Shown here: positions 1 to 64,000 of the stretch, one piece after another
Numbering within the stretch: the stretch's first letter is position 1
How the letters are laid out: the number at the start of each line of letters is the position of its first letter
Source of the DNA: an uncultured Spirochaetales bacterium
GTDB lineage: Bacteria > Myxococcota_A > UBA9160 > UBA6930
Assembly: GCA_964615365.1 (NCBI GenBank)
Contig: CAZTOU010000011.1
Coordinates: forward strand, 29,671 to 93,670
DNA: 64,000 nucleotides
Direction of reading: 5' to 3'
The notes under the pieces: generated by a model
What the model saw: the letters and a program-made list of their open reading frames with translations, nothing else
The model's database searches: none
Told to the model about the DNA's origin: nothing
Made by a program: the position numbers and the translations under genes

Positions 1-133
1 AGTGAGAGCCCCACAACCGGGACGCATCCGAGATCTGCACCGCGGAGTGTTCCCCCTCGGGGAGAGGGCGCCGTGCTGGTCGTTCGGGGATCCCGTAACT
101 TCGGCCGGCAGCGGGGAGAGGTAGGGCGGGGCA

Positions 134-1483
134 GTGCAGATCGTGATCGTCGGCGGAGGACTGGTCGGCACTACGCTGGCCGAGAAGCTCTCGGGGGATG
201 GACACGACGTGTCCCTGGTGGAGCAGAGCGCTCGGGGTGCAGCCGAGCTCTCCGCGACCCTCGACGTGCGCATCGTCGAGGGAAACGGCGCCACCGCGGC
301 CGCGCTGCGGCGCGCGGGTGCCGCCGACGCGAGCCTGGTGGTGGCCACCACCGACTCCGACGAGGTGAACTTCGTCACCGGGCGAATCGCCGCATCGATG
401 TTCAAGGCGCCCCGCGTGGTGGTGCGGCTCCGCGACCCGGAGCACCAGGAGGCTTTTCAGGAACTCAGTCGGGCAGACGCCGTCGAGATCTTCTGTGTGA
501 ATCCCGAGGCGGCGGCCGTCGAGAAGATCGCCGCCCTCCTCGTGGTGCCGAGCGCCCTCGACGTGGTCTCCTTCATGGACGGGGATCTCCTGGTGGCCGG
601 CTTCCGCATCACCGAGAGATCCGAGTTCGCGGAGCGCCCCGTCTCGGACATGAAGCTCTTCTTCGCCGAGACTCCATCCCTGGTGGCGGCGATCCAGCGC
701 GGGGATCACGCCGTGGTTCCACACGGCGACGAGGAGATCCGGTCCGGGGACATCGTCTACTTCGCCATCGAGCGCACCGATCTCGCGGGCATGCTCGAGC
801 TGCTGGGAGCCCCTCCCGCCGCCCAGCACCGCGTGATGATCGCCGGCGCCAGCAGGATCGGTCTCGCCCTGGCGCGTCGCCTGGAGGAGAGCGAGCGCAG
901 CGTCACCATGATCGAGCCCGACGTGGATCTCGCCCGCCGTGCCGCCGATTCCCTCGGCGACACCCTGGTCGTCTGCGGCTCGATCACCAGTGAGGCGCTG
1001 CTCGACGAAGAGGCGATCGAACGGGTCGATACCTTCGTGGCCGTCACCGGGGATCACGAGGCGAACCTGGTGGCCTGCCTGCTCACCAAGCGCATGGGGG
1101 CCGGTCGCGCCTTCGGGCTGGTGGACAATCCGGCGCTGGCCAATCTGATCGGCGAGACCGCCATCGACGCGATCATCAGCCCGCGGCTCCTCGCCATCGG
1201 CCTGATCCTCCAGCACATTCCCGGCGCCCGGGTCCACTCCATGGCCGCTCTGCTGGGAGACCGGGTCGAGATCCTGGAGGCGGAGGCGGTGCGGGGAAGC
1301 CGCATCGTCTCGGCCGAGCTCTCGGAAGTGTCGCTTCCCCGTGGCATCCTGGTCGGCGCGCTGCGCCGCGAGGGCTCCCTTCTGGTGCCGCACGGCACCG
1401 ACCGGGTCGAGCCGGGAGACCGGATCCTGATCATCGCCACCACTGAGAGCGCGGCCAAGCTCACCGAGTTCCTGACCCCCTGA
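134..1483 (+). CDS. trkA: Trk-type K+ uptake NAD-binding subunit TrkA (duplicated RCK domains)
   Basis: 449-aa ORF. A Rossmann motif VIVGGGLVGTTLAEKL at the N-terminus is repeated mid-protein (VMIAGASRIGLALARRL). The GTG start is preceded by the purine run ggggagaggtaggg. Confidence 0.85.
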   Translation: MQIVIVGGGLVGTTLAEKLSGDGHDVSLVEQSARGAAELSATLDVRIVEGNGATAAALRRAGAADASLVVATTDSDEVNFVTGRIAASMFKAPRVVVRLRDPEHQEAFQELSRADAVEIFCVNPEAAAVEKIAALLVVPSALDVVSFMDGDLLVAGFRITERSEFAERPVSDMKLFFAETPSLVAAIQRGDHAVVPHGDEEIRSGDIVYFAIERTDLAGMLELLGAPPAAQHRVMIAGASRIGLALARRLEESERSVTMIEPDVDLARRAADSLGDTLVVCGSITSEALLDEEAIERVDTFVAVTGDHEANLVACLLTKRMGAGRAFGLVDNPALANLIGETAIDAIISPRLLAIGLILQHIPGARVHSMAALLGDRVEILEAEAVRGSRIVSAELSEVSLPRGILVGALRREGSLLVPHGTDRVEPGDRILIIATTESAAKLTEFLTP

Positions 1484-1579
1484 TTCCCGAAGCGCCCTCG
1501 CACTCGGTCCGAGAGACCACCCGGGTGTCAGGTATCCCGACGATTCGCCGATGAGACCTCCCAAGGGAGGGCTCGTCCG

Positions 1580-2848
1580 GTGGATGCTCAACGTCTCGAG
1601 TGGGATACCCCCATGTATCGCCTGGCGGTCGCGCAGCTGGATCGGACCGCGGAGCGGATGGCGCTGGACGACAACATCTGGGAGCGGCTCCGCACTCCCC
1701 AGCGGGCCCTGGTGGTCTCCTTTCCCTTCCGCCGCGACAGCTACGACAAGGTGGACACGGTGTTCGGATACCGCGTCCAGCATCTGCTCACTATGGGGCC
1801 TACCAAGGGCGGTGTCCGCTACGACCAGGACGTCAACCTCGGAGAGGTGACTGCGCTGGCGATGTGGATGTCCTGGAAGTGCGCGATCATGAACCTCCCC
1901 TTTGGCGGTGCAAAGGGCGCGCTCCGGATCGATCCCAACCAGCTCTCTCGCGCAGAGCTGCAGCGGGTCACGCGCCGCTACACCTCCGAGATCATCGACG
2001 TGATCGGACCGGACCGCGACATCGCCGCTCCGGATCTCGGCACCGATGCGCAGGTGATGGCCTGGATGATGGACACCTACTCCCAGCAGAAGGGCTACAC
2101 GGTCCCTGGCGTGGTCACCGGCAAGCCGATCGAGGTCGGTGGATCCTTGGGGCGCACCGAGGCGACCGGCCGCGGCGTGGTCACCTGCATCATCGAGGTC
2201 TGTCGGCATCTCGGGGTCCCGGTGGAGGGCGCCCGGATCGCCGTCCAGGGCTACGGTGAGGTCGGTCGCGTGACGGCCAGGCTGGCCAGCGAATTCGGGG
2301 CGCGCGTGGTCGCGGTCTCGGACGTCCGGAGTGGCGTCTACTCCCCGGGCGGCCTGGATCTGAAGCGGCTCGACGAGTGGGTCGCCGCCAACCAGTTCGT
2401 CGGCGGCTTCCCCGAGGCGGAGAGCGTCACCAACGCCGAGCTTCTGACCGTACCCTGCGAGGTGCTGGTCCCTGCCGCCGTGCAGAACCAGATCACCGAG
2501 GAGAACGCCGACGATCTCGAGTGCGGGATCCTGGTCGAGGGAGCCAACGGCCCCACCACCTTGGGGGCCGACGAACTCCTCCAGGACCGCGGCGTCTTCG
2601 TGGTGCCGGACATCCTCGCCAATGCGGGCGGAGCGGTGGTCTCCTACTTCGAATGGGTCCAGGGCCTCCAGCACTTCTTCTGGAGCGAAGAGGAGGTCAA
2701 CCTGAAGCTCATCACCCTGATGCGGACCGCTTTCGGCGACGCACTCCGACTGGCCGAGGAGAAGCAGGTGGATCTCCGCAACGCGGCCCTGATGCGCGCC
2801 ATCGATCGGATCCGCGAGGCCAAGCGGCGCCGCGGGGTATTCCCCTGA
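1580..2848 (+). CDS. gdhA: Glu/Leu/Phe/Val-family glutamate dehydrogenase
   Basis: 422-aa ORF with the family signature region NLPFGGAKGALRIDP and the dinucleotide-binding motif VQGYGEVG. An SD-like aagggaggg lies 9 nt before the GTG. Confidence 0.9.
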   Translation: MDAQRLEWDTPMYRLAVAQLDRTAERMALDDNIWERLRTPQRALVVSFPFRRDSYDKVDTVFGYRVQHLLTMGPTKGGVRYDQDVNLGEVTALAMWMSWKCAIMNLPFGGAKGALRIDPNQLSRAELQRVTRRYTSEIIDVIGPDRDIAAPDLGTDAQVMAWMMDTYSQQKGYTVPGVVTGKPIEVGGSLGRTEATGRGVVTCIIEVCRHLGVPVEGARIAVQGYGEVGRVTARLASEFGARVVAVSDVRSGVYSPGGLDLKRLDEWVAANQFVGGFPEAESVTNAELLTVPCEVLVPAAVQNQITEENADDLECGILVEGANGPTTLGADELLQDRGVFVVPDILANAGGAVVSYFEWVQGLQHFFWSEEEVNLKLITLMRTAFGDALRLAEEKQVDLRNAALMRAIDRIREAKRRRGVFP

Positions 2849-2891
2849 CATACCCGTCGAGCCGTGCGGCGGGACGAGACCCCTCCGATGG

Positions 2892-5264
2892 TCAGTGATC
2901 GGTCGGCTTCTCGAGGGGGAGCTCGTATCGCAGCAGCTCGGGGATCATCTCGGCAGGCACGGGTTGCGAGTACAGGTAGCCCTGCGCCTGGTGACATTGC
3001 AGCATTCGAAGCGCGGCTTCCTGCTCCTCGGTCTCGACGCCTTCGGCGACGACCTCCATGTCGAACATCCGCGCGAGCGTGACGACCGCCGCGGCGACCT
3101 TCGTCGCCCGACCCTCGAGCTCCACGTCGACGACCAGCGATCGGTCCATTTTGATGGTGTCGACGTCCACTCGACTGATGCAGGAGAGCGTCGAGTAGCC
3201 CGCTCCGAAATCGTCGAGGGAGATGTGGATTCCAGCGGCTCGCAGGTCGCGGAGATGGGTCATCATCACGATGTCCTCGTCGAGAAGGGTTCGCTCCGTG
3301 ATCTCGATCTGCGAGGGATCGATCTGGTACTCCTGGAGCCTCGCGAAGACACCACCGCCGAAGCTCGGATCGCGCAGCTCCTCGGCCGACACGTTCACCG
3401 CGACCCGCACCGCTCCATGGCCCTCCGCTCTCCAGCGCGCCAGGGTCCGGCAGGTCTCCGTCAACACCCACCGTCCGATGCCGTGAATGCTCCCGCTCTT
3501 CTCCGCGATCGCGATGAACTCCTCCGGCGACACGAACCCGAGTTCGGCGTCGGTCCATCGGATCAGAGCTTCGAGCCCGCTGACCCTCTTGGTGACCAGA
3601 TCCACCTTCGGCTGGAAGAGCAGATTGAAATCACCGGACCGGATCGCCCCTCGGAGCGCCCGACTGACCGTGGCCTGGCGGTCGATCTCGTGCTCCATGC
3701 CTCGGTCGAAGAAGCGAAACTGTGCCCGCCCCTGGCTTTTCGCGGCCTGGAGCGCGAGGTCCGCTCGCCGGAAGAGCGAGGAGACGTCCCGGCCGTGGTC
3801 GGGAAACATCGAGATTCCCATGCTGATGCTGGACGCGAGCTCGTGCTCTTCGCACGCCGACACCTCGTGCTGGAGCTGGGCCGCCACGTGCTCGGCCTCT
3901 TCGGCGGCCGAGCTCCCCGTGATCAAGAGCGCGAACTCGTCGCCTCCGAGACGGCTGGGGAAGGTCTCGATGGTTGCGTGCTCCCTTCCACGCGCGTTCC
4001 GAAGGGCTTCTGCCACTCGCAGGACCAGCGCGTCACCTGCCGCCTGACCCTGCAGATCGTTCACGGTCTTCAAGCCGTCGACATCCACCGCAATCAGCGC
4101 GAGGGGGTGAGCATCGTCCCCGGTGTCTTCGAGGATCGCGGTGAGGCGCTCGCGAAAGAACTGCCGGTTCGGAAGCCCGGTCGGCTCGTCGTAGCGAGCC
4201 GCATGGGCGATCGACGCCTCGGCTTCACGGCGCTTCGTGATGTCGCGCAGTGCCACGACTTCGACGATGCTGGACTCTGCGTCGTGGCTTCCGGGGTAGA
4301 CGCGGAAGTCGAAGTCGCGTGGGCGCTTCGTCGTTGGATCGAGTAGCCGGAGATCCGTATGACGGCCGTCACGTCCGGCGGAGACCTCGAAGCCCTGCCA
4401 GACCTGGCCGAGCTCCGTTCCGAGGATCGACGCGATCGGCGCGCCGAAGAGTCGTGCCCCTGCTGGATTGGAGTGGACGACCCGTCCCTCCCGGTCGATC
4501 AAGACCATGGGATCGCCGCTCATCTCGAACAGGGCTCCGGTAGCCGAGGGAAGGAGTGGCTTGATGCGGTCGCGAAAGACGACGCCGAAGAGGACGATCG
4601 TGCTGACGAGAACCGCAGCGGGAGTCGGATCGACGGGGGAGCTCGGCGTGAACAGATGGAGTGCGTTGAGGCTCCACGGAACCCCGATTGCCGCGATCAG
4701 GGCTGCGCTCTCCGCGTGCGACGCCGCCCACACCCGCGTGGCGCGCATCCCCAGAAGTGCGACGGACACGCCCACGCACGCGTACGAGAAGTAGGTGTGG
4801 ATCCAGAACCACGGCCCTTCCACGGTCGTGAGCACCGTCAGGCTTTCGACGGGAACGATCTCGGTCGACGCCCAGATCAGTCCATGGAGCGGGTTGGTCC
4901 ACACCAGGGAGGTCGATCCGACGGGAAGCGCCACGAGCGCCGCCCACGCGCGGCCGGAAGCTCTGTAGCGGAAGGCGAGCGCCAGAGTGACGAGGAGGAC
5001 AGAGGGCGGAACGAACGCGACGCCGGTAAGGGCAAGCCGGTGGAGATGCTGGACGGCGACCGGGCTCGTCGCCAGGAGCTCGAGCGCATAGGCGACGGAC
5101 CAGAGTGCCGCCGCAAGGAGGAGCACGACGAGGGGCGTCAGGGATTCGGAGCGCTGACCCGCGAGCGTCCGGTAGACGGGGAGGCGCCGCGACCACAGGA
5201 GGAGGAGGCCGAGTGGCAGGATGACTCCCAGGAGGAGCATCGTATAGACCAGAAGCAGTTGCAC
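2892..5264 (-). CDS. Membrane-anchored PAS-GGDEF-EAL c-di-GMP signalling protein
   Basis: 790-aa ORF. About 230 aa of hydrophobic multi-TM N-terminus, then a PAS-like segment, an intact GGDEF motif (RLGGDEFALL) and EAL domain motifs (LEALIRW, DDFGAGYS). Confidence 0.9.
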   Translation of the reverse strand: MQLLLVYTMLLLGVILPLGLLLLWSRRLPVYRTLAGQRSESLTPLVVLLLAAALWSVAYALELLATSPVAVQHLHRLALTGVAFVPPSVLLVTLALAFRYRASGRAWAALVALPVGSTSLVWTNPLHGLIWASTEIVPVESLTVLTTVEGPWFWIHTYFSYACVGVSVALLGMRATRVWAASHAESAALIAAIGVPWSLNALHLFTPSSPVDPTPAAVLVSTIVLFGVVFRDRIKPLLPSATGALFEMSGDPMVLIDREGRVVHSNPAGARLFGAPIASILGTELGQVWQGFEVSAGRDGRHTDLRLLDPTTKRPRDFDFRVYPGSHDAESSIVEVVALRDITKRREAEASIAHAARYDEPTGLPNRQFFRERLTAILEDTGDDAHPLALIAVDVDGLKTVNDLQGQAAGDALVLRVAEALRNARGREHATIETFPSRLGGDEFALLITGSSAAEEAEHVAAQLQHEVSACEEHELASSISMGISMFPDHGRDVSSLFRRADLALQAAKSQGRAQFRFFDRGMEHEIDRQATVSRALRGAIRSGDFNLLFQPKVDLVTKRVSGLEALIRWTDAELGFVSPEEFIAIAEKSGSIHGIGRWVLTETCRTLARWRAEGHGAVRVAVNVSAEELRDPSFGGGVFARLQEYQIDPSQIEITERTLLDEDIVMMTHLRDLRAAGIHISLDDFGAGYSTLSCISRVDVDTIKMDRSLVVDVELEGRATKVAAAVVTLARMFDMEVVAEGVETEEQEAALRMLQCHQAQGYLYSQPVPAEMIPELLRYELPLEKPTDH

Positions 5265-5346
5265 GAGGAGCCCCCTCGTCCGTGAAATCGGCCATCCGCG
5301 GCGGGGACTTGACGGACGAGTGGGCGATCGAGCCCGGAAGATCGGG

Positions 5347-5922
5347 TCAGAGGCGGAGTCGCTGCCTGTGTCGGCGACTCGAGATCCGACTCAGCAGTGC
5401 GCCGAGCGCCATACCGGTCGAAAGCACCAGGGCCCCGGTGATCCATTCGGCCCAGCGCTCACCGGCGCGGAGCCGGTAGTTCTCCTTGGTGAGCCGCTCG
5501 ATCTCCGTCGCCTGCTCGGAATCGTTCGTGGAGAGCTTCTCGCTGCGCTCGCGGAGCGTGGACGTCTCCGTGTCGGCCTTCTCCAGAGCGTCGCGGAGGC
5601 TCGCTACCTCCGCCTCGAGTTGCTCGAGGCGGAGGGTGGGCGGTGGCTGCGGATCCAGATAGCCGCCGGGAATCCATCCGTCTTCGCCCTCCGCGGTCTT
5701 CACCTTCGTCCAGTTCTCGGTGCGCTTCATCACCTGCAGCGCGTCGCCGGTCACAACGACCCCGAGGATGCGGTACTGGGCGCCCGGCCCGCTCCGCAGG
5801 TTGAGCCGCACCTCGCCACGCACCCACGCCGACTCCGCGGCCGCCGGAAGGGCGGCCAGCAGCGCCAGGAAGCAGAGCGCAGCGATCCCTGCGACGAGCC
5901 GCATCAGACTGATCTTCAGCAT
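5347..5922 (-). CDS. Bacterial SH3-domain protein with coiled coil and C-terminal TM anchor (YgiM/TIGR04211-like)
   Basis: 191 aa: signal peptide, an SH3b-like segment (LNLRSGPGAQYRILGVVVTGDALQV..WTKV), a heptad-rich middle and a hydrophobic C-terminal helix. Confidence 0.7.
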   Translation of the reverse strand: MLKISLMRLVAGIAALCFLALLAALPAAAESAWVRGEVRLNLRSGPGAQYRILGVVVTGDALQVMKRTENWTKVKTAEGEDGWIPGGYLDPQPPPTLRLEQLEAEVASLRDALEKADTETSTLRERSEKLSTNDSEQATEIERLTKENYRLRAGERWAEWITGALVLSTGMALGALLSRISSRRHRQRLRL

Positions 5923-6020
5923 GCCGGCTTTCCTCCTCCACCCGCCCGGATTCGCCGGGATTGTATCGGTCTCGCTCTCGGATGGGAGGCCCGCAGGGGA
6001 TTCCCCATAGTTCGAGCTAA

Positions 6021-7334
6021 GATCGGGAGTCTTGTTCCGCCGCCACCGCCGGGGTCTTCGGGAGCGAGCTGGGACGCTCTCCGAGAAACCTCCGGGTCGG
6101 GGCGCTCGGCGACTGGATGAAGTCGGCCGACCCCGCGACCCGCGTCTTCTCCGTTTCCGGGAAGGACCGCGCCGCCATCACCCTGGCGGGGCACTCGCCG
6201 GATGCCGCCTACTGGTTCAACGGAATCGGCGCGGTCGGCTTCACCACCAGCCGATACTACCTGTCCGATCTCCCGCAATGGGTCCGGGAGTGGAACGGGC
6301 AGAGCCCACCCCGGGACGGCTTCCTGGCGCGGCTCCCCCACACCTGGGAACACCTCACCGACGTCGGCGAAGCGCCGCAGCGCCCCGACGACTTCCCGGG
6401 CGAGTCGGAGCGTTTCCGGCGCACCAGCGGCCACCCGCTCCGACACGAAGATCCCGAGGAGTTTGCTGCACGCCTGGCGGCATCCCCCTTCCTGGACGGC
6501 GCGATCCTCGAATTTGCCACCGCGCTGGTGCGAGAGGAGAAGCTGGGGCGCGGTTCGTCGCCCGACCTGCTGGCGCTCTCCCTCTCGGCGATGGACTACG
6601 TGGGGCATCTCTACGGCCCCGAGAGCCACGAGTCGCGGGACGCTCTCCGCCGGCTCGACCTCGCCCTCGGGCGCTTCCTCGACTTCCTGGAGCGGGAGCT
6701 CGGTCCGGGCACGGTGCTGGGCGTCCTGACCTCGGACCACGGAGTGCTGCCCCTCCCCGAATGGCTGGAGCGCACCGGCGAAGGCCAGTGCCCCGTCGCG
6801 GGCGGGCGCCCCGACTTGAGTCGCCTGGCCTTCGTGCTGCTCGGGAAGCTCCATTTCGAGCTCAGCCCGCTGCTCTCGATTCCGCGTCCGTGGCTGATCT
6901 TCGCGGGCTCCAAGCTGGGAGTCGATCGCGCCCTCGCCGAGCGCCACGGCGTCCCGGTGTCCGACGCGGTCGCCGCCGCGGAGCGGATTCTCGAGGCGGA
7001 GCCCTCCATCGCGGCGGCGTGGACCGCGGAGGAGATCGAGCACGGTACGGATTCCTTTGCGCGTCTCTACCGTAACTCCTGGGTCCCGGACCGCAGCGGC
7101 GATCTGATCATTCAGCTCGCGGCGGGCTGTCTCATCTCTCGAGAGGACGAGGGAACCACCCACGGTACGCCGTACCTCTACGACCGGGCGATTCCGCTCG
7201 TCTTCTGGGGCCCCCGGATCGAGGCTGGCCGGGTGCCCGGACCCGCCCGCACCGTCGACATCGCCCCGACCCTGGCGAGGCGGCTGGGAATCACCCCCCC
7301 GTCCGACCTCGACGGCCACCCCCTGTTCGACTGA
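6021..7334 (+). pseudogene. Alkaline-phosphatase/NPP-superfamily phosphoesterase, apparently 5'-truncated
   Basis: The frame opens only at 6021, after a TAA at 6018-6020. It retains the distal metal-ligand motifs (MDYVGHLYGP, LTSDHGV, THGTPY) but lacks the N-terminal DG.R / catalytic Thr-Ser segment. Only about 100 nt separate it from the divergent SH3 gene, so the missing ~130 aa have nowhere to be encoded. Confidence 0.55.
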
Positions 7335-7373
7335 AGGCCACCCAGGCTGCATCGCGGGCGGCGAACGGAGCGA

Positions 7374-7449
7374 TGGCTCCCCGGGTAGGACTCGAACCTA
7401 CGACCCAGCGGTTAACAGCCGCTTGCTCTGCCAGCTGAGCTACCGGGGA
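7374..7449 (-). tRNA. tRNA-Asn (anticodon GTT), CCA encoded
   Basis: The reverse complement reads TCCCCGGTAGCTCAGCTGGCAGAGCAAGCGGCTGTTAACCGCTGGGTCGTAGGTTCGAGTCCTACCCGGGGAGCCA. This gives a cloverleaf with anticodon loop CTGTTAA. Confidence 0.95.
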
Positions 7450-7507
7450 ACGAAGGGAGGGAAGTCTAGAAGCTGGAGCGGGGAGTGCAACGAGGTCGTC
7501 CCGCGCG

Positions 7508-8812
7508 CTATTCCGGCGCGATCGCCTCGACGACCTTGGAGGGAGGGGCCTCGGAGCCGTCCTCGCGGACCAGGATCACCTGGTAGCGGTAGCGGCGGCC
7601 GGGCTTGATCTCGCGATCGGCGAATTCCTCTCGGGGGACCTGGGCGATCTCGTCGCTGCCGAAGGTTCCGAGACGCAGGATCCGTGCGGCGGCGAAGCCC
7701 TCCTGGACCTCCGGGCTCCAGTGCAGGTAGATGGCGTCCTCCCGCGCCTCGGCGCGCAGTCCGTAGTCCACGCTCTCCACCTCCATGGGATCGGACGGCT
7801 CGCTCTCGAGGCCGTCTTCGTCGACGGCCACCACCGCGTAGGAGAGTCGTTCGCCGGCACCGATATCGCGGTCCTCGGCAGCGATATCGTCGGGCTCGAG
7901 GGTGGCGACGATCTCCTCGGAGTCGGCGTCGGAGTCCTCGCGCATCCGCAGCAGCCGGTAGCCGGCGATGTCCTTCTCCACGTTGGGCTCCCAGGCCAGC
8001 CGGTTCGATCCGAGCTGCTGCGCCGCAAGCCGCAGGCCGATCGGGGGGAGGGGCTCGGGCTTGGTCACCGCGCGGACGGTGGGAGTCGCTTCGCCCACGC
8101 CGCGGGCGCTGTTCTCGGCGGCGACCCGGTAGTAGAAGACGCGCAGCGCACCGAGCCCCTCGTCGGCGTAGGTCGTGGAGAAGGGACCGTCGAGCCGGGC
8201 GATCATGAGGTACTCCCCCTGCTTCGAGGGGCTCCGGTAGACCAGATAGCCCGCAGTCGTGGGGTCGAGGGACGGTCGCCAGGAGAGAGCCACCTCCCGT
8301 GGCTGGAGGCTGTAGGCCTGAAGGCCCTCGGGCGGGGCCGGTGGCGGAGCCGTGGCCGCTCTGATCGGAGCGGAGGCCTCGCCGATTCGGCCGCCGGAGT
8401 CGAAGACGCGCACCTGATACCGGTAGCCGGCGCCATCTCCGAGATCGGCGCTCCCTCCGTTCGATCCCCCCTTGGGAGCGAGATCCTTCCCCCGGTCGAC
8501 GTAGCGGGTCTCGAAGCGCCCCTGGATCGCGGCGATTCGCTGGAAGGGCTCCTCCTTCTCCTCGGCCCGCTCGATCACGTATCCACACACGTCGCCCGTG
8601 AGCAGGGGGTCCCACTTGAGGGGAACGGATCGGAGCTGCCCCGAGATCGCTCGCAATCCCTCCGGTGCCGGCAGCTCGGCCGCGTGGAGCTCCACCAGAA
8701 CGGGGATGAGGGGGTCCTCGGCCCCCCGAAAGAGCTCGCGCGCGCGCTCCACGTCCAGAAGTGTCGAACACCCCAAGCTCAGGGAGACTCCAAGCACGAC
8801 GGCGAGCCTCAT
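7508..8812 (-). CDS. Lipoprotein with about four fibronectin type III-like repeats
   Basis: The internal Met followed by MRLAVVLGVSLSLGC (lipobox) is the likely start. Repeated Ig-like modules of about 95 aa each carry W.P......GY.(V/L)YR patterns. The start lies 5 nt from the upstream TPR gene stop. Confidence 0.75.
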   Translation of the reverse strand: MRLAVVLGVSLSLGCSTLLDVERARELFRGAEDPLIPVLVELHAAELPAPEGLRAISGQLRSVPLKWDPLLTGDVCGYVIERAEEKEEPFQRIAAIQGRFETRYVDRGKDLAPKGGSNGGSADLGDGAGYRYQVRVFDSGGRIGEASAPIRAATAPPPAPPEGLQAYSLQPREVALSWRPSLDPTTAGYLVYRSPSKQGEYLMIARLDGPFSTTYADEGLGALRVFYYRVAAENSARGVGEATPTVRAVTKPEPLPPIGLRLAAQQLGSNRLAWEPNVEKDIAGYRLLRMREDSDADSEEIVATLEPDDIAAEDRDIGAGERLSYAVVAVDEDGLESEPSDPMEVESVDYGLRAEAREDAIYLHWSPEVQEGFAAARILRLGTFGSDEIAQVPREEFADREIKPGRRYRYQVILVREDGSEAPPSKVVEAIAPE

Positions 8813-8816
8813 CGGA

Positions 8817-9896
8817 TCACGGCGCCTCCCCTCCGGCGACGACGGGTGCGTCGCGGAGCCGCTCGAGATTCTCCAGCAGCCTCTCCGCACGGGCGACGTA
8901 CTCCAGCGCCTGGGCGTTGTCCGGATCGATCAGCAGTGCGTTTCGCCACTGCTCCAGGGCCGCCTCGAGATCCTCCTGCTGGTAGTGATCCCGGCCCGAC
9001 TCGATCAGCGCCGTCACCGAAGGCAGCCTGCTGCGCAGCTCCGAGAGATGGATGCCGGCGATCCGATGGCTCGGGTTGACCTCCAGGGCCCGGATGTCGT
9101 ACTCGATCGCCTTGAAGAGATTCCCCGCGCGCTCGGCGCCGAGGGCATTCTGGAAGAAGCCCTCGGCTCGGATCTCCGCGTCCGTGGCGTCGAGCTGGGG
9201 CGGATCGGAGTGGCGCGCGTCTCTTCCGCGCGCGGACTTCTCCTCGTCGCGAATCTGGGCGATGAAGGAGAGGTGGCCCCGGGCGGTCTCGTTCTGGGGA
9301 TCGAGCTCGAGCACCCGCTGGAAGGCGCGTTCGCCGCTCCGGTAGTTGCCAGAGGAGAAGGCGCGCCGTCCCTTGGCCACCAGCGGCTTCACCAGGCGCC
9401 GCAGCGTCTCGTCGAGCTGACGCTCTTCCGTCGCGAGCCGGGGATCGAAGGGGTCGAGGGTGCGCAGGGAGGCCAGGTGACGCCTCGCCGCGACCATGTC
9501 GTCCGCCTCGTAGGCTTCGGCGAACTCGGTTCGCGCTTCTTCGCTGAGTGTCGCCAGCCTTCGAACCAACGACTGCACGGTGTCCAGGGTGGCGCGATCG
9601 CCCGGCTGGAGCTTGAGGGCGAGTCGGTAGTTGAGGACGGATTCCGCAAGTCTCCCCCTCCGCTCGTAGTAGCCGCCCCGCTTCTTGAACAGCACCACCA
9701 GCTGCTCGAGCTCGTTCTCGACCTCCGCGATGCGGCTCTGAATCGCCTCGTGGTAGAGGCTGTCGCTGCCGACGCTTCGCCAGCTCTCGAGCGCCGCCAC
9801 GCGGTCGCCCTCCCGATAGCGGCGCTCTCCCAGCTCGAGGGAGTTGATGCAGGAGACGAGGGCGAGAAGGAGCAGCAGGGAAAGGGCGCGGCTCAC
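8817..9896 (-). CDS. TPR-repeat lipoprotein
   Basis: 359 aa with a signal/lipobox (LLLLALVSC) and multiple 34-aa TPR-like repeats (A..Y..AL.l.P....A). Its start overlaps the upstream cyclase stop by 4 nt. Confidence 0.75.
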   Translation of the reverse strand: MSRALSLLLLLALVSCINSLELGERRYREGDRVAALESWRSVGSDSLYHEAIQSRIAEVENELEQLVVLFKKRGGYYERRGRLAESVLNYRLALKLQPGDRATLDTVQSLVRRLATLSEEARTEFAEAYEADDMVAARRHLASLRTLDPFDPRLATEERQLDETLRRLVKPLVAKGRRAFSSGNYRSGERAFQRVLELDPQNETARGHLSFIAQIRDEEKSARGRDARHSDPPQLDATDAEIRAEGFFQNALGAERAGNLFKAIEYDIRALEVNPSHRIAGIHLSELRSRLPSVTALIESGRDHYQQEDLEAALEQWRNALLIDPDNAQALEYVARAERLLENLERLRDAPVVAGGEAP

Positions 9897-11341
9897 GTTG
9901 GCTCCGCGTGGTCACCCTCTCCCGCGACCCTCGCGGTCGTTGGCGACAGGTCCACGGAGTATACGTGAACGGGCTCCACGCGACCGGACAGCTGGCGCTC
10001 TCCCTCGAACCGCAGCGCCACGTTTCCCCGAACCCGCCGCTGGACGGCCTCGGAGACCAGGATCTCGCCGGGTCGGGCCAGCTTCTCCAGGCGGTGGGCC
10101 ACGTTCACCGCGTCGCCCACCGCGGTGAAGTCGGTGCGCCGGTCGGAGCCGATGGTGCCGACCACCACCGCCCCGGTATGGATGCCGATGCCGACCTCCG
10201 CCCGGTGGGCGTCCTCGCCCAGCTTCAAGTTTCGCTCGGCGACCGCCTGCGCGATGTGGATGGCGGCGTTCACCGCATGCACGGCGTGGTCGGGATCCGG
10301 CACCGGCGCGCCGAAGTACGCCATCACCGAGTCGCCGATGAACTTGTCGATGGTGCCCCCTTCGGCGAGGAGGCGATCCGAGGCGAGCTGGAAGATCTCG
10401 TTCAGCAGCGCGACCACGTCACGCGCCTTGAGCCCCTCGGAGAGTCGCGTGAAGCTGCGAATGTCCGCGAACACGATGGTGACCTCGCGCTCCGCACCCT
10501 CCAGCTCGGTTCCCTCGGGGCTCTCCAGCAGCGTGTTGAGGACGTAGTCGCTGGCGTAGCGGCCGAAGGCCTTCTGGATCCGCTCCTTCTGCAGGAGCGA
10601 TTCGCCCATCATGTTGAAAGACCGCGTGAGCTCGCCGACTTCGTCCCGAGAGGTCGGCGGAATGCGCGTGGCCAGGTCGCCGTCGGCGAGTCGCTCGACG
10701 CCGGAGCGGAGGCGGCGCAGGGGGCCGACCAGGAGCGCGACGAAGCTGATTCCACCGGCGATGCCCAGCGCCACGACAGCGAGGGCGAGGGCGGCGAGCT
10801 GCCGCTGGCTCTCCGCCACCACGGGCTCGACCAGGACACCGAGGTCGAGCTCGATCTGGGCCTCCCCCACCTGCACGCCGCTCAGCACCACCGCCGCTGC
10901 CACCACCAGGTCGTCGCCGCGCCGCTCGATCACGGTCCGGCTCGGCGTCTCCGCGCTCCCCAGCAGGAAGCGCCCCTCTCGGCTGTATTCACTGGAATCC
11001 AGGGAGGCGACGATCCTCTCGGTGATGCCCCCGGATTCGGGGGTCTCGCGTCGGATCAGGCGCGCCCCGACCACACCCGGCTCCTCGCCGAGCTGCTGGA
11101 CGATGGCGTCGGTGAGCCGGTTCTCCCAGATCTCGAGGGGCTCGTCGGAGTTCTCGCCGGCCTCCATCAAGAGGATCTGGGCGACGCCGACCAAGTTGGT
11201 GGCGAGGGCGACACCGCGCTTGCCCACCTCGGATTCCAGCGCGGCGCGCTCGTGCCGGGTGGCCATCCAGGCCAGGCTGACGGACGCGGCGACCAGCAGT
11301 GTGGTCACCAGTGCGCTGAACTTCAGTTGCAGCGATCGCAC
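9893..11341 (-). CDS. Membrane-bound HAMP-domain class III adenylate/guanylate cyclase
   Basis: 482 aa: N-terminal TM, a periplasmic segment, a second TM, a HAMP segment (LRRLRSGVERLADGDLATRIP..DEVGEL) and a CHD cyclase core (VTIVFADIRSFT, GDSVMAYFG, GIHTGAVVVGTIG). Confidence 0.88.
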   Translation of the reverse strand: MRSLQLKFSALVTTLLVAASVSLAWMATRHERAALESEVGKRGVALATNLVGVAQILLMEAGENSDEPLEIWENRLTDAIVQQLGEEPGVVGARLIRRETPESGGITERIVASLDSSEYSREGRFLLGSAETPSRTVIERRGDDLVVAAAVVLSGVQVGEAQIELDLGVLVEPVVAESQRQLAALALAVVALGIAGGISFVALLVGPLRRLRSGVERLADGDLATRIPPTSRDEVGELTRSFNMMGESLLQKERIQKAFGRYASDYVLNTLLESPEGTELEGAEREVTIVFADIRSFTRLSEGLKARDVVALLNEIFQLASDRLLAEGGTIDKFIGDSVMAYFGAPVPDPDHAVHAVNAAIHIAQAVAERNLKLGEDAHRAEVGIGIHTGAVVVGTIGSDRRTDFTAVGDAVNVAHRLEKLARPGEILVSEAVQRRVRGNVALRFEGERQLSGRVEPVHVYSVDLSPTTARVAGEGDHAEPT

Positions 11342-11363
11342 CGATCGGCCTCGCCTGGACGCG

Positions 11364-11384
11364 AAAAAGGCGAGAAAACTCGCC
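11364..11384 (-). terminator. Rho-independent terminator downstream of greA
   Basis: The minus strand reads GGCGAG-UUUU-CUCGCC followed by UUUUU. It is located between the greA stop and the cyclase start. Confidence 0.6.
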
Positions 11385-11507
11385 AGGATACTCGGGCCCA
11401 GGCTACTCCAACGGCAAACCCGGACGCAACCTGCCGACGGATCCCCGGCGACCTGTCGTTTCGCTTCGGACCCCTCGCGCCTCGGCTCGGCGCCCGGCGG
11501 GCGCCCT

Positions 11508-11996
11508 TCATTCGAGACCCAGGCGGATCTCCAGGATCTCGAATTCCCGGACGCCTCCCGGTGCCCGGACCTCCACCTCGGAGCCCTGCTCCTTTCCCAT
11601 CAGGGCCCGCGCGACGGGCGAGGTCACCGAGATCAGGGCGCTCTTGAGATCGGCTTCGTCCTCGCCCACGATGGTGTAGGTGACCTCCTCGCCGGACTCG
11701 GCGTTCTCGAGCACCACGGTGGCACCGAAGCTCACGCGGTCGGTGCTCTGGCCGGTTCCGTCGATGACCTGGGCGCGTGCGAGCTTGTCCTCCAGAACCC
11801 GGATTCGCCCTTCGAGGTGCCCCTGGCGTTCCTTGGCCGCGTGGTACTCGGCGTTCTCCGCGATGTCGCCGTGGGCTCGGGCGTTCTCGATCTCCCGGAC
11901 GATCGTCGGTCGCTCGATGCTCTTGAGGCGTTTGAGCTCCTCTTCCAACATCGCGTGGCCGCGAGGAGTCATCGGGACTCGCTCCGAGCCGGGCAT
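11508..11996 (-). CDS. greA: Transcription elongation factor GreA
   Basis: Strong GreA pattern (PMTPRGHAMLEEELKRLK..RP.IV.EI..AR.HGD..ENAEYHAAKE.Q). The start is taken at the internal ATG at 11996; the ORF-track start at 12068 adds a non-conserved 24 aa. Confidence 0.9.
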   Translation of the reverse strand: MPGSERVPMTPRGHAMLEEELKRLKSIERPTIVREIENARAHGDIAENAEYHAAKERQGHLEGRIRVLEDKLARAQVIDGTGQSTDRVSFGATVVLENAESGEEVTYTIVGEDEADLKSALISVTSPVARALMGKEQGSEVEVRAPGGVREFEILEIRLGLE

Positions 11997-12132
11997 GGCG
12001 CCACCCCTTCCTGGCTTCGCGGCGCGGTCGAACTGGTGCTCGCCGACGTTCCATCCCATAACGCACATCGGCGCCCTCGCGGGGAGAGCGCCGACGGCAG
12101 AGCAAGGCTAACCGTCCCGGAGAGGAATCGCC

Positions 12133-12750
12133 ATGAATCCGGAAGACCAGTCGCCCCCCAGGGGAGAGGGCTCGCGAGGGTCCCTGGTTCCGCTGGCCCT
12201 CGCCTTGTACGCGACGATGGGGGCCGTGGCCGCCGTCTGGCGGCTGCTGAGCGACGGCCAGACCCCGTTTCTCGCAGCGCACGGGGCGGCGCCCGACGGC
12301 AGCCAGCTGTTCGGACATGCTCTCCTCGGGCTGCTCGCGGGTGGGGGGCTGATTGGCGTATCGCGGCTCTGGACCCGCTACAGCCGGGTGGGACGCGTCC
12401 TGGCGCAGCACCTCGCTTCGGTCCTGGGGCCTCAGACGGGGATGAGCGTGGTGGTCCTGGCCCTCGCCAGCGGCTTGGGAGAGGAGGTCTTCTTCCGCGG
12501 CGCGCTCCAACCGCGGGTGGGGCTGCTGCCGGCCAGCCTGCTCTTCGGCCTGGCGCATCTCGCCCCGAGGCGGGATCTGGCGCTCTGGGCCGGCTTCGCC
12601 CTCCTGGCGGGGCTGATCCTGGGTGCGCTCTTCGAGTACACCGGGAACCTGCTGGCGCCGGCCATCGCGCACGTCCTGGTCAACGCGGTCAACCTGCGCT
12701 GGCTCTCCCGGATATCCGCGCGAGGAGACGCACTCCCGCCGCCCGGCTAG
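12133..12750 (+). CDS. CPBP-family (CAAX) intramembrane glutamic protease
   Basis: 205-aa multi-TM protein with the CPBP motifs EEVFFRG, FGLAH and HVLVN. Confidence 0.8.
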   Translation: MNPEDQSPPRGEGSRGSLVPLALALYATMGAVAAVWRLLSDGQTPFLAAHGAAPDGSQLFGHALLGLLAGGGLIGVSRLWTRYSRVGRVLAQHLASVLGPQTGMSVVVLALASGLGEEVFFRGALQPRVGLLPASLLFGLAHLAPRRDLALWAGFALLAGLILGALFEYTGNLLAPAIAHVLVNAVNLRWLSRISARGDALPPPG

Positions 12751-12774
12751 CGAGTCGACCAGGAGCCCGGATCG

Positions 12775-13173
12775 TTACCGATCGGTGTCGGTGGTCGCGA
12801 TCGCGTCGACCTCGATCTGGACGCCGAGGGGGAGGCTGGCAACGCCCACGGTGCTGCGCGCCGGCTTGGGGTCGCCGGTGAACTCCCGCTCGTAGACCGC
12901 GTTCACGCGCGGAAAGAGCGAGAGGTCCGTCAGGTAGATCGAGGTCCGCAGGACTCGCTCGATGCCCGAGCCCGCCGCCTCGAGCACGGCGCGCAGGTTC
13001 GCGAAGACCCGAGTCGCCTGGGCCTCGATCTCACCCTCGACGATCTCGCCGGTGGCCGGGTCGAGGGGAATCTGTCCGGAGACGTAGACCAGTCCCCGAT
13101 GGACGACCGCCTGCGAGTAGGGACCGACCGGCGCGGGAGCGTGCACGGTTCGGACTCCCTTGGGGTCTGTCAC
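12775..13173 (-). CDS. ridA: RidA/YjgF/TdcF-family reactive-intermediate deaminase
   Basis: 132 aa with family motifs (APAPVGPYSQAV....LVYVSGQIPLDP.TGE, RSTVGVASLP.G..IE.DAIA). Confidence 0.9.
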   Translation of the reverse strand: MTDPKGVRTVHAPAPVGPYSQAVVHRGLVYVSGQIPLDPATGEIVEGEIEAQATRVFANLRAVLEAAGSGIERVLRTSIYLTDLSLFPRVNAVYEREFTGDPKPARSTVGVASLPLGVQIEVDAIATTDTDR

Positions 13174-13176
13174 GGT

Positions 13177-13437
13177 TCAAGAGGCGCCGAAGTCGCCGTC
13201 TTCGTCGAGCAACCGCTCCTCGAGCACGCGCAGCAGATAGCCGAGCAGCATGAGATTGGGCAGTCGCTTGAACGACTTCCCCTCGATCCCCTCCGACTTC
13301 CCGAAGGACTCGGCATAGGAGTCGAAGAACTCCAGCGTTTCCAGCGGAACGTTCTTCGCGAGAACCTCGTTGATCTGTTCCGCCGGCAGCTCACCGAACA
13401 GGTCGGCGAACTCCCATGCAAGTTCCGAGTGTGTCAT
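13177..13437 (-). CDS. Small acidic hypothetical protein (86 aa)
   Basis: The internal ATG at 13437 gives MTHSELAWEFADLFGELPAEQ... The codon usage is GC3-rich like the host genes, and the stop is 4 nt before the ridA start. I recognise no family. Confidence 0.45.
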   Translation of the reverse strand: MTHSELAWEFADLFGELPAEQINEVLAKNVPLETLEFFDSYAESFGKSEGIEGKSFKRLPNLMLLGYLLRVLEERLLDEDGDFGAS

Positions 13438-13680
13438 CGGGGGCTCCGATTGCCGCGTGTGATCGCGGACCCAAAGTCGATCCTGCCATCGGGGACACTG
13501 GTTGTCAATGCAATGCGCCCTTCGTCGGTGTGCAAGTCGCAGGGAATGCGCACCGACGCGCACCGTTTCGCAACTCCCGCGCAGCTCGCGAACCACGACG
13601 GCCGCACTCCCGAGCCCCGATCGGCGTTCCACACCGACGGCGCTGTCGAGCCGCCGCCAGGAGGCGTTTGCGTTGCGGAT

Positions 13681-14241
13681 TCACAGTCGCAGCGAGCCAA
13701 CTTGCCGGTGGGTTACCGGGCGGTCCGGGGCCGGAATCCTGCGCACCTCTCTCCCCGATTCCTCTTCCATGCGCTCCTCGGTGCTCCGGTCGAAGACCGC
13801 CTCCCGGACGAAGAGCGGCGCCTGGTAGCGGAGCCCGATCGCGATGGCATCGCTGGGCCGCGAGTCGATCTCCACGATGCGCCCCTGGTCGTTGACCACG
13901 ATCAGCGCGTAGTAGATGTCCTCGGCGAGCTGGGTCACCACGACCCGCTCGACGCTCCCCTCCAGGCGATCGATGAGTCGCTTGGCCAGATCGTGGGTGT
14001 TGGGTCGCGGCAGGCGCTGATTCTCGAGGGCGGAAGCGATGGATTGCGCCTCGTTGAATCCGATCCAGATGGGCAGGCGTCTCGTGCCTTCGACCTCTTC
14101 CAGAACCACCACCGGCGTGTTCGAGAGCGGATCGAGCGTCACGGATTCGACCCGAACCGCGACCTCGGGCTCGGCTCCCGGATCCGGTGAGCAGCTCGGG
14201 ACGAGCGCGGCGAGAAGCAGCGCGAGGAGTCGTCGATTCAT
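13681..14241 (-). CDS. Bifunctional-nuclease (BFN/DUF151) domain lipoprotein
   Basis: 186 aa with a signal/lipobox (LLLAALVPSC) and a BFN core (LPIWIG..EA.SIA.AL......RP.THDL....I..L...V..V.V......YYA.I......I..DSRPSDAIA). Confidence 0.75.
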   Translation of the reverse strand: MNRRLLALLLAALVPSCSPDPGAEPEVAVRVESVTLDPLSNTPVVVLEEVEGTRRLPIWIGFNEAQSIASALENQRLPRPNTHDLAKRLIDRLEGSVERVVVTQLAEDIYYALIVVNDQGRIVEIDSRPSDAIAIGLRYQAPLFVREAVFDRSTEERMEEESGREVRRIPAPDRPVTHRQVGSLRL

Positions 14242-14436
14242 CGGGAGGCCTCGACTTCCCCCAATGATACTCCCAGAAGGGCGGTTGTCCCAAGCATCGG
14301 TTCGAGCGGCCGGACGTCCGACGGGTGGTGCACAGCTCCTCGAGCCGGGTCAGGATCACCTCGTGCTCGAGGGCGCGCCAGGGATCCTCGCCCTCGCCCA
14401 GCAGGTGTGCCACCTGGTCGGGTGTGACCGCGCCGG

Positions 14437-15312
14437 TCAATGGCTTCTCGATGTCGCAGCACTTCCCATCAGCATGTACTGCCCCACCTCCGCGCCAGCG
14501 GACCGGCTGATGACCGGACACTTGACCCGGAACAGGAAGTAGATGTTTCCGGGTGCGTCGCTGAGCGTCTCGAAGTTCCCCTGGCCCTTGGCGATGATCA
14601 CTTCCGCGGCTTCGAAGAGGGTGCGGACTTCCGGGCGGACCTCGGCGAGGACCGTTCCCGGTGCGTCGTTTCCGGTGTCGAGGACGGGGACCAACCGATC
14701 GAGCCCCGCGAAGCGAGCATCTTCGAGAGTGGCATCGTTCAGAACCGGCTGGCCGCGGACTGCGAAGGTGATGTCGGCAGCGGAGTACCGTTTCAGCACC
14801 TCGACCAGCAGCCGGTCGAACACGATCTCTCCGGCATTGTCTCCGAGGTAGAGCACGGAGCGGGCCTGCGAGACGTCTGCCTTGAACGCCGCGTAGTCCA
14901 TCACCCCGAACGAGGCGCTTTCCGCGTCGCGCCACTCCCGGTCGAAGTCGAAGCCGCCCGCCATGGCCCCGAAGTCGATCACGTTGCCTGCGATCGAGAG
15001 CCGGACCGCCAGCTCGAGTGGATCCTCGGCCCGTTCCACCATGGCTCGGAGCCGGGGCAGGAGGGCGAGTGCCCGGGTGTTGTACTCGCGCTTCCTGCCC
15101 GCGTAGGGGTCCGGGTTCTCGGAGACCTCTCGAATCAGGCGGTGTGTCCTGCGCGCGATCTCCGGCGGAGAGAGGTCATGGGGGAGCTCCATCAGCATCC
15201 CCATGACCCCGTTCAAGATCTCCCGTTGCCGCGCCGGGTCCGTCGAGGCCACCCTGGCCGCTTCGAGAGCCTGCTTTAGCAGGCAGGGAAGACAATCGAG
15301 CTGTGTCCTCAC
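14437..15312 (-). CDS. DUF89/ARMT1-family damage-control phosphatase-like protein
   Basis: 291 aa with an N-terminal C.PC motif (LDCLPCLLKQ) and the metal-binding motifs LGDNAGEIVFD and KGQGNFETL. Confidence 0.8.
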   Translation of the reverse strand: MRTQLDCLPCLLKQALEAARVASTDPARQREILNGVMGMLMELPHDLSPPEIARRTHRLIREVSENPDPYAGRKREYNTRALALLPRLRAMVERAEDPLELAVRLSIAGNVIDFGAMAGGFDFDREWRDAESASFGVMDYAAFKADVSQARSVLYLGDNAGEIVFDRLLVEVLKRYSAADITFAVRGQPVLNDATLEDARFAGLDRLVPVLDTGNDAPGTVLAEVRPEVRTLFEAAEVIIAKGQGNFETLSDAPGNIYFLFRVKCPVISRSAGAEVGQYMLMGSAATSRSH

Positions 15313-15550
15313 GGATGCTGGATCCCCTGGTTCCTGGCGGATCCTCGCAAATTCTCGGTCAGATGCATTCCGTTTTCTCTATCCCTTGTTCGAATCACGC
15401 GAACCCGGTCGAGCCGGCGTCGTGACGACATCTCCTCGCCGGGGAATCGGCGGCTATCATGATCGGAACCTCTCCGCGGAGGATCCGGTCTCTTGTCGGA
15501 AGGGGAGGGCGACCGGAGGCGGGTCATCCCGATCTCGGAAGGGGCTCCCG

Positions 15551-17101
15551 ATGATGCAGGTACTGAGCGAGGAACAACTGGATCGCATCCACGATGCGTC
15601 GCTTCGGCTCCTGGAGAGCAACGGCGTGACGTTTCACGGGAGCTCCGAGGCCGTCCAGGTGCTAGGCGAGCACGGCTGCCGCGTCGATGGCTTCCGCGTG
15701 CGCTTTCCGAGGGCGATGGTCGAGGAGTCCCTCGGTCTCGTACCCGACCGCAACCGGCTCTACTTCGACTACGCGCCTCTGGCCGTGGCCGAGCCGATGA
15801 GCCTGACGAAGGGCGAGAGCCACGTCGGGCTGATCGGGAATGCCTTCTACGTCTACGACTTCGAGCGGGGATCGCACCGGGACTGCGTCGAGGCGGACGA
15901 GCCCGACAAGTCCCTGGTCCTCGATACCCTGGAGAACGTGGAGTTCGACTGCTGCAATCTCGTCTTCCATTCCGAGCGGGTGGGCAAGAGGACCCCGCCG
16001 GACTTCAGCGTCGTGGAGAACGCGACCAGTCTGCTTCGATGCCGGGTCCAGGACAGGGCTCGTGCGCTCGCGCTGACGGGTCGGGATCCGAACACGCTTC
16101 CGATGCGACTGCTCAGCCGGACCGGTCAGGAGTGGCTCCTCGAGGGGCTGAGCATCCTGGCGTTGCAGGGACGAGCGGATGGAGAAGCGCTGATCGAGAG
16201 GTGCTTCATTCCGTTCGTCTGGTGCAATCCCAAGAGCCCCCTCCAGTACTCCGCCGAGGAGACCGCGGGCATCATCCGGGTGGCGAGGAGCACCGCGGCG
16301 TCGCGTTGGGCGATGATCTCGCCGGAGGTCATGCTGGGTGCGACGGGTCCCGTTACCGTCGCCGGCGCGCTGGTGCAGCACAACGCGGAGGTGCTCGCCG
16401 GGGTCATCCTGGCGCAGCGGGTGCAGGCGGGCACCCCGGTCATCTACGGGTGCGTCAGCGCCCCCATGGACCTTCGCACGGCCGAGATCTCGCAGGGCAG
16501 CTTCGAGACCGCCCTGATCAACGCCGCCTCCGTCCAGCTGGCCGATCGCTACGGGTTGCCCTCCCGTATCGCTCCGGGCAACACCAGTGCCCGCCAGCCC
16601 GGCGTCCGGGCGGCGGTGGAGCTCACGCTGGGCCTGCACATGGGACTGGCTGCGGGAGGCAATCTCATCACCACCGGGCTGCTCGATTCCACCGTGATGG
16701 TCAGCTACGAGCACACCGTCCTGCTGGACGAGCTGGTCGGGCAGCTCAAGAGCGCCACGCAGGGCATCCGGACCGACGAGAGCGGAATGGCCCAGGACGT
16801 CCTCCGCGAGCACGGCAACCCCTCGCCCGACTTCCTCGGCGCCGATCATACGCTCGAGCACATGAAGCGGGACGTCTACTACTCGGACTACACCGGCCGG
16901 ACCAAGCGGTCCTACGAAGACTGGTACGAGAAGGCGCACGCCCGCGTTGGACAGGTGCTCGATCGTCATCCGAACGACGCGCGTCTGGAGCCCGTCATCG
17001 AGGAGAGACTGGCAGCCGTCGAAGCGCGCCTGCGGGAGGACAACGAGAGCTGGCGCCGCGCAGAGGGCGATTGGTGGCAGTTCTACATCCAGGACTTCTA
17101 G
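15551..17101 (+). CDS. MttB-superfamily methyltransferase, non-pyrrolysine type
   Basis: The start is taken at ATGATG 15551 (MMQVLSEEQLDRIHDASLRLLESNGV, a typical MttB N-terminus), giving 516 aa. There is no in-frame TAG. The rest of the 632-aa track ORF upstream is non-coding leader. Confidence 0.75.
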   Translation: MMQVLSEEQLDRIHDASLRLLESNGVTFHGSSEAVQVLGEHGCRVDGFRVRFPRAMVEESLGLVPDRNRLYFDYAPLAVAEPMSLTKGESHVGLIGNAFYVYDFERGSHRDCVEADEPDKSLVLDTLENVEFDCCNLVFHSERVGKRTPPDFSVVENATSLLRCRVQDRARALALTGRDPNTLPMRLLSRTGQEWLLEGLSILALQGRADGEALIERCFIPFVWCNPKSPLQYSAEETAGIIRVARSTAASRWAMISPEVMLGATGPVTVAGALVQHNAEVLAGVILAQRVQAGTPVIYGCVSAPMDLRTAEISQGSFETALINAASVQLADRYGLPSRIAPGNTSARQPGVRAAVELTLGLHMGLAAGGNLITTGLLDSTVMVSYEHTVLLDELVGQLKSATQGIRTDESGMAQDVLREHGNPSPDFLGADHTLEHMKRDVYYSDYTGRTKRSYEDWYEKAHARVGQVLDRHPNDARLEPVIEERLAAVEARLREDNESWRRAEGDWWQFYIQDF

Positions 17102-17107
17102 CCCGCG

Positions 17108-17524
17108 TCAGCCTGCGCTGCGCATCGCCAATCGGTAGCCCACCACCCCCAGCACCATCGCGCCGACGAAGATCGCGACTTCCGGTGATCCGCGGAAGAG
17201 ATTCGCGAGGGCCGGGCCCGGGCAGAGCCCCACCAATCCCCAGCCCGCTCCGAAGAGCACGGCGCCGCCCAGGAGGGGGGCGTCGATGTCGCGCCGCGTC
17301 GGGATCGCGAAGGCTTCGCCCAGCCACGAGCGCTCGCGGCGGCGGGCGATCTGATAGCCGCCGGCACTCACCAGCAGCGCGCCGCCCATCACGAAAGCGA
17401 GGGTCGGATCCCAGCGGCCCGCGATGTCGAGGAAGGCCAGCACCTTGGCGGGGTTCGTCATGCCCGAGATGGCGAGGCCGGCGCCGAAGACGATTCCGCA
17501 GAGAGCCGCAACCCCGAGCTTCAT
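17108..17524 (-). CDS. YeeE/YedE-family small membrane protein (sulfur-compound transport component, second half)
   Basis: 138-aa protein with four hydrophobic helices and the motifs GMTNPAKV and GWGLVGLCPGPA. Its ATG overlaps the upstream paralogue's stop (ATGA). Confidence 0.75.
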   Translation of the reverse strand: MKLGVAALCGIVFGAGLAISGMTNPAKVLAFLDIAGRWDPTLAFVMGGALLVSAGGYQIARRRERSWLGEAFAIPTRRDIDAPLLGGAVLFGAGWGLVGLCPGPALANLFRGSPEVAIFVGAMVLGVVGYRLAMRSAG

Positions 17525-17955
17525 CCGGATCCCCCCAGCAGATGGCGAACGACGAAGACCGTCGCGCCCGCGGTGGCCATGAAGGTCAGGGTGGCGACGA
17601 TGGAGCGCCTCGAGCCGCGACCCATCCCGCAGACGCCGTGCCCGCTCGTGCAGCCGTTGCCGAGCTGGGTCCCGATGCCGACCAGGAGACCGCCGGCGAT
17701 CAGCAGCAGCGGGTTCGAAGCCATGGCAAAGCCCGGGATATCGCCGGTGAGGGTTGCGGCCAGCCAGGCCCCGAGCGGCAGGCCAGCCAAGAAGGCGATT
17801 CGCCACGGCAGGTCCTCACCGCGGGCGAAGAAGCCGCGGCCGAGGATCCCGCTGATCCCCGCGATCTTGCCGCCTGCCAGCAGAAGGACGGCACTCGCGA
17901 TGCCGATCAAGGCTCCGCCGAAGAGCCCGGCACCCGGTGTGAACGCGGCTTCCAT
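17521..17955 (-). CDS. YeeE/YedE-family small membrane protein (first half, conserved Cys motif)
   Basis: 144 aa with GNGCTSGHGVCG, the hallmark of the YeeE/YedE sulfur transport family. Confidence 0.78.
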   Translation of the reverse strand: MEAAFTPGAGLFGGALIGIASAVLLLAGGKIAGISGILGRGFFARGEDLPWRIAFLAGLPLGAWLAATLTGDIPGFAMASNPLLLIAGGLLVGIGTQLGNGCTSGHGVCGMGRGSRRSIVATLTFMATAGATVFVVRHLLGGSG

Positions 17956-18821
17956 CAGTCCGAACTCGTCCTCCCCAACCTGTCGAGGGGGATCTTGAGA
18001 TAGGAGGTTCCGTTCTCTTCCGGCTCCGGCAGCTCGCCGGCGCGGATGTTGACCTGAATCGAGGGCAGGATCAGGACCGGCGCCGCCAGCTCGGCGTCCC
18101 TCTTCTCGCGGAAGGCGACGAATTCGTCGCGGCTGGTGCGCGCGGTGATCTGGACATTGCCGCGCTTGTGCTCGGCGACGGTGGTTTCGTAGACGACGGG
18201 CCGGCCTCCCGGCTGGTAGTCGTGACACATGAAGAGCCGCGTCTCGTCGGGCAGGGCATAGAGGCGCTGGATGGAGTCGTAGAGCTCGGTGGCCGAGCCG
18301 CCGGGGAAGTCGCAGCGCGCCGCTCCGTAGTCGGGCGGGAAGAGCGTGTCGCCCACGAAGACGGCGTCGCCGATCTTCCACGACATGTGCGCCGGCGTAT
18401 GGCCCGGGGTGTGGAGAGCTTCCACTTCCAGGCTGCCGAACGGCAGACGATCCCCCTCATCGATCAGAAGATCGAACTGGCTGCCGTCCACGGGAAAGTC
18501 GTCGGCGAGGTGGTAGAGGTCGCGGAAGACGCGCTGGATCTCCCCGATGCTCGCGCCGGTCACCGTCTGTGCACCGTAGCGCTCCTTGAAGAAGGGAAGT
18601 CCCGTCATGTGGTCCGCGTGGGCGTGGGTATCCACGACGTAGGGGATCTCCAGTCCCTGGCTTGCGATGTAGGACGCCACGGTCTCCGACGACTCCCAGG
18701 AGGTGCGGGCGTTCTTGGGGTCGTAGTCCCTGACCGGGTCGATCACGACACCCGTCCGGCCGTCGTCGACCACGTAGGTGAGCGTCGAGGTCGCCTCGTG
18801 GAAGAAGTGCCGAACCCTCAC
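17955..18821 (-). CDS. MBL-fold metallo-hydrolase, persulfide-dioxygenase-like
   Basis: The GTG at 18821 with the SD gagggga gives VRVRHFFHEATSTLTYVV... It has the metal motif DTHAHADH and a later HTPGHTP. About 288 aa, a length typical of ETHE1/Blh-like enzymes. Confidence 0.75.
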   Translation of the reverse strand: MRVRHFFHEATSTLTYVVDDGRTGVVIDPVRDYDPKNARTSWESSETVASYIASQGLEIPYVVDTHAHADHMTGLPFFKERYGAQTVTGASIGEIQRVFRDLYHLADDFPVDGSQFDLLIDEGDRLPFGSLEVEALHTPGHTPAHMSWKIGDAVFVGDTLFPPDYGAARCDFPGGSATELYDSIQRLYALPDETRLFMCHDYQPGGRPVVYETTVAEHKRGNVQITARTSRDEFVAFREKRDAELAAPVLILPSIQVNIRAGELPEPEENGTSYLKIPLDRLGRTSSD

Positions 18822-18940
18822 AGCTCGTCCCCTCGCGTGCGTCCGGAGGCAGATGATCTGGTCACCGCTTCGGCACGCCACTCTACTCGAGGAGGTCCGC
18901 GTCTGTCGAATCGCTGGCAGTACTCCTGTGCACCGGCCCC

Positions 18941-19003
18941 AGACGAAAGCGCGGGCCCCGAAGGACCCGCGCCGTGCAAAACCCTGGCGGGTCTGCGTCT
19001 TTG
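18941..19003 (-). repeat. Double-hairpin terminator-like module, copy B (paralogue of the module downstream of tRNA-Pro)
   Basis: 28 nt (aaagcgcgggccccgaaggacccgcgc) are identical to 25717-25743. A second hairpin follows (minus strand GCAGACCC-GCCA-GGGUUUUGC) that keeps its pairing through changed bases relative to copy A. Confidence 0.6.
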
Positions 19004-19046
19004 TGCTTCCCGAGACAGGGCTGACACATCGTTCCGGACACATGGT

Positions 19047-19202
19047 TTACACAACCGGCATTTGGGGAGCGCCCGGATGCCGTGGAGAACGTGTAGACCG
19101 ATGGACGAACGCCTCGGCCTGCTGCACCTCGGCGACCAGCTCGCGAGGTGTCTGCGGTGCGCCGCCGAGCGTGTAGAAGCCTAGCTCGTTCATCCGTTCC
19201 AT
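19047..19202 (-). pseudogene. N-terminal relic of a luciferase-like (LLM) oxidoreductase
   Basis: A 51-codon ORF with a good SD (gaggag). The first ~32 aa (MNELGFYTLGGAPQTPRELVAEVQQAEA) match the usual LLM/F420-type N-terminus; the sequence then degenerates into Arg/Pro-rich nonsense and stops. Confidence 0.35.
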
Positions 19203-19385
19203 CGGTTTCTCCTCGAGCGATGCGGGGGGCCGTTCGCCGCTTTCATGGTACTGCAGCGAACCGTACTCAGGCGCTCAGAAATGGAAAGGACGTCGAGATC
19301 TTCGATTGCGACCGCTGGGCAACGGGGTACGCCCCTGGATGTGCACCTGATAGACTCGTCCGGGCGAAGACGGAGGTTCGAAGCG

Positions 19386-20585
19386 ATGTCCGACTCCCTC
19401 GCGAAGTGCTTCTCCCCAGCGACGCTCGCCGGTCTCGAGCTCCGGAACCGGGTCATCAAGGCCGCGACGTTCGAGGGCATGTGCCCGGACGGCGTACCGA
19501 GCGAGCGCCTGTTCGAGCATCATCGCGAGGTGGCGGAGGGCGGCGTGGCTATGACGACCCTGGCCTATTGCGCCGTGGAGGCGGATGGCCGGGTCAAGCG
19601 CGAGATGATGTACATGCACGAAGGCATCCGGCCTCAGCTCGGACGCCTGGCACGCGAGGTCCACGAAGCGGGCGCGAAGCTCTCCGGTCAGATGGGGCAC
19701 TGCGGCAATTTCTCGCAGAACGCCGATTTCCGGGGTAAGCGCCCCCTGGGTCCGTCACGCATGCTCAATCTGGGCGGTCTCCCCGTCGGTCTCCCCTTCG
19801 CTGGAGCAATGAAGCACTCGGACATCGATCGCCTGGTGGATCTGTTCCGCAAGGCCGCGGCCTTCATGAAATCGGTGGGCTTCGACGCGCTGGAGATCCA
19901 CTTCGGGCACGGCTACGGCTTGAGCCAGTTCATCAGCCCCAAGACCAACAAGCGAAGTGACGAGTATGGCGGCAGTCTGGTCAACCGAATGCGCCTGCCG
20001 CTGCGGGTGCTCGAAGCCGTGCGCGAAGCGGTGGGAGACGACTTCCCGATTCTCGGCAAGATGGGGCTGACCGACGGCGTGAAGGGCGGCTTGAAGGAAG
20101 ACGAAGCCATCGACGTCGCCGCACTTCTCGACGAAGGGGGGATCGATGCCCTCATCCCGAGCGGGGGCACGAGTAGTATGAACCCGATGCTGCTGTTTCG
20201 CGGCGACAGCTTGCAGAACGGCCTGATCGAGCAGGAGAAGAACCCGCTGATGCGCCTTGCCCTCAGGATGTACGGCTCCTCCTTCTTCAAGGAATATCCG
20301 TACGAAGAGCTCTACTTCCTGGAGGGTGCGAAGCGAGTTCGCGATCGCATCAAACGCGCCAAGGTCGTCTACGTCGGCGGCGTGAGCACCCTGGAGAGCA
20401 TCGAGACCGCGATGCAGGAGTTCGAATTCATCCAGATCGGCCGCGCCCTCTGGAAGGACCCTGCCTTCGTGAACCACGCAAAGACCGACCCCGGCTACGT
20501 CAATGGCTGCGACCACTGCAATCGCTGCGCCACCCTGATCGCCCACCCGGACGGCGTGCGCTGCGTGACGAACGACGGCGTCTGA
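19386..20585 (+). CDS. Old-Yellow-Enzyme-family NADH:flavin oxidoreductase
   Basis: ATG at 19386 (MSDSLAKCFSPATLAGLELRNRVIKAAT). Motifs HCG, FDALEIHFGHGYGLSQFISP.TN.R.DEYGGS and R.RL..EV. 399 aa. Confidence 0.88.
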   Translation: MSDSLAKCFSPATLAGLELRNRVIKAATFEGMCPDGVPSERLFEHHREVAEGGVAMTTLAYCAVEADGRVKREMMYMHEGIRPQLGRLAREVHEAGAKLSGQMGHCGNFSQNADFRGKRPLGPSRMLNLGGLPVGLPFAGAMKHSDIDRLVDLFRKAAAFMKSVGFDALEIHFGHGYGLSQFISPKTNKRSDEYGGSLVNRMRLPLRVLEAVREAVGDDFPILGKMGLTDGVKGGLKEDEAIDVAALLDEGGIDALIPSGGTSSMNPMLLFRGDSLQNGLIEQEKNPLMRLALRMYGSSFFKEYPYEELYFLEGAKRVRDRIKRAKVVYVGGVSTLESIETAMQEFEFIQIGRALWKDPAFVNHAKTDPGYVNGCDHCNRCATLIAHPDGVRCVTNDGV

Positions 20586-20666
20586 TTCAACTCCGGCGGG
20601 CGGATTCCGGGCCGCTGCGGATCGCGCATACTTGAGATCCCATCCAACACTCGGAAGGAACCCACA

Positions 20667-21209
20667 GTGAATGACAGCTCCTATACCCCGCCCAAGCTCT
20701 GGACCTGGGACGCCGAAAGCGGCGGGAGCTTCGCCAAGATCAACCGGCCCATCGCCGGTGCCACCCACGAGAAGGAGCTTCCGGTCGGCGAGCATCCCCT
20801 GCAGCTCTATTCGCTGGCGACGCCCAACGGCGTGAAGGTGACGGTGATGCTGGAGGAGCTGCTGGCCCTGGGCAAGGACGCAGAGTACGACGCGTATCTC
20901 ATCAACATCGGCGAGGGCGACCAGTTCGGGAGGGGCTTCGTCGCCGCGAACCCCAACTCCAAGATCCCGGCCATGGTCGACCACAGCACGTCGCCGCCCA
21001 CACGGATCTTCGAGTCGGGCGCCATCCTGGTCTACCTGGCCGAGAAGTTCGGCGTCTTCCTCGACGCGAAGTCCTACACGAACGTCGTGCGCTGGGCGAC
21101 CGAGATCCAGGAGCGCCCTGCTCTCCAGCGGGGCGAGCGCGTCAACAAGGCCTGGGGCCCTGAGGAGCTGCGCCTTTCCGAGCGCCACTCCGCCAGCGAT
21201 TTCGACTGA
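20667..21209 (+). CDS. Nu-class (YghU-like) glutathione S-transferase with internal in-frame deletion (probably non-functional)
   Basis: The N-terminal 133 aa and the last ~45 aa align, from my memory of E. coli YghU, with KVWTWD..GG.FA.INRP..G.THEK.LPVG.HPLQLYS..TPNG.KV..MLEELLALG and SY..V.RWA.E..ERPA..RG..VN......L.ERH.ASDF. The roughly 100 aa of helical domain in between is absent (180 aa here versus roughly 280-290 for the family). Confidence 0.7.
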   Translation: MNDSSYTPPKLWTWDAESGGSFAKINRPIAGATHEKELPVGEHPLQLYSLATPNGVKVTVMLEELLALGKDAEYDAYLINIGEGDQFGRGFVAANPNSKIPAMVDHSTSPPTRIFESGAILVYLAEKFGVFLDAKSYTNVVRWATEIQERPALQRGERVNKAWGPEELRLSERHSASDFD

Positions 21210-21273
21210 GGCGTCCTATTCGCCACGGATCAAAGGCGGCTTTGATTTCAAACGGCAGAAGAAAGAGACACCC

Positions 21274-22398
21274 ATGCAGAACAAAGAACTTCAAGTGAGG
21301 GCGCTCTTCGAGAAGATGCTCGAGGACACCGAGGAATATGCCCGGACATACGAACACTATGTCGCGGACATGAAGAATTACAGCGCCAAGGTTCAATGGA
21401 AACTCGGTTCCGTCAGCGGATATCAAGTCTTCAGGGGACCGGAGTATTCGTTCAGGATCGATGCAGAGATCGAAGATCCGGATGTCTTGATCGAATGCGA
21501 TGACCTCAGAGATGCCAAGCAGTTCTTCAGGGATGGTTTCGAAGACATGCGCGACCTTGCGAATGCTGATTTCGAGATTACGGCACCGAAATCGGCAAGT
21601 CCTGCTCTCGCCGATTCATGGAGGCTGGCGAGTGCTCTCGTAGCGAAGATGCCGGCTTTCAGACCCATCATGGAGAGAACAGAAGGAGCCCAGCACTCAA
21701 CGGCCGTGGCAATTCCAATCAACCAATCCCTGGGTGAATTCAACAACGAAATACTGCCTGTTGCAGTCGTTGAGCACTTTATCAACAAGGCAAGCCATAT
21801 CTTCCTCTACGATCTATGCCCGTGTCGAGTAATGCGGAAGTGCGAGCACTTCGATCACTACAGTTTCGGGTGTATGTGCCTGGGTAGGGGTGTTCTGAGA
21901 ATGAAGCCCAATGACGGCCTTATCGTACAGGGGCATATCGGCACGAAAGAAGAGGCATTGCAGCGCGCGCGAAAGGCCGTTGAGGTCGGGCTGATCCCAG
22001 GCTTCGGCAGGCTCAGAAGCGATGCCATCAACCGTATCGGTGGGCCTATCCCGGATACAGGGGACCTCTTCAATCTGTGCTACTGCTGCCCGTGTTGCTG
22101 CGTCTTGAAGGGCGTGAAGTATGCACCGAGCTACTTGCGATCGATCTTCGGGAGATTGGAAGGGCTGACTGTTGCAGCAGACGAGGAGCTCTGTACCGAC
22201 TGTGGAGATTGCGCTGAAGCCTGCATTTTCGGTGGGCTGGAGATGGTGGATGGCAAGCTGCAGCGGGACGACGAGAAATGCTTTGGCTGCGGCAGATGTG
22301 AGGCAGTGTGTCCAACTGGAGCGGTCAGCATTGCGCTGGAAGAAGGCAGCGTGGAAAGAATGATCGCCCGAATTGAGGCCCAGGTTGATGTTACTTAG
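21274..22398 (+). CDS. Cys-rich Fe-S protein: SCP2-like N-terminus, two unusual Cys clusters and a C-terminal 2x[4Fe-4S] ferredoxin domain (foreign, AT-richer gene)
   Basis: 374 aa. The C-terminus has CTDCGDCAEAC...CFGCGRCEAVCP (a dicluster ferredoxin). Upstream clusters are LCPCRVMRKCEHFDHYSFGCMCLG and NLCYCCPCCCV. Codons frequently end in A/T, unlike all neighbouring genes. Confidence 0.7.
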   Translation: MQNKELQVRALFEKMLEDTEEYARTYEHYVADMKNYSAKVQWKLGSVSGYQVFRGPEYSFRIDAEIEDPDVLIECDDLRDAKQFFRDGFEDMRDLANADFEITAPKSASPALADSWRLASALVAKMPAFRPIMERTEGAQHSTAVAIPINQSLGEFNNEILPVAVVEHFINKASHIFLYDLCPCRVMRKCEHFDHYSFGCMCLGRGVLRMKPNDGLIVQGHIGTKEEALQRARKAVEVGLIPGFGRLRSDAINRIGGPIPDTGDLFNLCYCCPCCCVLKGVKYAPSYLRSIFGRLEGLTVAADEELCTDCGDCAEACIFGGLEMVDGKLQRDDEKCFGCGRCEAVCPTGAVSIALEEGSVERMIARIEAQVDVT

Positions 22399-22433
22399 AC
22401 AGGCTCGAAAACCCGTTCACCCTAGTGGACGGT

Positions 22434-22519
22434 GGCTGATAGGGCAAACAGGCTGGGTTCTGGATCGACGTCCGAGTAGGGACGTTTTGTCAAACCCCTC
22501 CGGGGGTCCCCTCGGCGGG
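22434..22519 (-). mobile_element. Solo IS91/ISCR-family oriIS-like terminal sequence, copy 1
   Basis: 86 bp, about 95% identical to 24487-24570. The minus strand ends ...CCCAGCCTGTTTGCCCTATCAGCC, which resembles the conserved oriIS core of IS91-family elements as I recall it. Confidence 0.55.
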
Positions 22520-22530
22520 GCACGCCGTAA

Positions 22531-23352
22531 TTCGCGCTTCACGAGCCTCCCGACTACAAGTCGGCACGGCACGATCCCGACATCAACCGCTGCTTCTACA
22601 CCATCGTCGGGTACGAGAATGCGGAGCAGGTGTCCGAGTACATTCTCCAGGCGACGGGGGGGCGACCCCCGGAGCGGCCCGCCGCTGGCACCTGGGTGAA
22701 CACGCTCTGGGATCCCAGTCAGGCCCCGCCCGGCAAGCACTCCATGAACGGCTGGTACTTCTTCCCCCGGGCATCCGATCTGACTCCGGCCGAGTGGGAG
22801 GAGCTGAAGCAGACCTACAACGGCCGCTTCCTGGCGCTTTGGGAGAAGTACGCGCCCAACATGACCCGCGACAACGTGATCGCCGACGCGCTCTACACGT
22901 CCTTCGAAATCGAGCAGGAGATGGGCATGCGGGAGGGGGGCTTCGGCCACGGGCGGCCCAAGACGGGCACGCTGGGTCTGGAGGGGGTGGGAGACCGATC
23001 CATAGGCTACACGCGGACCGGCGTCGAAGGCCTCTATCTGTGCGAGGGAGAGCAGCGTTTCTTCGTCGTCCTGCTGAACGACGGAAAGTGCACGGAATAC
23101 TACGAGGTGGACGAGGCGCCGCCCCGCAAGGAGTTCGACTTCATCTTCGAGATCCCCGCCGCCATCTTCGAGGAGGTGGCCGCCGGAATCGTCGATCCGG
23201 TGGAGGTCGGTCTCAAGGGCACCATCAAGATCACCGGTGACATGCGCATCCTGATCCGGCACGCGGACCTCGTCAACGTCGTGCAGGAGGTCTACGCAAG
23301 AGAGGTGGAGACCACCTGGCCGAAGGCTCAGCCGCCGTACCCAAATCCGTAG
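22531..23352 (+). pseudogene. 3' fragment of a CrtI-like FAD-dependent oxidoreductase fused to a C-terminal SCP2 domain
   Basis: The frame opens at 22531, immediately after the oriIS-like repeat (stop at 22528-22530). It contains only the C-terminal oxidoreductase part (..GGFGHG.P......Y.T.VEGLYLCE) followed by an SCP2-like tail (FIFEIPAAIFEEVAAG..DPVEVGLKGTIKITGDM). The N-terminal FAD-binding GxGxxG half is absent. Confidence 0.6.
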
Positions 23353-23384
23353 CCGGGTCGGAGGGGCAGGGCGCCTATCTGCGG

Positions 23385-24212
23385 ATGACGGCTCGTAAAC
23401 GGCGCTATCCTCCTGTGATGGCTCGAGTACGTAGAGAGCGCTCGCGGCGCCCCTTCGTCCGCCGTGTACGACACGTCGTGAGACCGTTCATCTCGCACCC
23501 GCTATCCAGATTGGCGGCGCTCCTGGTTCCGCTCTTGTATGTGGCCTACATGCGTCTGGTGTGGGTGACGAGTCGTGTGGATCCAGGGAACTTTCCGGAC
23601 CTGCATCGGATCGCCGCCGAGCACGGTGGCGCAATAGGGCTGCTCTGGCACGAGGAGGTGATGCTCGGCCCCTTCACGTACGCCCGTCTCGGATTTCGGC
23701 CCCACACACTCGCGAGCCTCGGGGACGCGGGGGACGTCGCCACACGCACCGTCAAGATGCTCGGCTACGTCGTGTTCAGGGGCGGCTCCACCCGCAGATC
23801 CTCGCGGCGGCGGGAACACATCCTGAAGGACATGATCGAGCACATGAGCGCTCGCGATGACGTCATCTATGGACTCACCGTGGACGGCTCCAAGGGCCCA
23901 CCGTATCGCATGAAGACAGGGGGGATCGTGATCGCACGGGACTGTGGAAAGCCGATCATCCTGGCCCGCGTCTGGATCAAGCGATGCATGCGGTTGAACA
24001 CCTGGGACCGGACCGCGATCCCCCTGCCGTTCAACCGGATTTCCTGCTACCTGCGTGGACCCTACTTCGTCCCCGAGGATGCGCACTCCGAGGATGGGCT
24101 GGAGGCGTTTCGCGACCGACTCGAGGACGACCTGATCGATTTGGCGGTTCACAGCTACGAGGAGATGGGACATCCCAGGCCGGAGAACCTCGTCAAGCGA
24201 AAAGACAATTGA
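23385..24212 (+). CDS. DUF374-domain (lysophospholipid acyltransferase-like) protein
   Basis: 275 aa with an N-terminal basic/TM segment, then WHEE....P, RGGS.R....L..M and DG.KGP....K.GG...A patterns typical of DUF374. Confidence 0.6.
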   Translation: MTARKRRYPPVMARVRRERSRRPFVRRVRHVVRPFISHPLSRLAALLVPLLYVAYMRLVWVTSRVDPGNFPDLHRIAAEHGGAIGLLWHEEVMLGPFTYARLGFRPHTLASLGDAGDVATRTVKMLGYVVFRGGSTRRSSRRREHILKDMIEHMSARDDVIYGLTVDGSKGPPYRMKTGGIVIARDCGKPIILARVWIKRCMRLNTWDRTAIPLPFNRISCYLRGPYFVPEDAHSEDGLEAFRDRLEDDLIDLAVHSYEEMGHPRPENLVKRKDN

Positions 24213-24486
24213 TGACATCCTGCTGACTGCGATTCACCCATCCGGAGAAGATCGACATCCGCCGCACCCGAATCCGCAGCCGGGTCGGAGGGGCAGGGCA
24301 CCCCGGAAGTCGCGAGCCGCCTCGGCACCTCCTCCGAGCCAGGAGCCACGAGAGCAGCGGCATCAGCAGGGCCAGCTCGACGCCGAGGCCGCAGCCTCCG
24401 GCCTCGCCTGCACCCCACGACGCGATGCAGCCGGGGTCGACCTCGGCGATCGGTACGCCGCCGTTGACGGACGCACCGCCATCGAA

Positions 24487-24570
24487 GGCTGATAGGGCAA
24501 ACAGGCTGGGTTCTGGATCGACGTCCGAGTAGGGACGCTATGTCAAACCCCTCGGGGTCCCCTCGGCGGG
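24487..24570 (-). mobile_element. IS91/ISCR-family oriIS-like terminal sequence, copy 2 (attached to transposase relic)
   Basis: 84 bp matching copy 1. It lies about 170 bp downstream (on the minus strand) of the transposase C-terminal fragment, which is where oriIS sits in IS91-family elements. Confidence 0.6.
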
Positions 24571-24740
24571 ACGATTTCATCGTGCGGGGGCGCCACGGGC
24601 CCCTTGCATCGGCTGGGAAGGGGATCATCGGGACCTGTTGCTCGACTCGCGCCGAGTCGCGGGCGCAGAGGAGCCGTCTGGGACGTGGTGGGGTCGAAAG
24701 GGGCGGGCCATGGACGCCGCCTCTACTCATGCGGCGGGTG

Positions 24741-25365
24741 CTACGGCTTGTCGTAGGCCGGGGTCTGATCGAATTGCCAGGTGGCTTCTTCGTGGGCGTG
24801 ATCCGGACCGTCGTGTGCCGAAGCCGGCTCGAGCGGAGGGGCGCGGGCGGGGAGTCCTAGGCATTTGAGAATCTTGCGGGCGACCGCGGGGTCTTCGATG
24901 GCCGCCATGAGTCGGAGGGTGGATACGCAGCGGGGGCAACGAAGCGCGTCAATTTCGAACACGCGCTGGAGCAACAACGCCCAGCGGTTTCGTCTAGATG
25001 TCAATCGTGCCGGTCCATCGCAGGATGGTTCGCTCTCCGGCGACCCGGACTCCCCCTGGGCTGACTGCTCCGGTTCGGCCTCGCCGTCCCTCAATGCGGC
25101 GGAGCGATTCGCGCCAGCTGCAGCTGCCTCCATCGGGCCCGGTTGTTCTGCCGAGACCCGCGCGGCGGCGAAGCTCTGCGAAGAGCGCTCGAACGAAGGC
25201 ACGGAGCTCCTGCTCGACAAAGCAGGGAGCGGGCTGATCTCTGCCTCGTGCGCGAGTGAGGAAGGGCTCGAGGTTCTCTCGGACGACCTCGTGGAGCAGG
25301 GTGTGCTCGGGCTGGTGGCGTTGATACTCGACGGCGCAGGATCTTCGCGGGACCGAGTGCTCCAC
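24741..25365 (-). mobile_element. Degenerate IS91-family (Y2, rolling-circle) transposase gene: N-terminal Zn-binding-domain fragment joined to a C-terminal fragment, catalytic core deleted
   Basis: Frame A (24994-25365) reads HQPEHTLLHEVVRENLEPFL....CFVEQELRAF, resembling the start of the IS91 Zn-binding domain. Frame B (24741 to about 25010) reads RWALLLQRVFEIDALRCPRC..TLRLMAAIEDPAVARKILKCLGLPARAPP, a typical IS91-family C-terminus. The ~250-aa Y2 core between them is missing and the two pieces are in different frames. Confidence 0.7.
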
Positions 25366-25710
25366 GGGAATCGGAGCAACTTCGGTGCCAATTGAGAACG
25401 GGTCGTCGGGCGCCGCTCACGGGTCCACTGCTGCCCGCCAGGTCGTGCCGCGCAGCGAAGGCCTTGTCGAATCACGTGGAGCCGAACCGAGCCGTGAACT
25501 TCGGGGCACGACGCCGCTGTAACTCCGGGTACTCAGCAATCCCCTGATAGGGGTTCGAGAGGCTGCTCTGCCCACGCGGACAGTTATCATATCCGCGCTA
25601 TCGCATTGGAATCTCTGTGGCGCGGACCAGGTGCGGTTCAGGTGGACCCTGGTTCGGGCGGTTTGAATCCACCCTGGGCTCCTGACCAGACGCCCGGGCC
25701 GGCGAACCCT

Positions 25711-25743
25711 CAGACAAAAGCGCGGGCCCCGAAGGACCCGCGC
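25711..25743 (-). terminator. Rho-independent terminator of tRNA-Pro (part of double-hairpin module, copy A, 25711-25778)
   Basis: The minus strand reads GCGCGGGUCC-UUCG-GGGCCCGCGC followed by UUUUGUCUG, about 40 nt after the tRNA 3' end. It is preceded by a second hairpin GCAAGCCC-GGCA-GGGGUUUGC (25752-25772). Confidence 0.75.
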
Positions 25744-25783
25744 TATACTTCGCAAACCCCTGCCGGGCTTGCGTCTTTTCGGA

Positions 25784-25860
<77 letters not shown>

Positions 25861-25995
25861 ATGAGGAAACGATGGGGGGAATATGCCGACTTCCTTCCCC
25901 TCTCTCAAGTTTTCCGCCTACACTGGGCCGAAGTCGTCTCGGAGGTCGAGCTGGATCTAGCCGGAGCCGCAGATCCTTCCCGGTTCGCGCTGGTC

Positions 25996-28329
25996 GTGTC
26001 GGTGCTCTTCGCCGCGGCCTACTTCGCGGTGGCCTGGCGGCCGGCGTGGGTGGTCCGCTTCCCCCGGGCGATCCTGCTTCTGATCGCCGGTCTCTCTCTC
26101 CTGGCGCTCGCCCCACTGGTCCGCTGGAATCCCCCAGGGCTCAACCTTCGCATCGATCCTTCGACGGAGCCCCTGCTGCGAAGGGGAGATCCGGCCGCAG
26201 AGGTGTATCGCCAGGCGGTCCGGGACTTCGGGGACGACGAGGTCTTCGCGATCGCCATGGAGTCGAAGGACGTCTTCCGGGTGGAGACGCTGGCGACGCT
26301 CCGGCGGGTCACCGACCGGATTGCGCAGTTCCCCGAGGTCCGGAAGGTCCAGAGCCTGAGCGACGTGGTCGCCTTCCGCTACGACGCCCAGAACGACTGG
26401 GTCGAAGTGGGGAGCTTCATGGACGAGATCCCCACCGATCCGCGAGAGCTCACGGTCTACCGGCAGCGCGCCCTGGCCGATCCCCTCTACCGGAAGACCC
26501 TGATCTCGGAGGACGGCGGGACCGCCGCGATCAACGTCACCTTCCGAAAGATGACCGACCAGCAGTTCATCGATTCGCGGATGGACGAGCGGATCCGGGC
26601 GGTTCTCGACCAGGAGACGAGTACCGAGGTCCGCTTTCACGTGGCGGGTCGCTCCCACATCAAGGTCCGCGTCTACTGGCTCATGCTGCGGGACCTTCGG
26701 GTCTTGATTCCGATGGCCCTCGGCGTGGTGGCGGCCGGCCTGTGGCTGGTCTTCGGGTGCTGGCGAGCCGTGCTCCTGCCGATGGCGGTCATCCTGATCT
26801 CCGCGCTCTGGACATTCGGCGCCATGGCCCATCTGGAGCGGCCGCTCTCGGTGCTCACCACCCTCCTGGCTCCGATGCTGGCCGCGATCGGAAGCGCCTA
26901 CGGAATCCACATGGTGTCGCGTTTCCAGGAGGAAGTGGCGCGCGCGCCCGAGCGGGCCAGCGCCGCGCTCGATTGTCTGCGACACATGCGCTTGCCCGTC
27001 CTGGTGGCCGGGTTCACCACCATGATCGGGTTCGGTGCCCTCCTGATCACGGACGTGCCGGCGGTCTTCGAGGTGGGGGCCTTCTCCGTGCTCGGTGTCG
27101 CATCCATCACCCTGCTCGTCCTCACCCTGCTGCCGGCGGCACTGGCGAAGTGGCCGCTTCGGTCCGAGCGGGAGGTTCCGGCGCGGGCGCTGAGCTCACG
27201 CATCGACGCCGGGCTCGATCGCGCCCTGGCGGCCGCGTGCCGGCTGGCGACGCGCCGGGCGACGCCGCTCCTGATCGGGTGGGCCGCCCTGGTGGTGTTC
27301 TGCGCGGCGGCGATCCCCCGCATCGTGATCGACACCGACTATCTGTCCTTCTTCGACGAGAGCACGGACCTCCGCCGCGAGTTCGAGGCGGTGAATCGCC
27401 TCCTGGCCGGTGCCGTTCCCATCTATATCTCGCTTCGCGCCGACGAGCCGGGAGCCTTCCGCGACTCGGAGGTGCTTCGCGCCGTGGAGCGCATTCAGCG
27501 GGAAGCGGATGCGATTCCCGAGGTGAGTCGAACCCTCTCGCTCGCCGATACGGTGCGGGTGATGAACCGGGTGGTGTCGCGGGACGACCCGGAGGCGGAG
27601 CGGATCCCCAAAGGTCGCGGTGCGGTGGCCGAGCTGATCTTCATGGCGCCCAAGGGAGACCTCGATCGCTACACCAACGTCAACCACAGCCGGGCCAACG
27701 TCCTGGTGCGCACCGGTGCCGTGGGCTCCGCCGCGGTGCGAGCCGTCGCGACAGAGCTCCGGACCGCGGTCTCGAAGGGCGCCCTGCCGGAGGGGATCGA
27801 GGCCTTCGTCACGGGGAACGCGATCCTCCTCTCCCGGAGCGCCGACGGCATCGCCCGCAGCCAGCCCCAGACGGTGGGTCTGGCCGCGCTTGCGATCTTC
27901 GTTCTGGTGACCGGGACCTTCCGGTCGCTCAGTCTGGGCTGGGTGGCGATGCTGCCGAATCTCGTCCCGGTGGTGATCTTCTTCGGGGCCCTCGGTCTCG
28001 GAGCCGCGCCGCTCTCCCTCCCCACCAGTCTGATCGGCAGCGTCGCCCTGGGCATCGCCGTCGACGACACGGTTCACTTCATGGTGCGGTACGGTCAAGA
28101 GCGTCGCGGCGGACTTTCGCCCGAGGAGGCGGCGATGCTCTGCGCTCGCCGCACCGGTCGCGCGATCGCCATCACTTCGTTCATGTTGATGGCCGGATTC
28201 CTGGTGGTGGGTCTCTCCAGCTTCACCACCCTGCGGCAGTTCGGCGTCCTCTCCGCCGCGACGATGGGCGTCTGCCTGCTGACCGACCTCGTCCTTCTCC
28301 CCGCTCTCCTGGTGCGTACCCGTTCCTGA
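25996..28329 (+). CDS. RND-superfamily MMPL/HpnN-like exporter (12 TM, two large periplasmic loops)
   Basis: Two repeated 6-TM halves with MMPL-type motifs (GSAYGIHMVSRF; GIAVDDTVHFMVRY). The track ORF start (25606) overlaps tRNA-Pro, so the true start is downstream. GTG 25996/26002 or ATG 25861 are candidates, and the start remains unresolved. Confidence 0.8.
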   Translation: MSVLFAAAYFAVAWRPAWVVRFPRAILLLIAGLSLLALAPLVRWNPPGLNLRIDPSTEPLLRRGDPAAEVYRQAVRDFGDDEVFAIAMESKDVFRVETLATLRRVTDRIAQFPEVRKVQSLSDVVAFRYDAQNDWVEVGSFMDEIPTDPRELTVYRQRALADPLYRKTLISEDGGTAAINVTFRKMTDQQFIDSRMDERIRAVLDQETSTEVRFHVAGRSHIKVRVYWLMLRDLRVLIPMALGVVAAGLWLVFGCWRAVLLPMAVILISALWTFGAMAHLERPLSVLTTLLAPMLAAIGSAYGIHMVSRFQEEVARAPERASAALDCLRHMRLPVLVAGFTTMIGFGALLITDVPAVFEVGAFSVLGVASITLLVLTLLPAALAKWPLRSEREVPARALSSRIDAGLDRALAAACRLATRRATPLLIGWAALVVFCAAAIPRIVIDTDYLSFFDESTDLRREFEAVNRLLAGAVPIYISLRADEPGAFRDSEVLRAVERIQREADAIPEVSRTLSLADTVRVMNRVVSRDDPEAERIPKGRGAVAELIFMAPKGDLDRYTNVNHSRANVLVRTGAVGSAAVRAVATELRTAVSKGALPEGIEAFVTGNAILLSRSADGIARSQPQTVGLAALAIFVLVTGTFRSLSLGWVAMLPNLVPVVIFFGALGLGAAPLSLPTSLIGSVALGIAVDDTVHFMVRYGQERRGGLSPEEAAMLCARRTGRAIAITSFMLMAGFLVVGLSSFTTLRQFGVLSAATMGVCLLTDLVLLPALLVRTRS

Positions 28330-28335
28330 CCCGGG

Positions 28336-29211
28336 TCAGTGGGATTCCAGGCGGCGCAGATCGAAGGCCTTTTTCGTGAGATCGGGATTGGGGTCGAGTT
28401 CCTCGACGCTGAGGGTGGTGAAGCTGTCGAGCTGCAGGTTCTTCATGGTCAGCGAGCCGGGCCAGTAGATGCCGCCGATCTTCTTGATGTCCGCGGCGGG
28501 CGCGGTGAGCTCCTTCACCAACAGGTCGCGCTCGTCCCAGTAGAGGGTGAGCAGCGGCACGCAGCTCGGCTTGTCGACGTGGACCACGAAACGCGCGTAC
28601 TCCGAATCCGTGTGCTCCCTGGGGACGATCTCCACCACGTAGGTGGTGGAGCCCTGCACCACCTTGTCGGGGAGACGCCGGTAGTCGCTCTCCTCGATCT
28701 CCCGGGGCACGAGATCCTCGAAGGTGAAATCGGTTCCGAAGACCGCCTCGCGGCGGAGATTCACCCGCCGGATGCGACGCGACGCGGCCAGGTACACGAA
28801 CTGATCGCTCGACCGCAGGTGGTTGTTGATGATCAGGTAGCCGGAGAAGCGCAGGTCGAAGGGGTCGAGGTACTTGACGAGGGTCTTGGAGAGCACTCCT
28901 TCGCCGGGCTCCCCGCTCTCGTCCCGGAAGCTGCTCCACGTCATCCGGAGCCGCGACGCCTGGGTGCTGCCACCGCGGTCTCCCGACAGCAGTGTCGAGT
29001 GCTGAACGTAGGAGTCGAACCGGTTGTCCAGGACGCACTGGTAGATGTCCCGACCGCTCCGGTCGGCGTCGGGCGGGCGCTCGTCCGCTACCGGCTCAGG
29101 CTGTGTTGGCGCGGCGTGAGCGGGCTCGGCGCCCGCGGTGGCCGGAGCGCACCACAGGCACAGGGTCAGGACGACCATCTGGACGAGGCCAAGGGGAAAT
29201 TGGGCGCGCAT
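28336..29211 (-). CDS. Outer-membrane lipoprotein-sorting (LolA-like) protein, the usual partner of MMPL exporters
   Basis: 291 aa with a signal peptide and motifs ...Y.P...R...YL......D.F.YL...RR.RR.......F.G.DFT.ED characteristic of the LolA-like DUF family. It is convergent with the RND gene, with a 6-nt gap. Confidence 0.7.
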   Translation of the reverse strand: MRAQFPLGLVQMVVLTLCLWCAPATAGAEPAHAAPTQPEPVADERPPDADRSGRDIYQCVLDNRFDSYVQHSTLLSGDRGGSTQASRLRMTWSSFRDESGEPGEGVLSKTLVKYLDPFDLRFSGYLIINNHLRSSDQFVYLAASRRIRRVNLRREAVFGTDFTFEDLVPREIEESDYRRLPDKVVQGSTTYVVEIVPREHTDSEYARFVVHVDKPSCVPLLTLYWDERDLLVKELTAPAADIKKIGGIYWPGSLTMKNLQLDSFTTLSVEELDPNPDLTKKAFDLRRLESH

Positions 29212-29254
29212 TCCTTCTTCTCTCTCGACCCGGCCGGGTCGCTTCCAGTCGATC

Positions 29255-29933
29255 CTATCCGGCAGCCTCCTTGCGGAGCTCCGCGATGGTGGCTGCGTAG
29301 TTCGGCTTACGGAAGATCGCCGAGCCGGCGACGAACGCGTTGGCGCCGGCTCGCGCCACGCGGCCGATGGTGCCGGGGCCGACGCCCCCGTCCACCTCCA
29401 GATCGATCGCCAGCTCGCGCTCGTCGATCCAGCGCCGGATCTGGGAGATCTTGGGCAGGACGCTCTCGATGAACTTCTGGCCTCCGAAGCCCGGGTTGAC
29501 CGTCATCACCACCACCTGATCGACGTCTTCGAGGATGGGCTCTAGATCGGTCGCCGGGGTCGATGGGTTGAGCGCCACCGCCGCCCGCGCCCCCGCCTCG
29601 CGGATGTGCGCCACGGTGCGGTGCAGATGCGTGCAGGCCTCGACGTGGACGGCGATCCGATCCGCACCTGCGGCGGCGTACGTATCGATGAAGGCATCCG
29701 GCGACTCGATCATCAGGTGGACGTCGAGAGGCAGACTGGTCGCCGCGCGGGCGGCCTCGATCACCACGGGGCCGATGGTGAGGTTGGGCACGAAGTGGCC
29801 GTCCATCACGTCCACGTGGATCCAGTCGGCGCCGCCCTCGTCCACGGAGCGGATCTCTTCCCCGAGCCGGGCGAAGTCGGCGGAGAGGATCGAGGGCGCG
29901 ATCAGATGTATCGGCGTGCTCACGGGTTTCGCT
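29255..29933 (-). CDS. rpe: Ribulose-phosphate 3-epimerase
   Basis: GTG at 29933 ([23 protein letters not shown]...[15 protein letters not shown]; [11 protein letters not shown]). The rest of the 518-aa track ORF upstream is rsmB read out of frame. Confidence 0.92.
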
Positions 29934-31344
29934 CCAGCCGGGCGGCGAAGAAGCCGTCGGTGTCGTGAAGGTGGGGGAAGCTCCGCAGATAGCCGTCCGC
30001 GCCGATCAGGCGACGCGTCGGCTCGGGAGCCGCGTCGGCCGGCAGCAGGCGGCAATCCCGCGCCTCGGAGAGAAGCGACCCGACCACCATCTCGTTCTCC
30101 TCGGGGAGCAGCGTGCAGGTACTGTAGACGAGCACGCCGCCGGGTCTCAAGACGGCGGCTGCGTTTCGGAGGATGCCCGTCTGGATCTCCGCCAGGCGTG
30201 CGGGGTCGCCGGGGCGCACCCGCCAGCGCGCGTCGGGGTTCCTGCGAAGGGTGCCGAGGCCGGAGCAGGGTGCGTCGACCAGGATCCGGTCGAACACACC
30301 CCCACCGGCGATCCCGTCGAGCGGGCGCATCGCGTCGTGCTCGCAGGTGGTGATGTTGCTGAGACCGAGCCTGCGGGCGTCTCGTCCCACCAGACGGAGC
30401 CGGCGGGCATTGCGATCCATTGCGACGACCTCGCCGGCGTCGCCGATCTCCTCGGCGATGGCGGTCGTCTTGGTTCCGGGAGCCGCACAGACGTCCAGGA
30501 TGCGTTCTCCCGGCTTCGGCCCCAGGTAGGCGACGACGAGCTGGGATGCTTCGTCCTGGAGGGTGTAGCGACCCTCCAGGAAGGCCGGATCGCGCCCCGG
30601 GTGGCCGCGGTGCCCGAGCACGACTCCACGGGGAGCGAGCTGGCAGGGGCGGGCGTCGGGGAGGCGCGGCCCGAGCTCCTCGATCAGGGTCTCGCGGGTG
30701 CATCGACGCGGGTTCACCCGAGCCGTGAGCGGGGGCACCGAGTTCGAGGCCTTCGCCAACGCGGCCGCCTCCTCGGCGCCGAAGAGCGCGAGCCATCGCT
30801 CGGCGATCCACGGCGGGAGCGAGAGCACGGCGGTCAGGTGGGCCATCGGATCCACCTTCAGGTCCGGAAGGGGGATCTTGTCGTGGATCCGCGCCAGCCG
30901 TCGCAGCACGGCGTTCACGAGGCTCGTCGCCCTTTCCGCACCGACCGCCCGCGCGCAGCGCACCGTCTGGTCGACGGCGGAGGCGTCGGGAACGTTTCTC
31001 GTGAAGACGATCTGGTAGGCGCCGAGTCGGAGCAGGGTGGCCACCAGGGGCTCGAGGGTGTCGAAGTCGCGGTCGAGCACCCGAGACAGCAGGAAGTCGA
31101 GCCGACCGCGCCAGCGCAGGGTTCCGTAGACGAACTCGGTGGCTAGGGCGCGATCGGCGGACGCGAGGTGGGTTCTCCGCAGCTCCGCGTGCAGCGCGAG
31201 ATCCGCGTAGGCGCCGGCGCGTTCCACCCGTTCGAGCACCCGAACCGCGAGAAGGCGCGTCTGCGTCGGCGTTCCGCTCCGGCGCGGTCCGGCTTCGCTC
31301 CGCGGGCTCCCTCGGTGCCGCCGTTGTCGTTTCGCCTCGAGCAT
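29920..31344 (-). CDS. rsmB: 16S rRNA (cytosine967-C5)-methyltransferase RsmB
   Basis: 474 aa: a NusB-like N-terminal domain, the SAM motif [11 protein letters not shown] and catalytic motifs D.PCSG.G and YSTC. Confidence 0.9.
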
Positions 31345-32322
31345 TCAGTGTGGGAGCTTAGCAGTGGGAGGTTCATTCCACAGACGCGCACCGTCGGAAA
31401 TCGGACGACCGCGCTGGAGTTCCCGCACGTCGAGAGCTCGTCCTCCCGGCCGCTGCAGGATGCGCGGGACCAGCCACCCCTCTCCGGTCGCGATGCGGAG
31501 GATTCCGTCGTCGGCGACGCGCACGGTTCCCGGCGCGTCTTCACTGGATTCGGAAATCGCCTCCGCCGCCAGGATGCGCAAGGGCTGGTCGCCCTCCATG
31601 GCGAAGGCACCGGGCTTCGGCGCCATCGCGCGCACGCGCCGGGCCAGGGCGGCGGCGGCTTCGGTGAAGTCGAGGCGGGCGTCGTCGCGCTCGATCTTCG
31701 GTGCCAGTGTGGCGAGGGAATCGTCCTGGTCGGTCCAGACGATGCGATCGGCCGCGATCACGTCCACGGTCTCGACGATCAGGTCGGCGGTGAGATGGGC
31801 GAGCCGCTCCGTCAATGATCCCGTGTTCTCGTCCGGCGCGATGGTGATGGAGCGCATCGCCGCCACGGGTCCTGCGTCCATCTCGCGCTCCAGGCGCATC
31901 ACCGACACGCCGGTCTCGGTATCCCCGGCGAGGATGGCGTGGGCGATGGGGGCCGCCCCGCGGAAGCGCGGGAGCAGGCTCGCGTGGCCGTTGATCAGGT
32001 ACCCCAGCTTCGGAAGCTCACGGATGCGTTTCGCAACGAACTGGCCGAAGGCGACGACGACGCCGAGATCCGGCGCGAAGGCGCGCAGCTCCTCGGCGAA
32101 TTCCGGCGTGTTCACGTTCTCCGGTCGAAGCAGCGGCTTCCCGGCGGCGAGGGCGACCTCCGCGACGGGAGACGGAGAGAGCCTTCTTCCGCGCCCGCGC
32201 GGGCGGTCCGGCTGGGAGACGACGGCGACCACCGGATGGGAGCCCGCCAGCAGACGTTCGAGGGTGGGGACCGCGAACTCGGGGGTGCCATAGAAGGCGA
32301 GGTGGAGAGATCGCGAGCTCAG
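31345..32322 (-). CDS. fmt: Methionyl-tRNA formyltransferase
   Basis: Fmt motifs ([30 protein letters not shown]). No ATG/GTG/TTG is available near the conserved N-terminus. A CTG at 32322 overlapping the def stop (CTGA) is the best candidate start. Confidence 0.88.
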
Positions 32323-32879
32323 AGGGACGTTCCGAGGCTCGAAGAACGCGGCTTGTCTTCGCCCTCTTCTTCGAGCTTCAGCGCCTTCTTCCGCCTCTTC
32401 ACGTACATGCTCCGCTTCAAGCGGCTGATTCGGTCGATGAAGAGGATGCCGTCCAGGTGATCGATCTCGTGCTGGAAGCACACCGCGCGCAGGTCGTCGA
32501 CCTCTTCGACCACCTCCCGGCCGTCGAGGTCCAGCCCGCGGATCCGCACCCTCTGGGCCCGCTCCACGTCGGCCTGGAAGTCGGGAACCGAAAGGCAGCC
32601 CTCGGTCCAGGTGATGGATCCCTCGCGCTCGAGGATCTCCGGGTTGACGAGCACCAGCGGATCGCGCTCGGCTCCCTCCTCGGTCCATCCGGTATCGACG
32701 ACGATCAGGCGAATCGACTCCCCGACCTGGGGCGCTGCCAGGCCGATGCCGGGCTCGTCGTACATCACCTCGAGCATGTCCGCGGCCAGCGCGCGAATCG
32801 CGTCGTCGATCTTCTCGATCGGCTCGGATACGCGCTTGAGACGGGGATCGGGAAACTGGAGGACTTCTCGGAGCGCCAT
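32319..32879 (-). CDS. def: Peptide deformylase
   Basis: ATG at 32879 (MALREVLQFPDPRLK). Motifs GIGLAAPQVG, EGCLS and HEIDHL. It has a Lys/Glu-rich C-terminal tail. Confidence 0.93.
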   Translation of the reverse strand: MALREVLQFPDPRLKRVSEPIEKIDDAIRALAADMLEVMYDEPGIGLAAPQVGESIRLIVVDTGWTEEGAERDPLVLVNPEILEREGSITWTEGCLSVPDFQADVERAQRVRIRGLDLDGREVVEEVDDLRAVCFQHEIDHLDGILFIDRISRLKRSMYVKRRKKALKLEEEGEDKPRSSSLGTSL

Positions 32880-32914
32880 GGCTGCCACCGAGGGTAGCAG
32901 CGTGGGGACGGGCT

Positions 32915-35374
32915 TCAAAGCATGTCGACCGGGTTGACGTCGACGCGCACGCGAATCGCGCCGGGGAGTTTCTCCCCTGCAGCCGCCACGCGGCGCCCCG
33001 TCCGCCACACCGCTTTGTGATCGCCGCCCTTGACCAGCAGCTGGAAGCGATGACGACCGCGGAGCCGCGCGATCGGCGCGGGTGCCGGCCCCAGCACCTC
33101 GCAACCATCGCCGCTCCGCGAGGCGCGCGCCAGCTGCGCCGCCGCGTCGCGGACCGCCTTCTCCTCGGTGCCGGAGACGACGACCTGCGCCAGCCGTCCG
33201 AACGGCGGGTAGCCGAGTTCGGACCGATGGGCGATCTCCTCGGCGTAGAAGCGCTCGTAGTCGTGGTCCAGGACCGGTTGGATGGCGTAGTGGCCGGGGT
33301 TGAAACTCTGCACGATCACGCGGCCGGGGCTCGCGCCTCGACCGGCGCGGCCCGCCACCTGGGTGAGCAGCTGGAACGTGCGTTCAGCAGCGCGAAAATC
33401 CGGGAAGTGCAGGCCGAGGTCGGCGTTCACGACGCCGACCAGACGCACCCCGGGGAAGTCGTGTCCCTTGGCCACCATCTGCGTGCCGACCAGCACGTCC
33501 ACCTCACCCGCGCGCAGCGCGTGCAGGATCGCCTTCCCGGTGCCGTGACTGGCGGTGTCGCGGTCCAGGCGGGCGATGCGCGCGTCCGGGAAATGGCTGC
33601 GGACCTCCTCTTCGAGTCTCTCGGTTCCGACTCCCAGGAGGGCGGCCTCGCGCGCGCCGCAAGCGGGGCAGACCTCGGGTGGCGGCGTCTGGAAGTCGCA
33701 GTAGTGGCAGCGCAGGCGGTCGTCGCGCGAATGGTAGGTGAGCGCGATGTCGCAGTGCTTGCAGCGCTCCACGTGGTGGCATTCGAAGCAGACGATCTGC
33801 GTCGAGAAGCCGCGTCGGTTCAGAAACAGGATGCACTGCCCCTTCTCGGACAAGGCCTCGCGAATCCCCCGAAGCAGCAGGGCGGACAGGATCAGCTTGC
33901 GGCCCCGTGGCAGCACCGCGCGTTCGCGAGCCAGATCGACCAGCTCCACGGAGGGCAGCGGGCGGCCGCCGATCCGGTGTCGGAGCGTGAGGCGCCGCAG
34001 CCGGTTTCGCTCGGCGGCGTGTCGCGTCTCCAGCGCCGGCGTGGCCGAGCCGAGGATCAGCGGGCAGCTCGCGGCACGGGCTCGCCGGAGAGCCAGGCTG
34101 TGCGCGTGATAGCGGAACCCCTCCTCGTTCTTGTAGGCGGTGTCGTGCTCCTCGTCGATCACGATCACACCGAGGTCCTCGATGGGGGCAAAGAGCACGG
34201 AGCGGGCGCCCACCGCGATCGGCGTCTGACCGCCACGCAGGCGTTCCCACTGGGCGAGTCGTTCGGAGGGCCGGAGTCCGCTGTGCAGCACCGCCAGTCG
34301 GTCGCCGAAGCGCGCGCGCAGGCGGCCGAGGATCTGGTGGGTGAGGGTGATCTCGGGGACCAGAACCAGGGCCTGCCGCCCGATACGAAGGGCGTCTGCC
34401 ACCGCGCGCAGGTAGACCTCGGTCTTGCCGCTACCCGTCACGCCGTGGAGCAGAAAGGTCTCGCTGCGGCGTCCGGTGACCGACTCGCCGATCTCGCGGC
34501 AGGCGACGCGCTGCTCCCCGGTCAAGGTGAGGGCAGCCCCTTCCTCGCTTCCCAGCCCCACCGAGCCGGTCAGTGGCGCGGGACGGGTTTCCACACGCAC
34601 CAGCCCTCGCTTCTCCAGGCTCCGCAGCAGACCCGCCGCTCCCTTCACGCGGCCGGCCAGGACGGAAGTCTCGAGGGGGCCACTGGCGCCCAGCTCGCGC
34701 AGCAGCTCCGCCTGGCGGGGGGCTCGTCGCAGCTCCTCCTCACAGCTGGCCTCGACGTTCACGCCGGGCCGAAGAGTCGCGATTCGCACCCGGGCCGCGC
34801 GGACCCGCGGGCCGCGCTCCAGGGCCACCGGTGCGACGAGGCGATCCCTCTCGAGGAGGGGGAGGGCGGCGGCGGCCGCGCCCGCCCGACGGCGGAGCAC
34901 GCCGAGAGCGAGCGGACCCTCCTCGAGGAGACGGAGCAGCCGGAGAATGTCGCCGGTGGCCGCTCTGAGACGCAGCGCCTCGCGGCCCCTGGGTGTGAGC
35001 CCCATCCCTCGGAGGGACCGGGGTGCGGAGCCCGAGGGAATCGCCGCCGCCAGGGCGATGCCCAGAGGACAGAGCACGGCCTTGGCTTCTTCGCGTAGGA
35101 TGGTGATCATGGAGGCCGACAGCACCGGCTCGGGGTCGAGGACGCGCTCGATGCTCCGCAGCCTCCCGCGGGCCCCGCGGGAGGGCTGGGAGGTCAGCTC
35201 GACGACCACGCCGGTGAGGGTCCGGCTCTCGAAGGGCACCCGGACCCGATGGCCGACGCCGACCGTCGCCTCCTGCTCCGAGGGGATCGCGTAGTCGAAG
35301 AGTCGATCGACCGGAATCGGAAGCGCGACCCGAGCGGTGCCTGCTACCGGTGAAGAGAAGAGGTCGTCGAGCAT
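32915..35374 (-). CDS. priA: Primosomal replication-restart helicase PriA
   Basis: 819 aa with Walker A (HGVTGSGKT), DEEH, the Cys-rich Zn-finger region (C..C......C..C...L..H......L.CHYC) and a C-terminal domain. Confidence 0.92.
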   Translation of the reverse strand: MLDDLFSSPVAGTARVALPIPVDRLFDYAIPSEQEATVGVGHRVRVPFESRTLTGVVVELTSQPSRGARGRLRSIERVLDPEPVLSASMITILREEAKAVLCPLGIALAAAIPSGSAPRSLRGMGLTPRGREALRLRAATGDILRLLRLLEEGPLALGVLRRRAGAAAAALPLLERDRLVAPVALERGPRVRAARVRIATLRPGVNVEASCEEELRRAPRQAELLRELGASGPLETSVLAGRVKGAAGLLRSLEKRGLVRVETRPAPLTGSVGLGSEEGAALTLTGEQRVACREIGESVTGRRSETFLLHGVTGSGKTEVYLRAVADALRIGRQALVLVPEITLTHQILGRLRARFGDRLAVLHSGLRPSERLAQWERLRGGQTPIAVGARSVLFAPIEDLGVIVIDEEHDTAYKNEEGFRYHAHSLALRRARAASCPLILGSATPALETRHAAERNRLRRLTLRHRIGGRPLPSVELVDLARERAVLPRGRKLILSALLLRGIREALSEKGQCILFLNRRGFSTQIVCFECHHVERCKHCDIALTYHSRDDRLRCHYCDFQTPPPEVCPACGAREAALLGVGTERLEEEVRSHFPDARIARLDRDTASHGTGKAILHALRAGEVDVLVGTQMVAKGHDFPGVRLVGVVNADLGLHFPDFRAAERTFQLLTQVAGRAGRGASPGRVIVQSFNPGHYAIQPVLDHDYERFYAEEIAHRSELGYPPFGRLAQVVVSGTEEKAVRDAAAQLARASRSGDGCEVLGPAPAPIARLRGRHRFQLLVKGGDHKAVWRTGRRVAAAGEKLPGAIRVRVDVNPVDML

Positions 35375-35414
35375 GGGTGCAGTGTACAGGTCGGGGCTCG
35401 GATCTCGCGTGGTG

Positions 35415-36080
35415 ATGCGCGACGGCGTCCGGGAGCTTCACGTCGACGGGACCTTCGCGTCCCGCTACGAGCCGGGTCGCGTTACCACCGGACCCGTATG
35501 GGATGCTCTGGCCGCGGGAATCGCGGCCCTTCCCAGTCGGCGCCGGCGCTCCGTGCTGCTGCTGGGACTGGGCGGGGGGAGCGCGGCACGGGTGGCGCGC
35601 GCGCTGGCTCCCCGGGCGCAGATCGTCGGCGTGGAGATCGACCCCAGCGTGGTTCGGCTCGCCCGGCGCTGGTTCGACCTGGACGAGCTCGGCATCGAGG
35701 TGGTCCTCGAAGATGCGCGCGCCTACCTGGAGCGCTGCAGGAAGCGCTTCGATGCGGTTCTCGAGGACGTCTTCATCGGCACCGGTCGCGACGCCGTCAA
35801 GCCGGACTGGCTCCCGCAGCCGGGGCTCGACCGGGCCAAGGCTCGCCTGGCGCGGTATGGAGTTCTCGCCAGCAACGCCCTGGACGAGGCCCCCGCCGTC
35901 TCGGCGACGATGGGCGATCTCTTCCCCGGCGTGGTGCGGATCGAGGTCGAGGAGTACGACAACCAGATCTTCGTGGGCTGCTCTCGCGGGCTCACCGGCC
36001 GAGAGCTGCGCCGCGCGGTGGCCGCGACCCCGATCCTCGCGCCGACCCTGCCCCAGCTCTCCTTCCGCAGCCAGCGCTGA
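35415..36080 (+). CDS. Spermidine-synthase-like class I SAM-dependent methyltransferase
   Basis: SAM-binding motif VLLLGLGGGS followed by VGVEIDP.VV..A. The start is ambiguous: ATG 35415 (MRDGVRELHVDG), or ATG 35373, which would share a CATG with the priA start. Confidence 0.6.
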   Translation: MRDGVRELHVDGTFASRYEPGRVTTGPVWDALAAGIAALPSRRRRSVLLLGLGGGSAARVARALAPRAQIVGVEIDPSVVRLARRWFDLDELGIEVVLEDARAYLERCRKRFDAVLEDVFIGTGRDAVKPDWLPQPGLDRAKARLARYGVLASNALDEAPAVSATMGDLFPGVVRIEVEEYDNQIFVGCSRGLTGRELRRAVAATPILAPTLPQLSFRSQR

Positions 36081-36082
36081 CC

Positions 36083-36152
36083 AGCGGGGACGTTCCTTGC
36101 GTTCTTGCATTTCGGGATCCCGAAATGCAAGAACGCAAGGAACGTCCCCGCT
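36083..36152. repeat. Perfect 70-bp palindrome (35-bp arms, no spacer) between convergent genes; putative bidirectional terminator
   Basis: agcggggacgttccttgcgttcttgcatttcgggat|atcccgaaatgcaagaacgcaaggaacgtccccgct, checked base by base. It starts 3 nt after the TGA of the + gene and overlaps the stop codon of the - gene (36151-36153). Confidence 0.9.
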
Positions 36153-36960
36153 AGCGAGGTTCGGCGAGGAACTGCAGGACGGTGTAGTTGAAGCGCTCGG
36201 CGGACTCCGCGAGCACCAGATGCGCGCCGTATCCGAGGGTAACCAGCCGGGAGTTGGGGATCTCGTCCGCCAGCTCGCGGTGGAGCTTGGGCGGCGTGAG
36301 CCGGTCCTTGCGTCCGCACAGGATCAGGGTGGGGTGGGTGATGTCGCGGAGGCGGTCGAAGGTGTCGTGGGAGAGGCAGGCGTCGCACTGCCGGATCAGG
36401 ACCTCTGCGGTGACGGGGAGCGAGTCGCCGGGGAAGCTCGCCGCCATCGCCTCGATGAGATCGCGCTGCTCGAGGGTCTCGTCCTGAAGGGTCCAGAGCA
36501 GGCGCTCGCTCACGAAGACCTTGGGCCCCGCGCCGGTGCGCGCCAGCTCCTGCCAGGTCTCCAGCAGCAGGCGCCGCTTGGCGTCGGGTCGCGCGTAGGT
36601 TCCGGTCAGGATCAGCCGGTCGAGCCGGTCCGGGTGACGGAGCGCGAACTCCTGCGCCGTCATGCCTCCCATGAAGAGGCCGAGCAGGTCCACCCGTTCC
36701 AGCTCCAGGGCATCGAGGAGGCCGGCCAGGTCGTCGGCCAGGTCCGCGGTGGTGAAGGCTCCACCGGGATCCTCGCTCTTGCCCACCCCGCGGTTCTCGA
36801 AGATCACCGTCCGGTGCCGCTCGGAGAACTCGGGAACCTGGAGCGCCAGCCATCCCCGGCAGGATCCGGCCATCCCCATGACGAGGACCAGGGGGTTCCC
36901 CGGAGCGTCGCCATGGCTCTCGTAGTAGACTTTGCGACCCGCCACGTCAGCCAGCGGCAT
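36151..36960 (-). CDS. Alpha/beta-hydrolase-fold protein lacking the nucleophile serine
   Basis: 269 aa with the typical fold markers (LVLVMGM.GS, G..D...P, ..AH). The nucleophile elbow reads GLFMGG (TTC Phe) where the family has G-x-S-x-G. Confidence 0.75.
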   Translation of the reverse strand: MPLADVAGRKVYYESHGDAPGNPLVLVMGMAGSCRGWLALQVPEFSERHRTVIFENRGVGKSEDPGGAFTTADLADDLAGLLDALELERVDLLGLFMGGMTAQEFALRHPDRLDRLILTGTYARPDAKRRLLLETWQELARTGAGPKVFVSERLLWTLQDETLEQRDLIEAMAASFPGDSLPVTAEVLIRQCDACLSHDTFDRLRDITHPTLILCGRKDRLTPPKLHRELADEIPNSRLVTLGYGAHLVLAESAERFNYTVLQFLAEPR

Positions 36961-36987
36961 GGCGCCGAGTCTAGCCTGAATTGCGGG

Positions 36988-37578
<591 letters not shown>

Positions 37579-37590
37579 GGCCCCGCCGCG

Positions 37591-38085
37591 TCAGTCCGAA
37601 AACAGATTATCGATGTCGTCGTCCGTGATTTCGTCGAACGGGCTTCCGGACTCGCCCACCGCGCTGTCCGCCTCCGACTTCTTCAGCATCTCTTCGAAGA
37701 TCTTCGCCAGTTCGTTGCCGGCCTTCTTGACGCGCAGGCGGACCAGACCCAGAGAGCTGCGATCGTCGAAGACCACCACGAGGATGATTCGCTTCGCGAC
37801 CAGAGTGACGTGGAGGTTGTCGCGGACACCCTGGTGGAAGTGAACCGGGAAATCCTCTTCGCCAATGATCTTCGCCAGACCCCCGGTGGCCGCGATGCTT
37901 CCCGCGGTCAGGGAGGCGAGGCTGGTGGTGTCGATCCCACCGACCTCGCCGGCCTCGGCGATGAGCTGCCCGTTCTTCTCGACTACGAAGAGTGCCTTGG
38001 CGTTGGCGTCGCGAACGAGTCGGTTGATGACCGCAAGGATTTTCCGGTAATCCTCGTCGTACATCACCAGCTGGGTGTCCATCAT
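37591..38085 (-). CDS. mglB: MglA GTPase-activating protein MglB (Roadblock/LC7)
   Basis: MDTQLVMYDED...DTTSLASLTAG..AA.GGLAK.IGE..F...FH.G......T.V.....LVV.FD.R.SLGLVRLR.KKA matches MglB. The start is taken at the ATGATG at 38085/38082. Confidence 0.92.
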   Translation of the reverse strand: MMDTQLVMYDEDYRKILAVINRLVRDANAKALFVVEKNGQLIAEAGEVGGIDTTSLASLTAGSIAATGGLAKIIGEEDFPVHFHQGVRDNLHVTLVAKRIILVVVFDDRSSLGLVRLRVKKAGNELAKIFEEMLKKSEADSAVGESGSPFDEITDDDIDNLFSD

Positions 38086-38221
38086 CGGCACACGCCTCGT
38101 CGGCAAGAGCCTTTACAACTGCCCGGAATTCAATGCTTCGGCACCCGCACTCTAACCCGCGCCGCCGCCGCCGGGCAAGCTCGCACGGCGCAAGATGGTT
38201 CGGCCTTTTCCCGGTGCGGCT

Positions 38222-38821
38222 TTAGCCCATCTCGCGGCGATTCTGCAGGGAATGTCCCACGGTGACCTGATCCACGTACTCCAGATCGCCCCCCATGGGC
38301 ATTCCGTAGGCGATTCGGGTGACCTGGACGCCAGTGGAGTGCAGCTGCTCGGCGATGTAGTGGGCGGTGGCGTCCCCCTCCGCATTGGGGTTGGTCGCCA
38401 GGATCACCTCACGCACGCTCCCCGCCTGGATCCGTCTCGTGAGCTCGGCGAGACGCAGATCCTCCGGGCCGACGCCGTCGATCGGGGAGAGGGCACCGCC
38501 CAGGACGTGGTAGCGGCCGGAGAAGGCGCCGCTCCGTTCGATTGCCGCCCGGTCCGCGGGCTCCTCCACCACGCACAGGAGCCCCGGGTCTCGCTTCTCG
38601 TTTCGGCAGATCGCGCAGGGCGAGACCTCCGTCAGGTCGAAGCACTCCTCGCAGAGCCCGACCTCCTGCTTCACCTGGAGAATCGCGTCGGCGAGCTCCG
38701 TGGTGAGAGCGTCGGGGGCGGAGAGCAGGAAGAAGGCGAGGCGCGTGGCGGACTTCTCGCCGATTCCCGGAAGACGGCGCAGGCTGGCCAACAGCCGCGC
38801 AATCGGGGGTGAGGTCTGCAC
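38222..38821 (-). CDS. recR: Recombination protein RecR
   Basis: 199 aa: HhH (LPGIGEKSATRLAFFLL), C4 Zn finger (CEEC....SPCAIC) and Toprim (VVEEP.D...IE). Confidence 0.93.
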   Translation of the reverse strand: MQTSPPIARLLASLRRLPGIGEKSATRLAFFLLSAPDALTTELADAILQVKQEVGLCEECFDLTEVSPCAICRNEKRDPGLLCVVEEPADRAAIERSGAFSGRYHVLGGALSPIDGVGPEDLRLAELTRRIQAGSVREVILATNPNAEGDATAHYIAEQLHSTGVQVTRIAYGMPMGGDLEYVDQVTVGHSLQNRREMG

Positions 38822-38824
38822 CGT

Positions 38825-39157
38825 CTAGCTCGTCTCCTGGGCACCCGGGGTCGCGAACAGCGGCAGGCCCGCCATCCGCTGCATCTCCTCCTGGACCATC
38901 TTCTGGGCATCCGCGAGAGCCGCATTGGCCGCCGCCGCGATCAGATCCTGGAGCATGGAGCGGTCGCCGGACTGGATCAGGCTGGGCTCGATGCGGACCT
39001 CGATGACGCGGAGCTCTCCCGATGCCACCACCGTCACCATCCCACCGCCGGCAGAAGCCTCGACGGTGCGTCTCGCCAGCTCCCGCTGGACCTTGGCCAG
39101 TCGGCCCTGCATCTCCTGTGCCTTGGCGAGCAGCTCGCTGAGATCGGGTTGACTCAT
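38825..39157 (-). CDS. ybaB: Nucleoid-associated protein YbaB/EbfC
   Basis: ATG at 39157. 110 aa: LLAKAQEMQGRL.K.Q.EL....VEASAGGGMV.V...G......V.I.P.L......ML.DLI.AA.N.A. Confidence 0.9.
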   Translation of the reverse strand: MSQPDLSELLAKAQEMQGRLAKVQRELARRTVEASAGGGMVTVVASGELRVIEVRIEPSLIQSGDRSMLQDLIAAAANAALADAQKMVQEEMQRMAGLPLFATPGAQETS

Positions 39158-40851
39158 CGTTCTCCTCCCAAGGGCCGGATCTCCACGATCTCCCCGCCCA
39201 GGATTTCCAGTGCCTGGTTCACGTTCGGGTGGCTGAGAGCCTCCTTGCGCTGGCGGAGCGCGCGGTCGGCAGTGGGGCCGGGATCGGAACCCGGGGTGGG
39301 GCGCTCCTTGGCCGTCAGGGCGACCCGTGTGGGCCTTCCGAAGAAGCGTTCGCAGACTGCTTCCAGCTCGCCGATCCGGCCCTCCAGTCGGCGGGCGGCC
39401 ACGCCGGTGGCGAGCTCGAGCTCGATCCGGCCCTCGTCCCGGGCGACCAGGCGCCCCCCTTCGAGGGCCGTGAAGAGACCGCGGTTCTGCTCCTGGGCGT
39501 AGGCGCAGAGGCGGTCGTAGACGATCGGGGGGGGAGCGTCGGGATCCTCGGGAGGACTGGTAGGACGGATGGCGGATTCGCGGCTCGCAGCTCCGGCCGG
39601 CTCTCCTCGGGGCTCGGCGGGCGCCTGGCTCCCCGCCCGTGCCCGCGGCGCCTGCGGCTCGCTCCCGCCGCCCGATCTGCCCCCGGAGCTCCCGCCGGCC
39701 GCACCGGACAGACGCTGCTCGAGCGCATCGATCCTCGCCAGGAGCTGGGCGACGTCGTCGCCGGGCGGCATGGTGGCGAGACGGACGAGCGCCATCTCCA
39801 GCACCGCGGAGGGCTCTGGGGCCCAGGCGAGGTCTTCCTGCTCCTTGAGCAGCGCCCGGAACATGCGGCGAAGGCGGGTCTCCTCGGAGCGCCCGGCCAG
39901 GGCCCGCAGCTCCTCGAGCTCCGCGTCGGCACCCTCCACCAGACCCTCGCCGTCGGGAGCGACCCGGAGCACCACCAGATCGCGGAGGCCGCGAAGCAGG
40001 GCGGCCCCCAGGCGCCGGGCGTCGATCCCCGAATCCGAGGCCCGTCGGCAGGCGGCCAGGGCCGCCGCCGGGTCGCCGTCGATGCAGGCCTCGATGATTC
40101 CCGCCAGGAGTCGTCTGTCGATCAGGTCCAGGACCTCGGCCACCTGGTGATCGTCGATCCGTTCCCCGCCGAAGGCGATCAGCTGGTCGAGCAGGGTGAG
40201 CGAGTCGCGCAGCGACCCCTCGCCGGCCCGGGCGACCGTGGCCAGGCTCTGCTCGGAGATCTCGAGGCCCTCGGCCTTTGCTATGCGGCCCAGGGTCCCG
40301 GCGACATCGGCGGTCGGGATGCGCCGGAGGTCGTGGCGCTGGCAGCGGGAGACCACCGTGTAGGGAATCTTCTCCGGGTTCGTGGTCGCGAAGATGAAGA
40401 GACTGCGTGGAGGGGGCTCCTCGAGGGTCTTGAGCAGCGCGTTGAAGGCCGGCGTCGAGAGCATGTGGACCTCGTCCACGACGTAGATCCGGTGCTTCCC
40501 CGGAGAGGGTGCGTAACGAATCGACTCGATGATCTCCCGCACGTCGTCCACACCGGTGCGGCTGGCCGCGTCGATCTCCTGGACGTCGGTGGAGCTGCCC
40601 CCGGCGATGTCGGTGCAGGCGGGGCAGGAGCCGCAGGGCTCGACGGTCGGGCCCTCCTCGCAGTTCAGGCAGCAGGCCAGGATCCGAGCCAGGGTGGTCT
40701 TGCCGGTCCCCCTCGGACCCGTGAGCAAGATGGCGTGGGGGACTCGCTCGCTCCGGATCGCGTTCTGGAGGGGCGTGGTGACGTGGGACTGCCCCGTGAC
40801 CCCATCGAAGCTCCGCGGGCGCCATTTTCGTGCGAGAACTTGATAGGTCAC
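39154..40851 (-). CDS. dnaX: DNA polymerase III subunits gamma/tau
   Basis: GTG at 40851 (VTYQVLARKWRPRSFD.V.GQ). Motifs GPRGTGKTT, the Zn module C.EEG....PCGSCPAC, DEVHMLS and SRCQ. It has a Pro/Ala/Gly-rich linker. I did not see an A-run slippery site. Confidence 0.92.
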   Translation of the reverse strand: MTYQVLARKWRPRSFDGVTGQSHVTTPLQNAIRSERVPHAILLTGPRGTGKTTLARILACCLNCEEGPTVEPCGSCPACTDIAGGSSTDVQEIDAASRTGVDDVREIIESIRYAPSPGKHRIYVVDEVHMLSTPAFNALLKTLEEPPPRSLFIFATTNPEKIPYTVVSRCQRHDLRRIPTADVAGTLGRIAKAEGLEISEQSLATVARAGEGSLRDSLTLLDQLIAFGGERIDDHQVAEVLDLIDRRLLAGIIEACIDGDPAAALAACRRASDSGIDARRLGAALLRGLRDLVVLRVAPDGEGLVEGADAELEELRALAGRSEETRLRRMFRALLKEQEDLAWAPEPSAVLEMALVRLATMPPGDDVAQLLARIDALEQRLSGAAGGSSGGRSGGGSEPQAPRARAGSQAPAEPRGEPAGAASRESAIRPTSPPEDPDAPPPIVYDRLCAYAQEQNRGLFTALEGGRLVARDEGRIELELATGVAARRLEGRIGELEAVCERFFGRPTRVALTAKERPTPGSDPGPTADRALRQRKEALSHPNVNQALEILGGEIVEIRPLGGER

Positions 40852-40897
40852 CTTGGGGGGACCACCTCGTGGTGAGTTGGCGATCGCGGCGACCCAA

Positions 40898-41000
40898 GAC
40901 CGCAGGGCACCCCCGACCACATCCGGACTCCGCTACCGCTGCTTCCTTCCGGACCTGACGGATTTCACGGGGTACCCAGATCGGCCGGGACCCTGCGATC
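40898..41000 (-). ncRNA. ffs: Signal recognition particle RNA (small, 4.5S-type)
   Basis: The minus strand contains the universally conserved helix-8 region GUCAGGUCCGGAAGGAAGCAGC. The termini CGCAGGG...CCCUGCG pair to close the long hairpin. It sits immediately upstream of dnaX, a common synteny. The ends are approximate. Confidence 0.8.
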
Positions 41001-41109
41001 ATGGATCGCCGCGACCGTTCCGAATCTAACCTGTCCGCCTGCTCTTCGCCCGGCCACCCGCCCGATCCCCAGGCGGGGGCTAGAAATGCGGGCTAGGTTG
41101 ACCACCCGC

Positions 41110-41201
41110 GGAGAGGTGCCGGAGCCCGGTTGAACGGGCCTGACTCGAAATCAGGTGAATGGCTTGCCATTCCGTGGGTTCGAATCCCACCCTCTCCGCC
41201 A
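41110..41201 (+). tRNA. tRNA-Ser (anticodon CGA), long variable arm, CCA encoded
   Basis: GGAGAGGTGCCGGAGCCCGGTTGAACGGGCCTGACTCGAAATCAGGTGAATGGCTTGCCATTCCGTGGGTTCGAATCCCACCCTCTCCGCCA, with anticodon loop CTCGAAA. Confidence 0.95.
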
Positions 41202-41315
41202 CTCCGGGCAGGAACGGCGACAGTCGATCCGGGGAGACGCCCCGTGCCCGCCGCGATTCGCCACGCGCGCTTCCGTTCTTTGCGGGGCGTTCCAGGCAGG
41301 ATAGCCTTGCGGACC

Positions 41316-41759
41316 ATGGACACGAGGGGTTCCGCCGCCTGGAATCGATCGCGTCGCTGGCTGCGCGCGGCCCTCTACGTCGGCGCCACCCTCATCGGCC
41401 TGCACCTGTTCACCTTCGAGAACACCTTTCCGGTCTACTACAACGGGAACTCGGGCGGCCAGGCCGGTGAGGTCATCTGGAACAGCAGCAACTTCGCGCA
41501 GCCGCTGCTGCTGATCACCGCCACCGAAATCGCGGTCTTCGCCACCCGGACGCCGGAAACCAAGCAGGCGATCACCGTAGTCGGCCGCTGGGTGTCCGCG
41601 TTCTTCGCCCTCGTGGTGCTGATCGCGTTCATGCGACTCGCCGAGCGCCGCTACGGCCTGGGTGCCGCCCTGTGCGTTGCTGCGCTGCTATTGAGCTACG
41701 AGACGCTGGTCATCAACGCGCACTTCTTCAAGGGCCTCGTCAGAAGAATCTGTGGGTGA
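41316..41759 (+). CDS. Hypothetical integral membrane protein (147 aa)
   Basis: The ATG at 41316 lies after tRNA-Ser. The protein has 3-4 hydrophobic helices. It may be the upstream piece of a disrupted larger membrane protein together with 41858-42805. Confidence 0.4.
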   Translation: MDTRGSAAWNRSRRWLRAALYVGATLIGLHLFTFENTFPVYYNGNSGGQAGEVIWNSSNFAQPLLLITATEIAVFATRTPETKQAITVVGRWVSAFFALVVLIAFMRLAERRYGLGAALCVAALLLSYETLVINAHFFKGLVRRICG

Positions 41760-41857
41760 ATTCGGGCTCCGGGAGCCGGCCAAGTGAGTGATACAGGGCG
41801 ATTTCGGTCGTTCTGCTCTTCGGGCCCTGGGACGGCGAGGCGTCGCGAGGCCGACGC

Positions 41858-42805
41858 TTGCGCCTGCTGCTCGGAGGTTTCGCCGCGGTGTTCGCCGTCG
41901 CGAACTTCCGGATGTGGCTCGCGCTACCCGACTTCTTCAGGCGCATCACCTTCATGACGCACATGTCCATCACGGGGACCCGGGGCGAGTACGTGATCCA
42001 GGAGCGTACGTTCAACGCCTACGGCACGATCTGGACGGACCTCCCGCACCTGGCAGTCATCACCGCGGGAACACTGCTGGTGGCCATGTGCGTCTTCGCC
42101 GGTCCGCGCCGCAGCGTGCTGCTGTGGTTCATGGCGCTCTACGCGCTGGTCTACCCCGGGCTCATCCAGATGGCCAAGTTCGGGGGTGGACCGCGGCACC
42201 AGCTTCCGGCACTGCTACCGGTGCTGTTCCTTGCCGTAGCGGGGGCTTTCGAGATCGCGCGGGGGCTGCGTACGCCACGCTGGGTCCCGGTCGCTGTGGC
42301 GGTCGCGCTCGTCGCAGCGGTGCTCCCGGGCTCGTCCGCGCGTACGGAAGCCACGCTGCGCGGAATCCGAATGGACAGCCGCAAGCTCCTCTACGATTTC
42401 GTGAGCAGACATGTGCCGCCCGACGCCCGGATCGCACAGGACTGGTACGCCTGCCTGCCCGACCCGGAGGCGAAGCACCACGAGGACGACCCTCTCTCGC
42501 TCCCCCACGACGTGATCACCGGGGGATCGGTGGCAGATCTGGGAACTCTGGATGAGCTCCGCGCCGAGGGAATCGAATACGTCGCCGTGGCCGCAAAGCA
42601 ATGGCTGAAGGTGTTTCGCACGAATGTGCGTCCGAGGCCCGAGGCGGAGGGCAAGCACGCACGCCGCAGGGCTTTCTACGAGCGGCTGTTCGCGGAAGAA
42701 GAACTGGTCTGGGACAGCGCGAGCGCCGGCTCCCCGCCCGGCGGATTCTTCGGCCTGGAGACCCGTCTCTATCGAATCACCACACCGGCTTCACCTCGGC
42801 CATGA
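41858..42805 (+). CDS. Hypothetical membrane protein with C-terminal soluble domain (315 aa)
   Basis: TTG start. About 5 TM helices followed by a ~150-aa soluble tail. The overall layout is reminiscent of the C-terminal part of GT-C/ArnT-like glycosyltransferases, but I see no diagnostic motif. Confidence 0.4.
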   Translation: MRLLLGGFAAVFAVANFRMWLALPDFFRRITFMTHMSITGTRGEYVIQERTFNAYGTIWTDLPHLAVITAGTLLVAMCVFAGPRRSVLLWFMALYALVYPGLIQMAKFGGGPRHQLPALLPVLFLAVAGAFEIARGLRTPRWVPVAVAVALVAAVLPGSSARTEATLRGIRMDSRKLLYDFVSRHVPPDARIAQDWYACLPDPEAKHHEDDPLSLPHDVITGGSVADLGTLDELRAEGIEYVAVAAKQWLKVFRTNVRPRPEAEGKHARRRAFYERLFAEEELVWDSASAGSPPGGFFGLETRLYRITTPASPRP

Positions 42806-43053
42806 CCCACTCGTTTCCCGTGCGGCGCAGCCGCGCGGCCTGGTGTTCGAGCTCAGTCTGCGCCCGGGTGTCGATCCGCTGATCCGTTACCGGTCCGGCG
42901 ACATCTCTGTCCCGGAAAGCGAGGTCAGTCCTCTTGCCTCTCCGCGGAGAGCTGCCTGAGCGCCCCGCGCCGTGACGGTCCCTGGCCTGCGTGCTAGCGT
43001 CCCGCCTCGCCGCGACCCCTGGGCACGCGGCGCAAGGGGAACGAGGAGAGCGG

Positions 43054-43284
43054 GTGGCTCGAGACGATCTGATCCAAGCGACTGGCAGCGTCGAGAAGGT
43101 GCTCGGCGGCGGCCGGTACCAGATCACCCTCGAGTCGGGGCAGACGGTGACCGCACAGCTCTCGGGCCGGATGCGCCGCTTTCGGATCCGGGTGATTCCC
43201 GGGGACCGGGTCCAGGTGGGCCTCTCCCCTTACGATCCCACCCACGGCTTCATCACCTTCCGCCTTCGCGACGGCGATAGCTGA
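43054..43284 (+). CDS. infA: Translation initiation factor IF-1
   Basis: GTG at 43054 with the SD gaggagag. The 76-aa S1-like fold pattern (G.V...L.....Y.I.LE.G..V.A.LSG.MR...IR...GD.V.V.LSPYD...G.I..R) is present. Confidence 0.9.
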   Translation: MARDDLIQATGSVEKVLGGGRYQITLESGQTVTAQLSGRMRRFRIRVIPGDRVQVGLSPYDPTHGFITFRLRDGDS

Positions 43285-43308
43285 TGGGGAAGGTCGCCCC
43301 GCGCCGCC

Positions 43309-43959
43309 TTGCGTGACCGGGTCATCCGCCTCCGGCTCCACGCGATCCACCGCCTGGATCAGCTGCGCCTGCGCGTCGTCCGCTATCTCAATCCGGGTCT
43401 CGAGATCGACCCCGCTGCCAGCGCCAATCTGGTGACGGCCCGCTTCAACCTCGGGCCGGGATCCCGGCTGCGGATCGGTCCCGGAGTCACCACGGACCGG
43501 AGGCCCGGTGGCGTGACCTTTCTCCTGGAGGAGGGAGCCGAGATCGAGATCGGGGCGGATACCTGGCTGCGCACCGAGGTCGCACCGGTCACCCTGGCTG
43601 CCTACGCCGGAGCCCGGATGCGCATCGGCCCCGACACTCTCCTGAACGGCTGCTATCTGAGCGCCAAGGCCGAGGTCACCCTGGGGCGCAGGGTCTGGGT
43701 CGGTCCCGGGAGCCGTGTCTTCGACTCCGACCAGCACGACCTCGATGCCGATCATCCCGAGGTCCCAGTGCCGGTACGGATCGGGGATCACGCCTGGATC
43801 GCCTCGGATGTGACCGTTCTTCGGGGAGCTCACATCGGCGCCCACAGCGTCGTCGGCACTCGCTCGCTTGTGACCCGCGAGATTCCCGAGCACACCCTCG
43901 CCTACGGGATCCCGGCCCGCCCCCACGGCTCCGTCGGTGACCGGACCCACTGCGGCTGA
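43309..43959 (+). CDS. Left-handed beta-helix (hexapeptide-repeat) acyl/acetyltransferase
   Basis: 216 aa with hexapeptide repeats ending IGDHAWIASDVTVLRGAHIGAHSVVGTRSLVTREIPEHTLAYGIPA. Confidence 0.75.
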   Translation: MRDRVIRLRLHAIHRLDQLRLRVVRYLNPGLEIDPAASANLVTARFNLGPGSRLRIGPGVTTDRRPGGVTFLLEEGAEIEIGADTWLRTEVAPVTLAAYAGARMRIGPDTLLNGCYLSAKAEVTLGRRVWVGPGSRVFDSDQHDLDADHPEVPVPVRIGDHAWIASDVTVLRGAHIGAHSVVGTRSLVTREIPEHTLAYGIPARPHGSVGDRTHCG

Positions 43960-43989
43960 GGGCAATCCGGCGAGATTGGTGAGAGGACC

Positions 43990-44907
43990 ATGAAGATCGC
44001 GCTCTTCGGACAGGCCGCCTTCGGCAAGGAGGTGCTCGAGCGGTTGCTCGAGGAGGGACACCAGGTCGTCGGGGTGTACGCGCCGCCCGAGGGTGGCCGC
44101 CCCGACCCCCTGGCCGGGGAGGCGGAGAGCCGCGGTCTTCCCCTCTTCCGTTACAGGCGGATGCGGCGCAGGGGCCAGGCCATCCCGGAGCTGGTGGAGG
44201 AGCACGCCGCACTGGAGGCGGAGCTGAACGTGCTGGCCTACGTCACCATGATCCTCCCTCCGGAAGTGATCGACGCTCCGCGCCACGGCTCGCTCTGCTT
44301 TCATCCCTCCCTGCTTCCCCGATTTCGCGGGGGGGCGGCGATTCCGTGGCAGATCATCCTCGGCGAGCGGGAGTCGGGGGTGACCGTCTTCCGGCCCGAC
44401 GAGGGGGTCGATACCGGGCCGATCGTGGTCCAGAAAGGCGGCGTGGAGATCGGACCCGCCGCCACCGCGGCGACCCTGTACTTCCAGGAGCTCTATCCGC
44501 TGGGCGTCGAGGCGCTCTGTGAGGCGGTGGCGCTGGTGGACCGCGGGGAGGCCCGGCCGCGCCCCCAGGACGAATCCCGGGCCACCTTCCAGGGGCTGGT
44601 GGATGACGCGGTGGCCCGCATCGACTGGTCGCGGCCCTGCCAGGAGGTCGACCGCCTGATCCGGGGCTGCGATCCCCAGCCGGGCGCCTTTGCCCAGCGC
44701 GGAGACGAGCGAATCCGGCTCTTCAGCGCGGCGATGCGGGACGGGGAGGCGGAGGCACCCGCCGGGACCATCGTCACCATCGAGGAGGGGTGTCTGGTGA
44801 TCGCCGCCGAGGGAGGCCGGATCTCGGTGGGGCGGGTGCGGATTGGAGACGGAAAGAAGATCCCCGCCGCCGAGGCCGGTCTCTCGGTGGGTGAGCGACT
44901 CGGCTGA
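43990..44907 (+). CDS. Formyltransferase paralogue resembling the N-terminal hydrolase domain of 10-formyl-THF dehydrogenase (both Fmt-N and Fmt-C subdomains)
   Basis: MKIALFGQAAFGKEV...GH.VVGV........DPL...AE..G.P.F.Y.R.R..GQA.PE.V....AL.AELNVL together with the catalytic [14 protein letters not shown] and DEGVDTGPI. 305 aa. It is distinct from the canonical fmt at 31345. Confidence 0.75.
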   Translation: MKIALFGQAAFGKEVLERLLEEGHQVVGVYAPPEGGRPDPLAGEAESRGLPLFRYRRMRRRGQAIPELVEEHAALEAELNVLAYVTMILPPEVIDAPRHGSLCFHPSLLPRFRGGAAIPWQIILGERESGVTVFRPDEGVDTGPIVVQKGGVEIGPAATAATLYFQELYPLGVEALCEAVALVDRGEARPRPQDESRATFQGLVDDAVARIDWSRPCQEVDRLIRGCDPQPGAFAQRGDERIRLFSAAMRDGEAEAPAGTIVTIEEGCLVIAAEGGRISVGRVRIGDGKKIPAAEAGLSVGERLG

Positions 44908-44908
44908 G

Positions 44909-45754
44909 ATGACGGCGGCGGACACCACGCCGATCCGCGCTCGTCTCCACCGTGCCGATGCGTTTCTGGCCCAGGTGGCGGACGCGGCTCCGCCTCTGCT
45001 CGAGGGCAACGGCGCGCTTCGCGAGGAGGCGAAGCGGCTCCGCCCGACGCTCGAGGCAGTGGCCGGGCGTCCCTACGGAAGTCTCCCGCACATCGCCTAT
45101 CGGGGAAGGCTCGGTGCCCGGCTGATGGGACCCTGGAGCCAGTACCTCACCCTCGGGATCGGTCCGAGCCGGGTGGTGCGGATGACGCCCCGGCAGAGCT
45201 CGCGCCCGGCGATCCCCACCATCGTCGCTCACGAGCTCTCCCACCGCTTCGGCTTCGACGAGTCCCTCACCACCCTTCGCGGTCTGGAGGTGAGCGTGCG
45301 TCTCGCCGAGCAGGGGGATCCCATGCACGGGGTCTCCGCCCGGCTCGAGCTCGCCCGCCTTCTGCTCGGTGCGGCGATGGGGGACGCGCTCCGAGCCGGC
45401 GCCGGCGGGGAAATCGACGCCTTCTTCGAGGCCCAGGCCGATCGCCCGGCGCTCGCCAGAGCCCGCCTGCAGTGGCAGCGGGCGAGGGGTCGGAGGCGCC
45501 CGGACTGGGCGCTGACCGTCTACGCCGAGATCCCCTGCGCCTGCATCGAGACTGCCGAGGATCTCGGCAGGTCGGGGTCCCACCGACTCGCCTTTCCCCG
45601 CTTTCCCATCGACTCCCTTCTGGCCCTGGCCTGCGCGAGCTACACGGCCGTGGATTCCCTCACCCGCCGGCGCCGCCAGGAGGTCCCCCTGGAAGCCACG
45701 CTCCGCCTCTGGCGCTCGGCGGACCCCGCTTGCGCCCGGCCCAAATGTGCCTAG
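44909..45754 (+). CDS. Hypothetical protein with HExxH zinc-metallopeptidase motif
   Basis: The ATG at 44909 lies 1 nt after the preceding stop. 281 aa with the motif [12 protein letters not shown] recognise no other family features (possibly DUF3810-like). Confidence 0.45.
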
Positions 45755-45956
45755 CTTTCCGCGCTACTCTGGAGGGACCGAGCGCCCGATAGGGAAGATC
45801 GGGTGCAGCCGGCTCCTCCGGATTCCCTCTTCGATCCCGCTCGATTTCGCCCATCGTCATCGATCGTTTCCCGATGGCCGGTGGGGTGCACCCGACACGA
45901 AACTCAAGCCGACCCGACCCGAGAGCGATGGGCGGCGGCGCCGGAAGTTGACCGTC

Positions 45957-48047
45957 ATGACCAGTGACCTTGAGAAGATTCGCAACCTCGGCATCAGCGC
46001 CCACATCGATTCGGGCAAGACCACCCTCACCGAGCGGATCCTCTTCTACACCAATCGGATTCACAGGATTCACGAGGTGAAGGGGAAGGACGGCGCTGGC
46101 GCCACCATGGATCACATGGAGCTGGAGCGGGAGAGGGGCATCACCATCACCTCCGCCGCGACCCACGCCGAGTGGAGTGGCCATCACGTCAACCTGATCG
46201 ATACACCGGGACACGTGGACTTCACCGTGGAGGTGGAGCGCTCCCTGCGCGTGCTCGACGGCGCGATCCTGGTGCTCTGCGGGGTGGCGGGGGTGCAGTC
46301 CCAGTCGATCACCGTGGATCGCCAGATGAGGCGCTACCGGGTTCCGCGACTGGCACTGATCAACAAGCTCGATCGCTCCGGCGCCAACCCGCGCAGGGTG
46401 ATCGAAGGGCTGCGTGAGAAGCTGGGTCACAACGCGGTGGCGATGCAGATCCCCATCGGGCTCGAAGCGGATCACTCCGGCGTGGTGGATCTGGTCACCA
46501 TGAAGGCGGTGCGCTTCGAGGGCGCAAATGGGGAGCACGTCGTCGAGGAGGAGATCCCCGAGGAGTTGCAGAACGAGGCCGAGGCGGCTCGAGAGGAGAT
46601 GCTCGATGCGGTCTCGATGTTCTCCGACGGGCTCACCGAGGCGATTCTCGACGAGAGGGTCACCGAGGAGCTGATCCATCAGGCGGTTCGCGCCGGCGTC
46701 CTCAGCCTGGAGCTGACGCCGGTCTTCATGGGTGCCGCCTACAAGAACAAGGGCGTGCAGAAGCTCCTCGACGCCGTCACGCTCTATCTCCCCAGTCCGG
46801 TCGACGTCGAGAACTCGGGCATCGATCTCTCCGCCGGCGGGGAGCCGATCACGCTCTCCACCGACTGCCAGAAGCCCCTGGTCTGCCTGGCCTTCAAGCT
46901 CGAGGACGGGCGTTACGGACAGCTCACCTACGTTCGCATCTACCAGGGCTCCCTGGCCCGGGGATCCAACATCTTCAACAGCCGCACCAAGAGGCGCCAC
47001 AAGGTGGGCCGCCTGGTGCGGATGCACGCCGACGAGATGGAGGAGATCGAGGCGGCCGGGGCCGGTGACATCGTCGCCCTGTTCGGGATCGACTGCGCCT
47101 CGGGCGATACCTTCACCGACAGCTCCGTGGATGTGGCGATGACCGCCATGCACGTGCCGGAGCCGGTGATCTCCCTCTCCATCAAGCCCGTGGATAACAA
47201 GGTCGAGGCCAACATGGCCAAGGCGCTGGGGCGCTTCGTTCGGGAGGATCCGACCTTCCGGGCCGGCGTGGACGAGGAGAGCGGCGAGACGGTGATCTCG
47301 GGGATGGGCGAGCTGCATCTCGACGTCTACGTCGAGCGGATGCGCCGGGAGTACCGGGTCGAGGTGGAGACGGGCGCACCCCAGGTGGCCTACCGCGAGG
47401 CCATCTCCCAGCGAGCCGACTTCGACTACGTCCACAAGAAGCAGACCGGCGGCGCGGGTCAGTTCGGACGTGTGGCCGGTTACATCGAGCCGATCATCGA
47501 CGGGGAAGCCTTCGAATTCGTGAACGAGGTTCGAGGGGGCGCGATCCCGACCGAGTACATCATCTCGGTGGAGAAGGGCTTCCGGCAGATGCTCGCGAAG
47601 GGCCGGCTGATCGGATTCCCCGTGATTGGGATGCGGGTCTGTCTGAACGACGGGCAGGCACACTCGGTGGACTCGTCCGACATGGCCTTTCAGGCGGCGG
47701 CGCGAGGCGCCTTCCGCGAGGTCTACGGCAAGGCCCGGCCCATCATTCTCGAGCCGGTGATGAAACTGGCGGTGGAGAGTCCGGGTGAGTTCCAGGGCAG
47801 CGTGCTGAAGACGGTCATGCAGCGCCGTGGTACGGTGATCGGGACCACCGAGGAGGATCTGTTCTGCCGGATCGAGGCCGAGGTTCCGCTCGCGGAGCTC
47901 TTCGGCTATGCCACGAATCTCCGCTCGGTGACCCAGGGAAAGGCGGAGTTCACCGTCGAGTTCGCCAGGTACGCGCCGGTACCCGCCGATCTTTCCAGGG
48001 GCCTGATCGAGGAATTCGCGGAGCGCCGCAAGGGCGCCGACGCTTGA
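45957..48047 (+). CDS. Elongation factor G paralogue (not in an rpsL-rpsG-fusA context)
   Basis: ATG at 45957. 696 aa with G1-G4 motifs ([21 protein letters not shown]) and domains II-V. The N-terminus has [22 protein letters not shown], typical of the second EF-G class. Confidence 0.9.
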
Positions 48048-48069
48048 TCTCTACAGGGCGAGGAGACTG

Positions 48070-48759
48070 ATGTACCAAAAATTCCTCTCGGCTCGAAGCC
48101 CGCTTCGGCTGCTCGAGCGGGGACTGCACGGCGGACTCGGAAGGGGCAACGTCGGATTGGTGCTGGCCGGACCCGGCGTGGGCAAGACCTCGTTTCTGGT
48201 CGGCGTGGCTCTGGACGACCTGCTGCGCGGGGACCACGTCCTGCACGTGGCCCTCGATCAATCGGTCTCACACACCCGCGCCTACTACGACACCGTCTTC
48301 CACGAGCTCGCCCACTCGACCCATCTCGAGGACGAGGCGCGGATCCACGCCGACATCAATCGGCTTCGCAGCATCCGCTCCTACGCGGCACCGGGGTTCG
48401 GCCCGGGAAAGCTTCGCGAGGCGGTGAAGTTCGAGGAGGAGGCCGGGATCCGGCCGGGGCTGGTGGTCGTCGAAGGCTACGACATCGGCGCCGCATCCGG
48501 GCAGGAGATGCGCGACATGAAGGCCCTGGCCGGTGAGATCGACGCGGAGCTCTGGTTCTCGGTCGCCTGTACGGACGAGCAGGTGCCGGGGATGCCGGCG
48601 TGGATCGCGGAGCTGGGAGACGCCATCAGCGTGGTGCTGGCCATGGAGCCGGAGACGGAGGCCGTGGCGTTGCGCGCGCTGAAGGAGCACGACAATCCGG
48701 ACGTCGAGGCGCTCCGAGTGGCGCTCGATCCCAAGACCCTCCTGCTGGTCCGAAGCTAG
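48070..48759 (+). CDS. KaiC/RecA-superfamily single-domain P-loop ATPase-like protein
   Basis: 229 aa. Walker A is GPGVGKTS; the Walker B-like strand is GLVVVEGYD. The SD gaggaga lies 5 nt before the ATG, 22 nt after the EF-G stop. Confidence 0.55.
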   Translation: MYQKFLSARSPLRLLERGLHGGLGRGNVGLVLAGPGVGKTSFLVGVALDDLLRGDHVLHVALDQSVSHTRAYYDTVFHELAHSTHLEDEARIHADINRLRSIRSYAAPGFGPGKLREAVKFEEEAGIRPGLVVVEGYDIGAASGQEMRDMKALAGEIDAELWFSVACTDEQVPGMPAWIAELGDAISVVLAMEPETEAVALRALKEHDNPDVEALRVALDPKTLLLVRS

Positions 48760-48822
48760 GCCCTCCACGATCTCCTAACTAACTAAGTTTCAAAGAGTAT
48801 TCCCCAGGGTGTGGGGAGCTTG

Positions 48823-48860
48823 TTGACAGTGAGAGTGATTACTCTTAGAGTAATCACATG
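48823..48860 (+). promoter_or_regulatory. Putative promoter/operator of the merR-men operon; probably leaderless
   Basis: TTGACA (48823-48828), a 17-bp spacer, then TAGAGT (48846-48851). A perfect inverted repeat TGATTACTC-tta-GAGTAATCA (48836-48856) is centred on the -10 element. The ATG at 48858 is 7 nt after the -10, with no SD. Confidence 0.55.
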
Positions 48861-49607
48861 GATTATCGTGTCGAGGAGATCGCCGCCCGGGCCGGGGTGC
48901 GAGTGGACACCATCCGCTTCTACCAGTTCCGGGGCCTGCTTCCCCGTCCACGCCGCGTGGGGCGCGTCGCGCTCTATGACGACGCCCATCTGGAGCGGCT
49001 CCGCCGCATCCGAGAGCTGGTCGACCAGGGCTTCACCCTCGCCCAGATCAAGCGCCTCCTCGAGCAGGAGAGCGAGGCCGAGGACCGGCACCTCCTCGAC
49101 GCCCTGGTCGAGGAGCACGTCGGCGAGCGGACCTTGTCCCGGGGCGAGCTCGCCGCCGAGGCCGGGATTCCCGAGGCCCTGATCGGAGCCGCCGAGGCCT
49201 CTGGCCTGATCCATCCCCTCCGGATCCAGGGCGAAGAGCGCTTCAGCGCTGCGGATCGGGACATGGCCCGCTCCGCGCTTCGCATCCTCGAGGCGGGCTT
49301 TCCCCTGAACGAGCTGCTCGCCCTGGCGGTGCAGCACACCCAGTCGGTCCAGGAGATCTCCGAGCGGGCCATCGACCTCTTCGACGATCACGTGAGAAAG
49401 AAGGCGGTCCAGCGGGAAGACGCCGACCAGGTCACCGAGGCCTTCCGGGATCTGCTCCCCGAGCTCACTCGCCTGGTTGCGCTGCACTTCCAGCGGACCT
49501 TGGTCAGTCGCGCCCTGCAACGACTCGCCCACCGCGGAGAGGAGGACGAGCTGCGCGCTGCGCTCGTGGCGACCGAGTCCTCCAGCCTGGAGATCGCGTG
49601 GCGCTGA
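48858..49607 (+). CDS. MerR-family transcriptional regulator (HTH plus ~170-aa helical effector domain)
   Basis: MDYRVEEIAARAGVRVDTIRFYQFRGLLP....G....Y...HLERLRRIRELVDQGFTLAQIKRLL is a canonical MerR N-terminus. The gene overlaps the ubiE start by 10 nt. Confidence 0.88.
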   Translation: MDYRVEEIAARAGVRVDTIRFYQFRGLLPRPRRVGRVALYDDAHLERLRRIRELVDQGFTLAQIKRLLEQESEAEDRHLLDALVEEHVGERTLSRGELAAEAGIPEALIGAAEASGLIHPLRIQGEERFSAADRDMARSALRILEAGFPLNELLALAVQHTQSVQEISERAIDLFDDHVRKKAVQREDADQVTEAFRDLLPELTRLVALHFQRTLVSRALQRLAHRGEEDELRAALVATESSSLEIAWR

Positions 49608-50347
49608 CGCCGCAGCCGAACGAGGGCGAGCCTCCGCGGAGGCTCGATCTGCCCCGGGGCGAGGAGAAGCGCTCCCAGGTGCGGGCGATGTTCGATCGCA
49701 TCGCCCCCCGCTACGACGCCATGAACCGCCTGCTGACGGCGGGACTGGACCAGCGATGGCGCCGGGCGGCGCTCGACGCGGTGGGGACCGGGTCCGGGGA
49801 TCGGGTCCTGGATCTGGCCTGCGGCACCGGTGACCTCGCCGAGCTCGCGGCGGCGCGCGGTGCGAAGGTGGTTGGCGTCGACTTCGCGGGTGAGATGCTG
49901 CGCGGTGCCAGGCGCCGCCGGGTCCCCGCCCTGTGGATCCAGGGCGACGCCGCCGCGCTTCCGCTCCCCGACGGCTGCGCCACCGTGGTGACCAGCGGCT
50001 TCGCGCTGCGCAACTTCGTCTCGCTTCCCGAGGTGCTGGGCGAGATGGCGAGAGTTCTCGAGGTCAAGGGTCGCCTCGCGCTGATCGAGGTCGATCGGCC
50101 CACCCTCGCGGTAGTGCGGGCCGCGCACTCCTTCTATTTCGATCGCGTGGTTCCCCGGGTGGGAGGCTGGCTCTCGGATCGCGCCGCCTACCGCTACCTG
50201 CCCAGCTCCACGGTCTACCTCCCGCCGGAGGCGGAGCTGGCCGCGCTGATCGAGGACGCGGGCTTTCGGGAGGTTCGGCGCCGCCCGCTGCTCCTCGGCA
50301 CCGCCCAGATCCTCACCGCCGTCCGCACCGACCGGAGAGCGACGTGA
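49598..50347 (+). CDS. ubiE: Demethylmenaquinone methyltransferase (UbiE/MenG)
   Basis: VRAMFDRIAPRYDAMNRLLT.GLD..WRR, the SAM motif VLDLACGTGDL, and GFALRNF. Confidence 0.9.
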   Translation: MALTPQPNEGEPPRRLDLPRGEEKRSQVRAMFDRIAPRYDAMNRLLTAGLDQRWRRAALDAVGTGSGDRVLDLACGTGDLAELAAARGAKVVGVDFAGEMLRGARRRRVPALWIQGDAAALPLPDGCATVVTSGFALRNFVSLPEVLGEMARVLEVKGRLALIEVDRPTLAVVRAAHSFYFDRVVPRVGGWLSDRAAYRYLPSSTVYLPPEAELAALIEDAGFREVRRRPLLLGTAQILTAVRTDRRAT

Positions 50348-51648
50348 CCGATCTCCACGTGCGGCGAGCTCTGACGCCTCCGAGAGACCTCCTGGAGATC
50401 TTCGCCGGATCCGGCCATCGGGAGCGCTTCTACTGGGAGAGACCCGACTGCGAGGAGGCGATCCTCGCCCTCGGAGCCGCCGCCGAGATCGAGAGCGGTG
50501 GCCCGTCGCGCTTCGACGAGGTCGCGCGCGGCCTCCGGGAGATCCGGGTGCTGCCTCGCGAGAAGGGCGATGCGCCCTCCTGGGCGGGGCCGCTCCTGGT
50601 GGGAGGATTCGCATTCGACCCGCTCGCTTCTCCCTCGGAGCGATGGGCCGGCTTTCCCGCCGCTCGGCTGGTACTTCCGGAGCGGCTCGCGATCCGCCGG
50701 GGACCGGAGATGTGGTGCTGCCTCACCGGTGTCGGATCGGCTCCCACTGGCGGGTGGGAGCTCGCCTCGGAGCGGCGTCCGCCTTCCCGCGAGGCGCTGG
50801 CTCTCGAGTCCCCGCCCGAGTTCCGCGCTTCTGCAGACCGTCCCCACGGTGTCTACCGGGGCCTGGTGGAGAAGGCCGTGGCGGCGATTCGCGGGGGCGA
50901 TTTCGAGAAGGTCGTCCTCGCCCGCTCCTGCACGGTGGTCGGATCCCGCCCCTTCGAGACCCTCGCGCTGCTCCGCAACCTGCGCGCGCTCCACCCCTCG
51001 TGCACGATCTTCGCGCTGGCGCGCGGACCGGTGACCTTCCTCGGAGCGACTCCCGAACGCTTGGTCCGCCTCGAAGGCGGCCTCGTGCGCGCCGACGCGG
51101 TGGCGGGATCCGCGCCGCGCGGGCGGACGGCGCGGCAGGATGATCGCTTCGCTCGCGAGCTGGTCGAGAGCAAGAAGGACCAGGAAGAGCACTCGGTGGT
51201 GGTGCGCTGCGTTCTCACGGGGCTGGCTCGGCACTGCGAGGCGCTCTCGGCCCCGGAGGCTCCGGGGCTGCTGCGGACCGACGGAATCCAGCATCTCCAT
51301 ACGCCCGTCGAGGGACGGCTCCGAGACCCGTCGCGCACCACGGTGCTCGACCTGGCCGCGGAGCTCCACCCGACCGCCGCGGTGGGAGGAGCGCCGCGGG
51401 AGGAGGCGCTCGCCTGGCTGCGGAGCCACGAAGGGCTGGAGCGCGGCTGGTACGCGGGTCCGCTCGGCTGGCTCACGCCGGAGGGGGAGGGGGAGTTCAC
51501 CGTGGCGCTGCGCTCGCTGCTCCTCCGCGGCGCGGAAGCGACCCTCTACGCCGGCGCCGGAATCGTGGCCGGATCCGATCCGGAGGCGGAGCTGGTCGAG
51601 ACCCGGCTCAAGCTGCGCACCGCGCTCGGCGCCCTGCTGGAGATCTGA
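50344..51648 (+). CDS. menF: Isochorismate synthase
   Basis: GTG at 50344 overlapping the ubiE stop (GTGA). Chorismate-binding-enzyme C-terminal motifs are present (LHPT.AVGG.PR..A...........RG.YAGP.GW......GEF.VALRS, GAGIV..SDPE.E..ET..K). Confidence 0.88.
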
Positions 51649-51650
51649 GG

Positions 51651-53483
51651 GTGGAGGCCTCCGCCCCGCAGACGAAGTTCCCCGCGGCGAACCGCAACTA
51701 CGCCTTCGCCGCCGCCCTCTTCGAGGAGCTCGCCGCGAGCGGGGTCCGCCACGTCTGCGTCTGCCCCGGCTCACGCTCGGCTCCCCTGGCGGTCAGCGCA
51801 TCGCGCTCGGAAGACCTGCGCGTCTGGGTTCACCTCGACGAGAGAGCCGCGTCGTTCTTCGCCCTCGGGCTAGCCAGGGCGGAGCGCGCCCCAGTCGCGC
51901 TGGTGTGCACCTCGGGAACCGCGGCCGCGAACTTCCTCCCCGCGGTCGTGGAGGCGTACCAGGGACGGGTTCCCCTACTGGTGCTGACGGCGGATCGCCC
52001 GCCGGAGCTTCGAGGCTGGGGTGCGGCTCAGACCATCGATCAGGTCGGTCTCTTCGGCAGCCACGTTCGCTGGTGGAGCGAGGCATCTCCGCCGCAGGCC
52101 GGCGCCGGGGACCTCTCCCGCGCCCGCACGCTGGCCTGCCGGGCGGTGGCCGTCGCCGGGGGTCCGCCGTCCGGACCGGTCCATCTGAATCTCCCCTTCG
52201 GCGAGCCGCTCGATCCTACCCCCGATCCCGACACCGCCGGAGGCGGGGAGTCCCGCCCGACACGAGGCGCGGCACCGGAGGCTCGCGGATCCCGACCTTA
52301 CGCGAGAAACTGGCGCTCCCTGCCGTCGCCGTCGCCCGAGCTGCTCTCCGACCTGCTCGAGATGGTTCTCTCCGCGCGGCGCGGGGTGATCGCCTGCGGG
52401 CCGGGCGATTCGGATCCCGGCCTCCCGGATGCGGTCGCTCGCCTGGGTCGCGCGCTGGGATGGCCGGTGCTCGCGGAATCGACCTCGCAGGTTCGCTGCG
52501 GTCCCCACACCGACGGGGCGCCGGTGCTGGCCTGCTTCGACGCCTTGCTGCGCGATCGCCGCTTTGCCCTCGCACACCCGCCCGATCTGGTGCTCCGGAT
52601 CGGGGCCCCGCTCACCAGCAAGGCGTTCCAGCAGTGGCTCGACCTGCATCCGGGCGGACGGCTGGTGTTGCTGGATCCCGATCGCACCTGGTCCGATCCC
52701 CAGCATCTCGTCTCCGAGGTGATCGGGGCGGATCCGACCCTTCTCTGCGGCGAGCTCGAAGAGCGGCTGCGTGGCCGGCCGTCGCAGCCTGGCTCTCCCG
52801 ATTGGCTCGGCGAGTGGAGCGCCGCGGAGACGCGAGCGCGTCGGGTCGTCGAGGACAGGATCGAGGCCCCGGGCGGTCTGCTCGCGCCCCAGGTGGTCGC
52901 GGCGCTCGGCGAAGTGCTGCCGGACGGAGCGACTCTCTTCGTCTCCAACAGCATGGCGGTCCGCGACCTGGACGGGTTTCTCCCGGTCTCCACCCGGCGG
53001 CTTCGGGTGCTCGCCAACAAGGGTGCCAACGGCATCGACGGCATCGTCTCCAGCGCTCTGGGGGCGGCGGTCGCGCTCCCGGGGCTGGTCCTGCTGAGCG
53101 GAGATCTCGCCTTTCTGCACGACGTGGGCGGCCTCTTCGCCGCCCATCGGCACGGGATTCGCGCCACCCTGGTGATCGTGAACGACGACGGGGGCGGGAT
53201 CTTCTCGCTCTTGCCGATCGCCGCGCACGGGGAGCGGGTCGACTTCGAGCGACTCTTCACCGTGTCGCACGGGCTGGACCTGGCGGCGATCGCGGGCGCC
53301 TACCGCCTCGAGCACCGGCGGGTCGGGACCGTCGCGGAGCTCCGGGAGGCGGTCCACCACTCGCTCGCGAGCTCCGGCACCCAGGTGATCGAGGTCGCGG
53401 TGGACCGCCGCGAGAATCTCGCCCTGCGCCAGGAGATCCAGCAGGAGATCTGCCGCTCCCTGGAGAACGGGGGGGGCGCATGA
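51651..53483 (+). CDS. menD: SEPHCHC synthase (2-succinyl-5-enolpyruvyl-6-hydroxy-3-cyclohexene-1-carboxylate synthase)
   Basis: 610 aa. ThDP enzyme: N-terminal [23 protein letters not shown]......[11 protein letters not shown], and a C-terminal GDL.F.HD..GL. Confidence 0.9.
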
Positions 53484-55162
53484 GAGCGACGACGCGCCGT
53501 CGCATCGAGGTGCAGCCGGGCCGCTTCCTGCGGGTGGAGGTCGCGGAGCCGCGGCGACGCAGCGGCGATGCGGCGCTGATCCTCCACGGCTTCACCGGTT
53601 CCGCCGAGACGATGCGCGGCGTCGCCGAGGGGCTGGAAGAGGATCGCCGCGCGATCCTGGTCGATCTGGTTGGTCACGGCGGCTCCGATGCGCCCCTCGA
53701 GCCGGATGCCTACCGGATGGGGCGCTGTCTCGAAGACCTGTGCTGCGTGATGGACGCGCTGGGGGAGACCCGGGTCCACCTGATCGGCTACTCGATGGGG
53801 GCCCGGGTGGCACTCTCCTTCGCGGCGGGCCATCCCGAGCGGGCTCGCTCTCTGGTCCTGGTGGGCGCTCGGGCGGGGATCGAGGATCCCGGTGCGCGGC
53901 GCAGCCGGATCGAGGAAGACGAACGGCTGGCCGGGCGCATCCTGGAAGAAGGCATCGAGTGGTTCGTCGCCCACTGGATGTCGCTACCGCTCTTCGCCAG
54001 TCAGGAGCGCCTGGACTCCCGGGCGCTGGCCCGCGCCAGGACCCTTCGGCTCCGCAACCGGGCCGAGGGACTCGCGCACTCCCTCTCCGGCATGGGCGCC
54101 GGAGCCCAGCCGCCGCTCTTCTCGCAGCTCCATCGCGTCACCGCACCGGCGCTCCTGGTGGTCGGGGCGGAGGACGCGCGCTTTCTCGCCATCGCCCGCG
54201 ATCTCGCGCCACGGCTTCCGCGGGCACGACTCGAGATCATCCCCGAGGCCGGGCACGCCGCCCACCTCGAGAACTCACACGCCTTCGACAGCATCGCCCG
54301 GGACTTCCTGCGCGAGGTCGAGGCCCCGACAGGAGAACCGATGAGCGTCATCGACTGGAAGGCCGTTCGAGACTACCGGGACATCCGATACGAGAAGGCG
54401 GACGGAATCGCCAAGATCACCATCAACCGACCGGAGGTGCGCAATGCCTTCCGTCCCCAGACGCTGTTCGAGCTGATCGACGCCTTTGGCCGGGCGCGAG
54501 AGGATCACCAGATCGGCGTGGTGCTCTTCACCGGGGAGGGCCCCGACGCCTTCTGCTCCGGAGGCGACCAGAAGGTACGCGGAGACGCGGGCTACGTGGG
54601 CGACGATGGAGTGCCCCGCCTGAACGCGCTCGACCTGCAGCGGGTGATTCGCACTCTCCCCAAGCCGGTGATCGCGATGGTGGCGGGTTACGCGATCGGG
54701 GGCGGACACGTGCTCCATCTGCTCTGCGATCTCACCATCGCGGCGGAGAACGCTCGCTTCGGCCAGACGGGTCCGCGGGTGGGAAGCTTCGACGCGGGAT
54801 TCGGGGCCTCCTACATGGCGCGGGTGGTAGGGCAGAAGAAGGCTCGGGAGATCTGGTACCTGTGCGATCAGTACGGCGCCGAAGAGGCCCGGGCGATGGG
54901 ACTGGCGAACGCCGTGGTCCCGCTCGAGGAGCTCGAATCCACGGCGGTGCACTGGGCGCGGCGCATCCTCCGACACAGTCCCACCGCGATCCGCTGCCTG
55001 AAGGCGGCCTTCAACGCGGACTGCGACGGGCAGGCGGGGATCCAAGAGCTGGCCGGGCACACCACTCAGCTCTTCTACGGGACCGAGGAAGCTCAGGAAG
55101 GCAGGGACGCTTTCGTCGAGAAGCGCGAGCCCGATTTCACCCGATTTCCATGGCGACCCTAG
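53480..55162 (+). CDS. menH-menB: In-frame fused ORF: SHCHC synthase (MenH, alpha/beta hydrolase) continuous with 1,4-dihydroxy-2-naphthoyl-CoA synthase (MenB)
   Basis: ATG at 53480 (ATGA overlap with the menD stop). The MenH part has LILHGFTGS and the nucleophile elbow GYSMGA. No stop codon occurs before the MenB domain; the junction reads ...[22 protein letters not shown]... Confidence 0.8.
54341..55162 (+). CDS. menB: 1,4-dihydroxy-2-naphthoyl-CoA synthase (possible independent initiation inside the fused frame)
   Basis: ATG at 54341 preceded by aggaga 5 nt upstream. Crotonase motifs are present ([41 protein letters not shown]). Confidence 0.85.
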
Positions 55163-56055
55163 ATTCAACGAGACCCGTTCCGGGGGGCGCGGGCGCGTGG
55201 CTTCTCGCCGCGCGCCCGAGAACGCTCCTGGCTGCGCTCTCTCCCGTCGCGGTGGGGACGGCGGTGGCGGCCGCAGAGGGGGAGGCGCGCGCGCTTCCCG
55301 CGCTCGCGGCCCTCACCGCGGCGCTGCTGATCCAGATCGGGACCAACTTCGCGAACGACGCCGAAGACTTCGAGCGGGGTGCCGACACCGGCGAGCGGGC
55401 CGGTCCGCTGCGCGCCGCCCAGGCGGGTCTGCTCTCGACGACTGCACTTCGCGCCGCCACCTTCGCCGCGTTCGCAGCGGCCGCACTGATCGGGCTCTAT
55501 CTGATCGCGCGCGGTGGCTGGCCGATCGCCATCCTCGGCCTGCTCGCCCTGCTGGCCGGCTACGCCTACACCGGCGGCCCGGTTCCCCTCGGCTACCGCG
55601 GCCTCGGGGATCCCCTCGTGTTCCTGTTCTTCGGGGTCTTCGCGGTCTGGGGCACTCACCGCGTCCAGACCCTCGGGCCGTCGGACCTCGCCCTCGCCGC
55701 ATCGGTACCGATCGGACTTCTGGCGACGGCGCTGATCGCCGTCAACAATCTGCGCGACATCGACACCGACCGCGGCGCCGGCAAGCGGACCCTGGCGGTG
55801 CGGCTCGGTCCGAGCGGGGCCCGCTGGTACTACGCGCTGCTACTGGCCGGGAGCTACGCGGCGCTGCCCGTTCTCCGGTGGCTCGGCGCGCCGGCCGCGG
55901 CCGCGCTGCTTCCCCTGTTGACGATCCCCCTGGCGTGGCGTCTCTGGCAGAAGGCCCGGACGCAGGAGGGTGCTGCACTCAATCAGGTCCTGGCGGGAAC
56001 GGCGCGTCTCGAGCTGTTCTTCGCCGCGGCGATGTCCGTCGGCCTGGTCCTGTGA
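55150..56055 (+). CDS. menA: 1,4-dihydroxy-2-naphthoate polyprenyltransferase
   Basis: 301-aa UbiA-family multi-TM protein with the Asp-rich motifs [12 protein letters not shown] and NNLRDIDTD. It overlaps the menB end by 13 nt. Confidence 0.88.
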
Positions 56056-57155
56056 AGATCGAGGCGGCGGAGCTGCGCCCCTTCCGGCTGCGCCTGCGCA
56101 CACCGCTGGCGACCGGTATGGGAGCGGTCGAGTTCCGGGAAGGTGTGCTGCTCTCGCTCCGAAGCAGTGACGGCCGGGTCGGCTACGGCGAGGCGACTCC
56201 CCTCGAGGCGTTCGGGACCGAGCCGCTCGCTGCGGCACAGAGCTCCCTCGAAGGCTGCGCTCCTCTGCTGCAGGGCGCGGAGTTCGGGGAGCCCGAGGAG
56301 CTGCTCGAGTGGCTCTGCAAACGGCAGGAGCCGACGTCTACGGCCCGTGCGGCGATCGATCTCGCGCTCCACGACCTGACGGCACGGGATGCCGGAGTCA
56401 GCGTGGCGAGCTGGCTGGCGGCGAAGGAAGGCCGCAGCGCGCGCGCTTCGCTGGAGGTGAACGCGCTGCTCACCTCCCGCTCGCCGCGGGATCTCGCCGA
56501 CGAGGCGCGGTGCGCCGCCGCCCACGGCTTCCGCACGCTCAAGCTCAAGGTCGGCGTCGGCTCGGCGGCCGAGGACGTCGAGCGAGTCGCCGCCGTCCGC
56601 AGCGCCGTCGCTCCCGAGCTTCGGATCCGCGCCGACGCCAACGGGGCCTGGTCTCCGGAGCAGGCCCGCCGGTGCCTCGAGGCCCTGGCCCCCCTCGACC
56701 TGGAGTTCGTCGAGCAGCCGGTGGCAGCGGAAGATCTGGCGGGCCTCGCCCGGGTTCGCCGCGACGCCTCGGTCCCCGTGGCGGCCGACGAGTCGGCGAG
56801 CAGCGAGGCGAGCCTGCGCCGCGTGCTGGACGCGGAGGCCGCGGACGTGGTGATGCTCAAGCCCGCGGCGATCGGCGGGATCGCCCGCGCCCGCGCGGCC
56901 GCGAAGCTGGCGCGCTCGGCGGGGGTCCTGGTGGTGCCGACCTCGTTTCTGGACGGCGCGGTGGGCGTGCTGGGCGCCCTCCATCTGGCGTCGAGTCTGC
57001 CCGGGCCGCTGCTCGCCTGCGGCCTCGCCACCTCGGCGCTCCTCGAGAGCGATCTCGCCCCGCCGCCGGTCCCGGAGCGAGGCCGGCTGCAGGTCCCGCC
57101 GGGGCCCGGGCTGGGCGTCGTTCCCTCGGAGTGCGTCGGGGGGCCCGCAGCGTGA
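56052..57155 (+). CDS. menC: o-Succinylbenzoate synthase (enolase superfamily)
   Basis: GTG at 56052 (GTGA overlap). Motifs KLKVG, IRADANGAW, FVEQP and ADES of the MR/MLE subgroup. Confidence 0.82.
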   Translation: MKIEAAELRPFRLRLRTPLATGMGAVEFREGVLLSLRSSDGRVGYGEATPLEAFGTEPLAAAQSSLEGCAPLLQGAEFGEPEELLEWLCKRQEPTSTARAAIDLALHDLTARDAGVSVASWLAAKEGRSARASLEVNALLTSRSPRDLADEARCAAAHGFRTLKLKVGVGSAAEDVERVAAVRSAVAPELRIRADANGAWSPEQARRCLEALAPLDLEFVEQPVAAEDLAGLARVRRDASVPVAADESASSEASLRRVLDAEAADVVMLKPAAIGGIARARAAAKLARSAGVLVVPTSFLDGAVGVLGALHLASSLPGPLLACGLATSALLESDLAPPPVPERGRLQVPPGPGLGVVPSECVGGPAA

Positions 57156-58642
57156 GCGAGCGAGGCTGGCTCCTGGAACGCGCGCGCCTGTGGGGCGGCG
57201 AAGAGGCGCTCCGCTTCGGCGGGCGCAGGATCAGCTTCGAAGCCCTGGCGGATCTCTCTCGGAGAGCGGCCGGCCAGCTTCGCCGCTGGGGGGTGCGGCG
57301 GGGAGATCTGGTGGCGGTGCTGCACGGGAACGGGACCGACTTCGTGCAGCTGGTCCACGCCGTCTCGCTCTGCGGCTCGCGGCTCCTCCCCCTGAACGCT
57401 CGCCTCACGCCCGAGGAACTCGGCGAACAGCTGCGCGCGTCACGCGCGACGCACTTCGTCTTCGGCCCCGGTCCGCTGGGAGAGCGGGCGCGAGCGGCCA
57501 GCCGTGAGCTGCCGGGCCTCGCGAGCGCCGCCTTCGAGGACGGGCGGCTGGCGGGATCCGCGGAGCTGGGCGATTCCGGCGCGCTCGCCCTGCACATCGA
57601 CCCCGCGGAGATCTTCGCGGTGCTCTTCACCTCCGGGACCAGCGCCGCGCCCAAGGGGGTCTGCCTGACACACGGAAATCTGCGGGCGAGCGCCTTCGCC
57701 GCCGCGCTCCATCTCGGTCTCCGCCGCGAGGATCGCTGGCTCGCCTGTCTACCGCTCTTCCACGTCGGGGGCCTCTCGATCCTGATGCGCAACGTGCTGC
57801 TGGGATCTCCGGTGGAGATTCACGAGCGCTTCGACCCGGAGCGGGTGATCGCGTCCATCGACGACGGGATCACCCACGTCTCGCTGGTTCCCACCATGCT
57901 GGGACGCCTGATCGAATTCCGGGGAGAGAGGCCGGCCCCGGCCACGCTGCGCGGGATTCTGCTCGGCGGCGCAGCCGCTCCTCCGGTGCTGCTGGAGCGC
58001 GCCCGCAAGCTCGCGTATCCGCTGCTTCCCACCTACGGGCTCACCGAGGCCTGCTCCCAGGTGGCGACCTTCGCCCCCGGTGAATTCGAGAGAGCTCCCG
58101 GCGCGATCGGATCTGCCGGGCGCGCGCTCTTCGGGACCGAGATCCGGATCGCCGATGGCGACGGCCGTGCTCTTCCGCCCGGCGCGGAGGGCGAGATCCT
58201 GGTGCGCGGACCGACGGTGATGGCCGGCTATCTCGGCGACGCCGAGGCCACCGAGCGGGCGCTGCGCGATGGCTGGCTGCACACCGGCGACGTGGGAGCT
58301 CTCGACCCGGAGGGACGCCTCCGCGTGCTCGACCGGTGGGCCGACCTCATCGTGTCTGGGGGCGAGAACGTCTCCCCGGCCGAGGTCGAGGCCGTTCTGG
58401 GGGAGCACCGCGATGTCGAGGAGGTCGGTGTGGCGGGTGTTCCGGACGCCGATCTGGGCAGCAGGGTCGTCGCCTGGGTGGTCCCGAGAGCGGGAGCCCC
58501 CTCGCTGCCGGGGGAGCTGCGCAGCTTCTGTCGCAGCCGGCTGGCGGGATTCAAGGTGCCGAAGGAGATCCGTCTCGCGTCCTCGCTGCCGCGCAACAGC
58601 TCCGGAAAGCTGCTTCGGCGCGCTCTGCGGGAGCTGGGCTAG
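57152..58642 (+). CDS. menE: o-Succinylbenzoate-CoA ligase
   Basis: GTG at 57152 (GTGA overlap). Adenylate-forming motifs FTSGTSAAPKG, YGLTE, GDVG..D..G.L....R..D.I..GGENV and SGK. Confidence 0.85.
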   Translation: MSERGWLLERARLWGGEEALRFGGRRISFEALADLSRRAAGQLRRWGVRRGDLVAVLHGNGTDFVQLVHAVSLCGSRLLPLNARLTPEELGEQLRASRATHFVFGPGPLGERARAASRELPGLASAAFEDGRLAGSAELGDSGALALHIDPAEIFAVLFTSGTSAAPKGVCLTHGNLRASAFAAALHLGLRREDRWLACLPLFHVGGLSILMRNVLLGSPVEIHERFDPERVIASIDDGITHVSLVPTMLGRLIEFRGERPAPATLRGILLGGAAAPPVLLERARKLAYPLLPTYGLTEACSQVATFAPGEFERAPGAIGSAGRALFGTEIRIADGDGRALPPGAEGEILVRGPTVMAGYLGDAEATERALRDGWLHTGDVGALDPEGRLRVLDRWADLIVSGGENVSPAEVEAVLGEHRDVEEVGVAGVPDADLGSRVVAWVVPRAGAPSLPGELRSFCRSRLAGFKVPKEIRLASSLPRNSSGKLLRRALRELG

Positions 58643-58685
58643 GAATTCCGGGGCACCGGGCATATCAAAAAGTGTAAAGTGTTAC

Positions 58686-58728
58686 TTGACACTTAGTATC
58701 TGATGGTCTAGAAAGACCATCGGAGATG
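58686..58728 (+). promoter_or_regulatory. Putative promoter/operator of the second merR-like gene
   Basis: TTGACA (58686-58691), a 17-bp spacer, then TAGAAA (58709-58714). The inverted repeat GATGGTCT-agaa-AGACCATC (58702-58721) is centred on the -10. The first ATG, at 58726, is only about 5 nt from the predicted TSS. Confidence 0.5.
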
Positions 58729-59442
58729 CCCGAATTCGTCGACTCGGAGAGGACGGCCCCGGAACAGGGGATCCGGATGAAGGATCTGGCGGCGGCCACC
58801 GGTCTGCCCAAGTCCACCATCCTCTACTACCTCGGCCAGGGCCTTCTCCCAGAGCCCGAGAAACCCCGCCCGAACGTGGCCTTCTACGATCCGCAGTGCG
58901 TCGACCGGATCAAGCTCATCCGCCACCTGCAGAAGCACCATCGCCTGTCGATCTCGGAGATCCATGAGGTGCTGCAGAGCCGCGAGGGCGGCCCGGAGTC
59001 GGAGCTCCGGCTGGAGCTCAACGAGGTGGTCTTCGGGCCCATCGGCCGCGAGCTCGAGGAACCCCTGGGCGCTCCGGCCTTCTGCTCCGAGACCGGCCTG
59101 ACCGGGGAACAACTGCAGGAGCTCCTGGAGCTTCGCCTCCTGCTGCCGCTGCAGCCGGATCGGTTCGACCGCGGGGACGTGCGCATGGGCCGTGCGCTGG
59201 CCCGCGGTCTCTCCTGGGGGATCCGGGCGAGCGACCTGGCCTTCTACGCGGAGCTGGGCCAGCAGATCGTGGACCACGAGGTCCACCTGCGCAGCCGAAT
59301 CACCGGGCCCCTGCCGCACGACGCCGACGCCGCGATCACCATTGAGATGGTCCACAACGCCCGCGTGAGCCGAACCTACGTCATGGAGCGCCTCTTCCAG
59401 CACCGGGTGATGGGAATGAAGGACATCAAGGACGAGGTGTGA
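58726..59442 (+). CDS. MerR-family transcriptional regulator, paralogue of 48858-49607
   Basis: MKDLAAATGLPKSTILYYLGQGLLP.......N.A.YD...V.RI.LIR.LQ....LS..EI is a MerR HTH. The effector domain is of similar length. An alternative start at ATG 58777 is possible. Confidence 0.8.
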   Translation: MPEFVDSERTAPEQGIRMKDLAAATGLPKSTILYYLGQGLLPEPEKPRPNVAFYDPQCVDRIKLIRHLQKHHRLSISEIHEVLQSREGGPESELRLELNEVVFGPIGRELEEPLGAPAFCSETGLTGEQLQELLELRLLLPLQPDRFDRGDVRMGRALARGLSWGIRASDLAFYAELGQQIVDHEVHLRSRITGPLPHDADAAITIEMVHNARVSRTYVMERLFQHRVMGMKDIKDEV

Positions 59443-59463
59443 GGGCCCTGCGGGGGAGCGGAC

Positions 59464-60348
59464 GTGATCCACATCGACGCCGATCGCTGTAAGAGCTGTG
59501 GCCTCTGCGGGGAGGTCTGTCCGCGCCACATCACCGAGACCGCCGCGGGACCCGACGGGAAGGCCACGGTCGTGGCGCAGGCTCGCGAGAGCCTCTGCAT
59601 GCAATGCGGCCACTGCGTGGCCGTTTGTCCCGAGCAGGCCATCGCGGTGGAGGGCCTCGACGGCGAGGCCTTCGAGCCGCTCCGGGAGCTGGGCATCGGC
59701 GAGGAGCAGCTCCGGACCTTGCTGCAGCAGCGGCGCAGCGTGCGCCGGTACAAAGAGAGGCCGGTCCCCCGCGAGGTGTTGGGCCGGATCCTCTCGGCGG
59801 CCCGGCTGGCTCCCACCGGTACCTCCCGGCCCACCACCGGGATCATCGCCATCGACGATCCGGACACCCTGGGCAGGCTCTCCGAGCTGGCTTTCGGGGT
59901 CTACGAAGGCCTGGACAAGGCCCTCGGCAACCCCATCGGCCGGTTCCTCGTCAGGCGCCGCGCTGGGAGCCAGACGCTGGCCATGCTGCAGGACTTCGTG
60001 ATGCCGGGCGTGCGCTGGTACATCCGCTGGTATCGGGAGGGTGGGAGCAACGAGATCCTGCGGGATTGCCCGAACCTGGTGCTCTTCCACAGCCCCATCC
60101 GAGAGCCCATGGGCGAGGCCAACTGCATCATCGCCGCGTTCCACGCCGTCTTCATGGCCGAGGTACTCGGCGTCGGCACCTGCATGAACGACCTGATCCC
60201 GCCCGCGTGCAACCGCGCCGCGGGGCTCCGGGAGCTGCTGGACCTGCCCGCTGACCGCGAGGTCTACGCCAGCCTGACGCTGGGCTTTCCCCGGATCCGC
60301 TTCAAGCGGAGCATCCCCAAGGGCCTGGCCGAGCTGCGCTACATCTGA
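59464..60348 (+). CDS. 2x[4Fe-4S] ferredoxin-domain / nitroreductase-family fusion protein
   Basis: The N-terminus has CKSCGLCGEVCP and CMQCGHCVAVCP, followed by the nitroreductase core (RRSVRRY...PV..E.L..IL.AARLAPTG). Confidence 0.8.
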   Translation: MIHIDADRCKSCGLCGEVCPRHITETAAGPDGKATVVAQARESLCMQCGHCVAVCPEQAIAVEGLDGEAFEPLRELGIGEEQLRTLLQQRRSVRRYKERPVPREVLGRILSAARLAPTGTSRPTTGIIAIDDPDTLGRLSELAFGVYEGLDKALGNPIGRFLVRRRAGSQTLAMLQDFVMPGVRWYIRWYREGGSNEILRDCPNLVLFHSPIREPMGEANCIIAAFHAVFMAEVLGVGTCMNDLIPPACNRAAGLRELLDLPADREVYASLTLGFPRIRFKRSIPKGLAELRYI

Positions 60349-60361
60349 TCGCTCTTCGCGA

Positions 60362-60931
60362 CTAGGATCGGGACTGGAACTCGGAGAGCTTGTCCCGGTA
60401 GGCGGATCGCAGTGCATTGGCCTCGGAACGGGTGAAGCCGAGCTCCTCGGCGATCGCCACGATCTCGCCGCTCTCCGGACCCGTGATGCTTCCGTCGGCC
60501 ACCGCCACGGCGTACAGGCATTCGAGGAGCTTGCCGCGCTGCTCCCGCGTCGAGATCTGGCGGAACTGCCGGGTCACCACGTAGTTCTCCGTCCCGCCCA
60601 GCAGGCGGGCCTGGGACTTGGCGATCTCCACCGCCAGGGCCGCCTCCTCGGGAGCGAGGTCGGCGACCTTGGCGACGATCTCCTCCATGGTGGCCGTCTC
60701 CTCGGCATCGATGGCGAGATCCGCATGGGCGATGCGCGCCAACACGTAGGCGAAGGCCGCCAGATACCGGGCCATCACCGGGTCCAGCCGCTCCAGCCGC
60801 GCTGCGATCTTGCGCACCGTCGCGGTCTCGCTCTGACTCTCCCGCCGAGCCTCTTTCTCCTCGCCGCCCAGACCCAGGAACCGAAGCAGGGACAACTCGC
60901 GTACCTCCCGCAGCCGCCGATCCTGAGCCAA
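60362..60931 (-). CDS. TerB-family (tellurite-resistance TerB-like) protein
   Basis: 189 aa with the pattern ...AH.ADL.ID..E...M..I........E.A.........YAVA.ADG.I...E...I..IAEELGF. The start could be a few codons downstream. Confidence 0.6.
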   Translation of the reverse strand: MAQDRRLREVRELSLLRFLGLGGEEKEARRESQSETATVRKIAARLERLDPVMARYLAAFAYVLARIAHADLAIDAEETATMEEIVAKVADLAPEEAALAVEIAKSQARLLGGTENYVVTRQFRQISTREQRGKLLECLYAVAVADGSITGPESGEIVAIAEELGFTRSEANALRSAYRDKLSEFQSRS

Positions 60932-61043
60932 AACCGGGGATCGGTCAACTCGCCCCAGGTCGTGGTCCCGGATCCGGCTACGCGTCGCCCTGCCGGAAGT
61001 ACTCCCGGGTGCCTCGGCGTTGAACCCGCCTCCTTGGGGCGCG

Positions 61044-63353
61044 CTAACGCGAGAGCGCCATCCAGCGATCGAAGAGGCGTTTCACGAAGGGCGTGAGTCG
61101 GGTCCGCGTGTAGAGGCCCGCCGCCGCCTTGATGGCCTCGGCCTGGGTCGGGTAGGGGTGGATCACGTCGGTGAAGGTTCCCAGCCCGAGTCCCTTCACC
61201 ATCGCCAGGGTGATCTCGCTGATCATTTCGCCGGCGTGCCCCGCCACGATGGTCGCTCCCACGATCTGGTCCCCGCCCTTCTTGACGTGGATCTTCACGA
61301 AGCCCTCGTCTTCCCCGTCGATCACGGCGCGGTTGACCTTCGAGATCGGTACCCGGTAGGTGTCGATCTGGATTCCCCGCTTCGCCGCCTCGTCCGGATG
61401 GAGCCCGACGTGGGCGACCTCGGGATCCGTGTAGGTGCACCAGGGCATCGCCAGTCCGGAGAGCTTCTTGCGACCCAGGAAGAGCGCGTTCTGGACCACG
61501 ATCTTGGCGGCGGCGTCGGCGGCGTGCGTGAACTTCCAGGCCATGCAGACGTCGCCGGCGGCGAAGATGCGCCGGTTGGTGGTGCGAAGGTGGTCGTCCA
61601 CCGTCACCCCGCGCCGCTCGTCGTACTCGACGCCCGCGCCCTCCAGGCCGAGGTTCTGGACATTGGGGGCCCGCCCCGCGCCGACCAGGATCTCGTCGAC
61701 GACGATCTGCTCGTCACTCCCGCCGGGGCCGGTCACGTGGAGGACCTTCTCGTCCGCCTTGCTCTCCACCTTACGAATCCGGCACTCGAGGAGCACCCGG
61801 ATGCCCTCACGGGCGAAGGCGCTCTCCAGGATCTCCGCCGCGTCCCGGTCCTCGCGTCCCAGGATCTGACTCGCCCGCTCGAGCACCGTGACGCGGGAGC
61901 CGAGGCGCTGGAAGGTCTGGGCCATCTCGCAGCCGATCGGCCCGGCGCCGATCACGGCGAGCCGGGCGGGTCGCTCCACGAGCGAGAAGACCGTCTCGTT
62001 GTCGAGATACCCGGTTTCCTCCAGGCCCGGGATGGGCGGCGCCATCGCCCGCGCGCCGGTGGCGATCACCGCCTTCTTGAAGCGGAGCTCGGTCCCGTCG
62101 ACGTCGACGGTATCCGCGCCGGTGAAGCGCGCCTCGCCCAGGTAGACGTCGATCCCGAACTCCTCGGTGTAGCGGGCGGCGGAGTCCTCGTGGCTGATTC
62201 GCGCGCGGATCTCGCGCAGCCGCTCCATCGCGGCGCCGAAATCCGGGAGCTGGCCTTCGGCCAGATGCAGGCCCAGCGCGCTGGCCGCCCGGGCCTCGTG
62301 AGTTCGGCGCGCCGCCCGGATCAATGCCTTGGACGGCACGCACCCGACGTTCAGGCAGTCGCCGCCCATCAGGTAGCGCTCGACCAGGGCGACCTTGGCA
62401 CCGAGACTCGACGCGATCAGCGCGCTGATCAGACCAGCGGTACCAGCTCCGACCACCACCAGGTTGTACCGGCCGTCGGGAATCGGGTTGACCCAGTCGG
62501 GGGGATGGACGTTGGCGACCAGCTTCTGGTTGTGCTCGTCGTGGGGCGGCACCTCGACGGATCTCCGGGAGACCCCGGTGCCCGCGGGCCTGGCGATCTC
62601 CCCCTCCCGCGCTTCCGCCGGCTGGGTGGCCTCCTCGAGCGCCCGGCGCGCGATCCGGGTGACCGCGACGGTGACGACCGCGGTGGCGAGAAAACCGAGG
62701 CCGAGCAGGGCGTAGTACCCCGCGCCCCGCTCCACGCCGGCGCCTCCCGCCACCGCGGCGACGTCTCCGGCGAGCTTGCCCGAGTAGACGTAGAGCAGGG
62801 TGCCCGGGATCATTCCGAGCGAGGCGACCAGGTAGTCGGCCAGCCGCACCCGCGTCAGGCCGAGGGCGTAGTTGAGTAGATTGAACGGGAAGATCGGCGA
62901 GAGCCGGAGCAGGAAGACGATCTTCCGCCCCTGCGCGCCGACCGCGCGGTCGATGGCGGCGAAGCGCTGGTCTCCCTCGAGCTTCCGCTCCACGGCCTGC
63001 CGCGCCAGGTAGCGCGCCACCAGGAAGGCACCCGCGGAGCCGAGGACTGCGGCCAGGAAGACGTAGAGCGTCCCCTCCAGGACACCGAAGATGGCCCCCG
63101 CGGCCAGGGTGAGCACCGAGCCGGGAACGAAGCCGACCACGGCGACCGCGTATCCGACCATGAACACCACCGGGCCCAGGGCGCCCAGGCCGTCCACCCA
63201 TTCGGCGAAGCGGGGGACGTAGGCTCCGACCTGCCGGCCCAGGTAGATCAGCCCGACGATGGCGACCACGCCGATGGCGATCTTCGCCCAGGGCAGGGCG
63301 GATCGGGCCGATTCTGCCGGCGCCGTCATGGTGTCGACCCGGGTCTCAGACAT
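61044..63353 (-). CDS. Fusion of TVP38/TMEM64 (DedA-type SNARE-associated) membrane domain with a class I pyridine nucleotide-disulfide oxidoreductase (mercuric-reductase/Lpd-like)
   Basis: ATG at 63353 with a strong SD (gaggaggtga). The N-terminal ~230 aa are multi-TM (LRLSPIFPFNLLNYALG). Then come VVVGAGTAGL, the redox-active GGDCLNVGCVPSK, a second GAGPIG, and a C-terminal dimerisation domain with HPYPT. The 907-aa track ORF extends upstream without support. Confidence 0.82.
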   Translation of the reverse strand: MSETRVDTMTAPAESARSALPWAKIAIGVVAIVGLIYLGRQVGAYVPRFAEWVDGLGALGPVVFMVGYAVAVVGFVPGSVLTLAAGAIFGVLEGTLYVFLAAVLGSAGAFLVARYLARQAVERKLEGDQRFAAIDRAVGAQGRKIVFLLRLSPIFPFNLLNYALGLTRVRLADYLVASLGMIPGTLLYVYSGKLAGDVAAVAGGAGVERGAGYYALLGLGFLATAVVTVAVTRIARRALEEATQPAEAREGEIARPAGTGVSRRSVEVPPHDEHNQKLVANVHPPDWVNPIPDGRYNLVVVGAGTAGLISALIASSLGAKVALVERYLMGGDCLNVGCVPSKALIRAARRTHEARAASALGLHLAEGQLPDFGAAMERLREIRARISHEDSAARYTEEFGIDVYLGEARFTGADTVDVDGTELRFKKAVIATGARAMAPPIPGLEETGYLDNETVFSLVERPARLAVIGAGPIGCEMAQTFQRLGSRVTVLERASQILGREDRDAAEILESAFAREGIRVLLECRIRKVESKADEKVLHVTGPGGSDEQIVVDEILVGAGRAPNVQNLGLEGAGVEYDERRGVTVDDHLRTTNRRIFAAGDVCMAWKFTHAADAAAKIVVQNALFLGRKKLSGLAMPWCTYTDPEVAHVGLHPDEAAKRGIQIDTYRVPISKVNRAVIDGEDEGFVKIHVKKGGDQIVGATIVAGHAGEMISEITLAMVKGLGLGTFTDVIHPYPTQAEAIKAAAGLYTRTRLTPFVKRLFDRWMALSR

Positions 63354-63756
63354 CGCGTCACCTCCTCGATCCCTCCAGTACGAGCCTTCGGCGCTCGCCG
63401 TTACTCGTTCAGCCGCTGCTCGAGGCTCGTTCCCGCGGGGCATCGCAGGAGTCGCCTCCAACGCAGCGGCGCGTAGCGCCGGCCTCCTCTCGAAGCCGAG
63501 AACCGGTGACAAGCTGAATTGTATCGGGTCCAAGGCCGGATAGATTCCTCTAGGGAGCCGACCTTCCGCGCGCCTTCCCCTCGTCGATGGCTCGGTGCGA
63601 TCTCCCTGCAAGACGGGCGGTGCCATCACCCGCGATCCGACCCCGCTTTCGCTATCGTCGGCCCCGCACGCCCCCCAATCCGGTGTGACGCAGCTCTTGC
63701 GACGAATCACTACGGGGGCGCTCGCCTGCGCACACCGAAAAGGAGAGTTGAGTTCA

Positions 63757-64000
63757 ATGTCTGACATTCAGTTCGACGGGAGAGTCGCGATCATCACCGG
63801 CGCCGGCGGGGGTCTCGGCCGAACCTACGCCCTCGAGCTCGGGAAGCGCGGCGCGCAGGTGGTCGTGAACGATCTCGGCGGGGCCGCGGATGGGACCGGC
63901 TCCGGTAGCAGCATGGCCGACGCCGTGGTGAAGGAGATCACCGAGGCGGGCGGGAAGGCCGTGGCCAACTACGACTCGGTTTCCACCCCCGAGGGCGGCG
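63757..64000 (+). CDS. Short-chain dehydrogenase/reductase (MFE-2/3-hydroxyacyl-CoA dehydrogenase-like), 5' part, runs off the window
   Basis: The ATG at 63757 follows the SD aaggagag. [25 protein letters not shown]....[11 protein letters not shown] is the classic TGxxxGxG SDR start. Confidence 0.8.

Follow-up and report, generated by a model that had tools for sequence, protein, structure and literature searches.

Does the DNA between two copies of a short structured module beside a tRNA gene represent an integrated element that has lost its integrase, or were the copies produced in another way? The question is raised by a ~70-nt double-hairpin module that occurs twice in the same orientation, ~6.8 kb apart, in the window (the whole 64-kb stretch of DNA analysed here). 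Copy A lies at 18934-19005 and copy B at 25705-25781, both on the minus strand. Alignment by blastn (18937-19002 versus 25708-25778) gives 81.7% identity over 71 columns, and the longest exact run, AAAGCGCGGGCCCCGAAGGACCCGCGC, is 27 nt (18946-18972 = 25717-25743). With up to three mismatches allowed, a 26-nt core has two sites in the window, A and B, versus none in 100 shuffles. The pair of same-orientation copies described in the earlier note is therefore upheld, with 27 identical nucleotides rather than 28. Covariance model R1 scores copy B at 94.8 bits and copy A at 82.2 bits, and any other site in the window scores at most 14 bits.

Copy B adjoins a tRNA-Pro(CGG) gene on the minus strand (25784-25860; ARAGORN, Rfam tRNA 64 bits), upstream of which a promoter scan finds a promoter-like site at 25908-25880. 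Because the tRNA gene is on the minus strand, the module corresponds to its 3' trailer, and it is this strand that folds (copy B, MFE -44.2 kcal/mol, z -5.1; copy A, -40.1 kcal/mol, z -3.0); the plus strand folds more poorly. In copy B, hairpin 1 (~25772-25752) is followed by hairpin 2 (25744-25719) and then by UUUUGUCU. The corresponding elements of copy A are hairpin 1 at ~18996-18976, hairpin 2 at 18973-18948 and the tail UUUCGUCU. The minus-strand UUCG hairpin has an 11-bp stem, including a G.U pair, and a U-tract. A simple terminator scan calls this structure in copy B (25744-25719), as had been proposed from the letters alone, but not in copy A, where the U-tract is poor. Terminator activity of the module is a prediction. 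The other hairpin had been said to stay paired despite base changes, and across eight homologues it is indeed 92% paired. This pairing is held mainly through one-sided A-U/G.U changes, and one pair is altered on both sides. Rfam has no family for the module or for the conserved stretch D described below.

The module is found directly 3' of tRNA-Pro(CGG) in seven related contigs (L009/L035, L016, L018, L023/L027, L026, L031 and L034), where it starts 5-9 nt past the CCA end. The tRNA is identical to that of the window at 76-77 of 77 nt in seven relatives, and a 24-nt core of the module is invariant across those that carry it. Covariance model R1 finds a single match per relative locus. A degenerate core pattern matches 15 GTDB genomes once each; three of these are related MAGs with exactly one exact core apiece, and the match there is the tRNA-Pro trailer. 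The metagenome collection holds only nine exact cores, four of which are also tRNA-Pro trailers. The source contigs are absent from the collections scanned in both cases, and the copy count for the source species covers ~73 kb. There is no third copy in the 64-kb window, the covariance model detects no further copy there or in ~340 kb of other loci, and the module has no viral match. In relatives, then, the module is single-copy and linked to tRNA-Pro. Its place behind this gene and the single core per relative identify copy B as the native trailer and terminator and copy A as an orphan duplicate.

Copy A is set apart by a 5-nt linker deletion and has no adjoining tRNA, and flank tests and a profile of D detect no similarity of its flanks to tRNA or to D. 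It is found in every same-species contig examined and is fixed in the population. Outside the core, A agrees with B at 24 of 30 positions and with the orthologues of relatives that share 84-90% DNA identity with the window at 24-26 of 30. Since A is no closer to B than to these orthologues, an old or xenologous copy fits better than a fresh duplicate made in situ. The 27-nt run is invariant in all relatives and is therefore uninformative about a crossover site. On both sides copy A breaks off only a few nucleotides from the module ends, and a self-contained unit, either mobile or RNA-derived, would account for this as well.

The stretch directly distal to copy B is also conserved. D (25526-25704, minus strand; blastn, alignment and nhmmer) is non-coding and 60-180 nt in size across relatives, with ~60-80 nt common to most of them and the full length common to L035/L026. 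The end points of blastn matches near D fall at 25526 in L009/L026/L035, at 25641-25669 in L034, L016, L023/L027 and L031, and at 25719 in L018. In the window, the nhmmer profile of D matches only 25717-25638, and nothing near copy A. Through D, similarity to relatives continues inward from copy B, as expected of a native copy. The sequence that comes next after the module in relatives is thus found on the inner side of B rather than past A.

The bracketed DNA had been judged accessory or decayed, and this assessment stands. Its GC content of 0.629 sets it apart from the comparison values of 0.683-0.695 (0.68-0.70 when rounded). Nearest copy A is a chimeric 51-aa ORF (19050-19202, minus strand; phmmer, Pfam). 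Residues 1-32 form an LLM-type N-terminal stub that is 70-88% identical to the N-termini of proteins among 1.84 billion representatives (phmmer), one of which has a weak Bac_luciferase match (Pfam, E 6.7e-5). Residues 27-51 correspond to X (19125-19050), a sequence 44 nt from copy A that recurs in other contigs joined to unrelated genes. Five genes on the plus strand follow. An OYE/FMN oxidoreductase of 399 aa (19386-20585; PF00724, NCBIfam) matches 640-aa FadH/BaiCD-type models in their OYE barrel part alone, and the identical protein is encoded on 15 contigs. A YghU-type GST (20667-21209; GST_N alone in Pfam) has an internal deletion of roughly 100 aa, its 180-aa ORF matching PRK11752 of NCBIfam in two stretches, the best of which covers profile positions 1-133 of 287. 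Next are a gene of 374 aa that encodes a 2x[4Fe-4S] ferredoxin domain (21274-22398; Pfam Fer4 families; low GC, 0.54) and the C-terminal half of a CrtO/CrtI-like FAD oxidoreductase fused to a weak SCP2 domain (22531-23352; Pfam), which matches positions 340-483 of the 563 in the NCBIfam CrtO profile and lacks the N-terminal half. The last is a DUF374-domain ORF (23385-24212; Pfam) flanked by a 47-nt repeat, R2 (23329-23375 and 24256-24302).

Remains of an IS91/ISCR-family element lie among and beyond these genes. A transposase relic on the minus strand (24744-25420; NCBIfam, and tblastn to annotated IS91/ISPps1 transposases) consists of an N-terminal piece (~25420-25156) and a C-terminal piece (25070-24744), with the middle deleted. 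The C-terminal piece matches ISCR clade Ia in NCBIfam (profile positions 441-485 of 509, E 4.7e-7); the N-terminal piece, which has no HMM match, is assigned by eye. The 5' (terIS) side of the relic faces D and copy B. In the IS91 family, oriIS lies downstream of tnpA, DNA beyond terIS is mobilised at a frequency of 1-14%, and one-ended transposition is documented for the IS91/ISCR family (PMC13181058). Two 86-nt end-like sequences on the minus strand, repeat R1, are 96% identical and are the only such copies in the window; among the fetched loci they are restricted to those of same-species contigs. One (24487-24570) lies ~175 nt past the stop codon of the relic and is the presumed oriIS end. 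The other (22434-22520) is a solo oriIS-like end of the IS91 type; it contains a subterminal palindrome and abuts the truncated CrtO/CrtI-like gene.

The DNA that varies among relatives is larger than the bracket. By blastn synteny, the interval from a conserved BFN_dom gene to tRNA-Pro, the module and D (14273-25525) carries different cargo in every relative examined, for example ~2.1 kb in L018, 7.3 kb in L031 and ~5.5 kb in L035. Compared with these three, everything from 14273 to ~25526 is replaced, including ARMT1, MttB, yeeE and MBL. Directly downstream of copy A is an operon encoding a persulfide-dioxygenase-like MBL protein, Sulf_transp and DUF6691 (17108-18821, minus strand; Pfam), with a promoter-like site at 18909-18880 (promoter scan) and a native-like GC content of 0.683. 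This block is missing in L037, a 90% relative, where blastn stops at 17099. Genes outside the copies do have length-matched homologues (MBL, 288 aa; homologues of MMPL, mostly 759-826 aa) and in this sense look as intact as the earlier note held, but the replacement of ARMT1, MttB, yeeE and MBL shows that these four are not stable surroundings. None of the relatives examined has MBL-yeeE adjoining tRNA-Pro, the arrangement that had been suggested for genomes lacking the segment.

How, then, did copy A arise? One proposal is that a circular element integrated site-specifically at the module behind tRNA-Pro, so that the copies are attL and attR, and that its integrase was later lost. Foreign, decayed DNA beside a tRNA and bracketed by direct repeats is what such an event would leave, the interval varies among relatives, and L034 carries a partial tRNA (Rfam tRNA model positions 10-63, 23.9 bits), evidence that this neighborhood has been reached by integrative elements. 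The invariant core is also an imperfect 10-4-10 palindrome, which may recall recombinase core sites. However, integration at the module would put D beyond copy A, and D instead lies inside copy B. The repeats contain no tRNA sequence, including the tRNA 3' end, the interval has no integrase (as had already been remarked), and homology extends to either side of the core across the entire structured module, unlike the arms of hybrid att sites. Three related MAGs lack a second core copy, the boundary of the variable DNA shifts among relatives, as the blastn end points near D show, and the variable region exceeds the bracket. Given the position of D, the tRNA-free repeats and the missing integrase, the copies do not fit an att duplication at the module, which we consider quite improbable; what survives of the integrated element first envisaged is the foreign, decayed DNA next to a tRNA, in an interval with different cargo in each relative examined.

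Alternatively, the module, perhaps together with X, might be a small mobile or dispersed element of the MITE or REP type that carries a terminator, with the tRNA-Pro and MBL sites as insertions. Copy A consists of the module and nothing more, since neither of its flanks is homologous; each of three contigs joins X to a different upstream gene, and the module could be part of X. In addition, three short same-species contigs begin at ~19002-19086, as if the assemblies fork there. Yet in seven relatives the module invariably follows tRNA-Pro and is itself followed by conserved D, X adjoins neither copy B nor any relative's module, and the copy counts given above yield one exact core per related MAG, few in metagenomes and no additional copies in the window or other loci. 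A dispersed REP-like terminator family is at odds with these results, and the mobile unit is an unlikely source. Still less probable by far is an RNA-mediated origin, in which a processed trailer of the 3'ETS type, spanning the RNase cut to the terminator, was copied into DNA by reverse transcription and then inserted upstream of MBL. Copy A is homologous from 5-6 nt past CCA to ~8-12 nt past the hairpin, which approximates such an RNA, but the homology extends a few nucleotides past the expected termination point, and there is no reverse transcriptase in the interval and neither poly-A nor a target duplication. We know of no bacterial precedent for such an insertion. Two unrelated GC-rich UUCG terminators could also be alike by chance, since the same 24-mer, including its G.U position, occurs once each in eight unrelated genomes or contigs (for example, Streptomyces, Shinella and Ideonella). 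Lacking hairpin 1, the A-run and the tail, these hairpins score just 29-42 bits with covariance model R1, whereas copy A reaches 82 bits over all 77 model positions. This full-length homology refutes convergence, which has a negligible chance of being correct.

We somewhat favor the explanation that recombination relocated tRNA-Pro trailer DNA and gave rise to the duplication as a by-product, leaving a joint within a mosaic shaped by IS91/ISCR activity. The module itself is a 3' trailer that tRNA-Pro(CGG) has kept throughout this lineage of uncultured 'delta proteobacterium'-type MAGs. Of its two back-to-back hairpins, the invariant UUCG hairpin with its U-tract would end the tRNA transcript on the minus strand, and the weaker hairpin 1, followed by a T-run on the other strand, could stop transcription heading toward the tRNA. 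An IS91/ISCR-type rolling-circle element probably built and later degraded the 6.5-kb mosaic of compositionally foreign DNA (19006-25525) whose inner edge copy A marks; this mosaic lies within a tRNA-Pro-adjacent interval that appears to turn over rapidly between relatives. In one candidate event, one-ended rolling-circle transposition co-mobilized the trailer and was followed by homologous rescue, giving the topology of ISCR1 with a duplicated 3'-CS. This route predicts resident D beyond copy A, and as D is absent there, an extra deletion would be needed. The other candidate is an illegitimate join, aided by homology, of two versions of the island.

Parts of this arrangement have counterparts in known systems. 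As in tRNA-linked islands with att repeats, decaying foreign cargo lies beside a tRNA, short direct repeats bracket it, and the content of the hot spot differs among relatives. Unlike in those islands, the repeat is the tRNA 3' trailer and terminator without the tRNA 3' end, there is no integrase, D is on the wrong side, and the boundary of the variable region is not fixed. As in ISCR1 and complex class 1 integrons, a segment is present twice: the terIS side of the transposase points toward one copy, the other copy closes the array, and cargo is found past oriIS. Unlike in ISCR1, only a relic of the transposase remains, and what is duplicated measures just ~70 nt, has an identical run of 27 nt and does not include D. 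Neither a circle nor an intact element was found, and the resemblance is one of topology only. The module shares with REP and BIME repeats a short, GC-rich, structured intergenic form with terminator-like hairpins in more than one copy. It differs in being single-copy and syntenic behind tRNA-Pro in relatives, with two copies here and no array or family detected. The 3'ETS-leuZ of E. coli is a tRNA 3' external transcribed spacer RNA. Like such RNAs, the module is a structured 3' trailer that ends in the operon terminator and shows stronger conservation than termination by itself would require; unlike them, it is known from its sequence and predicted fold, and it matches no Rfam family. The case is one of minor genome archaeology and does not represent a new kind of system.

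The tRNA-Pro(CGG) gene (25784-25860, minus strand) is followed, starting about 5 nt past its CCA, by a double-hairpin module that folds on the minus strand (copy B, 25705-25781). A second copy, in the same orientation, resides at 18934-19005 (copy A). The two are 81.7% identical over 71 columns. The direct pair described in the earlier note stands; its longest exact run is 27 nt rather than 28. A search for a 26-nt core with up to three mismatches returns these two sites in the window and none in shuffled sequences. On the minus strand, the stem of the second hairpin spans 11 bp, one of them a G.U pair, and is capped by a UUCG loop. Minimum free energies are -44.2 kcal/mol (z -5.1) for copy B and -40.1 kcal/mol (z -3.0) for copy A. 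Copy B has the features of an intrinsic terminator, with a GC-rich hairpin and the U-tract UUUUGUCU located 40 nt past the tRNA, and is predicted as such in a terminator scan. Copy A, which carries the same hairpin with a weaker U-tract (UUUCGUCU), falls under the threshold. A sigma-70-like promoter match (TCGACA-18-TAGAGT, 18880-18909, minus strand) is found between copy A and the start codon of the MBL gene. With this predicted promoter in place, copy A would insulate the MBL-Sulf_transp-DUF6691 (MBL-yeeE) operon from upstream transcription.

A degenerate version of the core, GCGCGGGYCCCGAAGGRCCCGCGC, was scanned across one genome per GTDB species, metagenome contigs and viral contigs; the source contigs were not among the sequences scanned in the first two collections. 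It occurs once in each of 15 GTDB species genomes and nine times in the metagenome collection, and is absent from the viral contigs. At seven of these loci, tRNA-Pro(CGG) lies immediately upstream of the core, and the surrounding DNA aligns to the window through the MMPL, TP_0789-like, Rpe and RsmB genes at 82-90% identity. In every case, the same pair of hairpins comes after the tRNA, with a 24-nt core that is identical throughout. Hairpin 1 is variable in sequence yet 92% paired, and one of its pairs is altered on both sides. Three of the seven loci belong to related metagenome-assembled genomes, each of which has exactly one exact core. The remaining core matches are bare hairpins from unrelated phyla. 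The exact 24-mer GCGCGGGTCCTTCGGGGCCCGCGC, G.U position included, forms a lone hairpin once each in L008, L014, L015, L017, L019, L020, L022 and L025, whose hosts are Solirubrobacterales, Streptomyces, Acidimicrobiales, Shinella, Devosia and Ideonella. These lone hairpins look like convergent GC-rich UUCG terminators.

A covariance model (R1) built from eight module sequences scores copy B at 95 bits and copy A at 82 bits. With filters off, it gives no more than 14 bits elsewhere in the 64 kb, apart from a 20.9-bit plus-strand match that overlaps copy B. Each relative locus has one full match, and the convergent hairpins reach 29-42 bits. Neither the module nor the conserved sequence beyond it (D, see below) corresponds to an Rfam family at gathering thresholds or at E<=10; the best match to the module is Atu_C9, with 19 bits where the gathering score is 40. 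Rfam models that pass in the window are tRNAs and the SRP RNA. The latter, of the bacterial small type (40898-40997, minus strand), adjoins tRNA-Ser(CGA) (41110-41201, plus strand). The two ORFs after this tRNA lack Pfam matches: 41097-41759, overlapping the tRNA, and 41792-42805.

Synteny behind tRNA-Pro and the covariance-model scores therefore establish the module as the tRNA-Pro 3' trailer and predicted terminator of this lineage. Copy B is native, and copy A is an ectopic, orphan duplicate. The alternative that the module is a dispersed REP-like terminator family, which the earlier note had kept beside its main proposal, predicts many further copies. Two are present in the window, but the three related genomes contain a single core each and the covariance model finds one module per relative locus, so this explanation fails in the relatives.

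The main proposal had been that the copies are the footprint of an integrated element. Homology with the relatives continues for 60-180 nt past module B into a conserved non-coding stretch, D (25526-25704, minus strand). It ends at 25526 in L009, L026 and L035, at 25641-25669 in L034, L016, L023/L027 and L031, and at 25719 in L018. D holds a 6-bp hairpin (GGGTGG-ATTCAAA-CCGCCC) that pairs on the minus strand only, and its distal motif CTCGAACCCCTATCAGGGG resembles the end of an 86-nt repeat found between the copies (repeat R1, GAACCC...CCCTATCAGCC). Insertion via recombination inside the module would place D beyond copy A. Instead, D adjoins copy B, which argues against insertion there, and an nhmmer profile of D has no match near copy A. 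Upstream of copy A, local alignment detects no trace of tRNA-Pro, with 486 of 500 shuffles reaching at least the same score. Copy A is limited to the module, and its break points fall no more than a few nucleotides away from the module ends. No ORF between 14.4 and 25.5 kb carries an integrase domain according to Pfam, NCBIfam or the precomputed Pfam annotation of gene calls. The position of D, the lack of tRNA or D flanks at copy A and the missing integrase argue against an attL/attR pair. An integrase-type, tRNA-linked island is accordingly rejected on three defining tests: there is no integrase, the repeats lack the 3' part of the tRNA, and D lies beside the proximal copy. At an empty site, MBL-yeeE and tRNA-Pro would be neighbors with one repeat. 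Relatives have one module, with other cargo behind it, and none of those examined through MBL, MMPL or MttB homologues shows this adjacency.

The relatives share with the window the fn3, TPR, HAMP-cyclase, GreA, Rce1-like and BFN_dom genes on one side, and tRNA-Pro, MMPL and onward on the other. Content differs from 14273 to about 25526, so the variable interval exceeds the bracket formed by the two copies. In this interval, L018 carries about 2.1 kb with an epimerase and a glycosyltransferase-like start. L031 carries 7.3 kb that encode a reductase, a Mo-oxidoreductase, a TetR regulator, a large membrane protein and a metallophosphoesterase, and L035 has about 5.5 kb. In L034, a partial tRNA is found along with other DNA. 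The 90% relative L037 has ARMT1 and MttB as in the window, but its homology stops at 17099, and other genes, spanning more than 10 kb, take the place of DUF6691-Sulf_transp-MBL. The MBL-yeeE genes, which had been regarded as part of a stable exterior, are therefore themselves accessory relative to these genomes. MttB and DUF6691 converge at 17101-17108 with 6 nt between their stop codons, exactly where homology to L037 ends, and this boundary of the MBL-yeeE block thus has no spare non-coding DNA. The partial tRNA in L034, another 90% relative (positions 769-820, minus strand), matches positions 10-63 of the Rfam tRNA model with 23.9 bits and by eye is the 3' half of tRNA-Thr(CGU). It resides about 330 nt past tRNA-Pro and about 250 nt past the trailer, and is the kind of scar that an integrative element typically leaves, here at the same hot spot.

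The DNA between the copies is accessory and decayed, as the earlier note had described it. Its GC content is 0.629 (19006-25525), whereas the MBL block has 0.683, the conserved flanks 0.684-0.695 and the window as a whole 68%. Proceeding from copy A, it contains a chimeric 51-aa ORF (19050-19202, minus strand), an OYE-type oxidoreductase, a YghU-type GST that matches its NCBIfam model in two stretches but lacks the part between them, and a low-GC ferredoxin-domain gene. A solo copy of repeat R1 is followed by the C-terminal half of a CrtO-like oxidoreductase (NCBIfam), a DUF374 ORF with repeat R2 on both sides, repeat R1 again, and an IS91/ISCR transposase relic, oriented with its N-terminal side toward D and module B. 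R2 is a 47-nt direct repeat (23329-23375 and 24256-24302, 89% identical) with just two copies in the window.

The C-terminus of the relic matches the NCBIfam model for ISCR clade Ia (E 4.7e-7) and, by tblastn, annotated IS91/ISPps1 transposases. It qualifies as an IS91-family HUH (Y2) transposase, of which a relic with deletions, and no intact gene, remains. In IS91, oriIS has a subterminal palindrome, lies next to GTTC/CTTG and is distinct from the terIS end. Repeat R1 has a subterminal palindrome, and target tetranucleotides are not clear. It lies about 175 nt beyond the stop codon of the relic, just as oriIS lies past tnpA in this family (PMC13181058). Members of the family use rolling-circle transposition, and 1-14% of events run past terIS and mobilize adjacent DNA (PMC13181058). 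No intact relative that would define the ends of the element was found, and a plasmid search returned nothing useful.

Two pieces are fused in the 51-aa ORF. The first, residues 1-32, shows 70-88% identity to the N-termini of a group of proteins, of which P0369 matches Bac_luciferase (E 6.7e-5), which supports its earlier description as an LLM stub; a PDB search with the stub returned nothing. Residues 27-51 translate a recurrent sequence, X (19125-19050, minus strand), as EAFVHRSTRSPRHPGAPQMPVV*. Two ORFs on other metagenome contigs have C-terminal ends that match these residues at 76-84% identity: P0379, which begins as an acyl-CoA dehydrogenase, and P0380, whose N-terminus weakly resembles that of an IS110-type transposase. 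What P0379 and P0380 have in common amounts to about 105 nt-equivalents and runs to the same stop codon. X is thus attached to a different gene in each of three cases, as if it were one end of a mobile or repeated sequence. It is absent from all relative loci examined and from plasmids. The interior of X is directed toward copy A, at a distance of 44 nt, and if the module were part of X, a mobile-element explanation would gain weight. An IS110 origin, considered by eye with a Pfam IS110 match to P0380 (E 0.086) as its sole support, and a Tn3-type inverted repeat, also considered by eye, are not claimed. Short contigs of the same species from other samples (L006, L005 and L007) start at about 19002, 19061 and 19086, as if assemblies fork in the region of module A and X.

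The window is matched by marine metagenome contigs from one population (JGI Ga0120401_1001108 and ENA SUTE22-1 scaffolds). The same arrangement is present on all contigs, from several samples, that encode the exact FMN-OR (15), MBL (2) or MMPL (11) proteins, and no variants without the segment occur among them. Outside the invariant core, copy A agrees with copy B at 24 of 30 positions plus a 5-nt gap, and with the orthologous trailers of relatives (84-90% DNA identity to the window) at 24-26 of 30. Copy B agrees with its closest relative, L034, at 31 of 35. Copy A is no nearer to copy B than to the trailers of relatives, which suggests an old or xenologous copy, a hint from few sites. These non-core identities are too sparse to tell whether copy B is a hybrid or from which lineage copy A came.

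In complex class 1 integrons, a duplicated 3'-CS brackets ISCR1 and its cargo. The order at this locus (module-D, terIS side, transposase, presumed oriIS, cargo, module) has the same topology, and the likeness is one of topology only. However, a simple ISCR1-like capture would duplicate D as well, and here D is single. The locus may thus be compared to ISCR1 capture as a resemblance, not a demonstration, and no single route is singled out as the event behind copy A.

The 24-nt hairpin is invariant, G.U pair and UUCG loop included, across lineages whose DNA is 82-90% identical to the window. It is improbable, in our estimation, that this hairpin is more than a terminator, serving either as a sequence-specific landmark for mobile elements or as a regulatory RNA of the 3'ETS type. 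As a landmark, it could be a target or recombination site for X or for an IS110/bridge-RNA-type or IS91-type element, and could nucleate island turnover behind tRNA-Pro. As the source of a regulatory RNA, it could now have a second genomic copy ahead of the sulfur-detoxification operon MBL-yeeE.

The copies of the tRNA-Pro trailer bracket foreign, IS91-scarred, decayed DNA within a larger, fast-evolving interval. This is a variation on known themes and a modest piece of genome archaeology. Direct repeats adjacent to a tRNA do not by themselves prove integration: here the repeat is the tRNA's own predicted terminator, and comparative synteny excludes insertion at this site because of where D lies. 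The IS91/ISCR family is known mostly from antibiotic-resistance contexts. An element of this type has shaped the interval of rapid turnover documented here behind tRNA-Pro(CGG) in an uncultured marine lineage. If the invariant hairpin were a targeting site or the source of a trailer-derived RNA, it would provide a handle on how such hot spots persist.

Follow-up and report, generated by a model that had tools for sequence, protein, structure and literature searches.

The 64-kb window (the whole stretch of DNA that was analysed) comes from a GC-rich marine bacterium and contains a recently and horizontally acquired gene that is kept under selection (positions 21274 to 22398, plus strand) and encodes an intact 374-aa protein consisting of an SCP2 fold, a cysteine-rich core and a 2x[4Fe-4S] ferredoxin domain. 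The explanation that best accounts for the evidence as a whole, to which about an even chance is assigned, is that this gene specifies a stand-alone three-domain redox protein which would work as a ferredoxin-fed, possibly nickel-containing reductase acting on a hydrophobic substrate. The family to which the protein belongs probably represents metal-dependent reductases of a kind that has yet to be characterised.

The original prediction had described an AT-richer stretch at about 21215 to 22430 with a single foreign gene for a 374-aa protein, and windowed GC, the ORF at 21274 to 22398 and near-identical copies in unrelated genomes all agree with this description. The GC content is 0.51-0.57 in 400-nt windows between about 21200 and 22400, and 0.62-0.72 on both sides. 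The 1125-nt window with the lowest GC content of the 64 kb starts at 21240 (GC 0.538; elsewhere mean 0.687, sd 0.027, z = -5.4), and the GC3 of the ORF is 0.63, compared with a mean of 0.86 (sd 0.035) for 44 other genes of the window (z = -6.4). Both measures set the gene strongly apart from its surroundings, and GC3 is the most deviant measure of its composition. The ORF is preceded by a short leader with a purine-rich ribosome-binding region (21233 to 21273, plus strand), which is the sole flanking DNA that blastn detects in common with copies elsewhere. Neither a sigma-70-type promoter nor a plus-strand terminator was detected around the gene.

DNA copies with 87-91% identity are present in at least four other, mutually unrelated contexts that have no common synteny and whose flanking GC content is 0.59-0.68. 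In blastn, similarity among the copies begins between 21233 and 21269, never further upstream, and stops exactly at the stop codon. Because the gene is an outlier in GC and GC3 and has such copies in unrelated contexts, it is foreign; relatives with a lower GC content point to a donor of about 45-50% GC. A native gene whose odd composition results from protein-level constraints is conceivable in principle, but hardly credible, since the deviation is greatest at GC3, the gene was not found in representative genomes of related high-GC lineages in a genome scan, and the near-identical copies in unrelated contexts effectively refute this reading. The best matches in the genome scan were from Dehalococcoidales, Thermodesulfobacteriota and Asgard archaea. 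This is a case of one gene that has been transferred repeatedly and recently into unrelated GC-rich hosts.

Comparison with the copies in other hosts gives dN/dS values of 0.13-0.18 for the whole gene, which indicates that the gene is kept functional, and of 0.09-0.12 for the core (aa 126-295), the lowest of the three domains. The gene is flanked by remnants (a yghU with an internal deletion, a crtI-like gene that has been truncated and a heavily deleted transposase), and this, together with the undetected sigma-70-type promoter and with the absence of hypA and hypB from the 64-kb window (see below), would fit a decaying, non-functional passenger of a degenerate island. Such a passenger is very improbable, however, given the dN/dS values, an intact ORF in which every family-invariant residue is present and the occurrence of the identical protein on 16 contigs (the longest contig with the gene has 122 kb) from several metagenome samples, JGI 3300009431 being one of the sources.

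The order of an SCP2-fold, a cysteine-rich and a di-[4Fe-4S] domain, as originally proposed, is borne out by an AlphaFold model of the 374-aa protein (pLDDT 85, pTM 0.81); Foldseek searches with this model recovered the SCP2 and ferredoxin folds, and the core alone had no match in the PDB. The N-terminal domain (aa 1-125; 21274 to 21648, plus strand; pLDDT mostly 88-98) matches AF1534 (3bn8/3cnu) with E-values of 2e-4 to 2e-3, a probability of 1.0 and TM-scores of 0.64-0.67, and Foldseek also matches the C-terminal domains of the alkylsulfatases SdsA1 and Pisa1 to it. The likeness to AF1534, SdsA1 and Pisa1 lies in the predicted fold of aa 1-125 and does not extend to the sequence level: the Pfam SCP2 model (PF02036) does not match aa 1-138 at E<=10, and hhalign detects no significant similarity between the domain and neighbouring proteins that are bona fide SCP2 (E 0.15). 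The predicted SCP2-like N-terminus thus holds for the fold and fails for the sequence. In alkylsulfatases, long alkyl chains are led towards the catalytic site by the SCP2-fold domain. The N-terminal domain of the window protein is presumed, from its modelled fold, to bind a hydrophobic ligand. The literature searched yielded no example of an SCP2 fold fused to a cysteine-rich/ferredoxin module.

The C-terminal part of the protein (aa 296-374; 22159 to 22395, plus strand) consists of a dicluster ferredoxin domain and a helix that ends in the invariant tail ...IARIExxVDVT. Pfam Fer4 families match aa 301-351 with E-values of 1e-11 to 1e-8, and the scores are above the cut-offs (44 bits versus 21 for Fer4 in the PF00037/PF12838 test, 34.7 versus 27 for Fer4_7), in agreement with the canonical dicluster domain that had been predicted. 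All eight ferredoxin cysteines (C307, C310, C313, C317 and C336, C339, C342, C346) are invariant. The domain shares two canonical CxxCxxCxxxCP motifs and matches of sequence and fold with PsaC, the polyferredoxins MvhB and FwdF, and the C-terminal domain of HdrA, but it covers only about 60 of the 374 residues of the window protein. The PDB sequence matches of the family profile are likewise restricted to the ferredoxin domain (e.g., MvhB, FwdF, HdrA and PsaC).

Between these two domains lies a central alpha/beta cysteine-rich core (aa 126-295; 21649 to 22158, plus strand), which is the family-defining module and a candidate metal or catalytic site. It contains both of the cysteine clusters noticed at the outset (CPC-x5-C-x9-CxC and CYCCPCCC). 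Motif 1, C182-P-C184-R-x4-C190-x9-C200(-x-C202) (21817 to 21879, plus strand), was compared among 38 full-length homologues, in which C184, C190 and C200 are invariant, C182 is more than 90% conserved and C202 is variable; its CxC[R/K] is retained by every subfamily. Motif 2, C269-Y-C271-C272-P-C274-C275-C276 (22078 to 22101, plus strand), has six invariant cysteines; two divergent relatives have lost part or most of it, one having CNCCGDCC and the other CYCDDTNC, and the latter retains little past the first CxC. As had been anticipated, the protein fits no characterised family. Neither Pfam nor NCBIfam has a model that matches the core even at E<=10, a search of PDB sequences with the family profile gives nothing for it, and the best hit in a Foldseek PDB search with the model of the core alone has an E-value of 4.2, which leaves its fold with no detectable solved relative. 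A literature search for the CCPCCC motif returned nothing relevant.

The arrangement of a cysteine-dense site beside [4Fe-4S] relay clusters resembles that of the acetyl-CoA synthase (ACS) A-cluster, the CODH C-cluster and [NiFe]-hydrogenase, and a further likeness to these is a co-located nickel chaperone system in relatives of the window protein. It differs from them in that no similarity of sequence or fold is detected, and nickel in the window protein is putative. If the centre in the core contains nickel or is an Fe-S centre of some other unusual kind, the family would be a new entry among the few types of nickel enzyme.

An exhaustive profile search delineates the core domain family as about 690 clusters at 50% identity, mostly from anaerobes. 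The core is conserved in all four of the architectures that carry it, namely the SCP2-, short amphipathic-, wHTH- and SDR-fused forms. Paralogue arrays occur in Asgard archaea and Dehalococcoidia, those of Asgard archaea lying beside transporters and SCP2 proteins, and the family is also present in hydrocarbon- and fatty-acid-degrading syntrophs. The Asgard arrays, the occurrence in syntrophs and the repeated transfers are of ecological interest, as they pose the question of hydrophobic electron acceptors, or of the modification of lipids, in anoxic and low-oxygen waters.

The names in use for members of the family ('UDP-glucose 4-epimerase', 'DUF362', 'PreA subunit' and 'ferredoxin') are misleading, and both Pfam and NCBIfam lack a model of the core domain. 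DUF362, the NCBI name of some homologues, and UDP-glucose 4-epimerase, the JGI name of many, were rejected for lack of the domains that define them: PF04015 occurs neither among the Pfam matches of the query nor among the precomputed domains of any listed homologue, and PF01370 is lacking in the 374-aa protein. SDR fusions of 583-611 aa in Desulfatibacillum and Desulfosudaceae have PF01370 in front of the core, and the epimerase name probably spread from such PF01370-core fusion proteins.

Homologues do not co-occur with CrtI::SCP2 genes, and other neighbours recur instead: paralogues, HypA/HypB and SDRs, to which Asgard archaea add an MFS_2 transporter and an SCP2 protein that stands alone (PF02036, E 2e-7). 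In 80 family loci, hypA is present in 15, usually less than 700 bp from the family gene, and hypB in seven; the hypA/hypB-linked loci come from five bacterial phyla and from Asgard archaea, and the two copies of Dehalobacter sp. DCM are among them. In the reverse direction, a walk from the 116-aa HypA clade (2901 matches) led in three of three contexts to family members together with HypB and with no hydrogenase; ordinary plasmid HypA genes sit with [NiFe]-hydrogenase genes. The linkage is found mostly in the short and wHTH subfamilies. Only three SCP2-type loci have hypA nearby, all of them in Asgard archaea, and none was found near the close bacterial relatives of the SCP2 type.

The nearest described counterpart of the core is found in IsrA (VUZ27132.1) of Acetobacterium wieringae ISORED-2, a putative isoprene reductase that is biochemically uncharacterised (Kronen et al., 2023; PMC10134865). 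At its N-terminus, IsrA has about 270 residues without annotation; they contain a 'cluster V / Cys6' module in which six cysteines are clustered, among them the CxC pairs 180/182 and 254/256, and a ferredoxin-type domain follows from residue 289 (PMC10134865). The window protein has its CxC pairs at residues 182/184 and 269/271, and its ferredoxin domain starts about 38 residues past motif 2, with C307 as the first cysteine. In both proteins, an unannotated domain with two CxC pairs and further cysteines is followed directly by a ferredoxin-type domain, and the core appears to be the same module as the IsrA N-terminal 'cluster V / Cys6' and the '4Fe-4S ferredoxin' of the isr operon, as judged by published description and motifs. 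The isr operon has the order isrA-hypA-hypB-'ferredoxin' (same domain)-hypA, and hypA is located within five genes of 73% of 988 IsrA homologues, although the ferredoxin of the operon was described as having no association with HypA/HypB (Kronen et al., 2023; PMC10134865). Further likenesses are the linkage of the wider family to hypA/hypB where [NiFe]-hydrogenase genes are lacking, a hydrophobic substrate (a hydrocarbon as proposed for IsrA, and pointed to by the SCP2 fold in the window protein) and an occurrence in mobile or dynamic genome regions.

The differences from IsrA are also considerable. The 901-aa IsrA has an NfnB/GltD-like FAD/NAD(P)H module (Fer4_20 PF14691, Pyr_redox_2 PF07992) and a further ferredoxin domain, all of which the window protein lacks, whereas the window protein has an SCP2-fold N-terminus, a longer second motif (CxCCPCCC instead of CxC) and no hypA/hypB nearby. 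Membership in IsrA clade 9 was therefore rejected, as only Fer4 families were found and the length is 374 aa versus about 900 aa; at most the N-terminal module is shared. IsrA-type proteins were sought by several routes and none was found: not among the best 150 of the 690 profile matches (for a protein of about 900 aa), not in an HMM scan of all ORFs of 78 genome loci, not in a core-profile search of a set of 5.8 billion proteins and not by tblastn in plasmids, where only a wHTH-type family member in Acetoanaerobium was recovered. Walks from HypA likewise led to family members or ordinary hydrogenase operons instead.

In the mechanism proposed for the window protein, the C-terminal 2x[4Fe-4S] ferredoxin domain would accept low-potential electrons from an external donor and pass them on to an unusual metal centre built on the invariant cysteines of the central domain. 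Candidate ligands of this centre are six core cysteines (two CxC pairs and two single cysteines) plus four more in CYCCPCCC. In relatives, the centre would probably be matured by the dedicated HypA/HypB nickel chaperones, and in view of this maturation either a Ni-Fe-S site or an Fe-S cluster of a non-standard kind is conceivable. The N-terminal SCP2-fold domain might present a hydrophobic substrate (an isoprenoid, an alkene or a lipid) for reduction; the pointers to such a substrate are the SCP2 fold in the protein and the stand-alone SCP2 protein that recurs beside Asgard loci. What we infer here is the metal content, the direction of electron flow, the class of substrate and the identity with the IsrA module.

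Several observations weigh against this explanation. Binding of two ordinary [4Fe-4S] clusters could be all that the ten cysteines do, the assignment to SCP2 is a structural one, the HypA/HypB linkage belongs mostly to other subfamilies, and the NfnB-like FAD/NAD(P)H module of IsrA is lacking.

A possible alternative, of smaller though appreciable probability, is that the protein is an electron carrier only, a polyferredoxin-like wire in which the core would hold one or two ordinary Fe-S clusters and serve a separate catalytic partner, with the SCP2 domain used for docking or membrane association. Ferredoxin-type domains are indeed the only recognisable ones, the related protein of the isr operon is annotated as a ferredoxin accessory to IsrA, and family members are often located near other oxidoreductases (NMO, SDR, HdrA-like and acyl-CoA dehydrogenases). 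A mere carrier would, however, leave the dedicated HypA/HypB pair beside it unexplained; moreover, constraint is strongest in the core, the forms fused to SCP2 or an extended SDR suggest handling of a substrate, and the gene spreads and persists as a singleton with no fixed partner.

The reductase reading can be taken further, in a form that is speculative and to which a rather low probability is given: the core would represent a new class of nickel-dependent (Ni-Fe-S) enzymes which, served by a dedicated non-hydrogenase HypA/HypB clade, reduce unactivated hydrophobic substrates such as isoprenoids, alkenes and lipids, and the SCP2-fused form, which in Asgard archaea and Dehalococcoidia has expanded into arrays of paralogues, would be their self-contained variant, now spreading by gene-sized horizontal transfers into GC-rich marine bacteria. 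Hydrocarbon reduction (hydrogenation of an unactivated C=C bond) has been proposed, but never shown, for the 901-aa IsrA (PMC10134865). If its core does hold nickel or another unusual Fe-S centre, the 374-aa protein would provide a tractable single-polypeptide model for this chemistry.

The gene was inserted into a mosaic region, where gene remnants lie together with a remnant of the IS91 family and a tRNA, and this too speaks for a foreign origin. To the left lies a YghU-type glutathione-transferase gene of native composition with an in-frame internal deletion (20667 to 21209, plus strand; GC3 0.92), whose 180-aa product is matched by NCBIfam PRK11752 in two stretches (the best is aa 1-132 versus profile positions 1-133 of 287). 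To the right, a direct repeat of 85 nt, reported as 71 nt at 96% identity and extended by eye to about 85 nt, is present 35 nt past the stop codon of the 374-aa gene (copy 1, 22434 to 22518) and again about 170 nt downstream of the stop codon of a transposase remnant (copy 2, 24487 to 24571); a 20-mer of the repeat occurs twice in the window versus 0.02 expected. Copy 1 is a possible solo IS91-family end. As single-stranded DNA, the repeat folds no better than shuffled sequence (z -0.24), and its 24-nt start had no match in a metagenome scan.

The heavily deleted IS91/ISCR-family transposase remnant (24741 to 25365, minus strand; NCBIfam and tblastn) retains about 60 aa of the N-terminus, which match Sandaracinus transposases, and about 90 aa of the C-terminus, which are found by tblastn in at least 5000 plasmid records, some of the listed matches being annotated as IS91 family transposase. 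NCBIfam ISCR_clade_Ia matches the remnant with an E-value of 1.2e-6 at profile positions 440-485 of 509, and the transposase region has no DNA match in plasmids. A solo IS91/ISCR oriIS end had been proposed to abut the gene: an IS91-family remnant does lie nearby and the repeat does recur right after the gene, which makes the repeat a putative 'oriIS' by its position only.

Capture of the gene by an ISCR/IS91-type rolling-circle element, which would have delivered it as cargo, is unlikely. A family transposase remnant 2.3 kb away and a repeated candidate end, located about 170 nt past the transposase stop codon and again 35 nt after the gene, recall ISCR/IS91 elements with captured genes, and published ISCR28 'sandwich' structures contain two oriIS copies. 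Here, however, the transposase is gutted, and the repeat copies bracket 22519-24486, with the CrtI fragment and a DUF374 gene, so that the 374-aa gene is outside the bracketed segment. Neither the metagenome scan nor plasmids yielded the repeat, which is a candidate end by position. The contigs of the other copies examined have neither an IS91/ISCR-family gene (one has an IS1595 transposase) nor shared flanks, the repeat is missing from these copies, and similarity between the gene copies stops at the ORF borders.

The right-hand neighbour had been predicted to be a CrtI-like oxidoreductase with an SCP2 domain. It is a CrtI/CrtO-type sequence of native composition with a weak SCP2-like tail (Pfam SCP2, E 0.002, below the curated cut-off), but only a 5'-truncated C-terminal fragment (22529 to 23352, plus strand), which matches positions 379-483 of the 563 positions of the NCBIfam CrtO profile and whose frame opens immediately past the repeat. 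As a truncated fragment, it is unusable as a functional partner of the 374-aa protein. Two 907-aa ORFs in the window are unrelated to each other. The mosaic region is bordered by a tRNA-Pro(CGG) gene (25784 to 25860, minus strand), as identified by ARAGORN.

The single AT-richer gene of 374 aa predicted at about 21215-22430 is borne out by windowed GC and GC3 calculations. GC falls to 0.51-0.57 over this ORF (21274-22398, + strand; hereafter the window gene) vs 0.62-0.72 in its flanks, and the lowest-GC 1125-nt window of the 64 kb begins at 21240 (GC 0.538 vs a mean of 0.687 elsewhere, sd 0.027; z = -5.4). GC3 of the gene is 0.63; 44 other genes average 0.86 (sd 0.035), giving z = -6.4. The encoded protein occurs identically on 16 contigs from several metagenome samples, with the gene order of the window in the six shown. 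The dN/dS ratios are 0.17-0.18 between the window copy and two related copies from other genomes (L101 and L102) and 0.13 between the latter two, the central domain having the lowest values of the domains (0.09-0.12); purifying selection acts on the gene, which is not decaying. The window gene is thus a real, foreign and selectively maintained gene from an uncharacterised metalloprotein family.

Related copies at other loci keep the low GC content (0.51-0.54) in various surroundings. The L101 copy (91% DNA identity; flank GC 0.59) adjoins a paralogue and an IS1595 transposase, the L018 copy (90%; flank GC 0.61) is one of three paralogues arrayed in a 'delta proteobacterium' MAG, and the L102-L104 copies (87%; flank GC 0.68 at L102 and L103) have an amidohydrolase gene on one side and a luciferase-like gene on the other. 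In every comparison, DNA similarity extends from 5-40 nt 5' of the ATG to precisely the stop codon, so the common unit is essentially the ORF with its ribosome-binding site. In the more distant relatives L012 and L007, the surrounding DNA has 44-50% GC, the same as the genes' own composition, which points to a donor pool of moderate GC. The tandem array at L018 (6615-10436; host GC about 60%) consists of a winged-helix-type paralogue, the copy related to the window gene (92% identical at the protein level) and an Asgard-like SCP2-type paralogue, each below host GC; two of the three seem frameshifted, which may be an assembly error.

Both cysteine motifs of the window protein, and the dicluster ferredoxin domain at its C-terminus, match the original prediction exactly. 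Its structure is confidently modelled by AlphaFold from 38 homologues (pLDDT 85, pTM 0.81). In Foldseek searches of the PDB, residues 296-360 match dicluster ferredoxins; the matches of residues 1-125 are the SCP2-fold protein AF1534 (3bn8; E 2e-4, prob 1.0, TM about 0.65) and, in the alkylsulfatases SdsA1 and Pisa1, the C-terminal domain that binds alkyl chains. The predicted SCP2-like N-terminus therefore holds at the level of fold, whereas at the level of sequence this part has no Pfam match and hhalign of the protein against true SCP2 proteins encoded beside Asgard homologues is unsupportive (E 0.15). The central domain (residues 126-295) is without a described counterpart: it matches nothing in Pfam or NCBIfam even at E<=10, has no PDB relative by sequence and, modelled separately (pLDDT 75), has no Foldseek PDB match below E 4.

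This central Cys-rich domain (the core) defines the family, which comprised 207 relatives in a first search and 690 clusters at 50% identity in an exhaustive profile search. Full-length members (370-420 aa) come from Dehalococcoidales, Thermodesulfobacteriota or 'Deltaproteobacteria' and many Asgard archaea; in members of about 270 aa the SCP2 part is missing. The core is found in four architectures, in each of which it is followed by the ferredoxin domain. It is preceded by SCP2 (two domains in some), by a short amphipathic N-terminus (270-316 aa in all), by a winged-helix (TrmB-like) N-terminus (330-460 aa) or by an extended SDR (PF01370/PF01073; 583-611 aa; Desulfatibacillum alkenivorans DSM 16219 and Desulfosudaceae). 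The existence of the SDR fusions likely explains the wrong name 'UDP-glucose 4-epimerase' that JGI gives to many members. In the SDR-fusion loci (L076 6933-8768, L039, L041, L042 and L045), the SDR is of the epimerase/3-beta-HSD type; a PaaK-like CoA ligase gene lies near the fusion gene in L042, L045 and L076, the last of which has a second family member. Two or more paralogues are present in 30 of 77 loci, and in Asgard genomes paralogue arrays adjoin genes for an MFS_2 transporter and a stand-alone SCP2 protein. Spirochaetota MAGs (L046, L047, L049, L055, L065 and L080) carry the short form as a single copy, whose housekeeping surroundings are conserved: miaB and mutS invariably lie downstream of it, and in several MAGs gcvT/gcvH or a glnA-like gene adjoins it as well. 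This arrangement hints that its role in the phylum is core, not accessory.

All eight ferredoxin cysteines are invariant, as are C184, C190, C200, C269, C271, C272, C274, C275 and C276 of the core; C182 is conserved in more than 90%, C202 is variable, and the C-terminal tail (...IARIExxVDVT) is conserved. Motif 1, CxC[R/K]...C...C, is kept across subfamilies; motif 2 varies, and two divergent relatives have CNCCGDCC and CYCDDTNC, respectively. On the basis of these two relatives and the motif alignment, C182, C184, C190, C200, C269 and C271 are taken as the putative core cysteine set.

The sole literature match is the operon for IsrA, a putative isoprene reductase of Acetobacterium wieringae (Kronen et al., 2023; PMC10134865). 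IsrA has 901 aa; its first 270 or so residues have no predicted domain and contain six cysteines clustered in space, with CxC at 180/182 and 254/256, followed by a ferredoxin-type domain from residue 289 and an NfnB-like flavin module (PMC10134865). Those authors proposed that the Cys6 site may be a nickel site beside the substrate tunnel. In the '4Fe-4S ferredoxin' of the isr operon this 270-residue domain is likewise joined to a ferredoxin domain, and a second hypA comes after its gene; of 988 IsrA homologues, 73% have hypA and 56% have hypB no more than five genes away (PMC10134865). IsrA is still biochemically uncharacterised as of 2026 preprints. The CxC motifs of the window protein occupy positions 182/184 and 269/271 and its ferredoxin cysteines begin at 307, and in its family, as for the isr operon ferredoxin, a family gene is followed by hypA. 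From this matching layout and gene pairing, likened through the published description, we infer that the core would correspond to the N-terminal module of IsrA. As the window protein lacks the flavin module, it falls outside the IsrA clade and would be a stand-alone, SCP2-fused version of that module.

Nickel-chaperone genes recur around the family. Genomes usually contain only one or two hypA genes. Of 80 loci around family members (1.05 Mb in all), 15 contain hypA and 7 contain hypB, usually less than 700 bp away; one hypA per 70 kb is thus a large enrichment, roughly 30-fold or more. These loci belong to Syntrophomonadaceae, Smithella and Syntrophales, Leptospirales, Limnocylindrales, Dehalobacter and Asgard archaea, and in the complete Dehalobacter sp. 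DCM genome hypA follows both family copies. A profile of the family-linked HypAs retrieves a clade of 116-aa proteins (2901 matches), and in a reverse walk from this clade HypA-HypB is flanked by family members, detected with the core HMM, in all three contexts examined, none of which contains a hydrogenase; control HypA genes on Butyrivibrio and Parabacteroides replicons lie in [NiFe]-hydrogenase operons. Among SCP2-type loci, hypA occurs only in three, all Asgard, and neither hypA near close bacterial relatives of the window gene nor hypA or hypB within the 64-kb window is found. Further nickel-cluster-related genes lie about 3 kb from the family genes at the Asgard loci L019, L024, L028 and L066: one encodes a CooC/MinD-type ATPase bearing a GCFCP motif, the other a protein of 253 aa that contains part of a CdhC domain (acetyl-CoA synthase beta subunit). 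In Dehalobacter sp. DCM (L094 7825-11473 and 14715-17304), genes for a DAO/Pyr_redox_2-like flavoprotein and an unannotated 249-aa protein precede the family gene-hypA pair; a CrtI-type amine-oxidase-family gene (531 aa), the sole CrtI-like gene observed near a family member, lies 5 kb downstream.

Electrons would enter through the two [4Fe-4S] clusters of the ferredoxin domain and pass to the Cys-rich centre, possibly a Ni-Fe-S site, where a hydrophobic substrate supplied by the SCP2 domain would be reduced. The main rival, that the protein is an electron carrier only, with extra ordinary clusters, is less probable; it leaves the dedicated HypA/HypB pairs and the substrate-type fusions unexplained and does not account for the strongest constraint being on the core. 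The family may credibly represent a new type of nickel or Fe-S enzyme, and the window gene encodes a compact member of it.

The insertion site of the window gene is a mosaic of remnants. On its left, a gene for a YghU-type glutathione-dependent disulfide oxidoreductase of the GST type (20667-21209) has native composition (GC3 0.92) and an in-frame internal deletion, keeping the N-terminal 132 aa and the C-terminal tail and lacking about 110 internal residues. On its right, an 85-nt repeat starts 35 nt past the stop codon (22434-22518); its second copy (24487-24571) follows the stop codon of a heavily deleted IS91/ISCR-family transposase (NCBIfam ISCR_clade_Ia, E 1e-6) by about 170 nt, a position that fits a candidate IS91-type end. 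The C-terminal piece of this remnant matches at least 5000 plasmid records by tblastn, some of the listed matches being annotated as IS91 family transposase, and the N-terminal piece matches Sandaracinus transposases; a tRNA-Pro gene lies beyond. Neither the metagenome scan nor plasmids yielded a match to the 85-nt repeat, which has no notable structure. ISCR-mediated capture of the window gene, as originally proposed, is possible; it finds no support in the repeat copies, which enclose other genes, or at the other copies of the window gene examined, none of which has an ISCR element beside it. The right neighbour was likewise misjudged as a CrtI-like::SCP2 oxidoreductase partner: the frame opening directly after the first repeat copy matches CrtO-type desaturases only at positions 379-483 of 563, with a sub-threshold SCP2 tail, and is thus a 5'-truncated fragment.

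Between the 85-nt repeats (22519-24486), this fragment is accompanied by an apparently intact DUF374 gene (23385-24212). A 47-nt repeat (89% identical; 23329-23375 and 24256-24302) follows each of the two, which suggests that the junction was duplicated or recombined. The entire 6.8-kb mosaic region is flanked by a GC-rich, hairpin-like repeat of 36 nt (94% identical), with copies between a metallo-beta-lactamase-fold gene and an OYE gene (18937-18972) and beside the tRNA-Pro gene (25708-25743). Upstream, a cluster at 15203-19043, with Pfam labels taken from an identical JGI contig, encodes a non-pyrrolysine MttB-family methyltransferase, two YeeE/YedE-type sulfur-transport proteins (Sulf_transp and DUF6691) and the metallo-beta-lactamase-fold protein. 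The second-lowest GC stretch of the window, near 37154 (0.604), takes in two small ORFs (36988-38106) whose GC2 is unusually low (0.36).
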